The position numbers were made by a program, and so were the translations under genes. The notes under the pieces were generated by a model. The model made no database searches, was not told the DNA's origin, and worked only from the letters and a program-made list of their open reading frames with translations. From positions 1 through 52,604 of the IMG/VR virus record IMGVR_UViG_3300030098_002800: a stretch of DNA of 52,604 bases. One strand, 5' to 3'. Positions 1 to 52,604 of the stretch are shown here, in pieces; the first letter of the stretch is position 1, and each line of letters begins with the position of its first letter. The DNA is from a virus. Lineage: Duplodnaviria; Caudoviricetes.

Positions 1-2254
1 CTACAGCTGAATCATCACTATCAGCTCTTATAATTTTAGACTTTGCCCACTTAGCATATTCAAAATGCAAATCTAATACAGAGTTATAAGCTATTCTACC
101 AGATGTATTTTCAATATAATTGTTTATCTTAGAATCAACTAAAGAGTTGTCACCTTTAAACTTCTCCAATAAATCAGCTCTAGTTACCTGATAACCTTCA
201 CCTTTTACATTCCTTATAGCCTCTACTTCAGCTTGAGATAACATTTTACGAGCAACATAATCATCACCAAGCTGTTTCATATTCTGAAAAGCTAAACCAA
301 AAGCAATTTTAAAAGTACCAGATCTATTCCAATCTTCAACAATTCTATGAGCCCAAGAAGTTTTTGTTGCTATTTGACTAACAGTTCTAGCTGCTTTAGC
401 ACTAACTTTTTCCTTACCTCTTATCTGCAACTCTCCATTCTGATCAACAAATAATTTACTATCAGTTAAATAAGCCTCATCTATAGCACCTCTTGTAGCA
501 GTACTAACGTCAGCATCGGATTTAAATATAGCATCTAAGACTGTAGATTTTACACTTTTACCATCATGCCATTGAAGACCATACTTTTTAGATTGTCTTT
601 CAAACATATCTTTGTTTGCACTAGCATTTCCTGACTCTACATACCAAGCTTTAGAATCCTTTCGTGCTTTACGCCCATACTCTGTCCATTCAAACAATCT
701 TTGTGTAGCATTTCTTGCAGCTGATCTTAGATTTCCTCCCATTAATCTAAAATAAGTATAAGATGTCATCATTCTAGTTAGATTCATCATGGTTCCATCT
801 TGACTAGGGTCTCTGCTATCAATAGAATTATAAACATCTGTTAACAAATCAAGCATACTTTCAGCAGTGTCTACTAAATCTTTTCTTCCTAAAGCTTCAG
901 CTGGCTTTAAATGATAATCCATTAAATTTTTACTAGCATCAATATACGTAGCCTTAACATGAGTCTTGTAATTAAAAGTTCCAACATCATTTGTATATTT
1001 CTTCAGAAAATACCAGGGGTTTGCACTATATTGATTGTCCACAAGGTCAGTTCTACCCTTAGCCCTATCAACTATCTTATCAAAGCTATTGATTTCTTGG
1101 TTAATAGTATCTAATATATTCTTGTTATTCTCTACAGCAAAAGAAAATTGTTTTACGATATCTAAAAGGCCTAACGTATATCTAGGCATATAGCCTTTAC
1201 TTAAAGAGATTTTTCCATTATTAACATAATCTCTATCTAATTTTATTCCTCTCTCTAGAAACATTCTATCATCAATAAGCTGCTGATCATTGTAATTTAA
1301 AGGCCTACCACTCTCATCAACTGACTTTTGAAACTCAATATTGTGTACCATGGCTTCAATTCTTTTTGCAACACCATCAGCCCAGACCATATCCTTTTGT
1401 TTAGCCATAGCTTTAATTTTTTGTAGCCCTCTAAGCAATGAAATTGAGGATGATTTTCTTATCTCTTTATAGTTGTCCATCATTTTATTTAATCTTATCT
1501 TTCCAGATCTATCTAAGCCTTCAATGGTATTTATATCTGCACCCTGAAGAACGCTATTAAGGATAACATATGCTTCCCCACTACCAGCCTCTAAAAACTT
1601 CAGCATTTCATTTCTATTGGTATTCATTTTATCTTTTATAGAAGTCCTTTGAGCATAGGTAAGTTTAGGTTGGTTATATTGTTTCACTAAAGAATCATAC
1701 TCTTTATTTAACCTCTCTACCTCAATATCACCTCCACTCTTCAAACCTTTAGGCATAAGACTTTTAGCACCAAAAGATAAAGAGAAATCCTTAAACTCAC
1801 TTAAAAATTCTTTTATCTGTTTATCTGATTGAACTTGAAAGTCTCTAAAGAACTGAGTTTCATTTGTAAGCTCAGTCTCAAATCTTTTTAATTCGGGAAC
1901 ATTTTGTAATGCTGTTCTTGGTAAATGAAAGTATCTCATTACAGCACCTTTAGGTTTTGCTATAAGCTGGTTGTAATAGTTAAGACCAGCTTCAAACTTC
2001 CTTACATCTTTAAAATTAATTTGATATTCTGGATCAATTTCCTTCTTTGTATATTTCTTAAACAACCATTTAAAAGTATCCCAGTTATTCCAGTTTGCAT
2101 CTTTAACATTATTCCATTTACCAGTATCCCACTCTTTAGCTAGTGAATCCATTTTATTGAAAATAATTTGCCTGTCTTTAGCAGACATTTCTTTTTCACC
2201 TAATCCTAACTTTTTTGAAAATGATTTCAAACTACATGTAAATATACTAGACAT
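1..2254 (-). CDS. Large internal virion/ejection protein, N-terminal part (runs off window start)
   Basis: Not in the ORF track. ATG at 2254 overlaps the stop of the 3008-aa gene (TAATG). Hand translation of sampled stretches is open: MSSIFTCSLKSFSKKLG..., GGNLRSAARNATQRLFEW, and ...HFEYAKWAKSKIIRADSDDSAV at position 1. Confidence 0.8.
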   Translation of the reverse strand, partial: MSSIFTCSLKSFSKKLGLGEKEMSAKDRQIIFNKMDSLAKEWDTGKWNNVKDANWNNWDTFKWLFKKYTKKEIDPEYQINFKDVRKFEAGLNYYNQLIAKPKGAVMRYFHLPRTALQNVPELKRFETELTNETQFFRDFQVQSDKQIKEFLSEFKDFSLSFGAKSLMPKGLKSGGDIEVERLNKEYDSLVKQYNQPKLTYAQRTSIKDKMNTNRNEMLKFLEAGSGEAYVILNSVLQGADINTIEGLDRSGKIRLNKMMDNYKEIRKSSSISLLRGLQKIKAMAKQKDMVWADGVAKRIEAMVHNIEFQKSVDESGRPLNYNDQQLIDDRMFLERGIKLDRDYVNNGKISLSKGYMPRYTLGLLDIVKQFSFAVENNKNILDTINQEINSFDKIVDRAKGRTDLVDNQYSANPWYFLKKYTNDVGTFNYKTHVKATYIDASKNLMDYHLKPAEALGRKDLVDTAESMLDLLTDVYNSIDSRDPSQDGTMMNLTRMMTSYTYFRLMGGNLRSAARNATQRLFEWTEYGRKARKDSKAWYVESGNASANKDMFERQSKKYGLQWHDGKSVKSTVLDAIFKSDADVSTATRGAIDEAYLTDSKLFVDQNGELQIRGKEKVSAKAARTVSQIATKTSWAHRIVEDWNRSGTFKIAFGLAFQNMKQLGDDYVARKMLSQAEVEAIRNVKGEGYQVTRADLLEKFKGDNSLVDSKINNYIENTSGRIAYNSVLDLHFEYAKWAKSKIIRADSDDSAV

Positions 2255-5200
2255 TATCTCTCCTTAGAATTTAAGCAATCTAAATGATATTTAAGTTGCC
2301 TTTGAGTAGAACTTTCTATCGATCCTTTTTCCCCTAAATCTTTCTTCCTAATGACATCTATATCCCTTAACAATGTAGGCTTTAATCCTATGTCATCTAT
2401 TCCACCAAGATCATTACTTGCATATATCTTCTGTGCCCATTGTTCATTTAAAGGGATGCCTTGGCTTTCCATTTCTTTACTAGCTTTATATAATAATGCT
2501 GGATCTACTAACTTATCAGAGGTAGCATAATCAACCATCATCTTCGCAGCATTCTTTTTATTAGCCTCTAATGCATTTTGCATATCATATATACTTTGAT
2601 TCAATATACTTTCTTGACTCATTATACCTTTTAAGCTAGCAGGTTCTGTGTATAAGTTAGCTAATGCTACATCTACATCATGACCATATCTAGAGCTTAA
2701 TATAACCATATTTTTTAAATTTGTAATATCAGTTAAAATCTTATTTGCAAAATCTTTATTGCCATCAGCACCTCTATATTCTCCAGATGCAATTTTAGCT
2801 AATAGATTCATCATAGGTCTATTTAATCCATTTTCAGAATATATATAATCGTAAGATGATTTGCCATTTGATATTGGTCTTACAGATACAACCTTATCAG
2901 ATATATAAGGAGTTAAAGTTTGTAAAATAAAAGCTGCTTTTCTTGCATCTGTATTTAAAACTGGATTGTTAAATAGAGCTTCATATATTGCAGACTGCTG
3001 CTCTAAAGAAAAATCTATATAATCAGCTTTAGTATTAGTTCTATCTGATTTCATTTCTATCAATCCTGCTTGCAATCTTTTATACTCAGGTATAATATAG
3101 TTCATTATATCATATGCTTTAACTTTAGTTGTTGCACCAAAATCATCAATATATACAGTTTCTCCAGCAAATGCTTCAAATAACATCCTCAAGTTGCTTT
3201 GTTCTGGACCTGTTACTTGGAACCTTCTTCCGTTAACAACTATTTTATCCCAATCATTTATCTTTAATTCATTAGTCTTGCCCTTTAAAATAACTTCTTT
3301 TATATTCCCTTTTCTATCTAGTATAACTTCATTCTGTGAAGCTGTATATTCACCTTCTTTAGCGTATCTTCCTTTCTTAACAATAGGCTGTTCAATAAAG
3401 TTATCTCTAAACTTGTAAGATAATGCTTCTTCCATTTTAGCTTTAAGCTCTACTATTCTTTCTAACTGTGCTTTTTTACTTGAGATCTCCGTAGATTCAC
3501 TAACATCCTTTGTTCTTGAGAATGACTCAAGCCTTTCAATTTCAATTCTAATAGACTTTTCTTTTGATGCAAGTTCAGTAAGAAATATAGCTCTAGATTC
3601 ATCTTTAACATACTCCTTTAAGGCTATATTAAATAATTTATTATGATTTGCTGCAGTATCTTCTCCCACATTATTCTTAGTATATCCATTCTCAATCCAA
3701 TCTTGTATCTTTTTATAGTCTGTACTTACCTTACTTACAAGCCCTATACTTTTAGCTTGTATCATTTCACTATGCCCTTTAGATAACTCTCTAACAGCTA
3801 CATCGTAAGGATTTCTAGATGTTGATCCAAAGTATTGACTTGCCACTCTTAGACCTGGCTCAAAATTTATACGACTATCTATGCCTCTTGTATCATCCCA
3901 TCTTAATTTATATGCTAAATCTTTGAATACGTTATGATAGTTTTCCACAGTGGCTTTATACTTCATTCCTGAAGGATCTTCTACAACACCTTTATTGTAT
4001 TTTAAATAATTATTAATAGGATCAATCAGTCTATTCCTTATAGCATCTCTTACAAATTGATATTCTCCCATATTTATATTTTTATCTTGGTGGACTGTAG
4101 TTGTTTTACCTTTTAAATCAACAGCAACTATTTCAAAAATACCTTGTACATCTTTAGTTCCAAATAAAATTTGATTTTGTATATCAGTTATATTGTTTTT
4201 TGTTTCCATTGAAGGTAAGTTTTTATATACATCAATAAACTCTTTTGCCATCTGAGATATACCATTAACAGTATTAGTTAATCCTGCCTTTCTGTTTATT
4301 CTAAGCTGTAATGTTTTTCTTTGACCTGTAACATCAGAAGTTTCAAAGCTTAGTAGATTTGTATCATGCCTGTATATATTAGATAGGTAGGTAACAAGTT
4401 GGTGCATTTTAATAAATCTTCCTCTTGCTTTGTTAACTTCGGTCAAGGTTCTTTCATAATCAAAATCAATACCTTCCCCTCCAGCTAAAAATGGCAGTTT
4501 ATTCGCAAGCCTTCCTTTTTGTATATCTGGACTAAATAATCCATCAGAACTTAAAATTGCATCCATATCTACAGGTGTTACAAATCCTGCTGCCTTACCT
4601 GCTTCTCTCCAGAACTTGCCAGGAGCAGCGTAAAAGCTAAAACTTTTATCAAAGTCAAAGTCAGCATCTTGAGGTCTAATAGCATCTACATAATTTATTC
4701 TACTTACATTTCCTTCTTCCATCTTAGCACTAGTAGTATAAGTACCATCAGCATTTTGCTTGGCATACATTTTATTTATAACAATATCACCTACCATATT
4801 TCTAGGTTGTCTGCTATTTAAAATACCTACACTTAAATCAACAGCATCTAGTTTTATAGCTGCTTGAGAAAGATTGTCTCCAAAGTCTATAAGGTCCATT
4901 CCTTTTTTATCTACTTCAATAGCATCATTGTAAGCCCTAACATTTCTTTTTACATTATATTGATCACCAAATTGAAGCTCCATAGTATCTATATCTAATA
5001 ATTTACCATCACTATTTAATAGCATACCCTCAACAAGAACATATTTTTTACCACCTATATCGTAAACAAAAGCATCTGCTGTTCTATCTACCCCTGTTTG
5101 ATCTACAGAATATTTTATTCTTTGAATAATAGCGTTGCTTTCAGTCATTCCGTCAGGTTTAATAAAATCTTTTTGAGCCATATAATGTGAGGGTAAATAC

Positions 5201-8200
5201 TCTCCGTAAAACTGAACAGTAGGTCTGCCTCCCACTTCACTTCTTATAGTTATATCTAAATTACCAGGATCTGCTGACATAACATCTAAAGAGCCTTGAG
5301 GTACAACTCCCCCAGCAACCCCTCCATTATTTATAAAGTAGTTTATCATTCCATTTTCTAACTCTCTAACAGCCCAAGGCTCAAGTATAATGCCATTCCT
5401 ATCAAGCATAGCTGCTATACCGCTATTAATTAATGCAGGGTCTCCTACTTTAGCTTGATGCCCAAATACTTTTTGAGCTAAAGAAGTTCTATATAAAATA
5501 TCGCTATACATTCTGCCAAAGTTTCCAAATAAATTCTCTACTTTTTTAGAAACTCCTATCCATTCAGCTATGCCATTATCGTGTGAAAAATGTACACCAG
5601 TATTTGCACCAACTAATGGATCATGTTCTTTAGATATAGTTCTTAAACTCATAGCCTCCCAAGGAAGCTCAGTTATATAATTACTATAATCGGCATCTAT
5701 ATTTTTAAAGTTGCCAGTAGCATCTTTCTCTACAATAAAATCAGTCCATAGACCAGTCATATTTTTATTATCTGCTTCTATGCCTTTTATATTAGCATAG
5801 TTTTCTCTTGTTTGAGAGTTTTTATCTGACTTTAATAAGTTTATTTTATTAGCTGATTTAAAAGTTAGAATATCAACTCCCAACTCTTTCATAACCATTT
5901 CAACAGCAGGATTATATTTAAATGCTGTTTTTCCAAACCACTCTTCCCCTCTTCCATAAGTAGGGCTATTTACATTATAGTCTATTTCAGCATGAGTAAT
6001 CGTTGGCTTTATAGCTCCAGATTTAAACCCTATAATCTTACCATTAGTATCCATATGGACCATATCTGGTGTAATCCCTATCAAAGACATGGCTGTCATA
6101 TAAGCTTCCTTGGTTAGGAACATTTCTCCATCAACAATTGATTTACCAACAGCCTCTAAATCTGCCTCCATAGCAGCTCTAGTATCGTCATCTATAAGTT
6201 TATTTTGTTTTAGCTTAAGCTTAGCTCTATTTATAGCACTAAATACATTATGAAGAGTTTGTTGTGTTAAACTATTTACACCTAAATCAGAATCTTTAAT
6301 CTCGTCATCTATAGATAATGTTTTTAATTTCCTGTACTCTCCAGATGCATCAGGTTCTATAAAAGTTTTTATATTATCATAAACCTGCTTCATAAAATCA
6401 GACTCAGCATTTCTATATATAGCAGCACTCCTAAGCATATTCTCTTTAGTAGCTATATAGCCATTCTTAGGTTCAGTTAATTTTAATCTCTTAAATCTAT
6501 CCAAAACAACAGCATGCTTTAAATCTATTTCACCAGAAGCAACAACATCAGGTAAAGACAAAGGCATATCTATTATCATTCTTGTCAATTTTATAGCATT
6601 GACAATATCATCAGGAGTGTCTGCATTTTGAACCTTTTTTAGCATAGCTCTAATTGCTCTATGTTGAGGAGAATTTATACTTAAGTCACCATCATATATA
6701 GCTTTTAACCTTTGATATAATTCTCCACCTTGAAACCCTGTAGATTCAGATGCATATTGTAATCTAACATGCTCATGAATAGATCCAGCACCTTTATCTG
6801 TTCTAATTATAATAGCAGTTGACTCGTCTATTGGAATAGCTTTGTATGTTTTGCCAAATTTACTTCCCCTGCTATCTTCATCCTGTATTTTACGATGATC
6901 TCCACTTGGACCTTCTTTATATATTTCTGCTTTACCAGGCATATTTCCTATTTCTAATTGACCGCTAGCTAAAGCACCATTAATTCTAGTTAAATGTTCT
7001 CCTACTATATCTATCTCTCTGCCATTTATATCTATAACAGATTTATCTGCTAAGTATATATTACCCTGCCCAGATGTATCAAGGTACTGTATAAGGGCCA
7101 TAATACCCCTATTTTGGGCATTTCCCATTATTTTCTGATCCAACATCAGTCTACCATTTTGAAGGTCTAATTTTAGCGTTTTTACAGGAACCTTAGAAAA
7201 GTATCCAGATACTAAAGAATAAACATCTGCATCAACTTGACCAGGTGTTGGCCTTTCAAACTCAGGCATATTCATTAATTTGCTTTCTATTGCTAATTTG
7301 ATTGGTTGAACTATAAAAGATTGAAAGTTATCTGGATCAAGCTTAACATCTCCTGCTAATTTATTTAAAGAATCAACAACTTTTTGGACAGATGCTCTCA
7401 TTTTAGGATCAACAGACTGAGGATCTGTATATAAATTACCTAATAATGTTTCGGCAAATCCGACAATTTCTTTTGAAGTTCTAACTATAGACCTATCAAT
7501 TCCTAGAATTTTGTCTATATAAGGTAAAGGCATATCATACTTAACTGAAAACTGAGAAGCAGTTATTCTTAAAGCTACATCTTGTAAATCTTTTTCAGGT
7601 ATTTCATTACCTCTATCTTTTAATATGTCTGCTACAGTATCTTTTAATGCACCTTGATTTCTTATTTCAGTGTGAACATCTTCTTCAATCTTTCTTTTAA
7701 TTTGATCTAGTTTATATATATACTCTTGTTTTGCTGTAGGGCTATTTTCCCTTGAATACATTTCTTCAATAAGAGCACTAACTTCTCCCTCTCTTTTAGC
7801 CAAAGCATCTAAATAAAGATAATTCCTGTCTGTTAGATTCTTTTTAATATCATCTATAATAGTATCAATTTCAGCTTTAGTATCTTTCCATGCCTCAAAT
7901 TGTCTTTTCCAGTTAGCTCTAACATCAGCTTCTATTTCACCCCCAGATGCTTCTATATATTTTGCAAGGCTTTCTATAATACTTCCTTGTCTATCAGATT
8001 GAGATTCAAGCACAGTTCTTATAGCTTCAGCTCTACTAGTTGACATACCTCTCATGGAATTTTGAGAAATGTTCCTAGCTTTATTTAATGCATTAAACCA
8101 ATCTCCTTCTTGTCCTTGAGCAAGATCATTCCTAAAATCAACTCTAAATCTAGATCTAGTTACATCATCTACAATCTTATCATAAAATTCCCACAATTGA

Positions 8201-11200
8201 TCTTTAGTTGTTTCACTAATCTTGTTATTTCTGTGATCAGCTTCAAGTCTTTGCTTCACTATAGTTCTGTCAGGGAGTACAACTGATCCTGTACCTTGCT
8301 GATAATTCATTCTAGTGTCTTGAATTAAACTAAATAAAGCCGCTTTGCCATCAATGCCCGTGTAAACATCATTCAATCCTATCTGATCAAATGCTTTATC
8401 TATATAGAACTCTTGAAACTTTTTAAACAACTGAGGCTCAATAAATATATTACCAACTCCCTTGTTTACAGCTTCAAATAACTGAACAGCTTCATTACCT
8501 GTTATAGCTTTTACCTCTCTATTGGTAATTGTAGGATCTAAATCTATTGTAGACTTATGAAAGTTTTCAACAAAGTTTAATAGGGTTGCTTCATCTATAC
8601 CTAATGTTTCCAATTTTTTACTTACAGCTGCTAAATCTGTAACTTTAGGTGCTAACATACTATTGAAATATTGTCTTTTAAAAGCACCTATATTGTTTTG
8701 TTCTATTGAAGTTAACCCTGAACCATTCCCATCAGTTAGCATATCAAATGTTCTTATTTGTTGATCTTTAACTAACAACCTATCAAACATAATATGCCAT
8801 GAGTTATTAATAGAAATATGAGGATCCATTTCAATCCCATGAGCTTTCCATGCATCTCCATATACAAGAGACATAAGATTTTCATTCATAGATACAAATG
8901 CATTTGCTGCCTCACGTTGTTTTTCTTTTGTAATCTCTACATCTTCTTTTCTAACTCTAGTACCAGGTTTAATCCAATTATTTTTTACACCTATATTCCA
9001 TAAAGCTGAGAAAGTATCCAATGGAACAGATCCACCAAAATCTATACCTCCCTCACCTTGCATTCTAATATCAGCTGCAGTAATACTTCTACCATCTTCA
9101 TTTTCTTTTATTAATCTTTCAAGTCCTAATGCTCTATATGTTTCTATAAAGTATTGTTTCATTAAAACTTGAGGTGCCTCTATAACATTAGCTAAAGATC
9201 TTTCTCTCCATGTCTTTAATTCAAAATCCCAGTTATGCTTTGTAAGAGTATTGCCATTAAATTGAAGGTTAGATAGTTTATTTGCTATATCAAAAGCTTC
9301 ATCTGGAGTAACTTTTTCAAGATGAGATTTATCAACAGCGTTTGTATGAAACTCATTTAATATTTTTTCAGCTACAAACAATTTATCGTATGATGCAAAG
9401 GCTTCTTCAATGCTAATTTCTTTATTTAAAAGCTTATCTCCTATATACTTATTAAAGGCAGTTTTGAAATCAGCAAATCCTGGACCAACTCTATTTTGAT
9501 TTCCTTCTATAGTTTTTAGTATCATTCTAATATTGCTAAGTTCAGGAGATTTATTTAATACTAATTTTGTTATTGCTGTAGTTACAGGCTCTATACCGCC
9601 TTCAGGTTGATAAGCAAAGTTGCCCATTACTTTATAGAGTTTATCATTTTCTACTCCATAAGTTTCAAGCGATCCAAGAGTTCTTCTTAATTTATTTTGT
9701 TTTGCATTGTAATAATCCTGAACTTTGCCAGTCTCAAAGATTCTATTAAATAATTTACCATCAGCTTCCAAATGAAAACTATGAGGTCTTTTTGAAAAGT
9801 AAGCCGCTGTCATAATATTAGATGCTATTTCAGGCCATGAGTTTCCAAAGGCAGCTTTCATAGATTCTGCACTCCATCCATTATGGTATCCAGACCTTAT
9901 AACACCAGGGGCATTCATCGCTACTATACCAGCAAACATCCTAGGTAAAGAACCAAAGAAATCTTTTCCAAACTCACTAAGCCAAGCACCTGGAGCTTCT
10001 TTCATAAACTTAACTCTAGCTTCCATTAAAAAATCTTTCATTAATTTTGTACCTTCATCATCAGATTTTCCAATCCACCATTTAGATCCTAAGCTAGCCC
10101 ACTTATTACCCATACCTGAGTTTAAATAACCACCAGCTATTTCATCCATAGCAGTTAATTGAATTTGTAATTCTTTATTTGAAAGCTTATTGATATTTGT
10201 AGTCCTAGCATTAAACATGGATTTTACTGTCTTCCCAAATTGCCTCATATGGCTTTTTGATGTACCCCCTTTAATCATATGAGTTGGGCCTAATATACTC
10301 ATCCATGCACTTTCAAATACAGCAGTTGAACCCCATGCCCCTAAAGATGACATAATATTAAAGCTATAATCTTTTAATTTTGTAGCTTTGCCATACATAC
10401 CTGCTTCATATCCATATATATTCCTTTGCATTTCATGTACAGCATGCCTTATAGTGCCCATAGTAAATCCTATAGCAGCATCGTAAGCCATAGCCCCAGC
10501 AACAGCATGAGTTTTAGGCCCACCAATAGGCAACCATCTTTGAGCTGCTAAGTTTAAAATAGTTTGTGCTTCTCTTGGATTATTCTTTGAAATAATATCA
10601 AAAGTAGTATTGGCTATATCATCTACAATAGCATCATCTACAATGCCTAAAGTTTTTTGTATATTGCTTTTAATACCAGTTTTAACTGCACCTTCATATA
10701 AGACTCCTAATGCTTCATTACCACCTTGAATTAGATCTTGAGTGTCAGATGCAACTTTAAATGCATCATCCATTATAGTTTTAGCTACATCATCAGTTAA
10801 GCTTGTACCTATATCTATTCCTTTCTTTACAGCTATTTTAGATCCTTCTTCAACTAACTCTGTTGCAGCTTTTTTAGATGCATATTTAGTAGCAGCTTTA
10901 GTTCCTATTGCAGTTATTCCTGCCTTTGTTAAAGCTCCTCCTGCAAAGAATGTAGGTATTTGACCAAGAGCAGTACCTAAAGAATAACCCCATCTACCAG
11001 CAGTCCCTAAATCTTCCCAATCACCAGCTACATTATCACCAAAAGTTCCAGCAATCTTATCTTGAAAATCTTCAGCAGGAACTAATTGATCAGATTCTAG
11101 TTCATTCCATGTATCATGAACGCCTAATGTCCCCATAGAAACTTGGTCAGAAACTGCCCATGCTGCTTGTCCTAAAAATTCCCATATAGTATTTCTATTT

Positions 11201-11280
11201 CTACGAAGGTCATCTACAGTTTGTTGATGGGTTTCTTCTTCTATTATAGCCGCTATTCTATCGAGTTCTTGTTGATTCAT
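2254..11280 (-). CDS. Giant virion protein, probable virion-encapsidated two-barrel (DPBB) RNA polymerase
   Basis: 3008 aa. LNSRQPR followed ~45 aa later by DADFDFD resembles beta' NR(A/Q)P...NADFDGD and the DFDxD of crAss-like vRNAPs. Lys motifs upstream (KPTIT, GKTAFK, FKSANK). Hydrophobic Gly/Ala-rich N-terminus. Lies in the ejection-protein cluster. Confidence 0.8.
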   Translation of the reverse strand: MNQQELDRIAAIIEEETHQQTVDDLRRNRNTIWEFLGQAAWAVSDQVSMGTLGVHDTWNELESDQLVPAEDFQDKIAGTFGDNVAGDWEDLGTAGRWGYSLGTALGQIPTFFAGGALTKAGITAIGTKAATKYASKKAATELVEEGSKIAVKKGIDIGTSLTDDVAKTIMDDAFKVASDTQDLIQGGNEALGVLYEGAVKTGIKSNIQKTLGIVDDAIVDDIANTTFDIISKNNPREAQTILNLAAQRWLPIGGPKTHAVAGAMAYDAAIGFTMGTIRHAVHEMQRNIYGYEAGMYGKATKLKDYSFNIMSSLGAWGSTAVFESAWMSILGPTHMIKGGTSKSHMRQFGKTVKSMFNARTTNINKLSNKELQIQLTAMDEIAGGYLNSGMGNKWASLGSKWWIGKSDDEGTKLMKDFLMEARVKFMKEAPGAWLSEFGKDFFGSLPRMFAGIVAMNAPGVIRSGYHNGWSAESMKAAFGNSWPEIASNIMTAAYFSKRPHSFHLEADGKLFNRIFETGKVQDYYNAKQNKLRRTLGSLETYGVENDKLYKVMGNFAYQPEGGIEPVTTAITKLVLNKSPELSNIRMILKTIEGNQNRVGPGFADFKTAFNKYIGDKLLNKEISIEEAFASYDKLFVAEKILNEFHTNAVDKSHLEKVTPDEAFDIANKLSNLQFNGNTLTKHNWDFELKTWRERSLANVIEAPQVLMKQYFIETYRALGLERLIKENEDGRSITAADIRMQGEGGIDFGGSVPLDTFSALWNIGVKNNWIKPGTRVRKEDVEITKEKQREAANAFVSMNENLMSLVYGDAWKAHGIEMDPHISINNSWHIMFDRLLVKDQQIRTFDMLTDGNGSGLTSIEQNNIGAFKRQYFNSMLAPKVTDLAAVSKKLETLGIDEATLLNFVENFHKSTIDLDPTITNREVKAITGNEAVQLFEAVNKGVGNIFIEPQLFKKFQEFYIDKAFDQIGLNDVYTGIDGKAALFSLIQDTRMNYQQGTGSVVLPDRTIVKQRLEADHRNNKISETTKDQLWEFYDKIVDDVTRSRFRVDFRNDLAQGQEGDWFNALNKARNISQNSMRGMSTSRAEAIRTVLESQSDRQGSIIESLAKYIEASGGEIEADVRANWKRQFEAWKDTKAEIDTIIDDIKKNLTDRNYLYLDALAKREGEVSALIEEMYSRENSPTAKQEYIYKLDQIKRKIEEDVHTEIRNQGALKDTVADILKDRGNEIPEKDLQDVALRITASQFSVKYDMPLPYIDKILGIDRSIVRTSKEIVGFAETLLGNLYTDPQSVDPKMRASVQKVVDSLNKLAGDVKLDPDNFQSFIVQPIKLAIESKLMNMPEFERPTPGQVDADVYSLVSGYFSKVPVKTLKLDLQNGRLMLDQKIMGNAQNRGIMALIQYLDTSGQGNIYLADKSVIDINGREIDIVGEHLTRINGALASGQLEIGNMPGKAEIYKEGPSGDHRKIQDEDSRGSKFGKTYKAIPIDESTAIIIRTDKGAGSIHEHVRLQYASESTGFQGGELYQRLKAIYDGDLSINSPQHRAIRAMLKKVQNADTPDDIVNAIKLTRMIIDMPLSLPDVVASGEIDLKHAVVLDRFKRLKLTEPKNGYIATKENMLRSAAIYRNAESDFMKQVYDNIKTFIEPDASGEYRKLKTLSIDDEIKDSDLGVNSLTQQTLHNVFSAINRAKLKLKQNKLIDDDTRAAMEADLEAVGKSIVDGEMFLTKEAYMTAMSLIGITPDMVHMDTNGKIIGFKSGAIKPTITHAEIDYNVNSPTYGRGEEWFGKTAFKYNPAVEMVMKELGVDILTFKSANKINLLKSDKNSQTRENYANIKGIEADNKNMTGLWTDFIVEKDATGNFKNIDADYSNYITELPWEAMSLRTISKEHDPLVGANTGVHFSHDNGIAEWIGVSKKVENLFGNFGRMYSDILYRTSLAQKVFGHQAKVGDPALINSGIAAMLDRNGIILEPWAVRELENGMINYFINNGGVAGGVVPQGSLDVMSADPGNLDITIRSEVGGRPTVQFYGEYLPSHYMAQKDFIKPDGMTESNAIIQRIKYSVDQTGVDRTADAFVYDIGGKKYVLVEGMLLNSDGKLLDIDTMELQFGDQYNVKRNVRAYNDAIEVDKKGMDLIDFGDNLSQAAIKLDAVDLSVGILNSRQPRNMVGDIVINKMYAKQNADGTYTTSAKMEEGNVSRINYVDAIRPQDADFDFDKSFSFYAAPGKFWREAGKAAGFVTPVDMDAILSSDGLFSPDIQKGRLANKLPFLAGGEGIDFDYERTLTEVNKARGRFIKMHQLVTYLSNIYRHDTNLLSFETSDVTGQRKTLQLRINRKAGLTNTVNGISQMAKEFIDVYKNLPSMETKNNITDIQNQILFGTKDVQGIFEIVAVDLKGKTTTVHQDKNINMGEYQFVRDAIRNRLIDPINNYLKYNKGVVEDPSGMKYKATVENYHNVFKDLAYKLRWDDTRGIDSRINFEPGLRVASQYFGSTSRNPYDVAVRELSKGHSEMIQAKSIGLVSKVSTDYKKIQDWIENGYTKNNVGEDTAANHNKLFNIALKEYVKDESRAIFLTELASKEKSIRIEIERLESFSRTKDVSESTEISSKKAQLERIVELKAKMEEALSYKFRDNFIEQPIVKKGRYAKEGEYTASQNEVILDRKGNIKEVILKGKTNELKINDWDKIVVNGRRFQVTGPEQSNLRMLFEAFAGETVYIDDFGATTKVKAYDIMNYIIPEYKRLQAGLIEMKSDRTNTKADYIDFSLEQQSAIYEALFNNPVLNTDARKAAFILQTLTPYISDKVVSVRPISNGKSSYDYIYSENGLNRPMMNLLAKIASGEYRGADGNKDFANKILTDITNLKNMVILSSRYGHDVDVALANLYTEPASLKGIMSQESILNQSIYDMQNALEANKKNAAKMMVDYATSDKLVDPALLYKASKEMESQGIPLNEQWAQKIYASNDLGGIDDIGLKPTLLRDIDVIRKKDLGEKGSIESSTQRQLKYHLDCLNSKER

Positions 11281-12117
11281 TTATTCTTCCCAGGATATAG
11301 TTTTATTTTTTACATATTCATTTAATTGTTCTAGATCTATATGCCTTAAAGCATCGTCTAATTTACTATGTTTTACTAATTTTACAGAATCTTTTTGCTC
11401 TTCAATTGCTTTATTGTAATCAGCAATCGCATCGGATGCTTCATGGTATTTTGGATCTTTATCAATTTTATTCATATCTTTATATGTTTGATCTATTTTA
11501 GTTTCTATATCTTTAATAAAGTCAGGATATCCAATGCCTGGATAATTTGGATTTGTTGATGCTAACCCCCATGTTTCTATTTTATCTGTACCTTCTTCTC
11601 TAAACCAGTCAACCCATCCAGCCCCTATTTGTGTGCTAAGGGCAATAAAGGCTGTAACAGGATTTTCCCAAGGGCTTCTAGTTTCAGGATTTTCTACATA
11701 AGACTTTACAGCTGTTCTGTGTTGATCTATAAGATTTCTTCTCCGATCCTTAATGCTTTTAACTTTTTCATTTCTTTCTTCTATTAAGGCTATATCTTCC
11801 TCGCTAAAAGAAGAATCTATTTTGTCTTGCAAGTCATCTATTTCACTAAAGCGTTTTAAAAGGATTGCATTAGAAACTTGAGGATGAAATTCATAACCAG
11901 TTACTGAAGGAGTATCCATTAAATCCTCAAACATAACTTTATTAAAATGAGATCTTACGCTTGGATCATCTAAGACTTTCTTAAAATTATAATTACTGTT
12001 ATACATTTTTTGATACCATTCCCATTTTTCATCATAAGTATCAAATTTAGATAGATTTTTATCTAGAAGTTTTATAGCTTTTTCTTTATTTAAATTACTC
12101 ATTAATTTTGCAACCAA
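11281..12117 (-). CDS. Putative internal virion protein
   Basis: 278-aa helical ORF directly upstream of the giant gene; function from position only. Confidence 0.55.
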   Translation of the reverse strand: MVAKLMSNLNKEKAIKLLDKNLSKFDTYDEKWEWYQKMYNSNYNFKKVLDDPSVRSHFNKVMFEDLMDTPSVTGYEFHPQVSNAILLKRFSEIDDLQDKIDSSFSEEDIALIEERNEKVKSIKDRRRNLIDQHRTAVKSYVENPETRSPWENPVTAFIALSTQIGAGWVDWFREEGTDKIETWGLASTNPNYPGIGYPDFIKDIETKIDQTYKDMNKIDKDPKYHEASDAIADYNKAIEEQKDSVKLVKHSKLDDALRHIDLEQLNEYVKNKTISWEE

Positions 12118-13637
12118 GCTTTATCATCATTCAGCCATTCTAATTTACTTTCATACCCCTTTGCTTTTAACTCACTTTCAAGAGTTCCTTCAGATTCTTT
12201 ATAAGCAAGCATATCTTCTCTTTCCTCCATACTCATTAATTCAAACTCTCCTGGCTCCATATTTAGGTTTTCAGCTATTTCAATCCACCAATCAGGATAA
12301 GCTTCAGCTCCAAATAAATTCTTCCATTCATCTGGATTTTCATTATTTCCTGAATTATCTTCAGGGCTTATAAGGGGAGCTAAGTCAGCTTCTATAATAT
12401 GCTTACTCATACCTTCCATATTCTTATAAAATTCTTGAATATCTAAATTAGTCCCATTGTATTTTTTATGCAGTTCATTTATTTTATCAGCTTTATTTTG
12501 ATCTCCTGCTTGTATCGCTGTATTCCAAGCTTTGTATGATTGTTCTACTTGTTCAAAATAATCTCCAAAGTCACCTGTTGTTGCAGCTGTTTTTCCTTGG
12601 GCTGTAAATACACCGATCTTATAAGTCTCATAAAATTTCATTAAAGCTTGTTTAGCTTTAGGGCTCATTCCACTTAAATCCCCATATTGTATACCATATC
12701 TCATAAGTGCATACTCAGATGCAATGGCTAATTTTTTATTATCAATTATGGTTGAGATTTCTTGAACATCTTGATTGTTGGTTATCATTGTATTTTTCAG
12801 ATCTTCATCTTTAAATATTTGACCTATTCCAGTATTTGCCATAGAAACATTTACTTTGTTACCAAGGAAATTTTTAGTCTGCCTTACTGCATTGTTTAAA
12901 GATTTATCTCCACCACCTTTCATATAGTTTATTCTTGCTTCTTTGTACTCCTTATCAAGAACAGTAGTTTGCAATTCTTCTAATTGTTTATTTATAGCTC
13001 CACTCGCTCTATCAAAATAACTTTCAACCCAAGGCTTAGCATCACCATGTATTTCTTCAAATGCTTCTAACCCTAAGTCTGCAGCATCCCATGCTTCAGG
13101 ATCTGTACCACCTGCCATTCCTGCACCACCTTGCATTATTGCAGTTGCTTTGGCTATATCTTCATATAAAGCCCCTTCAAGTAAATCTATTTTATTTTTT
13201 ATAGCCCTAGTTTTATCATTATTAAATTGTATTCGATCTTCAATGTCACTCATATCCCCTTCATAACTAGTATCTAATATTTCAAGAGAATTATTACTGG
13301 TTTTATATAAATCTTGCAATCCTCCAAGGCCACCTGTAGTTTTATGAAATTCAGTTTCTAATCTATCTAATGATGCTTGAGCCTCATCCTGATCGTCTTC
13401 ACTTTCTTTTAACAGATCGTACCCAAGCTGAATCTTTAACTTACGCTCCATAATATCCTGATCGTATTGCTGCTTTTCTTTTAGAAGCCTTTCTTCTCTT
13501 GCCCATGTTTCTTTTCTTATTCTATCTTCCCTTCCTGTACGAGCTCCTAATTCTGCATACCTTAAAAGAAGATCAGGAAGTTCATCCCAAAATTCTGACA
13601 TTGCTGATTTTTCTATTGTCCAATTTACTTTAGCCAT
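12102..13637 (-). CDS. Putative internal virion/ejection protein
   Basis: 511 aa, coiled-coil rich, AGGAG RBS; position after the tail nozzle gene. Confidence 0.6.
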   Translation of the reverse strand: MAKVNWTIEKSAMSEFWDELPDLLLRYAELGARTGREDRIRKETWAREERLLKEKQQYDQDIMERKLKIQLGYDLLKESEDDQDEAQASLDRLETEFHKTTGGLGGLQDLYKTSNNSLEILDTSYEGDMSDIEDRIQFNNDKTRAIKNKIDLLEGALYEDIAKATAIMQGGAGMAGGTDPEAWDAADLGLEAFEEIHGDAKPWVESYFDRASGAINKQLEELQTTVLDKEYKEARINYMKGGGDKSLNNAVRQTKNFLGNKVNVSMANTGIGQIFKDEDLKNTMITNNQDVQEISTIIDNKKLAIASEYALMRYGIQYGDLSGMSPKAKQALMKFYETYKIGVFTAQGKTAATTGDFGDYFEQVEQSYKAWNTAIQAGDQNKADKINELHKKYNGTNLDIQEFYKNMEGMSKHIIEADLAPLISPEDNSGNNENPDEWKNLFGAEAYPDWWIEIAENLNMEPGEFELMSMEEREDMLAYKESEGTLESELKAKGYESKLEWLNDDKAWLQN

Positions 13638-13645
13638 ATAATCTC

Positions 13646-14272
13646 CTAGGTGTAGCTAGATCCACTATCTTTTATTTTCATTGGCTTTCCTCCATACAAT
13701 AAAGAAAAAGCCCCCATATCTCTTGCATTAAGCATTTTTTGTGTGGGTAATGCTCCACCCATTTTAAATACATTATTACCTAAATCAGTAACATATCCTT
13801 TAGTACCATCATCATCTAAAAGCATTCCAGTTGTTCGGTCTTTAAAAGGTTTATCATCTACATACATTATATCTCCATAAACATATGCATTACTTGGTAT
13901 TCTTTCTTTTGTTTTAATGTAAGCATTCATAACTCTTTTATAGTCAAGTGGGTCTGTATTAGACATTGTTAAATCTACCAAGACATTATTCTTTACCAAG
14001 GATTCATTTAGATTCGCTAAAAATATTTCTTCCATTCTTTCAGATGCTTGGTCATCAATGTTTGGATTTACTAATAATATATCTATATCATTAGTTGCTC
14101 TTTCAGGGAAAGATCCCCATAGATATGCATCATAATCTTTAACAAGGTCTGAGTTTAAAAAGCTTCTAGCCCATCCTTTGTAATAATCTACATTAGGATA
14201 TCTTCTATTTACACTTTCATTGAAATTTCCTAACCTTACATTGTTAAACTTTCTAGCTTTTTCTATAGCCAT
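13646..14272 (-). CDS. Pol-beta superfamily nucleotidyltransferase-like protein
   Basis: YLWGSFPERATNDIDILL fits the hGS...DxD motif; a candidate third acidic residue in VLVDL. Confidence 0.6.
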   Translation of the reverse strand: MAIEKARKFNNVRLGNFNESVNRRYPNVDYYKGWARSFLNSDLVKDYDAYLWGSFPERATNDIDILLVNPNIDDQASERMEEIFLANLNESLVKNNVLVDLTMSNTDPLDYKRVMNAYIKTKERIPSNAYVYGDIMYVDDKPFKDRTTGMLLDDDGTKGYVTDLGNNVFKMGGALPTQKMLNARDMGAFSLLYGGKPMKIKDSGSSYT

Positions 14273-14295
14273 AACTATTTAAATCCTTTTGTATT

Positions 14296-15021
14296 TTAAA
14301 TTGACGGACCATCTGCGTGTTGATCTTGATAATCATAATCATCTTGCTCATAAAAATCATCTTGACCAGTATCATATACGTCATGAATTTCTTCTTCTTG
14401 AGTAAAATCATCAGTATCTCCTGGGGTAGGTTGATATGCTATTGAGGCAGAACCTCCACCATCACCATCACCCCCATCTAATACTGTTCCTTGACCAAAA
14501 CCTTCAAAATCAAGTGCTTCCATTGCAGATAAACTTTTATATAATTCAGAAACATAATCTTCTCTAACGCCAGCAATATCAGTTTCAAGTTTATCAGCTC
14601 TAGATATAATTGAACGATCTAATTGCGATTGCACTCTTCTTCTTGCCTTTGCTTTTGAGTAGGTGGTATCTCCAACTAATCCTGAAGTTATATTCTGCTT
14701 ATAGGCATCTGTAGAAAAACTCATCCATGCATCTGATGCTTGTCCAGATAAAGAAGCTATTCCACCTTGATATGCTTTGCCTAATCCAATTTCGTCAGAA
14801 GGATCATATGGCCTTAAATATCCAGCAGCTTGACTTAAATCATCTTGTGTTCCTGAAAATCCTAGCCAATTAATCATTTCTGAACCAGTTCCTTCATAAC
14901 TTATAACATCCCATGCAGATGGACCTTGGTCTGTACCTTGCCACCACTCTTGCCCACCATAAGGATCTGTAGGATCAGGTGGTGCATATCCACCTCCACC
15001 GCCTGGTTGATCTCCATTCAT
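14296..15021 (-). CDS. Acidic, Gly-rich putative ejection protein
   Basis: 241 aa with low-complexity acidic termini; located in the ejection cluster. Confidence 0.55.
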   Translation of the reverse strand: MNGDQPGGGGGYAPPDPTDPYGGQEWWQGTDQGPSAWDVISYEGTGSEMINWLGFSGTQDDLSQAAGYLRPYDPSDEIGLGKAYQGGIASLSGQASDAWMSFSTDAYKQNITSGLVGDTTYSKAKARRRVQSQLDRSIISRADKLETDIAGVREDYVSELYKSLSAMEALDFEGFGQGTVLDGGDGDGGGSASIAYQPTPGDTDDFTQEEEIHDVYDTGQDDFYEQDDYDYQDQHADGPSI

Positions 15022-15023
15022 TA

Positions 15024-15746
15024 TTAACCTCCTTCTACTATTTCAGTTGGAACTTTAAAATCAGGAACAAAGCCATGACTCCATGTATATGCTCCTTCAC
15101 CTATAGCATCATATAAAACTGGAGAATCTGCTACTGTTGTAAATTCAGGATAAGCTAAATTTGGGTCATAAGAAACAGAAGCTCCAGCTTCACCTACAAT
15201 AGATGCAGGGGTATCTCCTCCAAACCATTTGTTATAAGGGTTTCCACCAAAAGCAAACGTAGACAAACCTCCTTTAAATCCACTCATAAGGGCTTGATTT
15301 GCATACATTTTTTCAATATCCAATTCAGCTTGGTCGCCTGCCTCTTCTATGTCTTCAATAGATTCTATAAGTTCTTTTGAGCCTTCTCTAGCCCAAAAGT
15401 AATCACTTTTATCTACTTTGTCTTCCCAGCCTTCCAAGCCTTCAACATCGCCATAGAAATAATCAGCGGCACCTGCTCCAGCATAATACCCTAATCCTGC
15501 TCCAGCAAAAGATGCTGCACTTTGAACTAAAAGGCTTGAACCTGCAGTAAAATAAGCTGCAGCAAGAGTTCCTATTATACTTCCTATAGATCCCCACATG
15601 CTAGTTGATTCTTGCTTTTCACTGTATTCCCGCTGCATTCTTTCAGCTTCATCTTTTACATATTGAGTATCTTCTTTAAGATCTAAATATTCCTGCTCTG
15701 CATCTTCTTTCATCATTAAGGAATAATAATCAAATCCATTTGCCAT
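15024..15746 (-). CDS. Putative ejection (pilot) protein with membrane-interacting segment
   Basis: Hydrophobic Gly/Ala stretch WGSIGSIIGTLAAAYFTAG...AGAGLGYYAG, as in podovirus small ejection proteins. Confidence 0.6.
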   Translation of the reverse strand: MANGFDYYSLMMKEDAEQEYLDLKEDTQYVKDEAERMQREYSEKQESTSMWGSIGSIIGTLAAAYFTAGSSLLVQSAASFAGAGLGYYAGAGAADYFYGDVEGLEGWEDKVDKSDYFWAREGSKELIESIEDIEEAGDQAELDIEKMYANQALMSGFKGGLSTFAFGGNPYNKWFGGDTPASIVGEAGASVSYDPNLAYPEFTTVADSPVLYDAIGEGAYTWSHGFVPDFKVPTEIVEGG

Positions 15747-15760
15747 AATCTACCTCTTTG

Positions 15761-16108
15761 TTATTTTATCCCATTCTGGGCTAACTTTTCTATAATATCT
15801 GATATTATATTTTTTAATTCATTTGATAAGGTTATATTGCTAGCATCATCACTAGCATCTGCACTTACAGGCTTAGTTAAAGTTCTGTATCCAGCACCCC
15901 CAACACTACTTCTAGGTGTACCTTTTTTAGCCTTAGAAAGCTTTGTTTTGTACAAATCTTGCCCTAATCTAGTATATAAATATACGGAACCTCCTTCAGA
16001 AGTCAAAACTAAATCTCCTTCCAATACTTCAGTTATTGCTGGAAATTGATATTTTAATGCCATTTTATTTTGCTTTCTATTTAAAAGCCTTCTTACTTCA
16101 GGATCCAT
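15761..16108 (-). CDS. Hypothetical virion-associated protein
   Basis: 115 aa, translationally coupled to the nozzle gene. Confidence 0.6.
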   Translation of the reverse strand: MDPEVRRLLNRKQNKMALKYQFPAITEVLEGDLVLTSEGGSVYLYTRLGQDLYKTKLSKAKKGTPRSSVGGAGYRTLTKPVSADASDDASNITLSNELKNIISDIIEKLAQNGIK

Positions 16109-18636
16109 TATATAACTCCTTTTTCTCTAAAGATAATTGAAATATCATTTAAAGCCCAATTATCATCTACTGCTCTAGTAAAACTTGTAGCTGTTGATGA
16201 TATATAAGATTTAATAAAAAGTTGTATTGTATATACATTATTAAAATTAATAGTTTGATTTTCAACATCTGTAGATGGAACTTCAAATTCCTTGGTAACA
16301 AAATCATGAGTACCTGCTGTGTTGCCTTCTCCATTTAAATCACCTAAATAGCAATAATTACTTAACTCACCTTCTCCCCCTCCACCATAAGCATTCTTTT
16401 GTGTTATCTTGCAAAACAATCCTGGAGCAGCAGATGTTGTTTCACTTCCAAATACAGATGCAACCACTTTATAAATCTTTTTTCTTCTTGCTGCTTGACC
16501 TAAATCTGTTTCTTTTAGAGCTACATTAAATGTCCCAGCAGTGCAAGTAGCACTATTGTGATTATTGTAAGTATGAAATTCAACTCCAGATCCATCAGCC
16601 TGTCCTTGCTTTAGGAGTAAATCGCTTGCACCTGTAACGCAAAAATGAGATATAGCCTTAGATGCATTTAAATAATGATCTGCATATTCTACCACTATAT
16701 CGCTTCCAGATGTCCAAGCTCCTATACTAAAATCAAATACCATATATCTTTGCTGATTTCTAGTGCCAGATCCTGTAACAGCAGATCCATCATTAACTAC
16801 AACAGCATGTCTATTGTCTTGAGAGTATCCAATAAATGGATAGGATTTAGTAGACCCATGTCTTAGTCCCATCCATCCATTAAACCAGCTTCTACTTATT
16901 ACTCTTTTGCCCTGCTTAGTAAACATGTCAATTACATTCTTACCATCATAAAAATAAATTCCAGTATAATTTATCCACATTATACCACCATCTACATTTG
17001 CTACTGAATGTTTCCATGGGACACCCCTAGATAAATGTTTTGATTCTAATATATCTTGGTTAGGATCAGCGATGTTAATTATATGCAATGTATGTTCTTT
17101 AAAGATTAAAAGCCTATCAGCATATTCAGCTAAAGCAGTTATAGTTTCACCATCATTTATTGCAGATCTTAATCTTCTATGTTCTGTAAAAGTATCATAT
17201 CTACCAGGAAAAGATTTATAGACAGAATCTCTTTCAACTATATAACCTCCATGTGATCTTAGTATTCTACAATTGCCAACAAAAGCCATATTATTAGCAA
17301 CAACACTACATCCCCATTGAACAGTAAGGCTTCCAAAATCTTGCCCCGTAGAAGGATTCACCCCTAAATGCAATGCTTCTGATTCATAAGTAGATACAAG
17401 ATTTGGGAATAATTTATACCCTGTCATGCATACCATAGTATCTCCTGCGGCAACAGAACCTCCTGTACCTTCATGATCCCATTTTGTTATTGTTCCAGCT
17501 GTATCTTCAAGAACACCATCAGCTAAACTTATTATTGATTGTAAATACCAAGCATCCATACCAGGTTCATCTGTAACTGTAGCAGTAGAACCTCCATCTT
17601 TCTTCATGTATACTTTAATTCCAGTTATCCTTCCATCTAGCTTATCGGCACTATTAGCATTTATTCTAGTTTCAATTCTTATTTTTTCATCAGCAGGTAT
17701 AGTAAGATAGTCAACATCTCCTGAATCTTTTAAATAATGCAATAAGGATTCTTGAGACTCATCATAAACAAAACTTACTGCAATTCTCCAATTCCCAGTC
17801 CATAGGTTTGCAGCTCCTGTCTCAGCCCCACTGCTATGTCTTCCTAAAGTAACAGCTATATCTCCTGTAGTCCTTGAAGGGGATCCAGCTCCATCATTTA
17901 TAGCATTTATAAAACTTGATGTAGCACTAGCTTGAACGTCTATTATATCCATTCTATTGTGTCCAACTGGATCACTAGATTGCTTAGCATGATAAGAAGC
18001 AGGACTTTTTATTTCAGCATCTTTAATAGCCCACTCATAATTATTGTAAGATGAATTTAACCCTGACCCATTCCAATAAAAATGAGAATTTCTATGGTAA
18101 CCTATCCACTTAGGCAATGCTTGGCTTACTCTTCCAACAGCAGTTTTATTTTCTAGATTTCCATCGTGAACCCTAACAGTACCATTTGCAATATAAAAAT
18201 CATGAAAAGCATTTCCATTTAATGTTTCGCCACTATCCGTAGTAGTGGTCAAATCTTCCCATGCAGATCCAGATTGACCATCATCTTGTAAGATTTTTAT
18301 AGTGCCATCAGAAGGATTGGATGATAATAAATAATCAGTAGCACTTTCTGTTGTAGAAGCATCTCCATCAGCTCCTTGATAGTCATGCCTGAAAGAAAAT
18401 AATTGAGTACCCCAATCTGTTGCTACGAAATTTGTAGTATCATCTGGATAGTCATTATTGCCTTGATACCTTCTTAAAGAACTATTAGAATAGATAGTCT
18501 TTCCTACCTTTAATTGACCTATGGTTCCCACATCAGTATTTTGTGCTGCAGCTAGTTCATTATTTTCAATATCTCTAGGATCAGAGTTATTATTTAATCC
18601 ACCTTCGAATCTATTTATTTGATGTATTTTCTTCAT
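16108..18636 (-). CDS. Tail nozzle / stabilisation protein (P22 gp10 / T7 gp12-like)
   Basis: 842 aa, beta-rich. N-terminal FEGGLN..SDPRDI..NE and propeller-like motifs (GETITAL...LLIFKE, GIYFYDG). Confidence 0.75.
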   Translation of the reverse strand: MKKIHQINRFEGGLNNNSDPRDIENNELAAAQNTDVGTIGQLKVGKTIYSNSSLRRYQGNNDYPDDTTNFVATDWGTQLFSFRHDYQGADGDASTTESATDYLLSSNPSDGTIKILQDDGQSGSAWEDLTTTTDSGETLNGNAFHDFYIANGTVRVHDGNLENKTAVGRVSQALPKWIGYHRNSHFYWNGSGLNSSYNNYEWAIKDAEIKSPASYHAKQSSDPVGHNRMDIIDVQASATSSFINAINDGAGSPSRTTGDIAVTLGRHSSGAETGAANLWTGNWRIAVSFVYDESQESLLHYLKDSGDVDYLTIPADEKIRIETRINANSADKLDGRITGIKVYMKKDGGSTATVTDEPGMDAWYLQSIISLADGVLEDTAGTITKWDHEGTGGSVAAGDTMVCMTGYKLFPNLVSTYESEALHLGVNPSTGQDFGSLTVQWGCSVVANNMAFVGNCRILRSHGGYIVERDSVYKSFPGRYDTFTEHRRLRSAINDGETITALAEYADRLLIFKEHTLHIINIADPNQDILESKHLSRGVPWKHSVANVDGGIMWINYTGIYFYDGKNVIDMFTKQGKRVISRSWFNGWMGLRHGSTKSYPFIGYSQDNRHAVVVNDGSAVTGSGTRNQQRYMVFDFSIGAWTSGSDIVVEYADHYLNASKAISHFCVTGASDLLLKQGQADGSGVEFHTYNNHNSATCTAGTFNVALKETDLGQAARRKKIYKVVASVFGSETTSAAPGLFCKITQKNAYGGGGEGELSNYCYLGDLNGEGNTAGTHDFVTKEFEVPSTDVENQTINFNNVYTIQLFIKSYISSTATSFTRAVDDNWALNDISIIFREKGVI

Positions 18637-18646
18637 TTATCCTTTT

Positions 18647-18731
18647 TATTGGGAGAATAGTATACCACGAAGGAGTTTCCGTAGGTCGACTGAGCGAAGC
18701 GAGGAGCGTATGTAGAACTACTCTCCCAATA
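18647..18731 (-). ncRNA. Stem-enclosed structured intergenic element
   Basis: TATTGGGAGAATAG (18647-18660) pairs with CTACTCTCCCAATA (18718-18731) around a GC-rich 57-nt interior. Confidence 0.45.
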
Positions 18732-18745
18732 TTTATTTTTATCCA

Positions 18746-18955
18746 TTAAAGTTTTTCTAATATAGTTTCTTTTACAACATCCTCAACAGAGCTATATAAT
18801 GCATCAATTATCTTTGCTTCTGTTGACTCTCCTATGAATGGGACATCTACGTTGTCGTTGATAGCTTTGCAAACTTTCGCTTTTAATTCTTGATCGAATA
18901 TTGCATCGACAATTATTTGTTTGTTTTCTTTCAATATATTCTGAATAAGATTCAT
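18746..18955 (-). CDS. Hypothetical protein
   Basis: 69 aa, AGGAG RBS. Confidence 0.7.
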   Translation of the reverse strand: MNLIQNILKENKQIIVDAIFDQELKAKVCKAINDNVDVPFIGESTEAKIIDALYSSVEDVVKETILEKL

Positions 18956-19060
18956 TCTTTTTCTCCTTGTGTTTGTGGTCTACTTTACAATAGTTCGGAC
19001 AAGAGTATTCGTTCATATTCGGACCACCTCTTTCCAGATACCCAAATATGAAGACGATTA

Positions 19061-19291
19061 TTACTCCACAGATTCCTCCCCACATTCTTCAACCTTACAT
19101 TTACAGTTATTACACACCACAAAGTCCCTCTTTGGATGTGCCATTTTTTCTATTAAATTCAATCTTTTCTCCATTGATTCAACTTTATAGTCCAATTCAT
19201 TGTCATTTTCTACATATGATAGCACCTTGTCTAGCTTAAATTGCTTAGCTACCATGCTGATTACTTTATTTATTAATATACCTTGTAACAT
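19061..19291 (-). CDS. Hypothetical protein
   Basis: 76 aa, coupled to the upstream stop (TAATG). Confidence 0.65.
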   Translation of the reverse strand: MLQGILINKVISMVAKQFKLDKVLSYVENDNELDYKVESMEKRLNLIEKMAHPKRDFVVCNNCKCKVEECGEESVE

Positions 19292-19407
19292 TAGTATTTC
19301 TTTTTAGGTGCCTTTTTGATTGCTTTCTTTTTCATTGGTTTTTTGGCTACTCTCTTTTTTGCTGGTCTTCCAACTTTACTTCCATATGTTCCTTTTCCTT
19401 TTGGCAT
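19291..19407 (-). CDS. 38-aa Lys-rich peptide with AT-hook-like GRP motif
   Basis: Not in the ORF track. MPKGKGTYGSKVGRPAKKRVAKKPMKKKAIKKAPKKKY; AAGGAG RBS; fills the gap between neighbours. Confidence 0.8.
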   Translation of the reverse strand: MPKGKGTYGSKVGRPAKKRVAKKPMKKKAIKKAPKKKY

Positions 19408-19418
19408 AACTTCTCCTT

Positions 19419-19688
19419 TTATTTATCTTTATATTCCCTTTTAAAGAGCTTTTTTAATATATGCTCTATACCCTCAACATAACCCTTAAGTGCTTGAAAA
19501 TCTAGCTGTGTGGCCTTTATTTGATCAATTAGCTTTATAACTATACCCTCAAGTCGTTTAAATCTCTCATCTAACTCTTCCATTAGTTCGTCTTGTATAA
19601 ACTGATTTTGCTTCCAGATAAAATATCCGAAAGCCGCAGCAACTGTCAAAGGGATTCCAAATTGTTCTAAAAAAGCTATAGGTTCCAT
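19419..19688 (-). CDS. Holin-like single-TM protein
   Basis: N-terminal TM (QFGIPLTVAAAFGYFIW) plus coiled coil; BhlA-like architecture. Confidence 0.55.
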   Translation of the reverse strand: MEPIAFLEQFGIPLTVAAAFGYFIWKQNQFIQDELMEELDERFKRLEGIVIKLIDQIKATQLDFQALKGYVEGIEHILKKLFKREYKDK

Positions 19689-20473
19689 TATTTACTACCA
19701 TTTATTAACTCACCCCAAAGAGATGTCTTGCCCTTTATTATTTGTATTATATGCACAGTAAACATACCCCCTTTATAAAAATCCACTATTGCAAATGCAT
19801 GTGCCCAATTTATATTCCTATTATGCAACCATTCATTAGAGTTTGGTCCCATATCTTTTAAGCATCCAATACTCCATGCTGCTTTAGGTCCATCTACATG
19901 AGTAGCTGTTATATGCTGCAAGTCATGCCAGTGCCCATACATTACATTGCATCCCATCTTTCTTATGTGGTTTGCAGCATGATATTGTCCTCCATATTGA
20001 TGCCCATGGTAAAAATAAAGTTTCCCCATTTTAAGGTGTTTCCCAAAGGGATAATAATTATAACCTCTACCATCAAGATCAACTGCTTTGGCAAATTTGT
20101 ACTGAGGAATATAAGGATATTTTTGAACTGCATAATTTAACCAATTGTCATGATTCCCTTCTGTTATATATTTCTCTTTACAATTTACTTTATCTAAAGC
20201 TTCATCTACTTGATCCATTCCTTTATTTACATCCCTAACATCTTTATTAAAGTCATCAATCAAATACTCAAGTGGTGGTGCTTTCTTTCTTTTAAATCTC
20301 CATGCTGAAAACGCATGCCATTCTCCAACGTCCCCTAAATCTACATAAGCATCTGGCTTTACTATTGCTATTGTTTTCTTTAAGCAGTTTATAGCTTTTT
20401 GATCATGCAAAGGGAAGTGCTTATCAGGTGTTACTATTACTCGCTTTACAACTCCTTTATCCTGTTTAGGCAT
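19688..20473 (-). CDS. Calcineurin-like metallophosphoesterase
   Basis: DxH (PDKH), GD (LGD), GNHD, HG and GHWH motifs in canonical order. Confidence 0.85.
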   Translation of the reverse strand: MPKQDKGVVKRVIVTPDKHFPLHDQKAINCLKKTIAIVKPDAYVDLGDVGEWHAFSAWRFKRKKAPPLEYLIDDFNKDVRDVNKGMDQVDEALDKVNCKEKYITEGNHDNWLNYAVQKYPYIPQYKFAKAVDLDGRGYNYYPFGKHLKMGKLYFYHGHQYGGQYHAANHIRKMGCNVMYGHWHDLQHITATHVDGPKAAWSIGCLKDMGPNSNEWLHNRNINWAHAFAIVDFYKGGMFTVHIIQIIKGKTSLWGELINGSK

Positions 20474-20488
20474 ATAACCTCTTTTTTA

Positions 20489-20632
20489 TTATAATTCTTT
20501 GTATATTTTTATTAACATATATACTAATGTAGCTAGTGCACCCAATGCACTTAACATAGGAGGCAATATTTCCATCCAACTAGCCATCGAACCTCCAATA
20601 CCAACTGTTACTGTTTTTAAAGTATCTTCCAT
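20489..20632 (-). CDS. 47-aa hydrophobic membrane protein (holin candidate)
   Basis: Not in the ORF track. MEDTLKTVTVGIGGSMASWMEILPPMLSALGALATLVYMLIKIYKEL; AGGAG RBS. Confidence 0.7.
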   Translation of the reverse strand: MEDTLKTVTVGIGGSMASWMEILPPMLSALGALATLVYMLIKIYKEL

Positions 20633-20639
20633 TTTTCTC

Positions 20640-21320
20640 CTAAAAATTAGCTCCAAGTCCTATAGTTGGAGGGTTTTCATATTCTATTACTAATTTTGGA
20701 TCCCTACTAGTACCTGTATAAGCATCTGTATATATATCACTATCAAAAGATGTTGTATTACTAGGAGCTCCGTCATCATAATCTTTTTTTGTTATTAATG
20801 CTATGCAAAACATTCCGCTATTATCTCCATCAGTTCCAGCTACATCGTTTGCTAGATCTATTGCTGTTGAATTTAAAGTAACTACATGGTAATCTGCAGG
20901 GACTGGTACAGAACCGCTAAATTCATCAGCTAATGCTATCATATCTCCATTACTATTTGTACCTCCAGAAGCATAGATACATTTACCATATGTATTTGAT
21001 GAAACAAGAGATGTAGGTCTGCTATGTTTTACAAAATACATTTCTCCATCAGTGTTATTAAACCATATATACATTTTTAAACTCATAATTGCAGCCCCAT
21101 AAGGAAGTGCAGATTTTAAATCAAAGTTTGCAAAATATCTATAGTTAGTATAACTTATTCCTCCTCTGCCAGAAGTCCTCCAGGATGCAACAGGCCTTAA
21201 AGATGAAGTGCTAAGAAGTGTACTAGTGCTAGTATCTCTAGCATTCTCCCATGAAGTTTGAACAGTTCTAGCTGAAGCTAAATCTACATCTGGATATACG
21301 GTTGCTGTTTGATAAGCCAT
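20640..21320 (-). CDS. Beta-sandwich virion/tail-associated protein (DNRLRE-like)
   Basis: RYFANFDL..LP.GA.I and C-terminal DPKLVIEY pattern. Confidence 0.5.
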   Translation of the reverse strand: MAYQTATVYPDVDLASARTVQTSWENARDTSTSTLLSTSSLRPVASWRTSGRGGISYTNYRYFANFDLKSALPYGAAIMSLKMYIWFNNTDGEMYFVKHSRPTSLVSSNTYGKCIYASGGTNSNGDMIALADEFSGSVPVPADYHVVTLNSTAIDLANDVAGTDGDNSGMFCIALITKKDYDDGAPSNTTSFDSDIYTDAYTGTSRDPKLVIEYENPPTIGLGANF

Positions 21321-21880
21321 TATATAGACACCTTTGGCATATAGTAATTTGAAACTATATTTGTATATGTATTAGAGTCAGGGCTTACTGATACTTGCTC
21401 AAATGCTATATCAATAAATCCATGCTCATTAAATTCTTTTTCAAAGTTATTCCAATATGACACATTTGCTCCTGACTTAGCTTTGGCTTCTATAAATGCT
21501 TTAAAATTAAGCCAACTATCATCATTGAAGGTATCTAAGAATATTCCATCATATGTGCTTAAACTATCCTTCACAGCCCACCAGTCACCTTCTATAACAG
21601 TAACATTAGACTTATCTGCAGCCCATGTATTTAATTTCTCAATAATCTGAGGATGTATTTCTACTATAGTGTGGCTATTAACACCTTGTGCCTGTATATA
21701 ATCAGAACACATTCCCATACCAAACCCTATTTCTAGTATATCACCCTTACCTTGACATATATATTCAGCTGTTTTTTCCATTATAGGACCTTCCCAGCTC
21801 ATCATAACTTCCATGTTATCATAGTCTGTATCTACAATTTTTGTATCGCTAAATGTTAATGTATGATCTTTAAATCCCAT
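21320..21880 (-). CDS. Class I SAM-dependent methyltransferase, GAMT/Rmt2-like
   Basis: VMMSWEGPIM, ILEIGFGMG, HTIVEIHP, GDW and YDGIFLDT match guanidinoacetate/Rmt2 N-methyltransferase motifs. Confidence 0.85.
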   Translation of the reverse strand: MGFKDHTLTFSDTKIVDTDYDNMEVMMSWEGPIMEKTAEYICQGKGDILEIGFGMGMCSDYIQAQGVNSHTIVEIHPQIIEKLNTWAADKSNVTVIEGDWWAVKDSLSTYDGIFLDTFNDDSWLNFKAFIEAKAKSGANVSYWNNFEKEFNEHGFIDIAFEQVSVSPDSNTYTNIVSNYYMPKVSI

Positions 21881-22383
21881 TAACTAAAATCCAACGCTGC
21901 ACTACCAAAGTAGTTTGTTCCATCAAAATAAAAAGTTATAATATCTATATCTCCATTACCTGTTGACAATGTAGGGGCACTTCCACCTGGCCACTTTATA
22001 TCACTATCCCATGTACCTATTTCATCATCACCATCTCCTTGTATAACTTTCAATAGCAAGTTACAAGGACCTCCAGGGTTGGTAAAATTACATGTTATAC
22101 TAGTACCTGTAATAGTAACCTTTTGTTTTTGATTGCTATTCCAATCGATAACTCCAGTTGCTCCATTACCTATAGTATTAGCAGTTTCAGCACCAAAATA
22201 TACAGTATCTGTTGCAAGTATATCTCCTGTTACAGTAAGAAGACTTCCATCAAAAGTTAGGTTTGCTTCTGCTGTAGCTTCATCTGAATTATTATATGTC
22301 GCTACACCATTAGCAGTAGACCCGTCCCATGAAATTCCACTACCACCACTACTACTAGTTGCTTTTATTAATTTTGTTCCCAT
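21880..22383 (-). CDS. Tail fibre-related protein
   Basis: AEANLTFDG and IKWPGGSAPTLS...DIITF patterns of phage fibre modules. Confidence 0.65.
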   Translation of the reverse strand: MGTKLIKATSSSGGSGISWDGSTANGVATYNNSDEATAEANLTFDGSLLTVTGDILATDTVYFGAETANTIGNGATGVIDWNSNQKQKVTITGTSITCNFTNPGGPCNLLLKVIQGDGDDEIGTWDSDIKWPGGSAPTLSTGNGDIDIITFYFDGTNYFGSAALDFS

Positions 22384-23078
22384 TATTTAACTATGCTCAC
22401 ATTTACTTTTTGAGAAGCTGCACTTCCATCTATATATATATTTGCTATATTGGCTACTGGTAATATCAATGTATCACCTGCATTTAATCTTATGCCATTT
22501 GTATCAGCTGCAGCATTGCTTCCACCTACCATTATATAGCCACTATTATCATTGTCAGCTTGTATTATTACTTCTTTAGCTGCAGTTTCTGTAACGTTGA
22601 TACCATTGCTAGCATGAGTTAATGCTGTAGGACTCTCAGCTGCATCAAATTGAGCGTAAGAAGTAAATGTTCCATGCCCTGCTGGATATACTGTAGTTAA
22701 TACATCCACATCACCTATATTATTAGTTCCTGCTGCTAAAGATGTATATGTTAATAGTTTTCCATTTTGATCTACTTGGAGAGGCCCAACATCTCCATCA
22801 GTTATACTTTGTGGTGAAGATTGATATAAACCTCCTATTAATAAATGCTTGCTTGATCCATTGGTCCAATCAGCATCATCTGCATAAATAACAGAAGCTA
22901 AATGATCTTTTGTTTCTTCAGTATTACTAGCAATATTATCTATATTTGGATTGTCTATAGTTATGCTACCACTTGCATCTGCAATATTTACATCAAGCCT
23001 ATTATTAGTTACTGTAACTACATCACCATCAGCATCAACTATAGTCCTGGCAATTCCTAACCCTACATTAGACATCAA
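22383..23078 (-). CDS. Structural (fibre/decoration) protein
   Basis: LAAGTNNIGDVD and IQAD.DNSG.I.VG...GIRLNAGD beta-rich motifs. Confidence 0.55.
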   Translation of the reverse strand: MMSNVGLGIARTIVDADGDVVTVTNNRLDVNIADASGSITIDNPNIDNIASNTEETKDHLASVIYADDADWTNGSSKHLLIGGLYQSSPQSITDGDVGPLQVDQNGKLLTYTSLAAGTNNIGDVDVLTTVYPAGHGTFTSYAQFDAAESPTALTHASNGINVTETAAKEVIIQADNDNSGYIMVGGSNAAADTNGIRLNAGDTLILPVANIANIYIDGSAASQKVNVSIVK

Positions 23079-24033
23079 ATACCTCTTTTAATCCTGCTTT
23101 ATCAATTAAGTCAATTTGGTTTTTCATTTTTAATCTTGCTATTTCAGATAGAAAATTAAGTTTAAAAGCCTCAGCATTCTTTTTCACTTTTAAGGAAGTT
23201 TCTTTTTCAGACTCTATAGAAGACTTTACATTTAAAAGTTTCTTTTCAGATTTCTCAATATAAGCTTCTAGTGACTTTATTTTTTTTTCTGTGGCTTTAA
23301 GTTCATCTTTAGCTTTAGATTCATTTAAAGATATCATCTCTTCTGATTCTTTTACTTTAGCATCCATATCTTTCATTATATCTTTAATGCTAAGTTCTAA
23401 AGATTCTTTTTCAACCTTTAATGCTCCTATAGAATCTTGAGCTTCATCTATTTCTTTGTCTAAATCTTCTAATTTAGAAACTCTAGTTTTTAAGTTTAAA
23501 TCAAACTGAGATTCACTTTCTTCTATTGAACTTAAAAGGTCAGACTCAGTGCTTTCAAGCTCTTCAATACTAGATTCCAATTTAGCTATATTCCCAGACA
23601 TCTTTTTACTATCTAAAGACAAAGATAACTTTTCAGACTTTAATAGAGAAATAGACTTTTCAAGTTTATCGAAAGATTTTTGTTTAGATATTATCTTTTT
23701 ATCTGCATCTTCAATAGACTTTAAGCAATCTAATTCTGACTTTTTTAATTCCTTTACAGTAGAGGTTAACTTACTTTTTTCAGACTTTAGCTTTAAATTA
23801 TCCTGCTTAACTTTCAAGGAACTATCTTTTATATTCTTTGTTTCTTTTTTAATGCTTTCAATCTCAAGATTAGAGCTTTTTATAGATTTACTTAATACAT
23901 CACTTTCAGCTTTTAATGAATCTAATTTTGATTCCATAGTTTTATTTTGTGATGCTAGTTTTTTATTTGCAGCTAATTTAGCTTTATCTAAATCTTCAGG
24001 CTTTACTAACCGTTTATTTTTATTCCCAAACAT
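23068..24033 (-). CDS. Long coiled-coil protein
   Basis: 321 aa, K/E/S/L heptads over almost its whole length. Confidence 0.7.
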   Translation of the reverse strand: MFGNKNKRLVKPEDLDKAKLAANKKLASQNKTMESKLDSLKAESDVLSKSIKSSNLEIESIKKETKNIKDSSLKVKQDNLKLKSEKSKLTSTVKELKKSELDCLKSIEDADKKIISKQKSFDKLEKSISLLKSEKLSLSLDSKKMSGNIAKLESSIEELESTESDLLSSIEESESQFDLNLKTRVSKLEDLDKEIDEAQDSIGALKVEKESLELSIKDIMKDMDAKVKESEEMISLNESKAKDELKATEKKIKSLEAYIEKSEKKLLNVKSSIESEKETSLKVKKNAEAFKLNFLSEIARLKMKNQIDLIDKAGLKEVFDV

Positions 24034-24042
24034 AATATCTCC

Positions 24043-24402
24043 TTAATGAAATGAAAGCAATGACACAGTATCACCTGCAGTTCCATCACTAGTAGCAACT
24101 GATAATGAAGTCATTAAAACTCCAGTTAAAGTAAATGGAAGATCTCCAGCGTCAATATCTATAACACTTGAACCTCCCTTCCCATTTATAGTTAAGGAAA
24201 GAACATCAGCAGCTTCTAATGTTGTTGCTGCACCAGGCACAACATATAAAACTATTTTTTTTGCTGGGTTTGCTTCTGTTATATATGTAGCAGTATCAGT
24301 ACCACTCATATCTAATACTTCGTAATTCCAATCAGTATAAGCATCAAAGTTATTTGCTTCTTGTACTGTAAACTCATGTAGTCCTTTATTATTTCTAGCC
24401 AT
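24043..24402 (-). CDS. Small structural protein
   Basis: 119 aa, beta-rich, AAGGAG RBS. Confidence 0.6.
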   Translation of the reverse strand: MARNNKGLHEFTVQEANNFDAYTDWNYEVLDMSGTDTATYITEANPAKKIVLYVVPGAATTLEAADVLSLTINGKGGSSVIDIDAGDLPFTLTGVLMTSLSVATSDGTAGDTVSLLSFH

Positions 24403-24455
24403 TTTTATCTCCTTTGTTAGGTGTGCTTAAAGCTCCTGGCGGGAGCATGAATGCA

Positions 24456-25091
24456 CTATAGTTTAGTACTCAAGTTCCATACACCTTGGGCAATACGTGG
24501 CCCTGAATGTTTAGAGCTAGAGTGTTTTTCCATTATTTTCTTAAATTCTCTCATAAAGTATTCTTTAGTTTTATAATCTTTAGAGTCTTCTGCTATCTTT
24601 GCTTTTAAAAAATATACTAACGCACCTTGCAAATATCTTGGTATATCTATCTCAAATGATTCATCCTCCATAGCATCTACATTATACGTTAAAGTAGATG
24701 TTTCAGTAACAGTACCACCATTATATAAAGTATTTAAAACTACTGTAGTACTATTTGATGTAGCTGCATTTACTTTATGGATGCCATTGAATCTATCTGA
24801 TCCAGTTATTAATAAAGTATCATCAAGTGCAAAGCTTGCAGTTGCAGTCATAGTAACTTGCAACTTTCCTCCGCTTTCAGTATATCCGCTTATTGATCTT
24901 GTATCAGAAGCATCGGTTACTCTGTATTCAGGAATATAGGTATATTTTATTTCAAGACCATCTGCTACAGTGCTTATAGGGCTTTTATACTTTCCATATT
25001 CACTAGTAGATATATTAGCACTTGAATCATCTTTTTCTATTATAGCAAGTTTATTACCTTCTACATAATATGCATAACTTTTAATTGCCAT
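24456..25091 (-). CDS. Head-tail adaptor-like protein
   Basis: C-terminal IDIPRYLQGALVYFLKAK...EYFMREF helix pattern of adaptor/ring proteins, with a central beta insertion. Confidence 0.55.
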   Translation of the reverse strand: MAIKSYAYYVEGNKLAIIEKDDSSANISTSEYGKYKSPISTVADGLEIKYTYIPEYRVTDASDTRSISGYTESGGKLQVTMTATASFALDDTLLITGSDRFNGIHKVNAATSNSTTVVLNTLYNGGTVTETSTLTYNVDAMEDESFEIDIPRYLQGALVYFLKAKIAEDSKDYKTKEYFMREFKKIMEKHSSSKHSGPRIAQGVWNLSTKL

Positions 25092-25362
25092 CTTCGTCTA
25101 CCACCTCTGGACGGTATATGGATCTAGGAATAGATCTATATTTATTATCCTCGTTATTATGATTTTTACATCTTATATCTATTAACTTTACAGCTTCATT
25201 AGGGATGTTATAAAATCTTTGATCAGACGTTATATCTATTCTTTCAGTTCTAACATGCGTTTCAGATTGAAGATTAATTTCTTCTAATGCATCTTTTATA
25301 TATGCAATAGCTCTTCCTGTCTCCCTTATACCAGCTCTATCCATTATTTCTTTTATTTTCAT
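25081..25362 (-). CDS. Head-tail adaptor-like protein (N-terminal-type half)
   Basis: MKIKEIMDR...AYIKDALEEI...IDITSDQRFYNIP resembles adaptor N-termini. Confidence 0.55.
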   Translation of the reverse strand: MKIKEIMDRAGIRETGRAIAYIKDALEEINLQSETHVRTERIDITSDQRFYNIPNEAVKLIDIRCKNHNNEDNKYRSIPRSIYRPEVVDEDGN

Positions 25363-25559
25363 TATTCCTCGCTATCATCTAGTTGTTCTAAAACCTCTAT
25401 TGCCCCTGATGCTTTAAGTGCCATCTCTTTATGATATTGAGATTGACGCTCATGCTGAGCCATTTGAGATTTTAGATTTTCAATAACTTCTTTAATTTCT
25501 GGTTTTTCCATTTTCTTAGCTTGCTTTTTATATTCTTTTTTAACTTCACTCATTTTCAC
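25362..25559 (-). CDS. Small coiled-coil protein (possible fibre chaperone)
   Basis: 65 aa ending KASGAIEVLEQL, directly after the tail fibre gene. Confidence 0.55.
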   Translation of the reverse strand: MKMSEVKKEYKKQAKKMEKPEIKEVIENLKSQMAQHERQSQYHKEMALKASGAIEVLEQLDDSEE

Positions 25560-25568
25560 TCCTTTTTA

Positions 25569-27110
25569 TCAACTTACAGTTGCACTCATCATTGTTGCAA
25601 CATTTGAACCAGCAGCACATGTTAACATCCCGCTTACAGCCCATTGATGTTCAGCTATATCAATTAATTCTATATAATCTCCAATCGCCCCACCACCAGT
25701 GGTTGTACCATTTAATGTTATAGTATCTGTAGTTGCAGCTGTTACATAAGAAACTGGGGTAGTAGAATCTGCATCTGTAAGAATTATTTGACCATCAATA
25801 GTAGTATCGCCATCAAGTACTTTAAATACATAACTACTTGTATTAACAACACTAACTGTAAATCTGTATACATTTCCTGTTCCTGAAGCATCAGGTAATG
25901 TCAATGTTACTAATGCATTACCACCAACTTCACCTAATAGATTAGTTCTACCTGCATGCTCAGCTGCTGTTATAGCATCAGTAGCTGTTATAGTTACTAG
26001 TCCAGTAGTAAAAGAACCATTAACTTGTAATTTAGTTGTTGGACTTGAAGTTCCTATTCCAACCTTACCATCGGCCTCTATTCTCATCTTTTCAGTCACA
26101 AGCATATCATCGCTATCACCTCCAGTTCCAAAGGCTAAACCTTGATTCATAGTGCCTGAACCTGTCTCTCCGTTAAATCCTATCCAGGCCATATAAGTAG
26201 AATCAACCCTAGCTTGTATTCTATATTGAGCTGATTCCCAGCCTGACCCAGAAGAGGCAGTAGATATTCTTAATTTTCTAATAAATAATTCATCATCGTG
26301 AGATGTGTCAGCACCAAATCTCATAAGTTCAATAGAATCGCCCTCACTTGAGCCTAAATCAGTTTCCTCATTTACATCAAGAAGAGCTTCTGGAGCTGTA
26401 GTTCCTATTCCAACTTTACCGTCAGCTTTCATTCTCATAACCTCTTGAGAGCTATCTCCAGTACGGAAGCAAATCATATCGTCAGCATTGTGTGTAATAA
26501 TACTTAAAAGATTATCAGCACTTTTCCATTGTATTGCAGCTCCTAGACTGTCAGCAGGTGAGCCAAAGGCCAATGACGATGCAGATGCATTTGGACTTAA
26601 TATAGATATTCCCGCATTTCCAGAATTTTCTACTACAAGGTCATCCATATCTACATGTGCTGTTACACTCCCAGCTGTAGCTGTATGAACATGCAGAGTT
26701 CCATCTGGAGCTGCAGTTCCTATGCCAACTCTGTTGTTACTTCCATCTACACTTAAAGTAGTACTATCTACAGAGAATCCATTAGTTCCTCCTGATGTTA
26801 CAAAATTAGTATCTTGAGTAAGAGTTACAGTAGCAGCATTTATTGTTAAAGCAGGAGTATCAGCTGCAACCTTAAATATACTTGTACCACCAGTTTGTTG
26901 AACTTCAAATGCAGAAGCATTACTAGTGTCTACACCTTTAATTAAAATCTTTTCATCATCTATCTGTAATGCTGATTTACCTATATCTGTAGATACAATC
27001 TTTAAAGTATTTTCTGCAATACCAGAGGCATTATCAAGAAATAAAACTTGATCAAAACTATCTTTAATTCTTGTTGCTGTCAATCTATTACTTGGTACTG
27101 TTAACGCCAT
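25569..27110 (-). CDS. Tail fibre protein
   Basis: Three VGIGTxxP...L(H/D/Q)V repeats typical of fibre shafts. Confidence 0.8.
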   Translation of the reverse strand: MALTVPSNRLTATRIKDSFDQVLFLDNASGIAENTLKIVSTDIGKSALQIDDEKILIKGVDTSNASAFEVQQTGGTSIFKVAADTPALTINAATVTLTQDTNFVTSGGTNGFSVDSTTLSVDGSNNRVGIGTAAPDGTLHVHTATAGSVTAHVDMDDLVVENSGNAGISILSPNASASSLAFGSPADSLGAAIQWKSADNLLSIITHNADDMICFRTGDSSQEVMRMKADGKVGIGTTAPEALLDVNEETDLGSSEGDSIELMRFGADTSHDDELFIRKLRISTASSGSGWESAQYRIQARVDSTYMAWIGFNGETGSGTMNQGLAFGTGGDSDDMLVTEKMRIEADGKVGIGTSSPTTKLQVNGSFTTGLVTITATDAITAAEHAGRTNLLGEVGGNALVTLTLPDASGTGNVYRFTVSVVNTSSYVFKVLDGDTTIDGQIILTDADSTTPVSYVTAATTDTITLNGTTTGGGAIGDYIELIDIAEHQWAVSGMLTCAAGSNVATMMSATVS

Positions 27111-27119
27111 TCTATCCCC

Positions 27120-27701
27120 CTAAATCAATATTGCTTTAATTGTAGTTGATTCACTGCTAGCACATTTACAATAAAATTCATAACCACTAACTATATTAGT
27201 ATTTCCTACTCCAGATCCACCTGGATCCCTAGTTGGTGCAATCCAAGTTACACCTGGAGGTACTATAATCCCCCAATTAGCAGTAGACCCGCTTAGCTTT
27301 GAACTTATTAATAAATTATTAGTACTGCCTGTATTTTCTATATATATAGCATTCCATTGAATAGTAGCAGAGCCTGAAAGTTCTTCAAATGGATTTATAG
27401 CTGAATCTCCTACAGTCATAGTTTCATTCCAACATAGCATATTTCCATCACTTGAAGCATCCCACATAGGATATGCTGCATCCCATAAGTCATGTGACAT
27501 GGTTCTAGTTTTTTGGCTATGAATTGTAGAGTGAACATCTTTTATATATCTTTTTCCACCAGCTATTGTTTTGCTATCTATCCTAATAATTTCTTTTTCA
27601 TATCCATGGTTTGTAGCTGTTGAACTTATGTCATTATCTCTTTCTTGATAGTAATAAGGTTTAAACGAGCCTATTATTGATACTTTTGAATATGTAGCCA
27701 T
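27120..27701 (-). CDS. Structural protein
   Basis: 193 aa, beta-rich, within the virion operon. Confidence 0.55.
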   Translation of the reverse strand: MATYSKVSIIGSFKPYYYQERDNDISSTATNHGYEKEIIRIDSKTIAGGKRYIKDVHSTIHSQKTRTMSHDLWDAAYPMWDASSDGNMLCWNETMTVGDSAINPFEELSGSATIQWNAIYIENTGSTNNLLISSKLSGSTANWGIIVPPGVTWIAPTRDPGGSGVGNTNIVSGYEFYCKCASSESTTIKAILI

Positions 27702-27703
27702 AA

Positions 27704-28147
27704 TTAACCTATTTTATAATATTTAAATGTAGCAGTTGTATCAGAAGCTTCTTGCTCAACGTAAACAGTAGAAGTTCCATCAAAATAAGATTGAAAAAAA
27801 TCACCCTTTTGCAGTCTTATATAAGAATCATTAGAATCACCTGGATCTGAACTCCCAGATGCAACACATCTAAGTGAAAATTCTCCATCCCCACCTACAT
27901 GTTCTATCCATAAAAATTGAGGAGTTGCTAAACTGTATTTTGTTCCATTTGTTAAGGTATGAATCCCATTGTAATCTGTGCTACTATCAATAGTAACAAG
28001 AGATTTAGTTCCATATCTATCAGGAAGAAAACTAGAATTATTTCTAAATATTCTTAAAGTCCCACCTTGGTCATAACCACTAGCAGTGCTATTATCAGTT
28101 GTAGATACCTTTAAACTATTTGTTGATTCAATTTTATAAAGAGGCAT
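27704..28147 (-). CDS. Structural protein
   Basis: 147 aa, beta-rich, within the virion operon. Confidence 0.55.
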   Translation of the reverse strand: MPLYKIESTNSLKVSTTDNSTASGYDQGGTLRIFRNNSSFLPDRYGTKSLVTIDSSTDYNGIHTLTNGTKYSLATPQFLWIEHVGGDGEFSLRCVASGSSDPGDSNDSYIRLQKGDFFQSYFDGTSTVYVEQEASDTTATFKYYKIG

Positions 28148-28149
28148 AG

Positions 28150-29289
28150 TTAAGCTTGCATACCTCCTTTATCGTCTTTTTGTTGCTGTTTTATCGATTG
28201 AGCAGGCATACCAAATCCTGCATTATATTCACCCATTAATCTCTGGTAAAGTTGTAAATACCAATTATATTTACCTTGCTTGTCTTGTAAGTCAGATTGA
28301 ACTCTTGCTTGGTATTCTTGAACTTCAGCTGAATACTTTTGTATTTTTTGAGCATCATCTTGTGATGTCATTTGAGCTTGTCTTATTGACTTTTGTAGCT
28401 CTGCTTGATATTTAGCATTAGCTTCATTAAATTCATTTACTTGATTCAACATTGCCTTTTCATATGATTCACTATAAGCTCTGATCTTTGCTAGCTGTGC
28501 TCCTGCTAGTTCTACATCTTCTTCATCTTCTATAAGAGTTCCTAAAACTTCCCACCAGTCACTAACATCTTGAAAGTCAGCATCTGTACCAATAGTTCCA
28601 TCGGTAATGGTAGCTGTTAATTCTTCCACTGCACCGCCAACAACAGGAGGTGTATACGTAGGAGCTGACTCTGAAAATGAAATAGTTGTATCAGATAATG
28701 TAGGAACTTCTGGAGGTGCAGACCATATAATATCTGTAGTTGTCATATCTCCCACCATTGCAAGCACACATCTACTAGCTGCATATAATACTATTAAATA
28801 AGAATATTCACTTGGAAAGTTATCAACAGCATCAGGATAATTATCATTATATGTAAGGCCATTATCATAATGTACTTGTTGTACTCTTATTTCATTATTA
28901 CCAGAATCTGTAGCGGCAGGAACTGAATATATCTTACCTTGCATTTCATAAAACGCTGGATTGTATTTTGATCTATATCTTATACTTTCTTTATCTGTAG
29001 CATCATATCTAATGCTAGGATCTATTTGAGTGCATTTTCTTAATATAGTATCACTATCATGCTCTCTTACTACGGAAAGAATAGGTCCAGTCTTAATAAC
29101 ATAATCATTACCATCTGATTGATCCTCTCCTGAAAATCTATAAGCCTCATTAGGCTTCACAAGTAGCATTCTATTTACAACCTGTCTAAGTCCATCTACT
29201 ATGAAATTAGTCAAGTCTGTATTAGATGTTATTGAAGTATCCAATGATTGTCCCATTGCTGCTTCTACTTGATCTTTAAAAGTTGCCAT
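28150..29289 (-). CDS. Head-tail adaptor/ring protein with coiled-coil extension
   Basis: FPSEYSYLIVLYAA motif and Gln-rich helical C-terminal half; first gene after the capsid genes. Confidence 0.55.
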   Translation of the reverse strand: MATFKDQVEAAMGQSLDTSITSNTDLTNFIVDGLRQVVNRMLLVKPNEAYRFSGEDQSDGNDYVIKTGPILSVVREHDSDTILRKCTQIDPSIRYDATDKESIRYRSKYNPAFYEMQGKIYSVPAATDSGNNEIRVQQVHYDNGLTYNDNYPDAVDNFPSEYSYLIVLYAASRCVLAMVGDMTTTDIIWSAPPEVPTLSDTTISFSESAPTYTPPVVGGAVEELTATITDGTIGTDADFQDVSDWWEVLGTLIEDEEDVELAGAQLAKIRAYSESYEKAMLNQVNEFNEANAKYQAELQKSIRQAQMTSQDDAQKIQKYSAEVQEYQARVQSDLQDKQGKYNWYLQLYQRLMGEYNAGFGMPAQSIKQQQKDDKGGMQA

Positions 29290-29308
29290 AAAATTCCTTT
29301 GGTTAAGT

Positions 29309-29339
29309 AACTCTGCCCCTAGAGACTAGAGGCAGAATT
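29309..29339 (-). terminator. Hairpin after capsid genes (terminator or processing site)
   Basis: On the minus strand TCTGCCTCTAG-TCT-CTAGGGGCAGA; weak U-tract. Confidence 0.5.
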
Positions 29340-29351
29340 ATTATTTACTTA

Positions 29352-29861
29352 CTAATCGACATCTACAAATATTGCAGATCCATCGCCATTTGGGTCTGAA
29401 TCCCCTTCAACTACGCCTTCAACAAACCATTGGGTTGCTGAAACGCAAGTTAATTGAATCCAAGTACCAGGACCGCAACCTGTATGTTCTACATTGTCAT
29501 CTAACTGTATTTGGCAGTCATCAGAAGCAGCTTGAATCATGGTGTTTAAAGCAGCAGCAGTATGATACATAACCGCTCCTACAAAATCATCTCCACCTGA
29601 ATCAGTGCTGTCACCTGTGTTTATAAGTGTAGCATCATTATCTGCAGCTACAACAACAAACTTATAGGTAACACCAATTAGATCTACAGAGCACGCAGGA
29701 AGCGTGATTGTAGCAGCACCACTATTTCCAATAACAAAAATAGTTCCACTGTCTGCAGCTGTTAAAGTTAAAGTTGATATATCTTTAACTCTTACACCTG
29801 AAGGAGCTAATTGATCTAAAGCTTTTCCTGCACCTTCTTGATTGTACTGTGGTATAGCCAT
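29352..29861 (-). CDS. Auxiliary capsid / decoration protein
   Basis: Follows the MCP. LTAADSG...ITLP...G..YKF pattern. Start moved to MAIPQ (GAGGT RBS). Confidence 0.65.
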   Translation of the reverse strand: MAIPQYNQEGAGKALDQLAPSGVRVKDISTLTLTAADSGTIFVIGNSGAATITLPACSVDLIGVTYKFVVVAADNDATLINTGDSTDSGGDDFVGAVMYHTAAALNTMIQAASDDCQIQLDDNVEHTGCGPGTWIQLTCVSATQWFVEGVVEGDSDPNGDGSAIFVDVD

Positions 29862-29872
29862 TATGTACCTCA

Positions 29873-31483
29873 TTATGTCCAGATAGCATGAGTTTCAGGA
29901 CAACACCACTCCATGCCAGCTTCGGTTAATATTTGATCCACTCTACGATCGACCCCAGAGTTCTCTAATGTCTGAACTCCTATGTAGACTGCTGTATCCC
30001 TATTGATACCATTTCCAACCAATGGTCGGTATGCACAGTACTTCATGTTAATACCCAACATCTTAACAGTTGTTCCATCAAGGTGAACATTTCTTGCAAC
30101 ATTCATATCACCAAATGGAGTGCTAATAGTTGAGATATCAATACCAAATACCTTTTTCTTCCCTGTCATAGCTACATCCGCTCTTCCAAGAGAGTTTGTT
30201 GCTGTACCTATACCACTGTGACCTAAACCTCCAGTGTTACCTTGAACCATACTTACGTTATTAGCAAAGTATCCAGATAGTTTGTGCAACCAATTGTAAA
30301 CTGCTGTACTGCAGAAGAATACAGTTGATGCTGCATTATTATATCTTGGATCTAGTAATGCTGACATATCATCTAGGAAAGCATCTTGAGATTTAGTTGC
30401 TAGAGATAGTGAGAAAGTATTACCATATGTAGAAATGAAGTCTACAGCACCTTGAGTAGTTTTACTTACTGTAGATTGCTGAGTTCCAAATAACATAGCA
30501 TTCTCAATATCCCACTTGTGTTCGATTAGCTTTTCTTTCCAGATTCTAGCCCACTCATTACCTTCATACTTAAGAACAGTTGCTCTATCAGTATTATTCA
30601 TCACTGCTGATGTTTTGAAGATTTGAGTTTGACCATAACCTGTAGAGTAAGGCTGATCTTGCCAAGTTTCAGGATAACCAGTTCCAGCATCAAATGCAGT
30701 ACCTACTACATAAGTCTTGAATGGTTCTAGGTCTTCCTGAGAAGCAGATTTAGTTGTATTAGAAGCTGCAACGCCTAATCCAGCAGCACCATCTTCAACT
30801 GCAGCATTACTAGCACTAACAGCACTCATAAAACTAATATTAGCACCAGCTTTTACGCAAGTAGCATTTACAATAGCTTTATTGATTGTTGCACTGTTGG
30901 CTGTAGTAGCTTCACCATAGGTATCTAGATCTACACTATTTATCTTCCATAGAGTGTAACCAGTCAATTCAGAAACTGTGTTGTTATCAGTACTTGCAGC
31001 ACCGTGAGGTATCTTGATAACTTGACCAGGAATGAAGAATAAAGGCTGTGTGCCTTTTACACCTTCAAAATAGTCTACTGTTTGACCATAGATGTTTTGT
31101 TTGTTACCATTGTTATGGTAGTCTGTAAAGAAACTAAAAGTGTATGCAGTTCCTACGGTTGGTGACAAGTCATTGCCTGTACCTGATACAGTAGTAGCAG
31201 GCGAAGAACCTGCACTAGCATCAAAGTCTGCTAGGTATGCATATCTTTTAGTGTATGAAGATCTCTTCTCTGTGAATTTAAAAGAAGGATCATCGGTTGG
31301 TTTTTTAGAAACCATGCTTACAAATCTAAAGAAAGGGTCTTGAGCAAGAGCTAATTCTGATACATAATCCCCAAAGTTATACTTTCGTCTTAACGCACCA
31401 GTATTTAACTGCGTACTGCTTTCACCTCTTTCAATAGACCCAGAAGTATAATTACTTCCTGTAACGCTGTTTATTAACGACAT
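29873..31483 (-). CDS. Major capsid protein
   Basis: 536 aa after the scaffold. TQIFKT, EHKWDIENAMLFG and ILTEAGME motifs of SU10/DUF5309-like HK97-fold MCPs. Confidence 0.85.
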   Translation of the reverse strand: MSLINSVTGSNYTSGSIERGESSTQLNTGALRRKYNFGDYVSELALAQDPFFRFVSMVSKKPTDDPSFKFTEKRSSYTKRYAYLADFDASAGSSPATTVSGTGNDLSPTVGTAYTFSFFTDYHNNGNKQNIYGQTVDYFEGVKGTQPLFFIPGQVIKIPHGAASTDNNTVSELTGYTLWKINSVDLDTYGEATTANSATINKAIVNATCVKAGANISFMSAVSASNAAVEDGAAGLGVAASNTTKSASQEDLEPFKTYVVGTAFDAGTGYPETWQDQPYSTGYGQTQIFKTSAVMNNTDRATVLKYEGNEWARIWKEKLIEHKWDIENAMLFGTQQSTVSKTTQGAVDFISTYGNTFSLSLATKSQDAFLDDMSALLDPRYNNAASTVFFCSTAVYNWLHKLSGYFANNVSMVQGNTGGLGHSGIGTATNSLGRADVAMTGKKKVFGIDISTISTPFGDMNVARNVHLDGTTVKMLGINMKYCAYRPLVGNGINRDTAVYIGVQTLENSGVDRRVDQILTEAGMEWCCPETHAIWT

Positions 31484-31519
31484 TAGTCTATCTCCTTTTG
31501 ATTAAGTTTGGATAGACTA
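31484..31519 (-). promoter_or_regulatory. Hairpin overlapping the major capsid RBS
   Basis: TAGTCTATC...GATAGACTA is a perfect 9-bp inverted repeat; its 3' arm runs from the end of AGGAG to the ATG. Confidence 0.55.
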
Positions 31520-31527
31520 TATAAACT

Positions 31528-32445
31528 CTACCCAAACATGTTGTCTACGCCATCATCAAGAGAAAGGAGTCCGTCAAATAAATCTCTATCTGGACTACCA
31601 CTTCCATCATCTTGATTATTGGCACCACTTGCGGAGGTAGGCATGTTTCTCACATTCTTCATTTGGCTTAGCATGTCTTGCTTAGTTGATTGAGCTACAT
31701 TCTGTGCAGCTTTATCTTTGTTTAAAATATAATAAACATCTTCCATTTTAAGCTTTCTTTGCTTAGCTTCATTGACAAAGTTATTAAAATCTTCGTCACT
31801 CAAATTATGTTTTTCTTTAAAAGCCTGTTCTTCAGCTTTCCTAGCATTAGCTATTTGATTTTGCTGAGCACGTTTCTTTTCAGCTCCCATAATTTGACTA
31901 ACTCTCTGTTGAACAATACTATCAACATGAGCAGACATAACTTTAGCACTATCAGAATCAGGGTTGCTCATTGCTTCTTGCTGATCAAAAACAAAATCCT
32001 CTGGAAGATTCAATTGTTCTTGAATAGTCTTAGAAGGAGTCCCCCCATTGACTAGATAATCTCGAACATGATTAACTAACCCACTATCCTTTTTCATTGC
32101 ATTCAAAACAGGTACGAATGGTTTTAAATCATTCATCTGTTCCTTCAGCTTTACAGCCTCACGACTACTATCTTCATATCGTTTTTTCCAGTCTGTGCTG
32201 TCTTCCGACTGTGCGTTAACACTTTGAGAGCCTTGATTTTCTGTGTTGTGGGTTACCTGTTCGGAGCCACTAAAATTATCAAGGGTTGCCTCTGTGCTTG
32301 GTTCATCAATAATTGCACCATTTACTTGTGCATCAAGCTCATTAAAGAAATCCTTAGAGCCAGAAGATGATTTAGCTTCAGCTTGTTCAAAGCTTTCAGT
32401 AGCCATTCCAATTTCTGGGTTACCTTGGTTTTTTTCTTTTGACAT
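31528..32445 (-). CDS. Capsid scaffolding protein
   Basis: Acidic and helical, DWKKRYEDSSREA motif, between portal and MCP. Confidence 0.75.
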   Translation of the reverse strand: MSKEKNQGNPEIGMATESFEQAEAKSSSGSKDFFNELDAQVNGAIIDEPSTEATLDNFSGSEQVTHNTENQGSQSVNAQSEDSTDWKKRYEDSSREAVKLKEQMNDLKPFVPVLNAMKKDSGLVNHVRDYLVNGGTPSKTIQEQLNLPEDFVFDQQEAMSNPDSDSAKVMSAHVDSIVQQRVSQIMGAEKKRAQQNQIANARKAEEQAFKEKHNLSDEDFNNFVNEAKQRKLKMEDVYYILNKDKAAQNVAQSTKQDMLSQMKNVRNMPTSASGANNQDDGSGSPDRDLFDGLLSLDDGVDNMFG

Positions 32446-32473
32446 ATATTACTCCTTTTTTCCTAGCTATAGT

Positions 32474-34777
32474 TTATGATTGTTTTGGGGTCTTTTCCAA
32501 ATTATTTTTTAATCTATCAATAAGATTGCCTGCTGTCTGTTTTTGAAGTTCTACATTATTAGCCATTTGGTTTCTTGTTTTTTCTTCTTGAACCTCAGTT
32601 TTTCCACTTTCAGATTCCAAATTAGACTTTACTTCTTCCTTCTTTTTATTTATTTCTACAGTAGCCTGCATAACCTTACTCTTAATACCAGCTTGTACAA
32701 GTTGTCTTTCTAAGGTCTCTATAGTACCTTCCTTATCTTTTAAGGCTTCTTGCATTTGATTGACTTGAGAGCTTAGTCTGGAATATAAAGATTTTCTTTT
32801 TGCTATGTTCTCTTTATTTTTTATATCAGTTTCAGATAGCAATGCTATATCATCAATAACTCCTAATTGCATTAACTGTTTTAACTCTTCTAAGTAAGCC
32901 CATCTATTAACTGGTAATGTTGATCCTGAAACTATTCTTATGTCAAACTTTGCAGTAGCTATATCCATTGACTTTCCTATAGCTTCTCCAAAATCATTAT
33001 ACATAGGAATATTTATCTCTGTTTCTCTTTGTTCTTGAATAGCACTTGGTTGTACGATTCTAAATCTTTTATAAGCAGTGTATGTAGCTTGTGAAAACTG
33101 CAATACTGCTGTGCCTAACTGTTTTAATGCAGGTTCAATAGAGTTGCTCATCCATTGCTTTATTCTTCTTGTTCCGTACTCATCCAATGCTAACATACCT
33201 CTATAAGTTTCTGAAGCACCTCTAGCATCGCCCATCATAGAACTGTAGATACCTGCTAAATATTCCATGTCCGATTTACCTTGTTGAACGATATTAAAAA
33301 ACGCACTTGATAGAGGAGCAGGCATAACTGGGGTAGGTCTTTCAACTCCAGGCCTTATAGGTAATAACGCTCCAGGTGAAGACGAATACTTTTCCCAAAG
33401 GTCTGCATCAATAGATCCTTCTTCATACATCCATCTAAGACTGGATCCAAGTGATGCATTGTGTACCATTATTTGGTGTGCTTTATTTATCTCTTGCTGT
33501 TTACCAATAAGAGGAGATACTGCACTTATAGGGAATGGAGTTCCTGTCCATTTAAAATGAAATGGTATTATAGGATACTCTGTAACTCCATATGGTAAGA
33601 CATTTTCATATAAAAGTTTATCACCTGCTACACATGTTTGTTTTATCCTATCTCCATAAAATTGAACTTGATCAATAATATTTTTAGAAACCATAGGATC
33701 TTTTAGCAACATTTTAAATTCTTTTTCTGTTACTATTTTATTTTCAACTTTAGATGCTTCAGCCTGCAATTTACTCATGCATTCCTGTCTAAAGCTTTCA
33801 ATTTGTTGTTGCATCATTTTTTGAGCTTTTTCCATTTCAAGCTTAAATCTTTCAGGAAGCATTTTGCCAGCTTGAACAGCTTGCATCATTGATGTTTCTT
33901 GCTCTTTCAATTTAACCATAAGCTCAGCAGTAATTTCTTTAACTCTTACATTACACTGTTCTTGCAGTCTTTTTATAGTGGCTTTATCGGGTGGTATTCT
34001 ATAAAAAACATTCACATAAGAAATTTTTACTTTTTCGTACATTTCAAAAAACTCTATAAGATTATCTGTTTCACCTTCTGCTGTAACTGCAAAACTACTT
34101 TGATCTGTATCATCGTTAAACATAAATAGCTTTTGATCCAAATCACCAGTAGATCTTTTACTTCTATTGTTTTGAACTTGTTCATCGCTAGAGGCTTGTG
34201 CTATTTTTCTTGTAGATTCTGGATACAATTTCATCAAGTGTTCTTTTGGTAATACTTTTCTTATAAGAACAAAAGCTGCATCTCTAAATAACATATCTCT
34301 TGACTTAGGATCTACAAATACATCAAATGGCTCAGGTTGTTGTAAGACAACTTCACCCATACCATTGTCAGCATTTTTGTCTACACTTACCAGCAAATAA
34401 CCCAGTCCTTTAGTAACTGAATCATTTATAGCATTTGAATATAGAGTTGAGCCTTCAGAGTAATCCCATATATAATCAGCCAAGTCTGAATATACAGCAG
34501 CAACATCTGAGTCTGAACCTTCTACTCCTACAGCCTGCCATCTAGGATTGTTGGCGGTAGCATAAAAATTTAACATTTCTACTACAGGAAGTATCCTGTT
34601 AATAGTAAATGTAGGCATACCTTGATCCTCAAGTAAGTCCTTCTCATCTTTACCTAGTTGTTCATCATGAGCGAACTCATATCCTTTTTGATTTATAAAC
34701 TCCCATTGCTTTCTAGTCCAGCTATTAGAAAGATTGTATAGTTGTCTTATTTTTCCAGGTATGTCTTTTTTAGCCAT
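32474..34777 (-). CDS. Portal protein (P22-like)
   Basis: 767 aa. FTINRILP, VFVDP, YPIIPF and QQEINK motifs with a C-terminal coiled coil. Confidence 0.9.
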   Translation of the reverse strand: MAKKDIPGKIRQLYNLSNSWTRKQWEFINQKGYEFAHDEQLGKDEKDLLEDQGMPTFTINRILPVVEMLNFYATANNPRWQAVGVEGSDSDVAAVYSDLADYIWDYSEGSTLYSNAINDSVTKGLGYLLVSVDKNADNGMGEVVLQQPEPFDVFVDPKSRDMLFRDAAFVLIRKVLPKEHLMKLYPESTRKIAQASSDEQVQNNRSKRSTGDLDQKLFMFNDDTDQSSFAVTAEGETDNLIEFFEMYEKVKISYVNVFYRIPPDKATIKRLQEQCNVRVKEITAELMVKLKEQETSMMQAVQAGKMLPERFKLEMEKAQKMMQQQIESFRQECMSKLQAEASKVENKIVTEKEFKMLLKDPMVSKNIIDQVQFYGDRIKQTCVAGDKLLYENVLPYGVTEYPIIPFHFKWTGTPFPISAVSPLIGKQQEINKAHQIMVHNASLGSSLRWMYEEGSIDADLWEKYSSSPGALLPIRPGVERPTPVMPAPLSSAFFNIVQQGKSDMEYLAGIYSSMMGDARGASETYRGMLALDEYGTRRIKQWMSNSIEPALKQLGTAVLQFSQATYTAYKRFRIVQPSAIQEQRETEINIPMYNDFGEAIGKSMDIATAKFDIRIVSGSTLPVNRWAYLEELKQLMQLGVIDDIALLSETDIKNKENIAKRKSLYSRLSSQVNQMQEALKDKEGTIETLERQLVQAGIKSKVMQATVEINKKKEEVKSNLESESGKTEVQEEKTRNQMANNVELQKQTAGNLIDRLKNNLEKTPKQS

Positions 34778-35172
34778 TATTCTCCTCTTAATTCAAAATG
34801 TGGGAAATCATCAAATTGATTATCATCCACTTCAAAGTTCATGTTCCAGTCTCCTCCCCATCGAAGGTCAATGCTCATCCCTTTTGCTATCCCAATAACA
34901 AACCCTGCAAAAAGGTGGAAACGCTCACGATCATCCCAGTCAATAGGATAAGGGGCCACATCAACAGCCCTACTAGGATCAGCGTTATGACGACCATTTG
35001 GGTATTTAACTTTTGTTTTTCCTTCTTCAAAAAGTTTATCCTGTCTTTCAGCACTTCTATGTCCCTCCAAAATACTGCAATCTACGTGTTTAATTACTTC
35101 ATTAAATACTTTCTGTAATCTTTCATCGCAAGTTGATAGCCTTAATTTAGAGCTTTTTCCAAACTTAGGCAT
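34777..35172 (-). CDS. Endolysin, peptidase M15 family
   Basis: EGHRS..RQ..L, H...AVD, WGGDW and DFPHFEL motifs. Confidence 0.9.
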   Translation of the reverse strand: MPKFGKSSKLRLSTCDERLQKVFNEVIKHVDCSILEGHRSAERQDKLFEEGKTKVKYPNGRHNADPSRAVDVAPYPIDWDDRERFHLFAGFVIGIAKGMSIDLRWGGDWNMNFEVDDNQFDDFPHFELRGE

Positions 35173-35174
35173 AA

Positions 35175-35687
35175 CTATTTACCAAAAGTAGGTGAGTATC
35201 CTTTCCCCTCAACTCTATGTGAAAGAAGATCTGCAACTGTAAATCCAGGATTTCCACCAGCCTTCTTACTAGCATCCATATGGAATTGTATAGCCAAAGC
35301 CATAAGATAATCTTCTTTTTCCTTGGTTTGCTGTGGACCTCCAGCATTTCTGCTAGCTGTTATAGCAAATAATTCTTTTATATCTTCTAAAGCTGCAGGA
35401 GGGTATTTTCCTGTTATTCTATCTTGATCTGTATACACATCCCTAGCCTGACTATAATCCATAGGGCTTAACTCTGATAAGTTTTGAAACATAGCATCTG
35501 TTAAAAACTCTGCTGCTTTTTGCCAAGACCCTTCTGGGGTATCTAACATACCTAGACTATCTGCTGCTGCTGAGTAACCTTTAAACTCTTGAGCTGAAAA
35601 AGTCCCTCTTTCATCCATATTCTGCATTGTTCTAAAGACATCTTTATTTACCTCATCTAACTGATGCCATTTTCTTTTCATTGTCAT
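35175..35687 (-). CDS. Hypothetical protein
   Basis: 170 aa, AAGGAG RBS. Confidence 0.65.
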   Translation of the reverse strand: MTMKRKWHQLDEVNKDVFRTMQNMDERGTFSAQEFKGYSAAADSLGMLDTPEGSWQKAAEFLTDAMFQNLSELSPMDYSQARDVYTDQDRITGKYPPAALEDIKELFAITASRNAGGPQQTKEKEDYLMALAIQFHMDASKKAGGNPGFTVADLLSHRVEGKGYSPTFGK

Positions 35688-35697
35688 TTTTTTCTCC

Positions 35698-37251
35698 TTA
35701 TGCTGTTATCCAGCTCCTTGGTTTCTTTTTCTTTTTATACCACCCATCACGACTCTCTGCCATATTTTGAGGAGGATGTGCATACTTACATGCATAAGCC
35801 AATGCATCTATAGTATCATCATGTGCCATCCTTGGGCCGAATGTAATTATCTCTCTATGCAAATCATATTGAGTTTTTTTTATATGTATCTGCCCTACAG
35901 CAAATCGTTGTGCTAGAATTTCTTGTATCCTGTCTCTTTTACTCATTCTATTGCCAGGCTTTTCTTCTTTAAATGCTATATTAAACTGATTCCTTCTTCT
36001 CATTTCAGCTCTTATAGCTTGGAATACTGGCTTAGACATAGATGTATCTTCTATAGTAAATAGAGAAGGTTTATAAAAATTAGCCTGGTCAAACATATAA
36101 TCCACTATTCCTTTTTGTCCAGTGCCAGGAACACCTAGAACTGGAAGCGTTCTATTACGAACATAATCTAAAACATAAATATTATTATCTGGAGTAACAG
36201 CAACTACCATAAGTACACTATAGTCAGAGTTTCTCCTTGCACTATCCGTAGCTGGATCTACGCCTATAAAGACATTGCATGGCTTTGGATCGTCTCCTTC
36301 AGGAACAATAAACGACAACCCTGTCTCATCATCTTTTGTAAAAGTGCCATCCCAATATTTTATATGGTCTCTACTAAATATAGAATCTTCCTCACTTTGA
36401 ACTTCCATCATATACTCTTGATAGAACTTGTGGGGAGTCCCACTATCTGCATAGAATTTCTTTTTACGCTCCATCTCTTTATGACCAAACCAACTATCCC
36501 ATAAAGGAGAACCGTCTTCTTGTAATGCTTTATATGTTATCACTTTCCATGAATAATCTACGCCTTCTTTAAGTGCTTGTTCGTGTCCCACTAAAATCTT
36601 TTGTATAAAGCTATCATAATGAACTGGGGTGCCATTAATTCTTAATCTTCCCGTCTTCGGTTCGAGTGCAGGAAAGACGACAGCAGTAACGAGGTTGGAA
36701 ATTTTTGACCTTGATTCTGGTGTGACCGTGTTATTCTCATCTTCAAAATCATCAAGAACAATAAGATCGTAACGCTTATGTAGCTTGGCACCACCACGAA
36801 TACCTGATAAATTACTCTTACTAATGAGCTTGCAACCATTTTTAAGTTCGATATCATCTTCTGTCCATTTCCTTCCTTTTAAATCTCCAAAATAATATTT
36901 TATCCTATCATTGTATTCTATATGATATTTAATGTAGTCAAGATTGGGAACAGATATCTTGCTACTTGCTGCAACCCAGCCATAAAAAAGGGGCTCCTCA
37001 GTAAAGCAAAAATTGTGCATAATATTGCATTTAGTAAGTACTGTCTTTCCATGTCCCCTAGGTAATATAACTGCTAATTGCCTTTTATCTAGATCCATTA
37101 ATGCATCTGCTACCTGATAATGAAAGAATGGAGTCTCTGATCTCATAAAATCATCAGGAAGAAACAACTTACCAAATGCTATAAGATCTTTAGAGGCTAA
37201 TAATAATTCTTCTTCAGCCTGACTTACATTATGTGTATTAATGTTTGCCAC
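35698..37251 (-). CDS. terL: Terminase large subunit
   Basis: Walker A PRGHGKT, Walker B IVLDDFE, GTP coupling motif, nuclease GVDPA and HDDTIDA. Confidence 0.95.
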   Translation of the reverse strand: MANINTHNVSQAEEELLLASKDLIAFGKLFLPDDFMRSETPFFHYQVADALMDLDKRQLAVILPRGHGKTVLTKCNIMHNFCFTEEPLFYGWVAASSKISVPNLDYIKYHIEYNDRIKYYFGDLKGRKWTEDDIELKNGCKLISKSNLSGIRGGAKLHKRYDLIVLDDFEDENNTVTPESRSKISNLVTAVVFPALEPKTGRLRINGTPVHYDSFIQKILVGHEQALKEGVDYSWKVITYKALQEDGSPLWDSWFGHKEMERKKKFYADSGTPHKFYQEYMMEVQSEEDSIFSRDHIKYWDGTFTKDDETGLSFIVPEGDDPKPCNVFIGVDPATDSARRNSDYSVLMVVAVTPDNNIYVLDYVRNRTLPVLGVPGTGQKGIVDYMFDQANFYKPSLFTIEDTSMSKPVFQAIRAEMRRRNQFNIAFKEEKPGNRMSKRDRIQEILAQRFAVGQIHIKKTQYDLHREIITFGPRMAHDDTIDALAYACKYAHPPQNMAESRDGWYKKKKKPRSWITA

Positions 37252-37745
37252 TAATACCCTGTGCCTGATGTGTCCTTTGGTGCCGCTGGTTTAGGATTTG
37301 GAGAATTACCCATTTCTTTCATAAGCAAAGAATCAACATCTGTATTAAATAATAAATTAAATGCTTTTTCTTCATTCTCTTCTCTTCCTAGCCCTAGAGA
37401 TTTGCTCACATTACTTGGAAGGATTCCTAAAATAGGCCCACTCCAATCCATAACTTTATTTGCAATTCTTTGGCTATCTGTATTTAAGATATATCTTCTT
37501 GCTGCCCCCATAATCAAAGGACCTAAATTGGCATTCTTATCATAATCTTCTTTATCAAGGTACCCTATTCTAAATAAAATATCTTGAGCTTTTCTGACAT
37601 TTTCTCTTGTCTTATTATAACCTAGAACGCTATTCATAATATTATAAGCTTCTGGGTGATAAGGAACTTCACCACTACCTTTTGGCACGCCTTTGGAATA
37701 ATAAACCTCACCACTCCAGTTTTTTCTATTATAGCTGCTGGACAT
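37251..37745 (-). CDS. Hypothetical protein with possible peptidoglycan-binding-like motif
   Basis: VRKAQDILFRIGYL...LGP...AARRY resembles PG_binding_1. Confidence 0.45.
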   Translation of the reverse strand: MSSSYNRKNWSGEVYYSKGVPKGSGEVPYHPEAYNIMNSVLGYNKTRENVRKAQDILFRIGYLDKEDYDKNANLGPLIMGAARRYILNTDSQRIANKVMDWSGPILGILPSNVSKSLGLGREENEEKAFNLLFNTDVDSLLMKEMGNSPNPKPAAPKDTSGTGY

Positions 37746-38473
37746 TATTTTATCTCCTTGGGCCTTTCAGCCTCTTTCAATTTATCTTTACTAAAACCCT
37801 GAAACACAGCTCCTGTTAGCTGGGTAACTTGTGTCTTGTTCTTATCTTCCATATCAAGTATATCAGATAACTTAAATAAAGCTTTTAACCTGGTATCAGC
37901 TTTGTCAGCTGAAGTGGCTTCATACTTTATTCCTTCCAGAACAAACTTAGGGTCTATATCCAATTCTTCCATTACAGGCTTTAATTCTTCTTTCATAGCT
38001 GTTTTTATCCTTGTAGTTTTGACCAACTGTCCCGCACGTACTGCAGCATAGTTCGGATCATTTGTAGGGAACGCTTTAAGATAGGCTTCCCTAGGAGGCA
38101 TCCCTGCTGCCAAATGTACTGCAAAAAGTTCTTCACGACTTGATAGGCTTTGTCTATCTTCAATTCTTTGATTCCTTTCAATATGACCTCCTAATGAGTA
38201 TATGTTTATTCGTTTAGATGTATCCATCTTTGTTTTATCGGATACTATAAAAGTCCCAGTGCAAGTTCCTATATAGTCAAACTTACGGACCTTTCCCTTA
38301 CTTTTAGTCATACTACCTCTCCTGAGTACTTGAATAACGCAACCATCGTCACTCAACACCCAATCATTTATATGACCATCCCTCCAATCCCGTTTGTAAT
38401 TTAAATCTTTAGGTACCTCACTTTCACTTTCATATACAACGTGATTGATTTTATTTATTATATAATGTCTCAT
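37745..38473 (-). CDS. Terminase small subunit (with N-terminal extension)
   Basis: LSSREELFA...AYLKAF HTH and DTRLKAL..L pattern, upstream of TerL. Confidence 0.65.
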   Translation of the reverse strand: MRHYIINKINHVVYESESEVPKDLNYKRDWRDGHINDWVLSDDGCVIQVLRRGSMTKSKGKVRKFDYIGTCTGTFIVSDKTKMDTSKRINIYSLGGHIERNQRIEDRQSLSSREELFAVHLAAGMPPREAYLKAFPTNDPNYAAVRAGQLVKTTRIKTAMKEELKPVMEELDIDPKFVLEGIKYEATSADKADTRLKALFKLSDILDMEDKNKTQVTQLTGAVFQGFSKDKLKEAERPKEIK

Positions 38474-38507
38474 AGACTCCTAATCCCTGCCAAGGGATTT
38501 GGGTTAT

Positions 38508-38693
38508 TTAGGCAAGACCAAGTATATCACTCTCAATATATTGGCTTAACTCTTCAGGTACAGATATATACATATCTCCAATTTCAAATACACAATCATT
38601 ACCTTCAATATACTCTTTAATAAATTCAACCTCTTCAGTGTCAGAATCATATCGTATACGTAATACATATTCTTTTATCATCTTATCCTCCAC
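38508..38693 (-). CDS. Small acidic hypothetical protein
   Basis: 61 aa, first ORF of the late operon. Confidence 0.6.
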   Translation of the reverse strand: MEDKMIKEYVLRIRYDSDTEEVEFIKEYIEGNDCVFEIGDMYISVPEELSQYIESDILGLA

Positions 38694-38699
38694 TTTTAG

Positions 38700-38925
38700 G
38701 TGTACTTATCCCCTGAGAACCAAGGTTCTTTTTAAATTTCTTTAACCTTAAATTTCACTTAAAGCCAGTTATTTCTCCCATACTCTTAGCTTATATTAAG
38801 GCAATTTTTGTTAGCTGTTGGGGACAATCCTTAAACCTCTATATGAGGTGGCAACCCAACGTCTGACCCTTTAAGCAGAACTATTGCAAGTGTACTTATA
38901 GGGTGATAATTCAAAGAACTGCTAA
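38700..38925 (-). ncRNA. Structured 5' leader / ncRNA of the late operon
   Basis: ORF-free. Closing stem TTATCACCCT/AGGGGATAA; internal GCAAT/ATTGC, GTTGGG/CCCAAC, ACCTC/GAGGT and TCTG/CAGA pairings. Confidence 0.5.
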
Positions 38926-38931
38926 CTTCGT

Positions 38932-38960
38932 AATTTAAAATAGTTTTATCGATATTACAA
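38932..38960 (-). promoter_or_regulatory. Sigma70-like promoter for the virion operon
   Basis: TTGTAA-N17-TAAATT on the minus strand. Confidence 0.55.
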
Positions 38961-39109
38961 GAGGTTTCAAAAATTATAGCATTTTGGTATGTGGCCTTAT
39001 ATATAGTGGTACCCCACTACCGTGGGATTATTGCTATCGCTATTACGTTATTTTTGATTTAGTTTTGTTTGATTTATTTTTATGGTTTAAATAAAATAGG
39101 AGACTAAAG

Positions 39110-39481
39110 ATGAGCCTGAAAATGCCAAGACAATGGAGCAAGAGAGTACGTGTAGAGAACGAAGCAACAGAATTAAAGCAAGACAAGAAAGATCCTATCG
39201 CTATGGCTACTACAGCAGCAGTCATTAGAGCTATTAATGAAAAGGATACAGAGTTCTTAGCTGATCTACAAGTAGTAGGTAAGATGTTCAATGTATCAAA
39301 CCCAACACCAGCAGGGCAAACAGCTATGGGTAGAGTAACAAGAACTACACTTACTGATGCTAGTGGTGCTGAGCATGTCATTGATGACGATCCAGCATTG
39401 GTTAGTAGTTATACTCAAAGTGGTATGACAATAACTAAAACTGAATCTTGTGTACTGTATGACGATGGTACTGTAAGATAA
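39110..39481 (+). CDS. First early gene, hypothetical
   Basis: 123 aa, AGGAG RBS. Confidence 0.75.
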   Translation: MSLKMPRQWSKRVRVENEATELKQDKKDPIAMATTAAVIRAINEKDTEFLADLQVVGKMFNVSNPTPAGQTAMGRVTRTTLTDASGAEHVIDDDPALVSSYTQSGMTITKTESCVLYDDGTVR

Positions 39482-39496
39482 TTGTTGTGTTTGTGG

Positions 39497-39526
39497 TATT
39501 AGGGGAGATTAATTTCTCCCTTAATA
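39497..39526 (+). terminator. Hairpin after first early gene
   Basis: TATTAGGGGAGA...TCTCCCTTAATA inverted repeat. Confidence 0.6.
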
Positions 39527-39660
39527 TTGTTAAGTAATGTATTAGTTCTCTTTTAAATATCCTAACGGGCTTGTGTGTATGTAATAATATATATACCAAC
39601 ATATACCAAACATAACCTATATTTTTTTTATAATTACAATCTTAACCAAAGGAGATTTAC

Positions 39661-39918
39661 ATGGAATCTAAATGGATTACAATAGCTGATAAGCTTATTA
39701 ATACTGAGAATCTTAACAGTTGTGAGGTATGGAAAAGTCCTTCCGATATTTGGTATCTTATTCTTGAATTTGGTGATAAATACCAAAAACAGATTAAGAT
39801 TACTAAAGGCGAAGATGCTGCTTATGATATATTAAAGACACTAAAAGTATATCTTAACTCTTTTACAATAGCAAGACCTTTGCAAATAGAAGAGAGTGAG
39901 TTAGCTCATAATGATTAA
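39661..39918 (+). CDS. Early hypothetical protein
   Basis: 85 aa, AAGGAG RBS. Confidence 0.75.
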   Translation: MESKWITIADKLINTENLNSCEVWKSPSDIWYLILEFGDKYQKQIKITKGEDAAYDILKTLKVYLNSFTIARPLQIEESELAHND

Positions 39919-39960
39919 ATATTAGGGGTAGCAGTTAATCCTGTTGCCCTTATATTTTTT
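39919..39960 (+). terminator. Intrinsic terminator
   Basis: TAGGGGTAGCAG-TTAATC-CTGTTGCCCTTA followed by a T-run. Confidence 0.7.
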
Positions 39961-39975
39961 GAAAGAATTAAACTT

Positions 39976-40195
39976 ACGGTTTAGTAGTGTAATAACTTGA
40001 AAGTGATTTAATAGTTAGTATTAATATATAAAAAGCTATTACAGTAGCAAGGTTGACATCTAGCTGTAACTGGATCAAATGGTCAACAAGTATGTTAGAA
40101 AGCTACTAGATTGCTAGTAGGGCTATGTCTTTAAGGCGTTGGGAACACTGTAGGGTTTGATCCTATAAATGATGGTTTGAATCCATCCGACCGAA
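39976..40195 (+). tRNA. Degenerate tRNA-Gln(TTG)-like element with ~148-nt insert in the D-loop
   Basis: 5' part ACGGTTTAGTAGTGTAAT. 3' part GGAACAC-T-GTAGG-GTTTGAT-CCTAT-AAAT-GATGG-TTTGAAT-CCATC-CGACCGA. D-stem GTGT/ACAC and acceptor CGGTT/GACCG pair only across the insert. Confidence 0.55.
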
Positions 40196-40241
40196 ATAAT
40201 TAAATAATTAAACTATAACTAACTAAGGAGGGCTAATAATT

Positions 40242-40523
40242 ATGCCTTGGTATATAATACTTAAAGATGTCTTTTTACCTGAGAAATGGCAAACAAACCC
40301 ATTTAAGACAGAAGGACAAAGAAAATCTGCATACGATGTTTATATGCGAGAAAAAGAGAGTCATTGGAGAACAGTTGAAAAGTTACAAGAATGTATCAAT
40401 AAACTTGAAAAGAAATATGCTAAGGTATTATTTACAAATGATAAATTAGTGACTGAGAATAATTACTTAAAAAGTATGTCATTCTTTCAGCTTATCAAGT
40501 GGTATTTTAAAAGAAACAATTAA
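40242..40523 (+). CDS. Early hypothetical protein
   Basis: 93 aa, AAGGAGG RBS. Confidence 0.7.
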   Translation: MPWYIILKDVFLPEKWQTNPFKTEGQRKSAYDVYMREKESHWRTVEKLQECINKLEKKYAKVLFTNDKLVTENNYLKSMSFFQLIKWYFKRNN

Positions 40524-40546
40524 CCTATAACAACCAAGGAGATATT

Positions 40547-40666
40547 ATGACATACATAGAAATACAAGCTCTAATGCCTGATATTGATTGGGATAGAGTA
40601 GCTATAAACTATGCTATACTAGATTGTATTGCTGATAATTATTACAACATAATACTGGAGGTTTAA
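40547..40666 (+). CDS. 39-aa early peptide
   Basis: Not in the track. AAGGAG RBS; MTYIEIQALMPDIDWD... Confidence 0.55.
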   Translation: MTYIEIQALMPDIDWDRVAINYAILDCIADNYYNIILEV

Positions 40667-40667
40667 T

Positions 40668-40814
40668 ATGTATGAGATATTCCAATTAATACATGAAGTG
40701 ATAGGTATATTAGATATATCAATATCATTTAAAGTGTACCATTACATACTATTCTATACTATATACAGATTATATATAAAGTATAAATCAGGAGGAATGG
40801 GAATATGGAGATGA
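40668..40814 (+). CDS. 48-aa hydrophobic early peptide
   Basis: Not in the track. GGAGG RBS; MYEIFQLIHEVIGILD... Confidence 0.5.
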   Translation: MYEIFQLIHEVIGILDISISFKVYHYILFYTIYRLYIKYKSGGMGIWR

Positions 40815-40942
40815 AAATAAAACAATGGTTGCATGCTTTGTGGACCGTAGTTATATATGGTGGTTCTATATGGATTACTATATATTTAGCTGGACATTTA
40901 GTTAATTGGTTAATGCTAACTACCACAAGATATGCACCGTAA
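40811..40942 (+). CDS. 43-aa membrane peptide
   Basis: Not in the track. ATGA overlap with the previous stop; MKIKQWLHALWTVVIYGGSIWITIYLAGHLVNWLML... Confidence 0.5.
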   Translation: MKIKQWLHALWTVVIYGGSIWITIYLAGHLVNWLMLTTTRYAP

Positions 40943-40952
40943 CGATAAGTAA

Positions 40953-41105
40953 TACAGTTGCCTAAGCTTGGCCGCAATAGTGGCTCTTCTGATGGGACTG
41001 TACATATTAGAGAGGATATTGACAGGCGAGTATCGATGTGGTCATAGACTGGAATTGATACCAGCTTCGTGAAACAGATACTAACGAGGGTCAAGCCTCT
41101 CTAAT
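40953..41105 (+). ncRNA. Two adjacent stem-enclosed structured elements
   Basis: TACAGTT/GACTGTA (40953-41002). ATTAGAGAGG/CCTCTCTAAT (41006-41105) enclosing TTGAC/GTCAA, AGTATC/GATACT and CTGG/CCAG. Confidence 0.5.
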
Positions 41106-41123
41106 TAACTAACCAAAGGAGAC

Positions 41124-41969
41124 ATGATGACTTTAAAAGAATTAAAAAAGAAAGCTAAAAAGACTGGAGGTAAAGTAATTAAAAGAAGTGATGGAAATTA
41201 TAGATTACATTATAAAACTATAATTGATACATCTTTATGGACTTTACCTGAAGAAATATTAGAGATTGCAAAATCAATTGATGATAATACTAAAGAAGTA
41301 GTAATCCATGGTATTATTCGTAAAAGAAAAGATATACCTAAAGGTATTTCAAAACACATATCATTTAATTCAACTAAGGCGTTTAAAAGATGGATTCGTG
41401 AAATGTATCGTAGTATGATAAGATCTGGACATAAAATAAAAGTATTAAAAGAACAATCTCATTTACCTAGAGATTCTAAATATAGAAAATCTAGTGGTGT
41501 TACTTATGTATCTGGTGTTTATTGTTATATGTGTAATAAGAAATGCCTGCAAACCTGGACTGCATTTAAAAAGAAATTAAAACCAACATGTTCAAAGAAA
41601 TGTAAGGATAGAGGTATGTATCATGATATGCAACATTTGCATGATGGTAAATGGTGGGATGTATATTCTTTAAATAAAGGTTATCATTCTATAAGAAGAA
41701 AAGATCCTAAAACAGGAAAAACTATTAGAACTTCTAGACATAGAGATAATTGGATAAAACATTATGGAGTTGAACCTAAAAAGGGATATCATCTTCATCA
41801 TATCAATATGTGTAAAGGTGATGATGATATTTCTAATTTAATGGAACTTTCACCTAGAAGACATCAGCAATTACATGGTACATTTAACGATATATGTAAA
41901 CCTCTTATGGATATGGGTATTGTGAAATTTAACAAAGATAAAGGCTATTATTTAGCCAAGGGAGTGTAA
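41124..41969 (+). CDS. HNH endonuclease with Zn-ribbon
   Basis: CxxC...CxxxC, then HR..W...LHHIN..KGDD.ISNL...HQQLH. Confidence 0.85.
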   Translation: MMTLKELKKKAKKTGGKVIKRSDGNYRLHYKTIIDTSLWTLPEEILEIAKSIDDNTKEVVIHGIIRKRKDIPKGISKHISFNSTKAFKRWIREMYRSMIRSGHKIKVLKEQSHLPRDSKYRKSSGVTYVSGVYCYMCNKKCLQTWTAFKKKLKPTCSKKCKDRGMYHDMQHLHDGKWWDVYSLNKGYHSIRRKDPKTGKTIRTSRHRDNWIKHYGVEPKKGYHLHHINMCKGDDDISNLMELSPRRHQQLHGTFNDICKPLMDMGIVKFNKDKGYYLAKGV

Positions 41970-41970
41970 T

Positions 41971-42255
41971 ATGACTTATGCAGATGTAATACGATTCTAT
42001 AAAGAACAATTAAACAAGTTTGATAAACTAGGACTTGGCAAAGAGACTGAACATGGTACTGTTGTAACAGAAAGATTGATAGAAAATACCAAAACCAGGC
42101 TACATGAACTTCAGTTCAAGAATATCAAAAAAGAAGTAGATAAACAAGTATTTAGAGCTAAAAAGAAGAATGCTGATGTAGAAAGTTTAAAGCAACAAAT
42201 CTATATCTTAGAGTATAATCTTATGAGGCTGAAGGAGGATGTAGGATTAATATGA
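41971..42255 (+). CDS. Hypothetical protein
   Basis: 94 aa, GGAG RBS. Confidence 0.7.
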   Translation: MTYADVIRFYKEQLNKFDKLGLGKETEHGTVVTERLIENTKTRLHELQFKNIKKEVDKQVFRAKKKNADVESLKQQIYILEYNLMRLKEDVGLI

Positions 42256-42422
42256 AACCATGTAGTAAATGCGGTGAAGGTAAAAGACTGACCTATAAGA
42301 GTTATTGTAGGCTATGTCACAATGCAATGCAGAAAAGGCATAGAGAAAAACGTAAAGAACTTAACAAATCAATACATCAAGTGGGTTGGAGATGGTGGTA
42401 TACCCACTGGTGTAATGATTAA
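42252..42422 (+). CDS. 56-aa Zn-finger peptide
   Basis: Not in the track. MKPCSKC...YCRLC; ATGA overlap. Confidence 0.6.
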   Translation: MKPCSKCGEGKRLTYKSYCRLCHNAMQKRHREKRKELNKSIHQVGWRWWYTHWCND

Positions 42423-42441
42423 ACCAAGGAGGCTAAGTAAT

Positions 42442-42663
42442 ATGAGAAAATATAACTGTGCTGAATGTGGAAAAGAAGATGTTGGAGCAAGAGGATTATT
42501 CCTTGAAAGTATTATTTATCATGGATGGGCAAGATTAGATGTATATGGTAATTTTACTGAACTTTGTTGTGATGAATGTTATGACAATGGTAATTATAGC
42601 TTCAGGAAAGATGAATATTTCGATGAATCTTATTGTGGAGAAAGATTAGATAATGACTATTAA
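42442..42663 (+). CDS. Cys-rich hypothetical protein
   Basis: Start moved to MRKYNCAEC after AAGGAGG; two CxxC motifs. Confidence 0.65.
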   Translation: MRKYNCAECGKEDVGARGLFLESIIYHGWARLDVYGNFTELCCDECYDNGNYSFRKDEYFDESYCGERLDNDY

Positions 42664-42678
42664 ACTAAGGAGACTATT

Positions 42679-42894
42679 ATGAGCGATTTAGATGATTTTA
42701 TGAAAGATGAATTAAAATGGGCAGAAGAAGAGTCTAAAATAAATACAAAAGAAGATCTAATTTCATATTTTATGAAAAGATTCAAGATAGACTTAGATGA
42801 AGCAACTAGATATTGCCAATTTCTTGATGATACAGCTGATGGAGGTGCATTAGCTCCATTTAAAGACAACAACCAAGGAGATAATAATGAGTGA
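42679..42894 (+). CDS. Acidic hypothetical protein
   Basis: 71 aa, AAGGAG RBS. Confidence 0.7.
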   Translation: MSDLDDFMKDELKWAEEESKINTKEDLISYFMKRFKIDLDEATRYCQFLDDTADGGALAPFKDNNQGDNNE

Positions 42895-43024
42895 TTTTAA
42901 TGAAGAAATGATCATAGAAAGTGAAGAGTTTATACTATATGTTATGAAAAGATTTAAATATAGTAGAGAGGAAGCTGAAGATCATAGAACTAAGATATTG
43001 AATAAACTTAAGGAGGATAAGTAA
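42887..43024 (+). CDS. 45-aa paralog of the preceding gene
   Basis: Not in the track. MSDFNEE...FILYVMKRFKYSREEA; AAGGAG RBS. Confidence 0.65.
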   Translation: MSDFNEEMIIESEEFILYVMKRFKYSREEAEDHRTKILNKLKEDK

Positions 43025-43398
43025 TGGCAAATGGAAGAACAGAAAGATCAAAGATATTACAAGAATCTCGTTTAAAACTTGAAAGATATAAAAGAGAAAG
43101 AATAGGTAATCCTAAATATTGGTGTAAAGATGAACAAATGCTTAGAGGTTTATCAACACCATATATGAGAGGTGAGCTATTAACTTTTGTAGGGTTTGAT
43201 TATGATAGCTTTAATGATAGTACAGAAGATATAAAAGCATATTCTGAGTTATTTGATAATGAAGAATTTCTTGAATGGAAGTATAGAAGAAATGCTTTCT
43301 TTGGTGTTTCAAAGAGTAATATGATATCAATATATCTAATGCTTAAGAAGAAATATGCTATAATTGCTAAAGAATCAATTAAACAGGAGGACAAGTAA
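43024..43398 (+). CDS. Hypothetical protein
   Basis: 124 aa, AAGGAGG RBS. Confidence 0.7.
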   Translation: MANGRTERSKILQESRLKLERYKRERIGNPKYWCKDEQMLRGLSTPYMRGELLTFVGFDYDSFNDSTEDIKAYSELFDNEEFLEWKYRRNAFFGVSKSNMISIYLMLKKKYAIIAKESIKQEDK

Positions 43399-43901
43399 TG
43401 GGAATGGATGTATTTGGATTAAAACCTAAGATGAACACTGAGATGCCAAAAGTATTAAAAGATATGCCTGAAGGTAAAGATTGGTTAGATGCTTATAATA
43501 AGATGAGTAAAAAACAGAAAGAAATTTACTATAAAGCTAAAAATAAGCATTATGAAGACAATCCTGGTGTATATTTTAGAAATAATGTATGGTACTGGAG
43601 ACCTTTGTGGGATTATGTATGTAAGAATGTAACTTCTCTTACTGAAGAAGATCATACAAATGGTCATAGTAATAGTGGTTGGCAAATAAGTGAAACAAAA
43701 GCTATAACAATAGCTGGTGTATTATATGCTATGCTTGAAAGTGGTGCTGTTAAAGAAGCTGAGAGATTACATTTTGATGAAAGTAAAGCTCAAGCTGAAG
43801 CTGATCCAGATGATAATTTCCCTACATATCCATTTTCTGAAGAGAATGTAAGAGAGTTTGCTATATTCTGTGAAGAATCAGGAGGGTTTGAGATATGTTA
43901 G
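43398..43901 (+). CDS. Phage hypothetical protein
   Basis: MGMDV...YFRNNVWYWRPLW...SGGFEIC; AGGAGG RBS. Confidence 0.75.
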   Translation: MGMDVFGLKPKMNTEMPKVLKDMPEGKDWLDAYNKMSKKQKEIYYKAKNKHYEDNPGVYFRNNVWYWRPLWDYVCKNVTSLTEEDHTNGHSNSGWQISETKAITIAGVLYAMLESGAVKEAERLHFDESKAQAEADPDDNFPTYPFSEENVREFAIFCEESGGFEIC

Positions 43902-44230
43902 ATGAAATATTGGCTGATGCTGAACAAGTGTTATTAGAAGAGCTAGATAAAATAACTGATGAGGATCCAGAGGCTAATTTATCTAGAGAAGCTGAAGATC
44001 TGGTTCATGAGCTTGCTGATAATCATGTGCCAATATATTATGTAGATATAGTTGAGTGTGCCAGGAGTAATATAAACCTGGCCACTACAACACCTGAGTT
44101 GTGGTCTGAAACAAATGATGTAACTGCAGCTAATCTTATATCTATGAATATATATGAAGAGTTAACATCTCATTTACATGGTGTATTGGATAAATATATC
44201 GATAAACAAGAGGAGAAACTCAATGAATAG
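43895..44230 (+). CDS. ocr: Ocr-like DNA-mimic anti-restriction protein
   Basis: 111 aa, very acidic. HELADNHVPIYYVDI and IYEELT align with T7 gp0.3 HMAADNAVPHYYADI and IYEQLT (recalled sequence). Confidence 0.75.
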   Translation: MLDEILADAEQVLLEELDKITDEDPEANLSREAEDLVHELADNHVPIYYVDIVECARSNINLATTTPELWSETNDVTAANLISMNIYEELTSHLHGVLDKYIDKQEEKLNE

Positions 44231-44459
44231 AGGTATAGATGATGCAGTTAGTGCTGAAATTCAAATCCTAAAAGAAAATAGAAGGAGGCAACGAATGGAT
44301 GAAAGATACGATAACTGGATAGAGGTTTCAGATGAAGATCTCTGGGAAGATGGAGAGTTAGATAAGGTGGATGTCGCTATGAAACTATTTGTTAATATAG
44401 TATCAGAAGGCAAGTGGATAGTATTAAGAAAACTAAGAAAAGGAGAATCACATGGCTAG
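44223..44459 (+). CDS. Hypothetical protein
   Basis: Start moved to MNRG after GAGGAG. Confidence 0.6.
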   Translation: MNRGIDDAVSAEIQILKENRRRQRMDERYDNWIEVSDEDLWEDGELDKVDVAMKLFVNIVSEGKWIVLRKLRKGESHG

Positions 44460-44688
44460 AATACCGAACTGGATTAAAGAAGTAGAAGAAGAATGTAAAG
44501 ACGTAGAAGGTATGACTCCCAGAACAAACCCATATTCAGGGATAGCTGTTAAATTACCTATAACTGCTGCAGCAATTTATGATACAATCAAAGGTGCTGA
44601 GATGCTGGGACAGTATAAAGTAGTTAGACAAGGGTTGGATTGGTTTATACAAAACCATCCTAAAGAATACATGACATTATTAGACTAA
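44452..44688 (+). CDS. Phage hypothetical protein
   Basis: 78 aa, AAGGAG RBS. Confidence 0.7.
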   Translation: MARIPNWIKEVEEECKDVEGMTPRTNPYSGIAVKLPITAAAIYDTIKGAEMLGQYKVVRQGLDWFIQNHPKEYMTLLD

Positions 44689-44699
44689 AAGGAGACAAA

Positions 44700-45206
44700 A
44701 TGGCAAAGTTAACAGAAAAGCAAAGACAATATTTTATTGATAGAGTAACAGATGAAACAAACATAGCAATAAATACTCTTGAATTAAAGTATGCATCAAC
44801 AATACAAAAGACAGCATCTAAGAACTTTAATAAATTCCTTAAAGATCTTAATTGTGAAAAGCTATTTAAAGCAGTAAAAGATGGTGAGAAAAAGCTACAA
44901 GAAAATAGAAGGCAGCTTGCTAACATCATTAATAGTAATAGAACTGCCAAAGAAAATAGTAGTTATGACAGTAAAGTTGGTGATTGGAGTTCAGTTAGAG
45001 ACTTTGAAAGTGCTCTAAGAAATATGGCATCAAAAGTAGCTACACAATTATTTGAGTCTACACCAGGTGGTGCTAAGATTAAGAAACTTAAAGATGTTCA
45101 AAGAGCTGCTATTGATCATATCTATGGTATGACTACCAATCATGAGGTTATTGTTGGTGTTAACAAGCTACTAAGAGGTACTAGTGTTAAACTATTAGGA
45201 GAGTAA
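44700..45206 (+). CDS. Helical hypothetical protein
   Basis: 168 aa, AAGGAG RBS. Confidence 0.75.
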   Translation: MAKLTEKQRQYFIDRVTDETNIAINTLELKYASTIQKTASKNFNKFLKDLNCEKLFKAVKDGEKKLQENRRQLANIINSNRTAKENSSYDSKVGDWSSVRDFESALRNMASKVATQLFESTPGGAKIKKLKDVQRAAIDHIYGMTTNHEVIVGVNKLLRGTSVKLLGE

Positions 45207-45207
45207 T

Positions 45208-45387
45208 ATGATACCAAAATGGATAAACATAGTGAACTTCCTTAAAGGTAAGCCCAGAAAAGAAACTCCTAAAACAATAGAGATCGTTGATGACTTCGAT
45301 CACAGAGGGGAGAAACTTATGAGGGATTACGAGGAAGATCGCATGGCAGAAGAACTAGACAAACTAAAGGAGGAAGATGATGAGTAA
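45208..45387 (+). CDS. 59-aa hypothetical protein
   Basis: Not in the track. AGGAG RBS; MIPKWINIVNFLKG... Confidence 0.6.
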   Translation: MIPKWINIVNFLKGKPRKETPKTIEIVDDFDHRGEKLMRDYEEDRMAEELDKLKEEDDE

Positions 45388-45568
45388 AGAAGAAATCGAA
45401 GGAATCCTTAGATACATAGACCATATGCAGTATGTTCAATGCAAGATAGATGATCTCATATTTGAGTCTATACCTAAACCAAAGGCAAAAGTTAGTAAGA
45501 AGAAGAAAGTGAGGGTGAAAGATGTAGGTGAAGCCTTCCATGATTTTATAACTGAATCAAAGAAATAA
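45377..45568 (+). CDS. Hypothetical protein
   Basis: 63 aa, AAGGAGG RBS. Confidence 0.65.
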   Translation: MMSKEEIEGILRYIDHMQYVQCKIDDLIFESIPKPKAKVSKKKKVRVKDVGEAFHDFITESKK

Positions 45569-45584
45569 TCCCTTGGTTAGGAGC

Positions 45585-45899
45585 GATGTGTGGTGCAGGT
45601 TTTGGTTACGGGGTATGTTCAACCCTATTTGGCCTCTTTTTGTCCTGCACCATATATCATATAAATTGAGAGAGTTACGGCTAAAACCACCATCCGTTAA
45701 AGCCTCATGGGCAAGTCCCGTGGACAAAGCGTGGTCTCTCTCAAAAAATTGCAAGCACAAATAAGAGAACGTGTGATAAGATCCGACCCGACTTTCTTAT
45801 TGCACAAGGTTGGCTAAAAAACGTGTTACATATATTGACTGGCTGGAAGTTGCAGTATGTTGACAGTACACAACAGCATAAAAACTCCACGCTTGCAAT
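45585..45899 (+). ncRNA. Three tandem stem-enclosed structured RNA domains
   Basis: GATGTGTGGTGCAGG/CCTGCACCATATATC (45585-45658), TTGAGAGAG/CTCTCTCAA (45666-45744), ATTGCAAGC/GCTTGCAAT (45748-45899). Confidence 0.55.
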
Positions 45900-45939
45900 A
45901 AATAAAAGAAGGTAATTATTACCCTTCAAAGGAGATAAA

Positions 45940-46080
45940 ATGAATGCATTTAAAACAAACTACGAAATGATTCAGGCACTTGCTGAACAAATTGATCAAT
46001 TGCAAAATCAGATTAATGACTTGATAATAACTGTAAATCATTTAAATAAAAAAATAATAGAAGGAGATCAAGATGATTAA
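45940..46080 (+). CDS. 46-aa coiled-coil peptide
   Basis: Not in the track; AAGGAG RBS. Confidence 0.6.
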   Translation: MNAFKTNYEMIQALAEQIDQLQNQINDLIITVNHLNKKIIEGDQDD

Positions 46081-46252
46081 AGCATTAAGTTTAAAGGATG
46101 TAGAAAAAGCTATTGAAAGTCTTGAGAATAAAATCAAGAAACAAGGGAATATTGTTAATGACAGAGATTCTAATCATTTAGATAATTTGCAGCAATTGTA
46201 TATTTCTTTAATTATGAAAGAAGGTAGAAAAAATAATAACAAAGGAGATTAA
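46073..46252 (+). CDS. 59-aa hypothetical protein
   Basis: Not in the track; AAGGAG RBS. Confidence 0.6.
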   Translation: MIKALSLKDVEKAIESLENKIKKQGNIVNDRDSNHLDNLQQLYISLIMKEGRKNNNKGD

Positions 46253-46253
46253 G

Positions 46254-46523
46254 ATGTCTAAAATAGTAAATGGTGATGAACTGTTTGAAGAAGGCAAGAA
46301 GAAAGAACTATTTGATAATCTATTTAAGGTTGTATTAGAGTTCATAGAAAAGAATGCTTATAATACAAGTCCTGATGGAGATAGAATGAGACAGATAGAA
46401 GAGTTAAAGGAAGAGAATAACAGACTGTCAGATAGAATAACAGAATTAAAAGATCTAGCATATCATGGAGAAACATGTGCTGAACAAGCTAGAGATTATT
46501 TCAGAGATATACATGATATATAA
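46254..46523 (+). CDS. Hypothetical coiled-coil protein
   Basis: 89 aa, AAGGAG RBS. Confidence 0.7.
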   Translation: MSKIVNGDELFEEGKKKELFDNLFKVVLEFIEKNAYNTSPDGDRMRQIEELKEENNRLSDRITELKDLAYHGETCAEQARDYFRDIHDI

Positions 46524-46526
46524 TTC

Positions 46527-46555
46527 TTGTTAAATTCCAGAAAAATTCGTAAGTT
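46527..46555 (+). promoter_or_regulatory. Sigma70-like promoter for the recombination/replication genes
   Basis: TTGTTA-N17-TAAGTT in the gap before ERF. Confidence 0.45.
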
Positions 46556-46595
46556 TAGGCTTGCGATTTGTCGACATAAAAAGAAGGAGAAGCGT

Positions 46596-47072
46596 ATGGA
46601 ACAAAGCGAAATAACTGGTGTCCCTTATAGCGAAGATCTTGATGATGTAGTAGAAGATAGTCCAAGTGATTGGAAATCTGAAAAGATTAATAGTCTTGCT
46701 ACTGCATTAGCTAAAGCTCAAAGCGAAATGAAAGGAGCCAAATCCAAAAGTAAAAACCCATTCTATAATAGTAATTATGCTGATTTACATACTGTAATTG
46801 AAGCCTCTATGCCCTATCTAACTAAGAATGGATTGTCAGTAATACAAGGTAATAGATTCTGCACTGTAACAAACGGATTCTATGTAACTACCATGCTATT
46901 ACATGCATCAGGACAATGGATTAAGAGTGAAGTTAGAATGGCTCTTGGTCAAAAAAGAGATGCTCATGCTATAGGTGCAGCTTGTACTTATGGTAGAAGG
47001 TATGGTCTAGCAGCAATGGTAGGCATAGCACAGCACGATGATGATGGTAATACATTAGTTAATAATAAATAG
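46596..47072 (+). CDS. erf: ERF-family single-strand annealing protein
   Basis: ALAKAQ...NPF...YADL, LLHASGQWI, TYGRRY.L.AMVGIA..DDDGN. Start at MEQ after AAGGAG. Confidence 0.9.
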   Translation: MEQSEITGVPYSEDLDDVVEDSPSDWKSEKINSLATALAKAQSEMKGAKSKSKNPFYNSNYADLHTVIEASMPYLTKNGLSVIQGNRFCTVTNGFYVTTMLLHASGQWIKSEVRMALGQKRDAHAIGAACTYGRRYGLAAMVGIAQHDDDGNTLVNNK

Positions 47073-47080
47073 GAGAAAAC

Positions 47081-47623
47081 ATGGCAATAAAAACAATGAC
47101 TGCTGGCACAGGCAGAGGAAATAAATTCTCTGAAGGCTGGCATACAGTAAAGATATCTAAAGCACAATATGGAGATCAAAATGGTCAAAAGATTCTTGAT
47201 CTATGGTTTGAAGATTATCCTGACAATTTCAATACTAGAATATGGGAAAGGGTAAACAAAACAACCAATGAAGAATTTGCCATCGCAAATACATTTAAAT
47301 ATGCTGTTGCTGGTATTAAAGGTGTTCTTACAGACAACACTGGTAAATATCCTATTATGCAGTATGATGATGAGTCTGAAAACTTAGTAGGCAAAACTAT
47401 TAATATCTTTGTTTATAAAGAAAACAAAACAGGGAATAATTATAGTAGAGTTTGGAATAATATAGCTCCAGTACCTCAAGAGACTGAGCATATTACTTTT
47501 ACTCCTGAGCAAGTTGAAGGTATAAAAGCAGGCATAGCATCAAGATGTAAACAGGTAACATCAGCTCCTTCAAATGGATCTAATCAGCCATCTGAAGTAG
47601 TAACTGATGAAATGCCATTCTAA
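47081..47623 (+). CDS. Probable single-stranded DNA-binding protein
   Basis: Follows ERF; EGWHTVKI OB-like start and acidic DEMPF C-terminus. Confidence 0.65.
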   Translation: MAIKTMTAGTGRGNKFSEGWHTVKISKAQYGDQNGQKILDLWFEDYPDNFNTRIWERVNKTTNEEFAIANTFKYAVAGIKGVLTDNTGKYPIMQYDDESENLVGKTINIFVYKENKTGNNYSRVWNNIAPVPQETEHITFTPEQVEGIKAGIASRCKQVTSAPSNGSNQPSEVVTDEMPF

Positions 47624-47639
47624 TTAACTAGAAAAAAAC

Positions 47640-47702
47640 AAGAGGGGGTTGTATCTTTTGCTTACTGGCTATGTGTCAGAGGTTTGATACAATCCCTTTC
47701 TT
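47640..47702 (+). promoter_or_regulatory. Long intergenic stem-loop
   Basis: AAGAGGGGGTTGTATC pairs with GATACAATCCCTTTCTT; inner CTGGC/GTCAG hairpin. Confidence 0.5.
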
Positions 47703-47719
47703 ATTTAAAGGAGATAATA

Positions 47720-48046
47720 ATGTCGTATTATAATACAACAAACTTAGCTGGAACAAAGTTAAAGAAAGAAGAACTAAAAGCATTGACTCAAAATACTCAG
47801 ATATTGCATGTATTTAGAGGAGATGACACATTAGCTAGAACACCATTTGATGTACAAGAGATTCTAAAAGATGAGTATGATCTTGATTATCCTATTACTA
47901 GTATAAGAAGGAGCATTACTAATCTAACAAATGATAACTATCTAGTTAAAACAAGAGCTAAATCTAGAGGTAAATATGGTAAGTTTAATTACACCTGGAT
48001 GACAACTGAAGGTTATGAACAGATTAAACAAAAAATAGGAGACTAA
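47720..48046 (+). CDS. Winged-helix DNA-binding protein
   Basis: TPFDV...PITSIRRSITNLT...LVKT. Start at MSYY after AAGGAG. Confidence 0.7.
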   Translation: MSYYNTTNLAGTKLKKEELKALTQNTQILHVFRGDDTLARTPFDVQEILKDEYDLDYPITSIRRSITNLTNDNYLVKTRAKSRGKYGKFNYTWMTTEGYEQIKQKIGD

Positions 48047-48047
48047 T

Positions 48048-48332
48048 ATGGCAAAAGAAATAGACCATTTCTCAGCAGATGAAGCAAAGGTAGAAAGAAG
48101 ATGGACCAAAGTAGCTCAAAGTGTTCTACTAAACAAGAAGATAGTTAAAGTAGAATACCTTACAAAGAAAGAATGTGAGAACTGGGGATGGGAATATAGA
48201 CCTGTTGCATTTCAACTTGATGATGGCATGTGGGTAATTGCTCAGATGGATGATGAAGGAAATGATGGTGGTGTTTTATATTACACGAATGGTGATGATA
48301 AGTTTTCAGATGTAATACCCGTCTTAAGGTGA
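48048..48332 (+). CDS. Phage hypothetical protein
   Basis: 94 aa with DDEGNDGG motif; AGGAG RBS. Confidence 0.7.
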   Translation: MAKEIDHFSADEAKVERRWTKVAQSVLLNKKIVKVEYLTKKECENWGWEYRPVAFQLDDGMWVIAQMDDEGNDGGVLYYTNGDDKFSDVIPVLR

Positions 48333-48490
48333 GACTAACTGAATACATGCATTGGTTAACTAGAGATGATATAGGTATGGCTGTTAATCCTAAAAAAGAT
48401 GATTACAATCATATAACAATAAGACAAGAGGATAAAAGAGCTAGATACCTATACCAATGTAACTTAAAAGGAAAGGAGCCAGTGATATGA
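48329..48490 (+). CDS. 53-aa hypothetical protein
   Basis: Not in the track; GTGA and ATGA overlaps at both ends. Confidence 0.5.
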   Translation: MRLTEYMHWLTRDDIGMAVNPKKDDYNHITIRQEDKRARYLYQCNLKGKEPVI

Positions 48491-50226
48491 TTAAAGAGTT
48501 CGCATTCGGTTTATCAAATAGACATCATTTCGGTGATGTAAATGATATGGAAAAGTGGGTAGGAATGGCCCAAGATACATTCATGTCATTATGGGACTAT
48601 GATCAACATGTTGTAGATTATGTGCAAAAGAATAAAACTTTATCTTCATATGATGGTGCAATATATATGCCAGATAGATTTATTCTAGATGTTGATGGTA
48701 GTAACAGTGAAAATGCAAGACAAGCATGCATCGGCCTAACTATGTTACTTGATGACATATGTATACCATATGATGTATGGTTTAGCGGTACAGGATTCCA
48801 CGTAGAAATATCAGGAGCAGCATTCAGGTGGAAACCTTGTGATGATTTACATCTAAAAGTTAAAGATACACTGAAGAATGCAGGTATATATGAATATGCA
48901 GATCCGTCAGTTTCAGATAAAACAAGACTAATTAGAGTACCTTACACCTTAAACAGTAAATCTAGTTTATGGAAAGTGCCTATAACAATGACTGAATTAA
49001 ACGGAAGCATAGATGATATACTTAGAATAGCTAAAGAAAATAAGTTTAGACATGCTACTGATCTAAATGCTACTGAACCTGTATTTGATGTTATTAAACG
49101 TCAGAAACCACAAGAAGAAGACAAGTATCAACCAGTTTTATTAGGTCGAAATCCTGATCCTGTGAACTATCCCTGTATTCAAACTATGATGGAAGGAGTT
49201 AGTCAGGGATCAAGACATCAGATAGCACTAAGAATAGCAGCACATCTAAGATGGAGATATCCAGAGCATTATGTAAGACTAGTAATGGAAGACTGGAGAT
49301 CCAGAGTAGATCTTGCTTCACATCCCTTTACTAAAGAAGAGATGGATAAATTAGTTACACATACATATGATGGTCACAATGGTAGTGGTGATCGATATGG
49401 ATGTCAAGACTTCCTTAAAGATAAGTTCTGTGCTAATACATGCAAACTGTACAAAGCTAAGAAAGGTAATAGCTTAATGGATGCTCATTCAATGGAAAAA
49501 GAATTGGCTGAGTTTCTATGTAATGATCATAAACCTATCAATATAGGTGAGTTATATGGACAAGATTTCCCAGTTTATCCAGGAGAAGTAGTTATCCTTC
49601 AAGCTCCTCCAAAGTCTATGAAGACTATGCTTCTCCAAAACTGGATCAACTCGTTCAAGAAAACAACTTATTTCCTTGAGATGGAAATGTCACCCAGACA
49701 GATATGGTCAAGGTTTGTAATGATTGAAAAGAACTGGAGTGAAGAGCAATTGAAAGAACATTATAAGCAATATAATAATGGTATATCTGAAGATTTCAAG
49801 TGGCTGACAGTAGACTATAGTAGTTGCTACCCACAAGAAATTCAAAAGAGAATCATGATGCTACCAAGAAAACCTGAGATATTAGTTGTTGATCATATGG
49901 GTTTATTTAGAACCAAGAAATCTGACAACAATATGAAGGTAGAAGAGGTATCACAATCATTGATGGAGATTGCTGTTCAACATAATATGATAGTCTTCGC
50001 TGTATCTGAAATAACTAAGAATGCTTTCCACGAAGGCATGGACATTACAAGTGCAAGAGGTTCCTTCAGAATTGCATATAATGCTAATAAAGTGTTATCT
50101 TTAACACCTTATAGATCGAAAGAAGAGAACATTATAAAAGGTTTACACCTTACTTGTACTGCAAACAGAGAACGTGAAGGACTTGATGTCAGATTAAACG
50201 TAAATGGGGCTAGGATTACATCTTAG
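48487..50226 (+). CDS. AEP primase(-polymerase) fused to a Cys-containing helical domain and a RecA/DnaB-like helicase
   Basis: AEP motifs LDVD, SGTGFH and RLIRVP. PCI...YGC...C...C cysteines. Walker A APPKSMKT, EME, Walker B VVDH. Confidence 0.85.
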   Translation: MIKEFAFGLSNRHHFGDVNDMEKWVGMAQDTFMSLWDYDQHVVDYVQKNKTLSSYDGAIYMPDRFILDVDGSNSENARQACIGLTMLLDDICIPYDVWFSGTGFHVEISGAAFRWKPCDDLHLKVKDTLKNAGIYEYADPSVSDKTRLIRVPYTLNSKSSLWKVPITMTELNGSIDDILRIAKENKFRHATDLNATEPVFDVIKRQKPQEEDKYQPVLLGRNPDPVNYPCIQTMMEGVSQGSRHQIALRIAAHLRWRYPEHYVRLVMEDWRSRVDLASHPFTKEEMDKLVTHTYDGHNGSGDRYGCQDFLKDKFCANTCKLYKAKKGNSLMDAHSMEKELAEFLCNDHKPINIGELYGQDFPVYPGEVVILQAPPKSMKTMLLQNWINSFKKTTYFLEMEMSPRQIWSRFVMIEKNWSEEQLKEHYKQYNNGISEDFKWLTVDYSSCYPQEIQKRIMMLPRKPEILVVDHMGLFRTKKSDNNMKVEEVSQSLMEIAVQHNMIVFAVSEITKNAFHEGMDITSARGSFRIAYNANKVLSLTPYRSKEENIIKGLHLTCTANREREGLDVRLNVNGARITS

Positions 50227-50247
50227 CCTCAATTACAAAGGAGAATA

Positions 50248-50361
50248 ATGGGCAAAGGAGATAAGAATCGTGACATAATTGGATGGATGTCAAAAGATAT
50301 TACTAAAAAATTAAAAAAGATATTTGGACCTAAAAAGAAAAAGGAGAAGAAAAGTAAATGA
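50248..50361 (+). CDS. 37-aa basic peptide
   Basis: Not in the track. MGKGDKNRD...KKIFGPKKKK; AAGGAG RBS. Confidence 0.65.
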   Translation: MGKGDKNRDIIGWMSKDITKKLKKIFGPKKKKEKKSK

Positions 50362-50693
50362 AGCCAATTGATGAAATAGAAGTAAGGTATCCCAAAACAT
50401 CCAAAGAGTTTAAGAAAATACAGAGAGAACAATATGAACTATTCGCTAAGAAACAACTTGATTATGGACCAGCTAATATAGGGATGGGCAAAACTCAATT
50501 AGAAAAAACCAAGGATATAGATATAGCTACACTTGGCCTGGTAACCAGAATGAATGATAAAGTTTCAAGGCTTATGAACCTCATGCTTAACAAAAAAGAT
50601 CCCAACAATGAATCAATAGAAGACACACTAATTGATCTTGCTAACTATGGTATCATGGGACTTATAGTTAGAAGGAAAAAATGGGGTAAGTAA
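50358..50693 (+). CDS. DUF1599 / nucleotide-modification-associated (MazG-like helical) protein
   Basis: KKQLDYG...RMNDK..RL.NL...ESIEDTLIDLANY. Confidence 0.8.
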   Translation: MKPIDEIEVRYPKTSKEFKKIQREQYELFAKKQLDYGPANIGMGKTQLEKTKDIDIATLGLVTRMNDKVSRLMNLMLNKKDPNNESIEDTLIDLANYGIMGLIVRRKKWGK

Positions 50694-50905
50694 TGAATGA
50701 TAATATGATACCAAATGGGAAAGGTAATTCTATATGTGAGTGCTGTGGTAAAATTCATAAAGGTATGTTTTATGAATGGAAAAGCACTATTACTAAAAAC
50801 AACCTAGGTATTATATGTGAGAAATGTGCATTAAGAGAATCATTTGGAAATAAATATAAACAGAATAGGAGATATAAAAAATGGCTACTAAAAAGAAAGA
50901 AGTAA
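50693..50905 (+). CDS. Zn-finger protein
   Basis: CECC...CEKC. Confidence 0.65.
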   Translation: MNDNMIPNGKGNSICECCGKIHKGMFYEWKSTITKNNLGIICEKCALRESFGNKYKQNRRYKKWLLKRKK

Positions 50906-51069
50906 AAGTTAAAGAAAAGTCTGAAGACTTAAAGGTTATTACTGAATCTACATCTGAGCTGCAAAATAAAGTTTCAACTATCATTGAAAGAATAAATCAA
51001 ATACAGTCAGTAGTTACTAAAGATAGAGAGCTTTTAAAAAGAGTTGCTGATAGAATGGGAATAGAATAA
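50881..51069 (+). CDS. Hypothetical coiled-coil protein
   Basis: 62 aa, AGGAG RBS. Confidence 0.65.
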   Translation: MATKKKEVKVKEKSEDLKVITESTSELQNKVSTIIERINQIQSVVTKDRELLKRVADRMGIE

Positions 51070-51094
51070 ATAATACTTTAAAAAGGAGAATAAA

Positions 51095-51466
51095 ATGAGC
51101 GGAAAGAAACCTACAATGATGCAAGTTAAAAATGTTATAGATAATATGTTAAGGCATGTAGCTATGATAACAGATAGACTTGAAAAGTTAGATGGATTGC
51201 TTGATATGTATATAGACTTTAAGGGAGATAAAGATCTCTTTAAAGGATATGTTACTAAAACAATTACAACTAAAATAAAGGAGCGAGAAAATGCAAACAA
51301 AGAAAAAAGCGGGGAGCTTCGCAAAGGCTCTGAAACAAATAGAAGTACTGGAAATAATAAACAAGCAGCTAATAAAAGACAAGAAAAAAATGTCAAATCA
51401 AATAAAAGCACTAAAAAGTCAACTCCAATCAAGGACTCAGGTGAGTCAGGTAGTATTGGACTCTAA
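51095..51466 (+). CDS. Hypothetical protein
   Basis: AAGGAG RBS; the low-complexity tail overlaps the next gene. Confidence 0.6.
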   Translation: MSGKKPTMMQVKNVIDNMLRHVAMITDRLEKLDGLLDMYIDFKGDKDLFKGYVTKTITTKIKERENANKEKSGELRKGSETNRSTGNNKQAANKRQEKNVKSNKSTKKSTPIKDSGESGSIGL

Positions 51467-51587
51467 AGATAGATTGACTGGATTAAAAGAAGCATTAGAT
51501 AGAATGCCTCAAATCATAAAAGCAACAATGGGAGTAAGTACTAGAGGTGTTCTTAAAAATGGAGGTACAAATGCCAAGTCCAAGTAA
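51291..51587 (+). CDS. Hypothetical coiled-coil protein
   Basis: AAGGAG RBS, 98 aa. Confidence 0.6.
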   Translation: MQTKKKAGSFAKALKQIEVLEIINKQLIKDKKKMSNQIKALKSQLQSRTQVSQVVLDSKDRLTGLKEALDRMPQIIKATMGVSTRGVLKNGGTNAKSK

Positions 51588-51873
51588 AGCTAAAGGTAAT
51601 AGATTCGAAAGAGAAATAGTGAATGTATTAGCAGAAAAAGGAATAAAATCTAAACGTGCTTGGGGATCTAATGGTCAGGCAATAGGATGTCATGAAGAAG
51701 TTGATGTCTTAATGGGTAAGGACTTTAAGATTCAAGCCAAAGTAAGAAAAAAGATCGCATCATTCTTAGAACCTACTGAACATGTAGATGCTGTATTTTG
51801 CAAGCAAGATAGAGGTCCTATACTTGTAATACAAACACTTGATAAATGGTTAGGAGGAAATAATGAAAGCTAG
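51571..51873 (+). CDS. Holliday junction resolvase (Hjc-like PD-(D/E)xK)
   Basis: SKAKGNRFERE...VDV...IQAK. Start at MPSP after GGAGG. Confidence 0.8.
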   Translation: MPSPSKAKGNRFEREIVNVLAEKGIKSKRAWGSNGQAIGCHEEVDVLMGKDFKIQAKVRKKIASFLEPTEHVDAVFCKQDRGPILVIQTLDKWLGGNNES

Positions 51874-51997
51874 ATTGATAATGCCACGACAACAACAACA
51901 CAAAAACCAAAATAACAATCAACCTATAAATAGAAAGCTAGACTATATTATAAATAGATTGAATGAGGTTGAGAGATTACTAAGGCGAAAGCCTTAG
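51863..51997 (+). CDS. 44-aa hypothetical peptide
   Basis: Not in the track; AGGAGG RBS. Confidence 0.5.
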   Translation: MKARLIMPRQQQHKNQNNNQPINRKLDYIINRLNEVERLLRRKP

Positions 51998-51999
51998 TA
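51978..51999. terminator. Hairpin at the convergence of both arms
   Basis: TACTAAGGC-GAAA-GCCTTAGTA, a perfect 9-bp stem between convergent stops. Confidence 0.65.
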
Positions 52000-52001
52000 G
52001 T

Positions 52002-52604
52002 CTACCTATTGAATAAATCTATAGAGTTAATTGCACCTATCCTTTCCTGCATTGATAATGATTTGACTTTAAGTTTCTTAGGCTTCTTACCTATCGTTCC
52101 ACCAGTAATATCATACAATCCTCTCATCATCCAATTTCTAAACTCTCTCTGATCTTTTTTAAGATATAACCCTGCCTCCACCATAAATGCATCTTTTATT
52201 CCTGAACCTGCAAAGAAAGCATTCTGAGTGTAATTTCCAATTCTTGCCAAGGAAGTGTTTAAAAGCATAGCCTTTTTAAAGTTCTCATCTTTAATTTCAT
52301 TCTTATTCATAGAATGAACTAAAGCTGGAGTATGAACATCAGTATAGGTTTGATTGCTTTCAGGTTTAGCAAAATCAAATATCTCATAAGCATCCAATAT
52401 TACGCCAATATTTGGACCTAAAAAGTATGCTCCTTCTTGTTCAAAGGTAACATCCTTTAATTTTTTCATTTCATCTGGATTGTCTCTATCAGTAGTAAGC
52501 CATAAATACATAGCATTAGCTTCGTCATAAACTGCATCCGATGCTAAATTCATCAAGTCTAATCCTCCTGCCATAGTAGCAGCCCATATTGTAGCTCTCA
52601 TCAT
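52002..52604 (-). CDS. C-terminal fragment of a large gene, probably the one starting at 2254
   Basis: Frame is open to the window edge and on the same strand as the truncated 1-2254 ORF. Confidence 0.65.
   Translation of the reverse strand: MMRATIWAATMAGGLDLMNLASDAVYDEANAMYLWLTTDRDNPDEMKKLKDVTFEQEGAYFLGPNIGVILDAYEIFDFAKPESNQTYTDVHTPALVHSMNKNEIKDENFKKAMLLNTSLARIGNYTQNAFFAGSGIKDAFMVEAGLYLKKDQREFRNWMMRGLYDITGGTIGKKPKKLKVKSLSMQERIGAINSIDLFNR

Follow-up and report, generated by a model that had tools for sequence, protein, structure and literature searches.

Gene content and organization of the window

The window, that is, the whole stretch of DNA analysed, comprised 52,604 bases from an uncultured marine phage. 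It formed one contig that was 94% complete (CheckV), in keeping with the ~53-kb genome size of the original prediction. A giant gene at positions 2254..11280 on the minus strand was open for 3008 codons from its ATG. This ATG lay directly after the stop of the upstream ORF, the TAA shared one base with the ATG of the next gene, and an AAGGAG was found within the last codons. The giant gene shows translational coupling to its neighbours and lies at the far end of the structural arm, where TerL, portal, major capsid protein (MCP) and tail genes are followed by the large cargo genes that close the arm, an order that parallels phi14:2.

The gene downstream of the giant gene encodes a ~1000-aa protein and was split by the two ends of the record, with ~50 codons missing at the junction. 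Its first 751 residues were encoded at 2..2254 (minus strand) and its C-terminal ~200 residues at 52002..52604 (minus strand). Since the latter fragment aligned to residues ~806-1000 of homologues, the record is permuted. The gene for this downstream protein was a conserved neighbour of the giant one, which it adjoined in 45 of 50 related loci. Immediately upstream of the giant gene, 11281..15746 (minus strand) contained five ORFs of 278, 511, 208, 241, and 240 aa. Farther upstream, an 842-aa protein (16108..18636, minus strand) containing seven Cys residues gave a weak match (E 6e-6) to the internal-virion-protein family phrog_511.

The opposite arm (39110..51873, plus strand) encoded an HNH protein, an ocr-like anti-restriction protein, ERF, and a primase-helicase; it presumably carries the early and replication genes. 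Neither another RNA polymerase (RNAP) nor a DNA polymerase was found among the scanned ORFs, which covered all ORFs of at least 500 aa. The plus-strand arm contained no promoter motif and no standout repeat or hairpin family; sigma-70-like sites numbered 65 on this arm against 72.8 expected from shuffles. No tRNA genes were found in the record. Shine-Dalgarno sequences preceded 38 of 67 ORFs, against a background of 8%. Strong Shine-Dalgarno use argues against a Bacteroidota host.

The best matches of TerL were T7-, N4-, and CRP-4-type terminases, at ~25% identity. Together with the weak phrog_511 match and no long-tail genes among the ORFs scanned, this makes a podovirus plausible. The portal and MCP belonged to PHROG families 156 and 1328, respectively, as opposed to 6547 and 11589 in crAss-like phages, and neither showed BLASTP similarity to its crAss counterpart. 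Judged by portal, MCP, and TerL, the phage is not a member of the Crassvirales. Because the head module is not of the crAss type, the fold match described below overstates how far crAss biology can serve as an analogy.

The giant protein and its predicted polymerase core

Standard annotation misses the family of the giant protein entirely. Pfam returned only a sub-threshold PBC match, PHROGs returned no family, and searches of PDB sequences, with phmmer and with a profile, returned coiled-coil noise only. A tblastn search of aa 1400-3008 against 50,697 records of cultured phages gave no match. BLASTP against gp66 of phi14:2 found nothing, hhalign of the profile against gp66 gave a probability of 1.4%, and the core profile compared with a profile of 41 crAss virion RNAPs (vRNAPs) gave 0.3%; hhalign against gp67 likewise found nothing. 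Motif-sized local alignments to crAss vRNAP were obtained at E 1.3e-3 and 3.7e-3, with probabilities of 19% and 9%. At the level of sequences and profiles, homology to the crAss gp66 family was thus not detectable. The family itself comprised 88 representatives at 50% clustering and was present on 50 IMG/VR contigs. No relative turned up when 185,579 species genomes were scanned by pattern, so that there was no prophage or host clue.

The N-terminal region (aa 1-1379; 7144..11280, minus strand) was predicted to be all-alpha, with its first 560 residues rich in Gly and Ala. It had no structural relative among known structures. For a model of aa 1-1200, also all-alpha, Foldseek found no PDB matches at E<=1e-3 and helical-repeat noise only. 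ESM Atlas searches with the N-terminus and the downstream protein suggested LPD22, LPD14, LPD38, LPD39, and P22 gp16, leads for which Pfam gave no confirmation, and otherwise returned unnamed viral clusters only. Hydrophobic helices in this part of the protein had been proposed to help form a conduit for DNA delivery. The highest 19-residue Kyte-Doolittle mean in the N-terminal 1400 residues was 1.22 (aa 259-277), short of the ~1.6 usually required of a transmembrane segment; with no segment of transmembrane grade in aa 1-1379, that proposal was not borne out.

The core (aa 1380-2560; 3601..7143, minus strand) contained most of the near-invariant residues of the family. Its AlphaFold2 model had a pLDDT of 81.4 and a pTM of 0.78, with pLDDT below 50 at aa 2203-2206, immediately ahead of the Asp motif. 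In a Foldseek search against the PDB, the sole match at E<=1e-3 was 6VR4, the structure of phi14:2 gp66 (E 2.3e-8, probability 1.00), with low global TM-scores of 0.30 and 0.18. This was followed by nine QDE-1 chains and then by RDR2, Pol I A190, and P74 gp62; all of these further polymerase matches are two-barrel enzymes. Against BFVD, 31 matches were found at E<=1e-3, and those with names were mostly giant proteins of crAss-like phages. The fold around the motif thus matched two-barrel RNAPs and essentially nothing else, which at fold-search level upholds the two-barrel reading of the original prediction, and both barrels appear to be present in the model. No T7-like or N4 chain occurred among the structural matches of the core and the protein had no Pfam match to RNA_pol (PF00940), placing it outside the N4-type (T7-like single-subunit) virion RNAPs.

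The candidate beta-like barrel, DPBB-A (aa ~1741-1817; 5830..6060, minus strand), was beta-rich and contained conserved Lys residues. The predicted beta-prime-like barrel, DPBB-B (aa ~2150-2216; 4633..4833, minus strand), had strands on either side of the R-x-P and Asp motifs. Both motifs lay where they had been reported: LNSRQPR at aa 2154-2160 (nt 4801-4821) and RPQDADFDFDK at aa 2202-2212 (nt 4645-4677). Within them, the R-x-P motif R2157-Q-P2159 (4804..4812, minus strand) stood 48 aa ahead of the Asp triad, and the putative metal-binding loop D2205-A-D2207-F-D2209-F-D2211-K2212 (4645..4668, minus strand) compares with NADFDGD in beta-prime and GSDFDIDK in crAss enzymes. A long conserved helix at aa 2275-2302 (4375..4458, minus strand), with R2286 and KMHQ (2291-2294), is a candidate bridge or duplex-binding helix.

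RPQDADFDFDK was the sole D-x-D-x-D site in the 3008 residues. At the composition of the protein, 1.24 DxDxD and 0.047 DFDxD sites are expected by chance, so that DxDxD alone is unremarkable and the weight of the motif rests on its conservation. In an alignment of 68 rows, 67 of which spanned the catalytic site, homologues were 19-49% identical to the giant protein. R2157, P2159, D2207, D2209, D2211, and K2212 were present in all 67, and D2205 in 68 of 68. A motif that varied among homologues, or one with no double-psi beta-barrels (DPBBs) around it, had been named as grounds for abandoning the polymerase reading; the motif proved invariant, and the predicted fold likewise gave no such grounds. 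The residues between the Asp positions were less constrained: position 2208 was occupied by Phe (58), Tyr (4), His (3), or Asn (2), and position 2210 by Phe (36), Leu (14), Met (13), Tyr (2), Trp (1), or Ile (1), with Gly in 0 of 67. The Lys motifs noted upstream were likewise confirmed, with K1758, K1784, and K1812 found in all 64 sequences spanning that stretch. In DPBB-A, K1758-P1759, K1784-T1785, and F1807/S1809/K1812 were kept in 62-64 of the 64. The best candidate for a barrel-A Asp was D1717, just upstream of DPBB-A (Asp in 53 and Asn in 11 of 64 sequences); D1659 and D1947 were also near-invariant. K1753 fell opposite gp66 K1065 in one weak local alignment.

PMC2919709 describes eight residues as invariant across two-barrel RNAPs. 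Three of these form the D-x-D-x-D metal-binding loop and two an R-x-P ~40-50 residues before it (Rpb1 R446/P448, QDE-1 R962/P964), while the beta-like barrel contributes two basic residues (Rpb2 K979/K987, QDE-1 R738/K743) and an Asp (Rpb2 D837, QDE-1 D709). With R-x-P and three Asp residues invariant among homologues, five of these eight universal residues were found outright in the giant protein family. The spacing from R-x-P to the Asp loop was 48 aa here and, going by the same source, 43 in QDE-1. Our reading is that the giant protein stands for a family, new by sequence, of two-barrel RNAPs in a single chain, found in another phage lineage. The literature searched contained no description of the family, although it could be included among the 23 RNAP families of PMC10770324.

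Terminal cysteines in the putative cargo block

Only one of the 3008 residues of the giant protein was Cys, where ~31 were expected. This residue, C3002 (2275..2277, minus strand), lay 7 residues from the C-terminus. Exactly one Cys, always in the last seven residues, was found in 50 of 51 database homologues longer than 2800 aa and in all 42 complete ORFs from related loci. The downstream protein mirrored this arrangement: its sole Cys was residue 7 (nt 2234-2236), and 44 of 44 homologues had exactly one Cys, at residue 3-11. The five ORFs upstream of the giant gene had none and are candidate ejection or cargo proteins. Among relatives, upstream ORFs on the same strand contained 0.31% Cys vs 1.27% for those on the opposite strand. 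The N4 proteins gp50, gp51, and gp52, proven ejection proteins according to PMC13434306, also had no Cys in 4294 aa.

End cysteines were also found in crAss-like phages. In phi14:2, Cys residues stood at the ends of gp67 (C1797, the last residue), gp66 (C3 and C2179), and gp65 (C3), all three of which are virion-proven. The same pattern was seen in gp47/gp50/gp49 of crAss001 and in _56/_58/_57 of DAC17, and 110 of 120 crAss vRNAP homologues had both end cysteines. No description of these terminal cysteines in crAss cargo proteins was found, and the pattern common to the giant protein family and the crAss-like polymerases is previously unreported in the literature searched.

One tentative explanation, to which we give somewhat less than even odds, is that, in two-barrel virion-polymerase modules, disulfides between single terminal cysteines link the cargo proteins head to tail. 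The lone cysteines at the C-terminal end of the polymerase and at the N-terminal end of the protein after it would pair, giving giant protein-SS-downstream protein in the present family and gp67-SS-gp66-SS-gp65 in crAss-like phages. The oxidised virion would then hold one linear, otherwise Cys-free chain of 4000-5400 residues, which would travel through the tail in a set order; reduction in the host cytoplasm would then break it up and release the individual proteins. A complex prediction with the last 200 aa of the giant protein and the first 220 aa of the downstream protein scored 0.24 (mark 0.32), a result that weighs neither for nor against binding.

On this view, where two partners would be fused in one polypeptide, as in the giant protein and in gp32 of the Flavobacterium phage FpV4, the matching Cys pair is missing, as though a disulfide and a peptide bond could replace each other.

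Proposed role and comparison with known systems

Taken jointly, the most probable reading is that the 3008-aa protein contains a single-chain two-barrel DNA-dependent RNAP that is made late, packaged, ejected, and used to transcribe the plus-strand arm. For packaging and early transcription we infer by analogy, from the position of the gene, the Cys-free block like that of N4, and the end-cysteine pattern of proven crAss cargo. Produced when the structural genes are expressed, the giant protein would enter the capsid along with the downstream protein and the Cys-free products of the genes just upstream. During infection it would pass through the tail into the host before or with the DNA, and its polymerase would transcribe the anti-restriction, recombination, and primase-helicase genes with no need of the host enzyme. 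For the structural arm, host polymerase would then take over, as in phi14:2.

A real two-barrel RNAP could alternatively be produced in the cell instead of travelling in the virion, and serve middle or late transcription, primer synthesis, or synthesis on RNA templates, in the manner of P23-45 gp64 or QDE-1. The fold match is blind to this distinction, with QDE-1, RDR2, and P74 gp62 among the matches, and with no DNA polymerase in the scanned ORFs an unusual replication-linked role is conceivable. A non-virion enzyme is nevertheless unlikely: the gene closes the structural arm, in translational coupling with its neighbours and within a Cys-free block like that of the N4 ejection proteins, and its product has the end cysteine seen in virion-proven crAss proteins; the length of 3008 aa, with ~1400 extra N-terminal residues, is moreover typical of cargo fusions.

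Conversely, the giant protein could be an ejection or structural cargo protein in which the polymerase-like domain is a catalytically dead relic. The bulky residue in place of the Gly of DFDGD in 67 of 67 sequences would fit this, as would Asn at the putative barrel-A Asp in 11 of 64. Yet invariance of the three metal-binding Asp residues, R-x-P, and three Lys residues at 19-49% identity is a mark of purifying selection on catalysis, and crAss gp66 is active despite Ile at the same position, as reported in 10.1101/2020.03.07.982082. A dead domain is accordingly judged very unlikely. A two-barrel DNA polymerase or primase resembling PolD, which belongs to the two-barrel superfamily according to PMC10770324, could replicate a genome in whose scanned ORFs no DNA polymerase gene was found, but this is highly improbable for a gene lying among virion genes, on the arm opposite to primase-helicase and ERF, and with only RNA polymerases and no PolD chain among the polymerase matches listed from the PDB.

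Experiments have established that crAss-like phages (phi14:2) and P23-45 carry two-barrel RNAPs in the virion. If the virion RNAP reading of the giant protein is true, the strategy extends to ~50-60-kb marine phages with a non-crAss head module and strong ribosome-binding sites. The invariant residues of the family also form a compact set from which a minimal single-chain core can be defined. The end-cysteine pattern, if it holds, matters more: it is common to the cultured phages phi14:2, crAss001, and DAC17, so that the order and ejection of a megadalton cargo are open to testing in cultivable phages.

Among known systems, phi14:2 gp66 (PDB 6VR4; orthologues crAss001 gp50 and DAC17_58) was the best structural match. 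Like the giant protein, gp66 has both barrels in a single chain, with R-x-P upstream of a DFD-[hydrophobic]-DK loop (DFDIDK in crAss enzymes) instead of the cellular DFDGD, and ~800 residues after the Asp loop. Both proteins close a structural arm beside other very large genes, and both are almost devoid of Cys yet have one close to the C-terminus, facing the N-terminal Cys of the next protein. The preprint 10.1101/2020.03.07.982082 reports Ile or Val at the Gly position in crAss enzymes and an inactive loop in the gp66 crystal. A bulky residue, never Gly, at position 4 of DFDxD in all 67 members of the giant protein family may, by analogy only, likewise point to an activation-dependent loop. 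Unlike gp66, the giant protein has no N-terminal Cys and carries ~850 extra N-terminal residues, which do not resemble gp67. The genome is also ~53 kb rather than ~100 kb, with portal and MCP of other PHROG families.

The 4287-aa gp32 of FpV4 is also a giant protein and includes a gp66-like part (BLASTP E 2e-25). It has one Cys, at residue 4286 of 4287, and the next protein, gp33, has Cys3, giving the same two-protein layout as here. Unlike the giant protein, gp32 is BLAST-detectably related to gp66; the FpV4 genome is 88 kb, and gp33 has one internal Cys as well.

The eukaryotic RNA-silencing enzymes QDE-1 and RDR2 (PDB 2J7N, 7Y7*, 7ROZ) were second-tier matches (E ~1e-2, probability 0.84-0.93). 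They share the single-chain two-barrel architecture and a similar spacing from R-x-P to the Asp loop, but they have Gly in DYDGD-type loops, a cellular role, a length of about 1000-1400 aa, and no virion context.

The gp50 protein of coliphage N4 (Schitoviridae) offers a functional parallel. PMC13434306 describes a ~3000-3500-aa protein whose gene closes the late arm and which is ejected alongside companions and responsible for early-gene transcription. N4 gp50 is Cys-free, and N4-like terminases are distantly similar to the TerL found here. Unlike the giant protein, gp50 is a T7-type single-subunit polymerase of unrelated fold and has no end cysteines. In the Thermus phage P23-45, gp96 combines in one chain a two-barrel virion RNAP and the tape measure, a large delivery protein (PMC10770324), and gp64 is a second two-barrel RNAP. 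The related proteins P74 gp62 and P32 gp64 were much weaker structural matches to the core (E 0.15-0.5). Unlike the giant protein, the P23-45 enzyme has a DFDGD loop with Gly and belongs to a siphovirus, as a tape-measure fusion.

Conserved catalytic motifs of the giant protein

The giant gene (2254-11280, minus strand) is a single open frame of 3008 codons. LNSRQPR was placed at aa 2154-2160 and RPQDADFDFDK at aa 2202-2212 of its product, at the nucleotide positions of the original prediction, which had read the protein as a two-barrel RNA polymerase. At the length and composition of the giant protein, 1.24 D-x-D-x-D and 0.047 DFDxD motifs are expected by chance. The Asp motif by itself therefore proves little, and the evidence that counts is its conservation.

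A word-seeded search returned 38 homologues of about 1700-3070 aa, and HMMER, run over the full set of 1.84 billion representatives, returned 88 proteins, all belonging to the giant-protein family and none of them a known polymerase. The conservation alignment contained 68 rows (19-49% overall identity), 67 of which covered the motif site. R2157, P2159, D2207, D2209, D2211 and K2212 were kept in 67/67 rows covering the site, so that the catalytic residues are conserved in homologues as the original prediction had anticipated. Position 2210, a Gly in cellular DFDGD, was Phe, Leu, Met, Tyr, Trp or Ile in these 67 rows and never Gly. Among 50 related IMG/VR contigs, the motif was found in all 42 complete giant ORFs. 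Near-invariant residues were concentrated between aa ~1390 and ~2420. Upstream of the motif, K1758-P1759, K1784-T1785 and F1807/S1809/K1812 were kept in 62-64 of 64 sequences; the predicted upstream Lys motifs are thus present as the conserved lysines K1758, K1784 and K1812.

A fourth invariant Asp, D2205 (4666-4668; 68/68 rows), occupies the Asn position of cellular NADFDGD, giving D-A-D-F-D-x-D. The crAss enzymes instead have G-S at the two positions where the giant-protein family has D2205-A. In one homologue (P0063), some 120 residues are inserted, opposite aa ~2176-2180 of the giant protein, in the loop leading from the R-x-P strand to the Asp loop. This loop can thus accommodate an entire additional domain.

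Predicted fold and relation to crAss-like phage polymerases

An AlphaFold2 model of the polymerase core (aa 1380-2560), built from a 33-row alignment, had a mean pLDDT of 81.4 and a pTM of 0.78. Against the PDB, its sole match at E<=1e-3 was 6VR4_A (E 2.3e-8, probability 1.00), which is gp66, the virion RNA polymerase of the crAss-like Cellulophaga phage phi14:2. Ranks 2-10 were QDE-1 chains, followed by weaker matches to RDR2, Pol I A190 and the Thermus-phage polymerases P74 gp62 and P32 gp64. Among predicted viral structures, 31 matched at E<=1e-3. Unnamed viral proteins took the first four ranks (best E 7.8e-26, TM 0.56), and the named matches were mostly segments of crAss-like phage giant proteins.

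In the core model, strands 2150-2157 and 2166-2171 precede the Asp loop and strand 2212-2216 follows it. This predicted secondary structure around the R-x-P and Asp motifs fits a beta-prime-type barrel. The invariant lysines sit in a beta-rich stretch of the model (1741-1817). We infer a probable barrel topology and spatial placement of the lysines from the fold-search results. Ruprich-Robert and Thuriaux (PMC2919709) name eight residues as invariant across all two-barrel polymerases. Five of these, the three Asp and R-x-P of one barrel, were all found in the giant-protein family. For the two basic residues of the other barrel there were three invariant Lys candidates; the best candidate for its Asp, D1717, was Asn in 11/64 sequences. 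Motif conservation and the predicted fold, with 6VR4 as best match, uphold the polymerase reading of 2254-11280, and the assignment of the giant protein as a two-barrel polymerase is supported at these two levels.

The hydrophobic helices proposed for the N-terminal region were not borne out, with no transmembrane-grade segment in the first 1400 residues (maximum 19-residue hydropathy 1.22). The model of aa 1-1200 was all-alpha (pLDDT 77.5, pTM 0.52) and had no PDB relatives at E<=1e-3, and the region had no similarity to gp67, encoded beside gp66. These results speak neither for nor against the proposed conduit role. A bulky side chain in place of the Gly might mark an activation-dependent loop, an analogy whose one basis is the gp66 crystal structure as presented in a preprint.

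Direct comparison of the giant protein with gp66 by BLASTP and hhalign gave nothing, nor did profile-profile comparison of its family with 41 crAss polymerases, and the giant protein does not qualify as a member of the gp66 sequence family. Only window-sized alignments registered against the crAss enzymes: DFDxDK (E 1.3e-3) and, weakly, GFKSGAIKP opposite gp66 K1065/G1067 (E 3.7e-3). Crassvirus identity was not detectable, the portal and major head protein belonging to other PHROG families and giving no BLASTP match to their phi14:2 counterparts. The large terminase was ~25% identical to T7-, N4- and CRP-4-type terminases. By sequence comparison, the giant protein founds a separate family in a phage lineage separate from the crAss-like phages. 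What is new is the sequence family; the two-barrel polymerase type was already known. In the cultured, non-Crassvirales Flavobacterium phage FpV4, gp32 (4287 aa; FpV4 5916-18779) holds a gp66-like polymerase part (residues ~1890-3120; BLASTP E 2e-25) and is annotated only as 'virion structural protein'.

Genome layout and host

The record consists of a single 52,604-base contig that is classed as linear and has a CheckV completeness of 94%. The ORF 3' of the giant gene (1-2254) is cut off at base 1. Its homologues are ~1000 aa long, and the ORF at 52002-52604 corresponds to their final ~200 residues. The record ends split this one gene, with about 50 codons missing at the junction. Because both ends carry parts of one gene, the 'linear' record is a permuted circle or concatemer copy of a nearly complete genome.

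The minus-strand structural arm starts with the terminase gene (35698-37251), followed by the portal (32474-34777) and the major head protein (29873-31483). Next come tail-fibre-like genes and a gene for an internal-virion-protein-like product of 842 aa, and the giant gene closes the far end. The arm also holds a metallo-phosphoesterase gene (19688-20473, minus strand; phrog_221, E 3e-25), and in phi14:2 the metallophosphatase genes g063 and g075 likewise lie in or next to the structural arm. The plus-strand arm (39110-51873) encodes an HNH endonuclease, an ocr-like anti-restriction protein (43895-44230), ERF and a primase-helicase; no DNA polymerase was detected among its scanned ORFs. This presumed early arm yielded no promoter motif or hairpin family, and no tRNA genes were found in the window.

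GGAG/AGGA-type ribosome-binding sites preceded 38/67 ORFs, versus a background of 8%. Strong sites of this type are unlike Bacteroidota phages. In contrast to the crAss-like phages, ribosome-binding-site use here points to a host outside Bacteroidota. No relatives were found in 185,579 species genomes, hence no host clue came from that search.

Terminal cysteines and probable virion delivery

Coupling of the giant gene to the genes on either side is tight: its ATG directly follows the stop of the upstream ORF, and its TAA overlaps the next ATG by one base, with AAGGAG in its last codons. The ~1000-aa downstream neighbour was kept in 45/50 loci. The giant protein contains a single Cys among its 3008 residues, against an expectation of ~31 based on the other ORFs, and the five ORFs just upstream (11281-15746, minus strand; 1478 aa in all) have none. 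A Cys-free run of one to four ORFs preceded the giant gene in the twelve relatives inspected. Across pooled loci, Cys made up 0.31% of same-strand upstream ORFs versus 1.27% on the opposite strand. Coliphage N4 gp50, gp51 and gp52, described as ejection proteins in PMC13434306, have no Cys in 4294 residues, and there are 12 in the 859 residues of the N4 DNA polymerase. Avoidance of cysteine is thus a mark of proteins known to exit the capsid via the tail, and Cys-free ORF runs may serve as a marker of ejected proteins. In phi14:2 the order is terminase, portal, major head protein, tail genes, then g067-g066-g065, and the giant gene likewise ends the structural arm. By analogy, gene position and the cysteine signature make virion delivery of the giant protein, as put forward in the original prediction, probable.

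The position of the sole Cys is non-random: C3002 (2275-2277) lies seven residues from the end. Exactly one Cys was present in 50/51 database homologues >2800 aa and in 42/42 complete locus ORFs, the exception having two at an aberrant short C-terminus. A Cys fell within the last 7 residues in all 51 and all 42. Over the last 200 aa, a 37-row alignment had just two invariant columns, this Cys and one Tyr. The downstream protein had exactly one Cys in 44/44 homologues, always at residue 3-11 (C7 here; 2234-2236), the sole invariant column of its first 220 aa.

The crAss-like phages share this arrangement, with orthology of the phi14:2, crAss001 and DAC17 protein triplets checked by BLASTP. In phi14:2, the only Cys of gp67 (1797 aa) is the last residue; gp66 (2180 aa) has C3 and C2179; gp65 (1421 aa) has C3 only. 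In crAss001, gp47 has C2339 of 2341, gp50 has C5, C1334 and C2404 of 2412, and gp49 has C5. In DAC17, _56 has C2220 of 2222, _58 has three internal Cys besides C5 and the terminal C2265, and _57 has C4 and C619. The 4287-aa FpV4 protein has its single Cys at residue 4286, and Cys3 is found in the protein encoded after it. Among 120 crAss polymerase homologues, 115 had a Cys among the ten N-terminal residues, 114 among the ten C-terminal ones and 110 at both ends; internal Cys occurred in 16.

From these end positions, each C-terminal Cys faces the N-terminal Cys of the next-encoded protein, and the pair is missing where the two partners are one polypeptide. In the simplest reading, a head-to-tail disulfide would string the cargo proteins into one linear chain. 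Other readings are that the end cysteines bridge a metal, anchor the cargo to the portal or tail, or form a covalent adduct. Complex prediction for the C-terminal end of the giant protein and the N-terminal end of the downstream protein gave no verdict either way. The words 'cysteine' and 'disulfide' appear nowhere in the gp66 preprint or the N4 paper, part of the crAss001 atlas places disulfides only between tail-hub and ring proteins, and a literature search found no published mention of the pattern.

The nearest structural relative of the giant protein is gp66, and the giant protein probably works in a similar way. Of all the results, the end-cysteine pattern that the family shares with cultured crAss-like phages is the most novel and the one that best lends itself to testing.

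Follow-up and report, generated by a model that had tools for sequence, protein, structure and literature searches.

A predicted composite RNA gene in an uncultured marine tailed phage, with a tRNA-Gln(UUG)-shaped body and a folded domain in its D-loop

An intergenic stretch in the genome of an uncultured marine tailed phage resembles a glutamine tRNA gene whose D-loop is broken open by 148 nucleotides of structured sequence, which raises the question of whether the two separated parts form a single gene and, if so, whether the sequence between them is an intron or the working part of the RNA. The stretch lies in the 52,604 bases analysed here (hereafter the window), which make up the whole of IMG/VR virus record IMGVR_UViG_3300030098_002800, a record estimated to be 94% complete. 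Read from its letters and from those of a homologue, positions 39977-40195 appear to be one composite RNA gene, consisting of a tRNA-Gln(UUG)-shaped body with a folded domain of an uncatalogued family in its D-loop. The composite arrangement is real and uncatalogued, and it is very probably not a classical self-splicing intron.

The minus strand of the window encodes the large and small terminase, portal, head and tail proteins and a 3008-aa protein, and the plus strand carries, from about 39.1 kb, early-type genes for an ocr-like anti-restriction protein, Erf, a primase-helicase, a RusA/Hjc-like resolvase and an HNH endonuclease (all by PHROGs and Pfam). The HNH endonuclease gene (41124-41969, plus strand) begins 0.9 kb downstream of the tRNA-shaped gene. 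No integrase, reverse transcriptase or RNA ligase was found among the 33 proteins scanned with PHROGs and the 37 scanned with Pfam, scans that took in every listed window ORF of at least 200 aa. The window has a GC content of 30-37%, its strand skew flips near 39-40 kb and its genes carry bacterial-type Shine-Dalgarno sites. Among cultured phages the best TerL identity to the window is only 25%, and those TerL relatives all infect bacteria.

The tRNA-shaped body, like every feature described below, is on the plus strand and comes in two parts. The 5' part (39977-39993) consists of the acceptor strand CGGTTTA (39977-83), the spacer GTA, the D-stem strand GTGT (39987-90) and the first D-loop letters AAT (A14, A15 and U16). 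The 3' part (40142-40195), for which there is a partial Rfam tRNA match, an ARAGORN drawing and a check of the letters, takes up the D-loop again with GGGA (40141-40144, giving G18, G19 and A21; the G at 40141 was counted with the insert in the borders of the sequence-only reading), followed by the D-stem strand ACAC (40145-40148), the anticodon arm GTAGG/GTTTGAT/CCTAT (40150-40166, anticodon TTG at 40157-59), a variable loop of four nucleotides (AAAT), the T arm GATGG/TTTGAAT/CCATC (40171-40187, T-loop TTTGAAT) and the acceptor strand CGACCGA (40188-40194), then the discriminator A. In the ARAGORN drawing the D, anticodon and T stems are full, and the acceptor stem has five pairs followed by two mismatches.

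The sequence-only reading of this DNA had proposed a tRNA-Gln(UUG)-like shell with a 148-nt insert in its D-loop, and both the letters and the coordinates of that proposal are confirmed. It had further called the shell imperfect; the short acceptor stem, the T-loop TTTGAAT and G32 are indeed seen, with mismatches where it had described an acceptor bulge, but the lack of an encoded CCA is not a defect, as the intact tRNA-Met genes of related phages do not encode it either. The features that make the window body poor for decoding are its 5-bp acceptor, the T at position 56 and the G at position 32. The native sequence scores 17.5 bits against the Rfam tRNA model (RF00005), below the gathering threshold of 29, with model positions 9-63 covering 40135-40187, and Rfam at curated thresholds gives no match in the window. 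ARAGORN finds no tRNA gene and no tmRNA in the native window; with intron options it returns nothing from the native sequence at default settings, and at lowered thresholds assorted and untrustworthy calls.

When 39994-40141 is deleted in silico, ARAGORN calls tRNA-Gln(ttg), a call given by 15 of 750 start/end combinations, the cut of the sequence-only reading among them. The ARAGORN call on the spliced form is nevertheless weak evidence, since after shuffling of the 300 nt upstream 44 of 60 sequences still yield a tRNA-Gln call at some cut. Under a stricter rule, set post hoc and demanding at least five contiguous acceptor pairs, four of four D-stem pairs and a spacer of 2-3 nt, 35 of 5000 shuffles match.

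A homologue establishes the reality of the split architecture. Viral contigs searched with TerL yielded 597 confirmed relatives, the best 80 of which were kept as loci, and one of these 80, L005, is a related marine phage contig whose TerL is 88% identical to that of the window. It contains an insert of 124 nt that can be aligned end to end with the 148-nt insert of the window (52 of 85 columns identical in the cores, or 61%), placed between the D-stem strands GCTC and GAGC, which are 131 nt apart. The tRNA around it lies just upstream of a tRNA-Met, and has the anticodon UAA, six of seven acceptor pairs, complete D (4/4), anticodon (5/5) and T (5/5) stems and a T-loop TTCGAGT; its 3' part alone scores 33.3 bits against the Rfam tRNA gathering threshold of 29, and ARAGORN calls tRNA-Leu(taa) for 135 of 192 in-silico removals. 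A homologous insert thus interrupts another tRNA at the corresponding point of its D-loop, and on this ground the split architecture is accepted as real.

This result bears directly on the idea that the locus is a product of chance or an attP-type remnant, in which the phage would integrate by means of a copied 3' portion of a host tRNA and the 5' half would be fortuitous. Such an origin agrees with the 3' portion alone being the best tRNA-like part, and with the readiness of ARAGORN to accept random 5' halves (the 44 shuffles above), whereas the 5' half is rarely matched under the stricter rule and sits at the position predicted from L005, no integrase is present among the ORFs scanned and the entire arrangement recurs in L005 around another tRNA. 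L005 goes most of the way to refuting this origin, which is the least probable of the explanations weighed here.

In both phages the insert is flanked by the letters A14, R15, G18, G19 and A21, the 5' strand of the D-stem ends 8 nt before a common GAAAGT, and a common TAAGG precedes the 3' strand of the D-stem by 8-10 nt, placing the predicted point of entry in the D-loop between U16 and G18 (16/17 and 18). At the borders chosen earlier the insert does come after a U and have G as its last letter, as was then observed, but these borders are ambiguous by about 3 nt. The search for homologues with changes between the separated halves, as had been suggested, finds them in the D-stem, GTGT/ACAC in the window and GCTC/GAGC in L005, with three of the four pairs differing on both sides, and at the tertiary pair 15-48 the window has A-U where L005 has G-C. 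Every pair of the three inner stems is formed in both bodies. The two bodies are about as alike as unrelated tRNAs, their fold being kept, and the exons (about 50% identical) are more diverged than the insert core (61%), as a mobile intron shared by two unlike tRNAs would produce. U33 and A37 are retained in each anticodon loop, and both anticodons (UUG in the window, UAA in L005) read the phage's commonest codon of their family, the phage using 377 CAA against 89 CAG codons for Gln and TTA for 440 of 879 Leu codons.

The insert (39994-40141), delimited by alignment and scored by covariance model R1 at 101.9 bits in the window and 85.5 bits in L005, is closed by a 5-bp helix read from the sequences, in which AACTT (39994-39998) pairs with GG(C)GTT (40135-40140); its counterpart in L005 is ATGCC/GGTAT, so that, counted by eye, two of the five pairs are changed on both sides and two on one side (C-G to U.G). 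Its large internal loops hold the conserved motifs GAAAGTRA, CTATRTCT and TAAGG. The core (40021-40098), defined by pair counts and RNAalifold, is a three-way junction closed by a 9-bp stem (40021-29/40090-98) and containing hairpin H1 (GCTA/TAGC, 40035-48, loop TTACAG at 40039-44) and hairpin H2 (40052-87, outer stem GTTGAC/GTCAAC, inner stem ATCTAG/CTGGAT, loop CTGTAA at 40064-69). The stems ATCTAG/CTGGAT and GTTGAC/GTCAAC had been pointed out before, and the first is kept in L005 and the second in part (four of six pairs). Further stems named then have fared less well: the hairpin CTACTAG/ATTG/CTAGTAG (40103-40120) is present but variable, with no counterpart in L005, and AATAGTT/AGCTATT and the alternative pairing AGTAGC/GCTACT exist in the window but are without homologue support.

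The six-nucleotide loops of H1 and H2 are perfectly complementary in the window, and in L005 they read TGTCAG/CTGACA, with two pairs changed on both sides. The linker between H1 and H2 is only 3 nt, so both stems and an intramolecular loop-loop helix can hardly coexist, and the complementarity would therefore represent a pseudoknot for which H1 has to unfold, or else an interaction between RNA copies. In the core alignment 93.5% of 62 cells are paired, compared with 28-44% when the partners are slid by 1-3 columns, and RNAalifold recovers the insert stems independently. Three core pairs have changes on both sides, two of them in the loop-loop pairing, and 52 of 500 shuffles of the two sequences reach the observed values; support from covariation is thin because only two sequence types are available. 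The folding energy of the core is not exceptional against shuffles (z of -2.46 in the window and +0.76 in L005). Within the window the hairpin motif has five matches (four of them with two mismatches) against 2.5 expected, and so is not a recurrent feature. Pairing of the insert with its own anticodon loop was considered and dropped as being at chance level, the window 6-mer occurring in 276 of 3000 shuffles and that of L005 in 819 of 3000; each insert also 'matches' the anticodon loop of the other.

The nature of the insert was sought among known classes of intervening sequence. The sequence-only reading had entertained a minimal self-splicing intron, and a guanosine-dependent group I intron of this kind in the D-loop could draw on the U before the insert and the G at its end, on the order of the pseudoknot strands (TTACAG ... 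ATCTAG-CTGTAA-CTGGAT), which recalls that of P3 and P7, and on GTTGACATCTAG, which bears a loose resemblance to the group I R element. The smallest natural group I introns known are about 200 nt long, and the inserts are 148 and 124 nt. No Rfam family except tRNA matches 39700-40500 at E ≤ 10, and no group I model does so on that stretch or on the L005 type, L235 (of the L005 type) giving only tRNA and two weak unrelated matches. Inspection of the window and L005 bears out the earlier statement that canonical P1 and P7 could not be found, as there is no shared guide and no P3/P7-type core: ATTACA of the window is complementary to TGTAAT of its exon, but L005 has no counterpart, so no guide pairs with the 5' exon in both. 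There is likewise no room for P4-P6, P8 or J8/7, and ATCTAG/CTGGAT is a local hairpin, unlike P7. A group I intron is thus very improbable, and the minimal form proposed earlier is not upheld.

Two other classes were rejected as candidates. A script search for an archaeal bulge-helix-bulge (BHB) intron found no motif at matching positions, the window candidates being rich in G.U pairs and destructive of the D-stem and those in L005 lying elsewhere. An rRNA-type intervening sequence removed by RNase III does not fit a closing helix of 5 bp with a bulge, which is not a duplex of about 20 bp.

The gene forms a cassette of its own, about 240 nt long, with a terminator before it and the ribosome-binding site of the next ORF after it. 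The upstream ORF (39661-39918) is closed by a terminator-like hairpin and T-run (39923-39962, hairpin 39923-39952) found by a terminator scan, and the cassette (39975-40214) is framed by a 9-nt direct repeat, AATTAAACT, with one copy at 39966-39974 on its left border and another at 40206-40214 on its right, the latter followed by ATAACTAACTAAGGAGG and then by the ATG of the next ORF (40242). The tRNA-shaped gene thereby lies between the hairpin and the ribosome-binding site of that ORF. The terminator region is common to other phage contigs without the cassette: in runs X5, X6 and X8 only 39926-39974 aligns and the sequence beyond is unlike the window, and in the contigs of relatives AATTAAACT runs straight into ATAAC..AAGGAG and a gene. 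The repeat frame, together with the terminator and first repeat shared by these contigs, marks the RNA gene as a movable cassette at a recurrent intergenic junction. The early region is hypervariable among relatives, and neither ORF flanking the cassette has a homologue in the 80 TerL-related loci. The motif AATTAAACTWTA was examined as a repeated promoter and set aside, as it is not enriched over the whole window (49 matches against 54 expected).

In contigs from three of the four sequencing runs examined the cassette is found with 0 to 4 differences over 39400-40267, and no joined (insert-less) form or allele occurs in the DNA contigs of the four runs. None of the 20 runs listed for the locus is recorded as RNA. 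Two diverged fragments, one from X8 and one from X6, were seen only in run contigs. The X8 run contains one contig of 228 nt that is a diverged copy over 40016-40147, in which G40063A and C40070T form a compensatory pair in H2, G40072A converts a G.U pair to A-U and C40084T a G-C pair to G.U, and the fifth substitution, A40099G, falls just 3' of the 9-bp stem. Its indels are single-base losses in loop and junction and the loss of 10 nt from the variable hairpin across 40102-40114, and its flanks do not align with the window, so that this copy may sit in another body.

These variants also bear on the possibility that a small selfish element has entered a tRNA gene that is now decaying, with the insert useless to the phage and the interrupted tRNA dead. 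Degradation of the window acceptor, position 56 and position 32 would suit such a history, as would the location of the cassette in a hypervariable region and its absence from most relatives (none of the 80 loci by blastn, and only L005 by model R1). Decay is nevertheless unlikely, as the three inner stems are fully paired in both members and 15-48 covaries, the structure of the insert is kept by compensatory changes both between members and within the population, and the cassette is nearly constant in three of the four runs.

Searches for further members returned only two sequence types in the collections searched, the window type, which is also that of L221 (identical over 940 nt), and the L005 type, which is also that of L235 (identical over 934 nt). 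A blastn search with 39920-40245 against the 80 TerL-related loci gave no match, and the phage collection returned no DNA match. Model R1 retrieved only the window and L005 from 85 sources, with L069 at 18.4 bits (E of 4.4), and nothing from five further whole records. The L069 hairpin (nhmmer E of 0.0013) was considered as a member and dropped, as it has neither tRNA halves nor a partner for its loop. Pattern scans of viral contigs returned 7, 55 and 6 stretches with one true member each (the other stretches in the scan of 55 being coding DNA), a single stretch that was again the L005 contig, and 63 stretches in which the L005 contig was the only member, three being of the L069 type, about 50 a single unrelated sequence of crAss size and the remainder coding DNA; one scan of viral contigs was empty, with no true member, and so was a second. 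In metagenome contigs 32 stretches included two true members, identical to the window and L005, and in prokaryote genomes 19 stretches included none.

In sister phages the slot of the cassette holds a tRNA-Met followed by a GOLLD RNA. An intact tRNA-Met(cat) is found by ARAGORN in six of the 80 TerL-related loci, sharing both strand and slot with the cassette, and the GOLLD 3' domain in five of 81 sources, that of L011 scoring 137 bits (E of 3.9e-36), just under the gathering threshold of 150. GOLLD (RF02032) has no match in the whole window at E ≤ 5. A recent preprint describes GOLLD env-38, from a marine sample, as located downstream of a Met-tRNA, and reports that tRNAs adjoin GOLLD or occur inside it, in its linker (bioRxiv 10.1101/2024.12.08.627333).

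The choice then lies chiefly between removal of the insert and its retention. If removed, the insert would be an intervening sequence of a new kind, in which the closing helix joins the ends of the D-loop and the product is a tRNA reading CAA. It could be cut out by an RNA-catalysed reaction or by host or phage nucleases, and the ends either rejoined (for example, by an RtcB-type ligase) or left as a two-piece tRNA held together by the acceptor and D stems. That two unlike tRNA bodies carry this insert at a common site speaks for removal, and so do anticodons that match the commonest codons (CAA and TTA), the decoder-like anticodon loops and the near-canonical L005 body, a closing helix with both-side changes right at the exon borders and the HNH endonuclease gene 0.9 kb downstream (41124-41969). 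Unclassified introns have also been reported in the tRNAs of Lak phages (PMC6784885). Weighing on the other side, bacteria are not known to have a pathway for removing an insert of this sort, the locus matches no ribozyme or intron family in either member, a conserved BHB motif is lacking, the window proteins scanned include no RNA ligase, the DNA contigs of the four runs show neither a joined form nor an allele free of the insert, and the 5-bp acceptor and T56 of the window are poor for a working tRNA. Removal as an intron of a new kind is accordingly regarded as possible but doubtful. A more specific version, which is distinctly unlikely, is that the insert belongs to a new class of very small mobile intervening elements that targets D-loop position 16/17 of phage tRNA genes and removes itself by a chemistry that is neither group I nor BHB, with GAAAGU, CUAURUCU, UAAGG and the loop-loop pseudoknot forming its active site.

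An unspliced tRNA-bodied structured RNA is tentatively the first choice over a spliced intron, at rather less than even confidence and with the two readings close. The new non-coding RNA on a tRNA scaffold that the sequence-only reading offered as its second option is compatible with everything seen and is ranked slightly first, without being set apart decisively by the sequence comparison. In this mechanism the RNA would work without splicing. Its tRNA body would fold into the usual L-shape, with A14, R15, G18, G19 and A21 kept and 15-48 covarying, and would supply tRNA-type end processing, stability and recognition. The insert would leave the elbow through the 5-bp closing helix and act as the working part, its two complementary 6-nt loops forming a pseudoknot or linking RNA copies, and the gene would occupy the slot where relatives carry a tRNA-Met beside a GOLLD RNA. 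An unspliced role is favoured by a window body that is degraded for decoding while its insert stays structurally constrained, by the lack of recognisable splicing chemistry and of an RNA ligase among the 33 PHROGs-scanned and 37 Pfam-scanned proteins, and by a cassette that is unchanged in contigs of three of the four runs; tRNA-like modules within larger non-coding RNAs, such as tmRNA and YrlA, are moreover well known, and sister phages join tRNAs to ornate RNA in this slot. Against it, the anticodons fit the commonest codons, U33 and A37 are kept and the L005 body is near-canonical: the match of anticodon to codon and the retention of U33 and A37 fit working decoder tRNAs, and such tRNAs would need the insert removed.

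To our knowledge, the tRNA genes of bacteria and phages are thought to be interrupted only by group I (rarely group II) introns, in the anticodon loop or T-loop, and in the literature searched no title or abstract opening pointed to a D-loop insert in a phage tRNA. The domain described here, conserved, folded and not of group I, interrupts the D-loop in two distinct phage tRNA bodies. Splicing, should it occur, would represent an undescribed route of tRNA maturation in bacteria or phages, and if the insert has an excision chemistry of its own, this would be a new kind of interrupted or composite tRNA gene.

Group I introns are found in the anticodon loop of cyanobacterial tRNA-Leu(UAA) and Azoarcus tRNA-Ile and in the T-loop of tmRNA. 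The resemblance to those of tRNA genes lies in a conserved pseudoknotted RNA that interrupts a tRNA gene, in the presence of the same element in different tRNAs and in the UAA anticodon of one host tRNA (that of L005), whereas the element described here is in the D-loop, measures 124-148 nt, has no Rfam match and lacks a P1 guide and a P7 core, and its splicing is conjectural. Archaeal non-canonical (BHB) introns and split tRNAs share with it a D-loop insert around which the mature tRNA domain can fold, but no conserved BHB is present here, the Shine-Dalgarno sites are of bacterial type and the cultured TerL relatives infect bacteria. The tRNA genes of Lak megaphages contain introns called 'enigmatic' that fit no intron class, according to Devoto et al. 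(2019, PMC6784885). Phage tRNA genes with conserved inserts outside the known classes are common to both systems, but the Lak phages are another phage group from another habitat (gut megaphages).

Larger functional RNAs that include a tRNA-like module, and keep it without splicing, are represented by tmRNA and the YrlA-type Y RNAs, and the present gene is proposed to work likewise. Both of these RNAs lack an anticodon arm, whereas here the predicted cloverleaf is kept in full and ARAGORN finds no tmRNA. The phi29 pRNA is a small phage RNA in which two complementary, covarying loops link copies hand in hand; the insert has two such loops and is otherwise without likeness to it in sequence or structure, and multimerisation of the present RNA is a conjecture from loop complementarity. 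GOLLD is found in the same genomic slot in sister phages, and its covalent link between a tRNA and an ornate RNA has a parallel here, but in the present gene the domain is lodged within the tRNA instead of next to it and is 5-6 times smaller, and GOLLD has no match in the window. If unspliced, the gene would be a natural 'tRNA scaffold' RNA in the early-gene slot where sister phages carry the tRNA-linked GOLLD RNA, and might throw light on why such fusions of tRNA and ornate RNA occur in phages.

The early slot that in the window holds the interrupted tRNA is occupied in five sister phages (L011, L059, L046, L044 and L064) by the 3' domain of GOLLD RNA, which suggests that GOLLD has a marine home in this group of phages. 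The domain lies at 1999-2406 on the minus strand of locus L011, where it matches with 137 bits (E 3.9e-36), slightly below the GOLLD gathering score of 150, and a tRNA-Met(cat) gene is found about 640 nt upstream of it.

Within the window, consecutive early ribosome-binding sites are each preceded, just upstream, by the motif AATTAAACT(ATAAC), present at 39966-39974, 40206-40219 and 40518-40531, and it is at this motif that the contigs of other phages change over to different genes, with loose ends at 39974 and 40531. The motif, which shows no enrichment across the whole window, resembles a junction at which cassettes are shuffled, or else a phage promoter. A free-standing HNH endonuclease gene (41124-41969; PF13392, E 4e-07) follows the interrupted tRNA at a distance of 0.9 kb and could possibly help to mobilise the cassette or the insert. 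The virion module includes a giant protein, encoded on the minus strand by an ORF of 3008 amino acids (2254-11280) with no PHROG match and no significant Pfam match.

Another hairpin, GACGTCTAGCTGAAACTAGGTC, similar to the H2 hairpin in the core of the window insert, occurs in L069 (3440-3750, minus strand) within a noncoding leader roughly 530 nt long; this leader is also present in L115, L120 and L131 and has a tRNA (Rfam 40.6 bits) about 500 nt upstream. By R1, the covariance model of the insert, the leader does not belong to the insert family (18.4 bits); it is possibly another structured RNA. An AT-rich intergenic stretch containing GAGGACGTCTAGCTGCAACTAGATGG is identical in L089 and about 50 further loci from the pattern scan, on large phage contigs (50-150 kb), most of which come from a single metagenome. 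No tRNA lies near it in these loci, and it is probably unrelated to the interrupted tRNA of the window.

L005, a relative with a homologous insert, and L011 have in common an element roughly 70 nt long, immediately upstream of their tRNAs (L005 575-646 and L011 3209-3303, both minus strand), reading GACCTCrGGACTAGG...CTACCnnGAGG...CTAGTCC. By nhmmer it connects these two loci only, and it has no Rfam match at E<=10; judged by eye, its interleaved helices resemble those of an HDV-type double pseudoknot.
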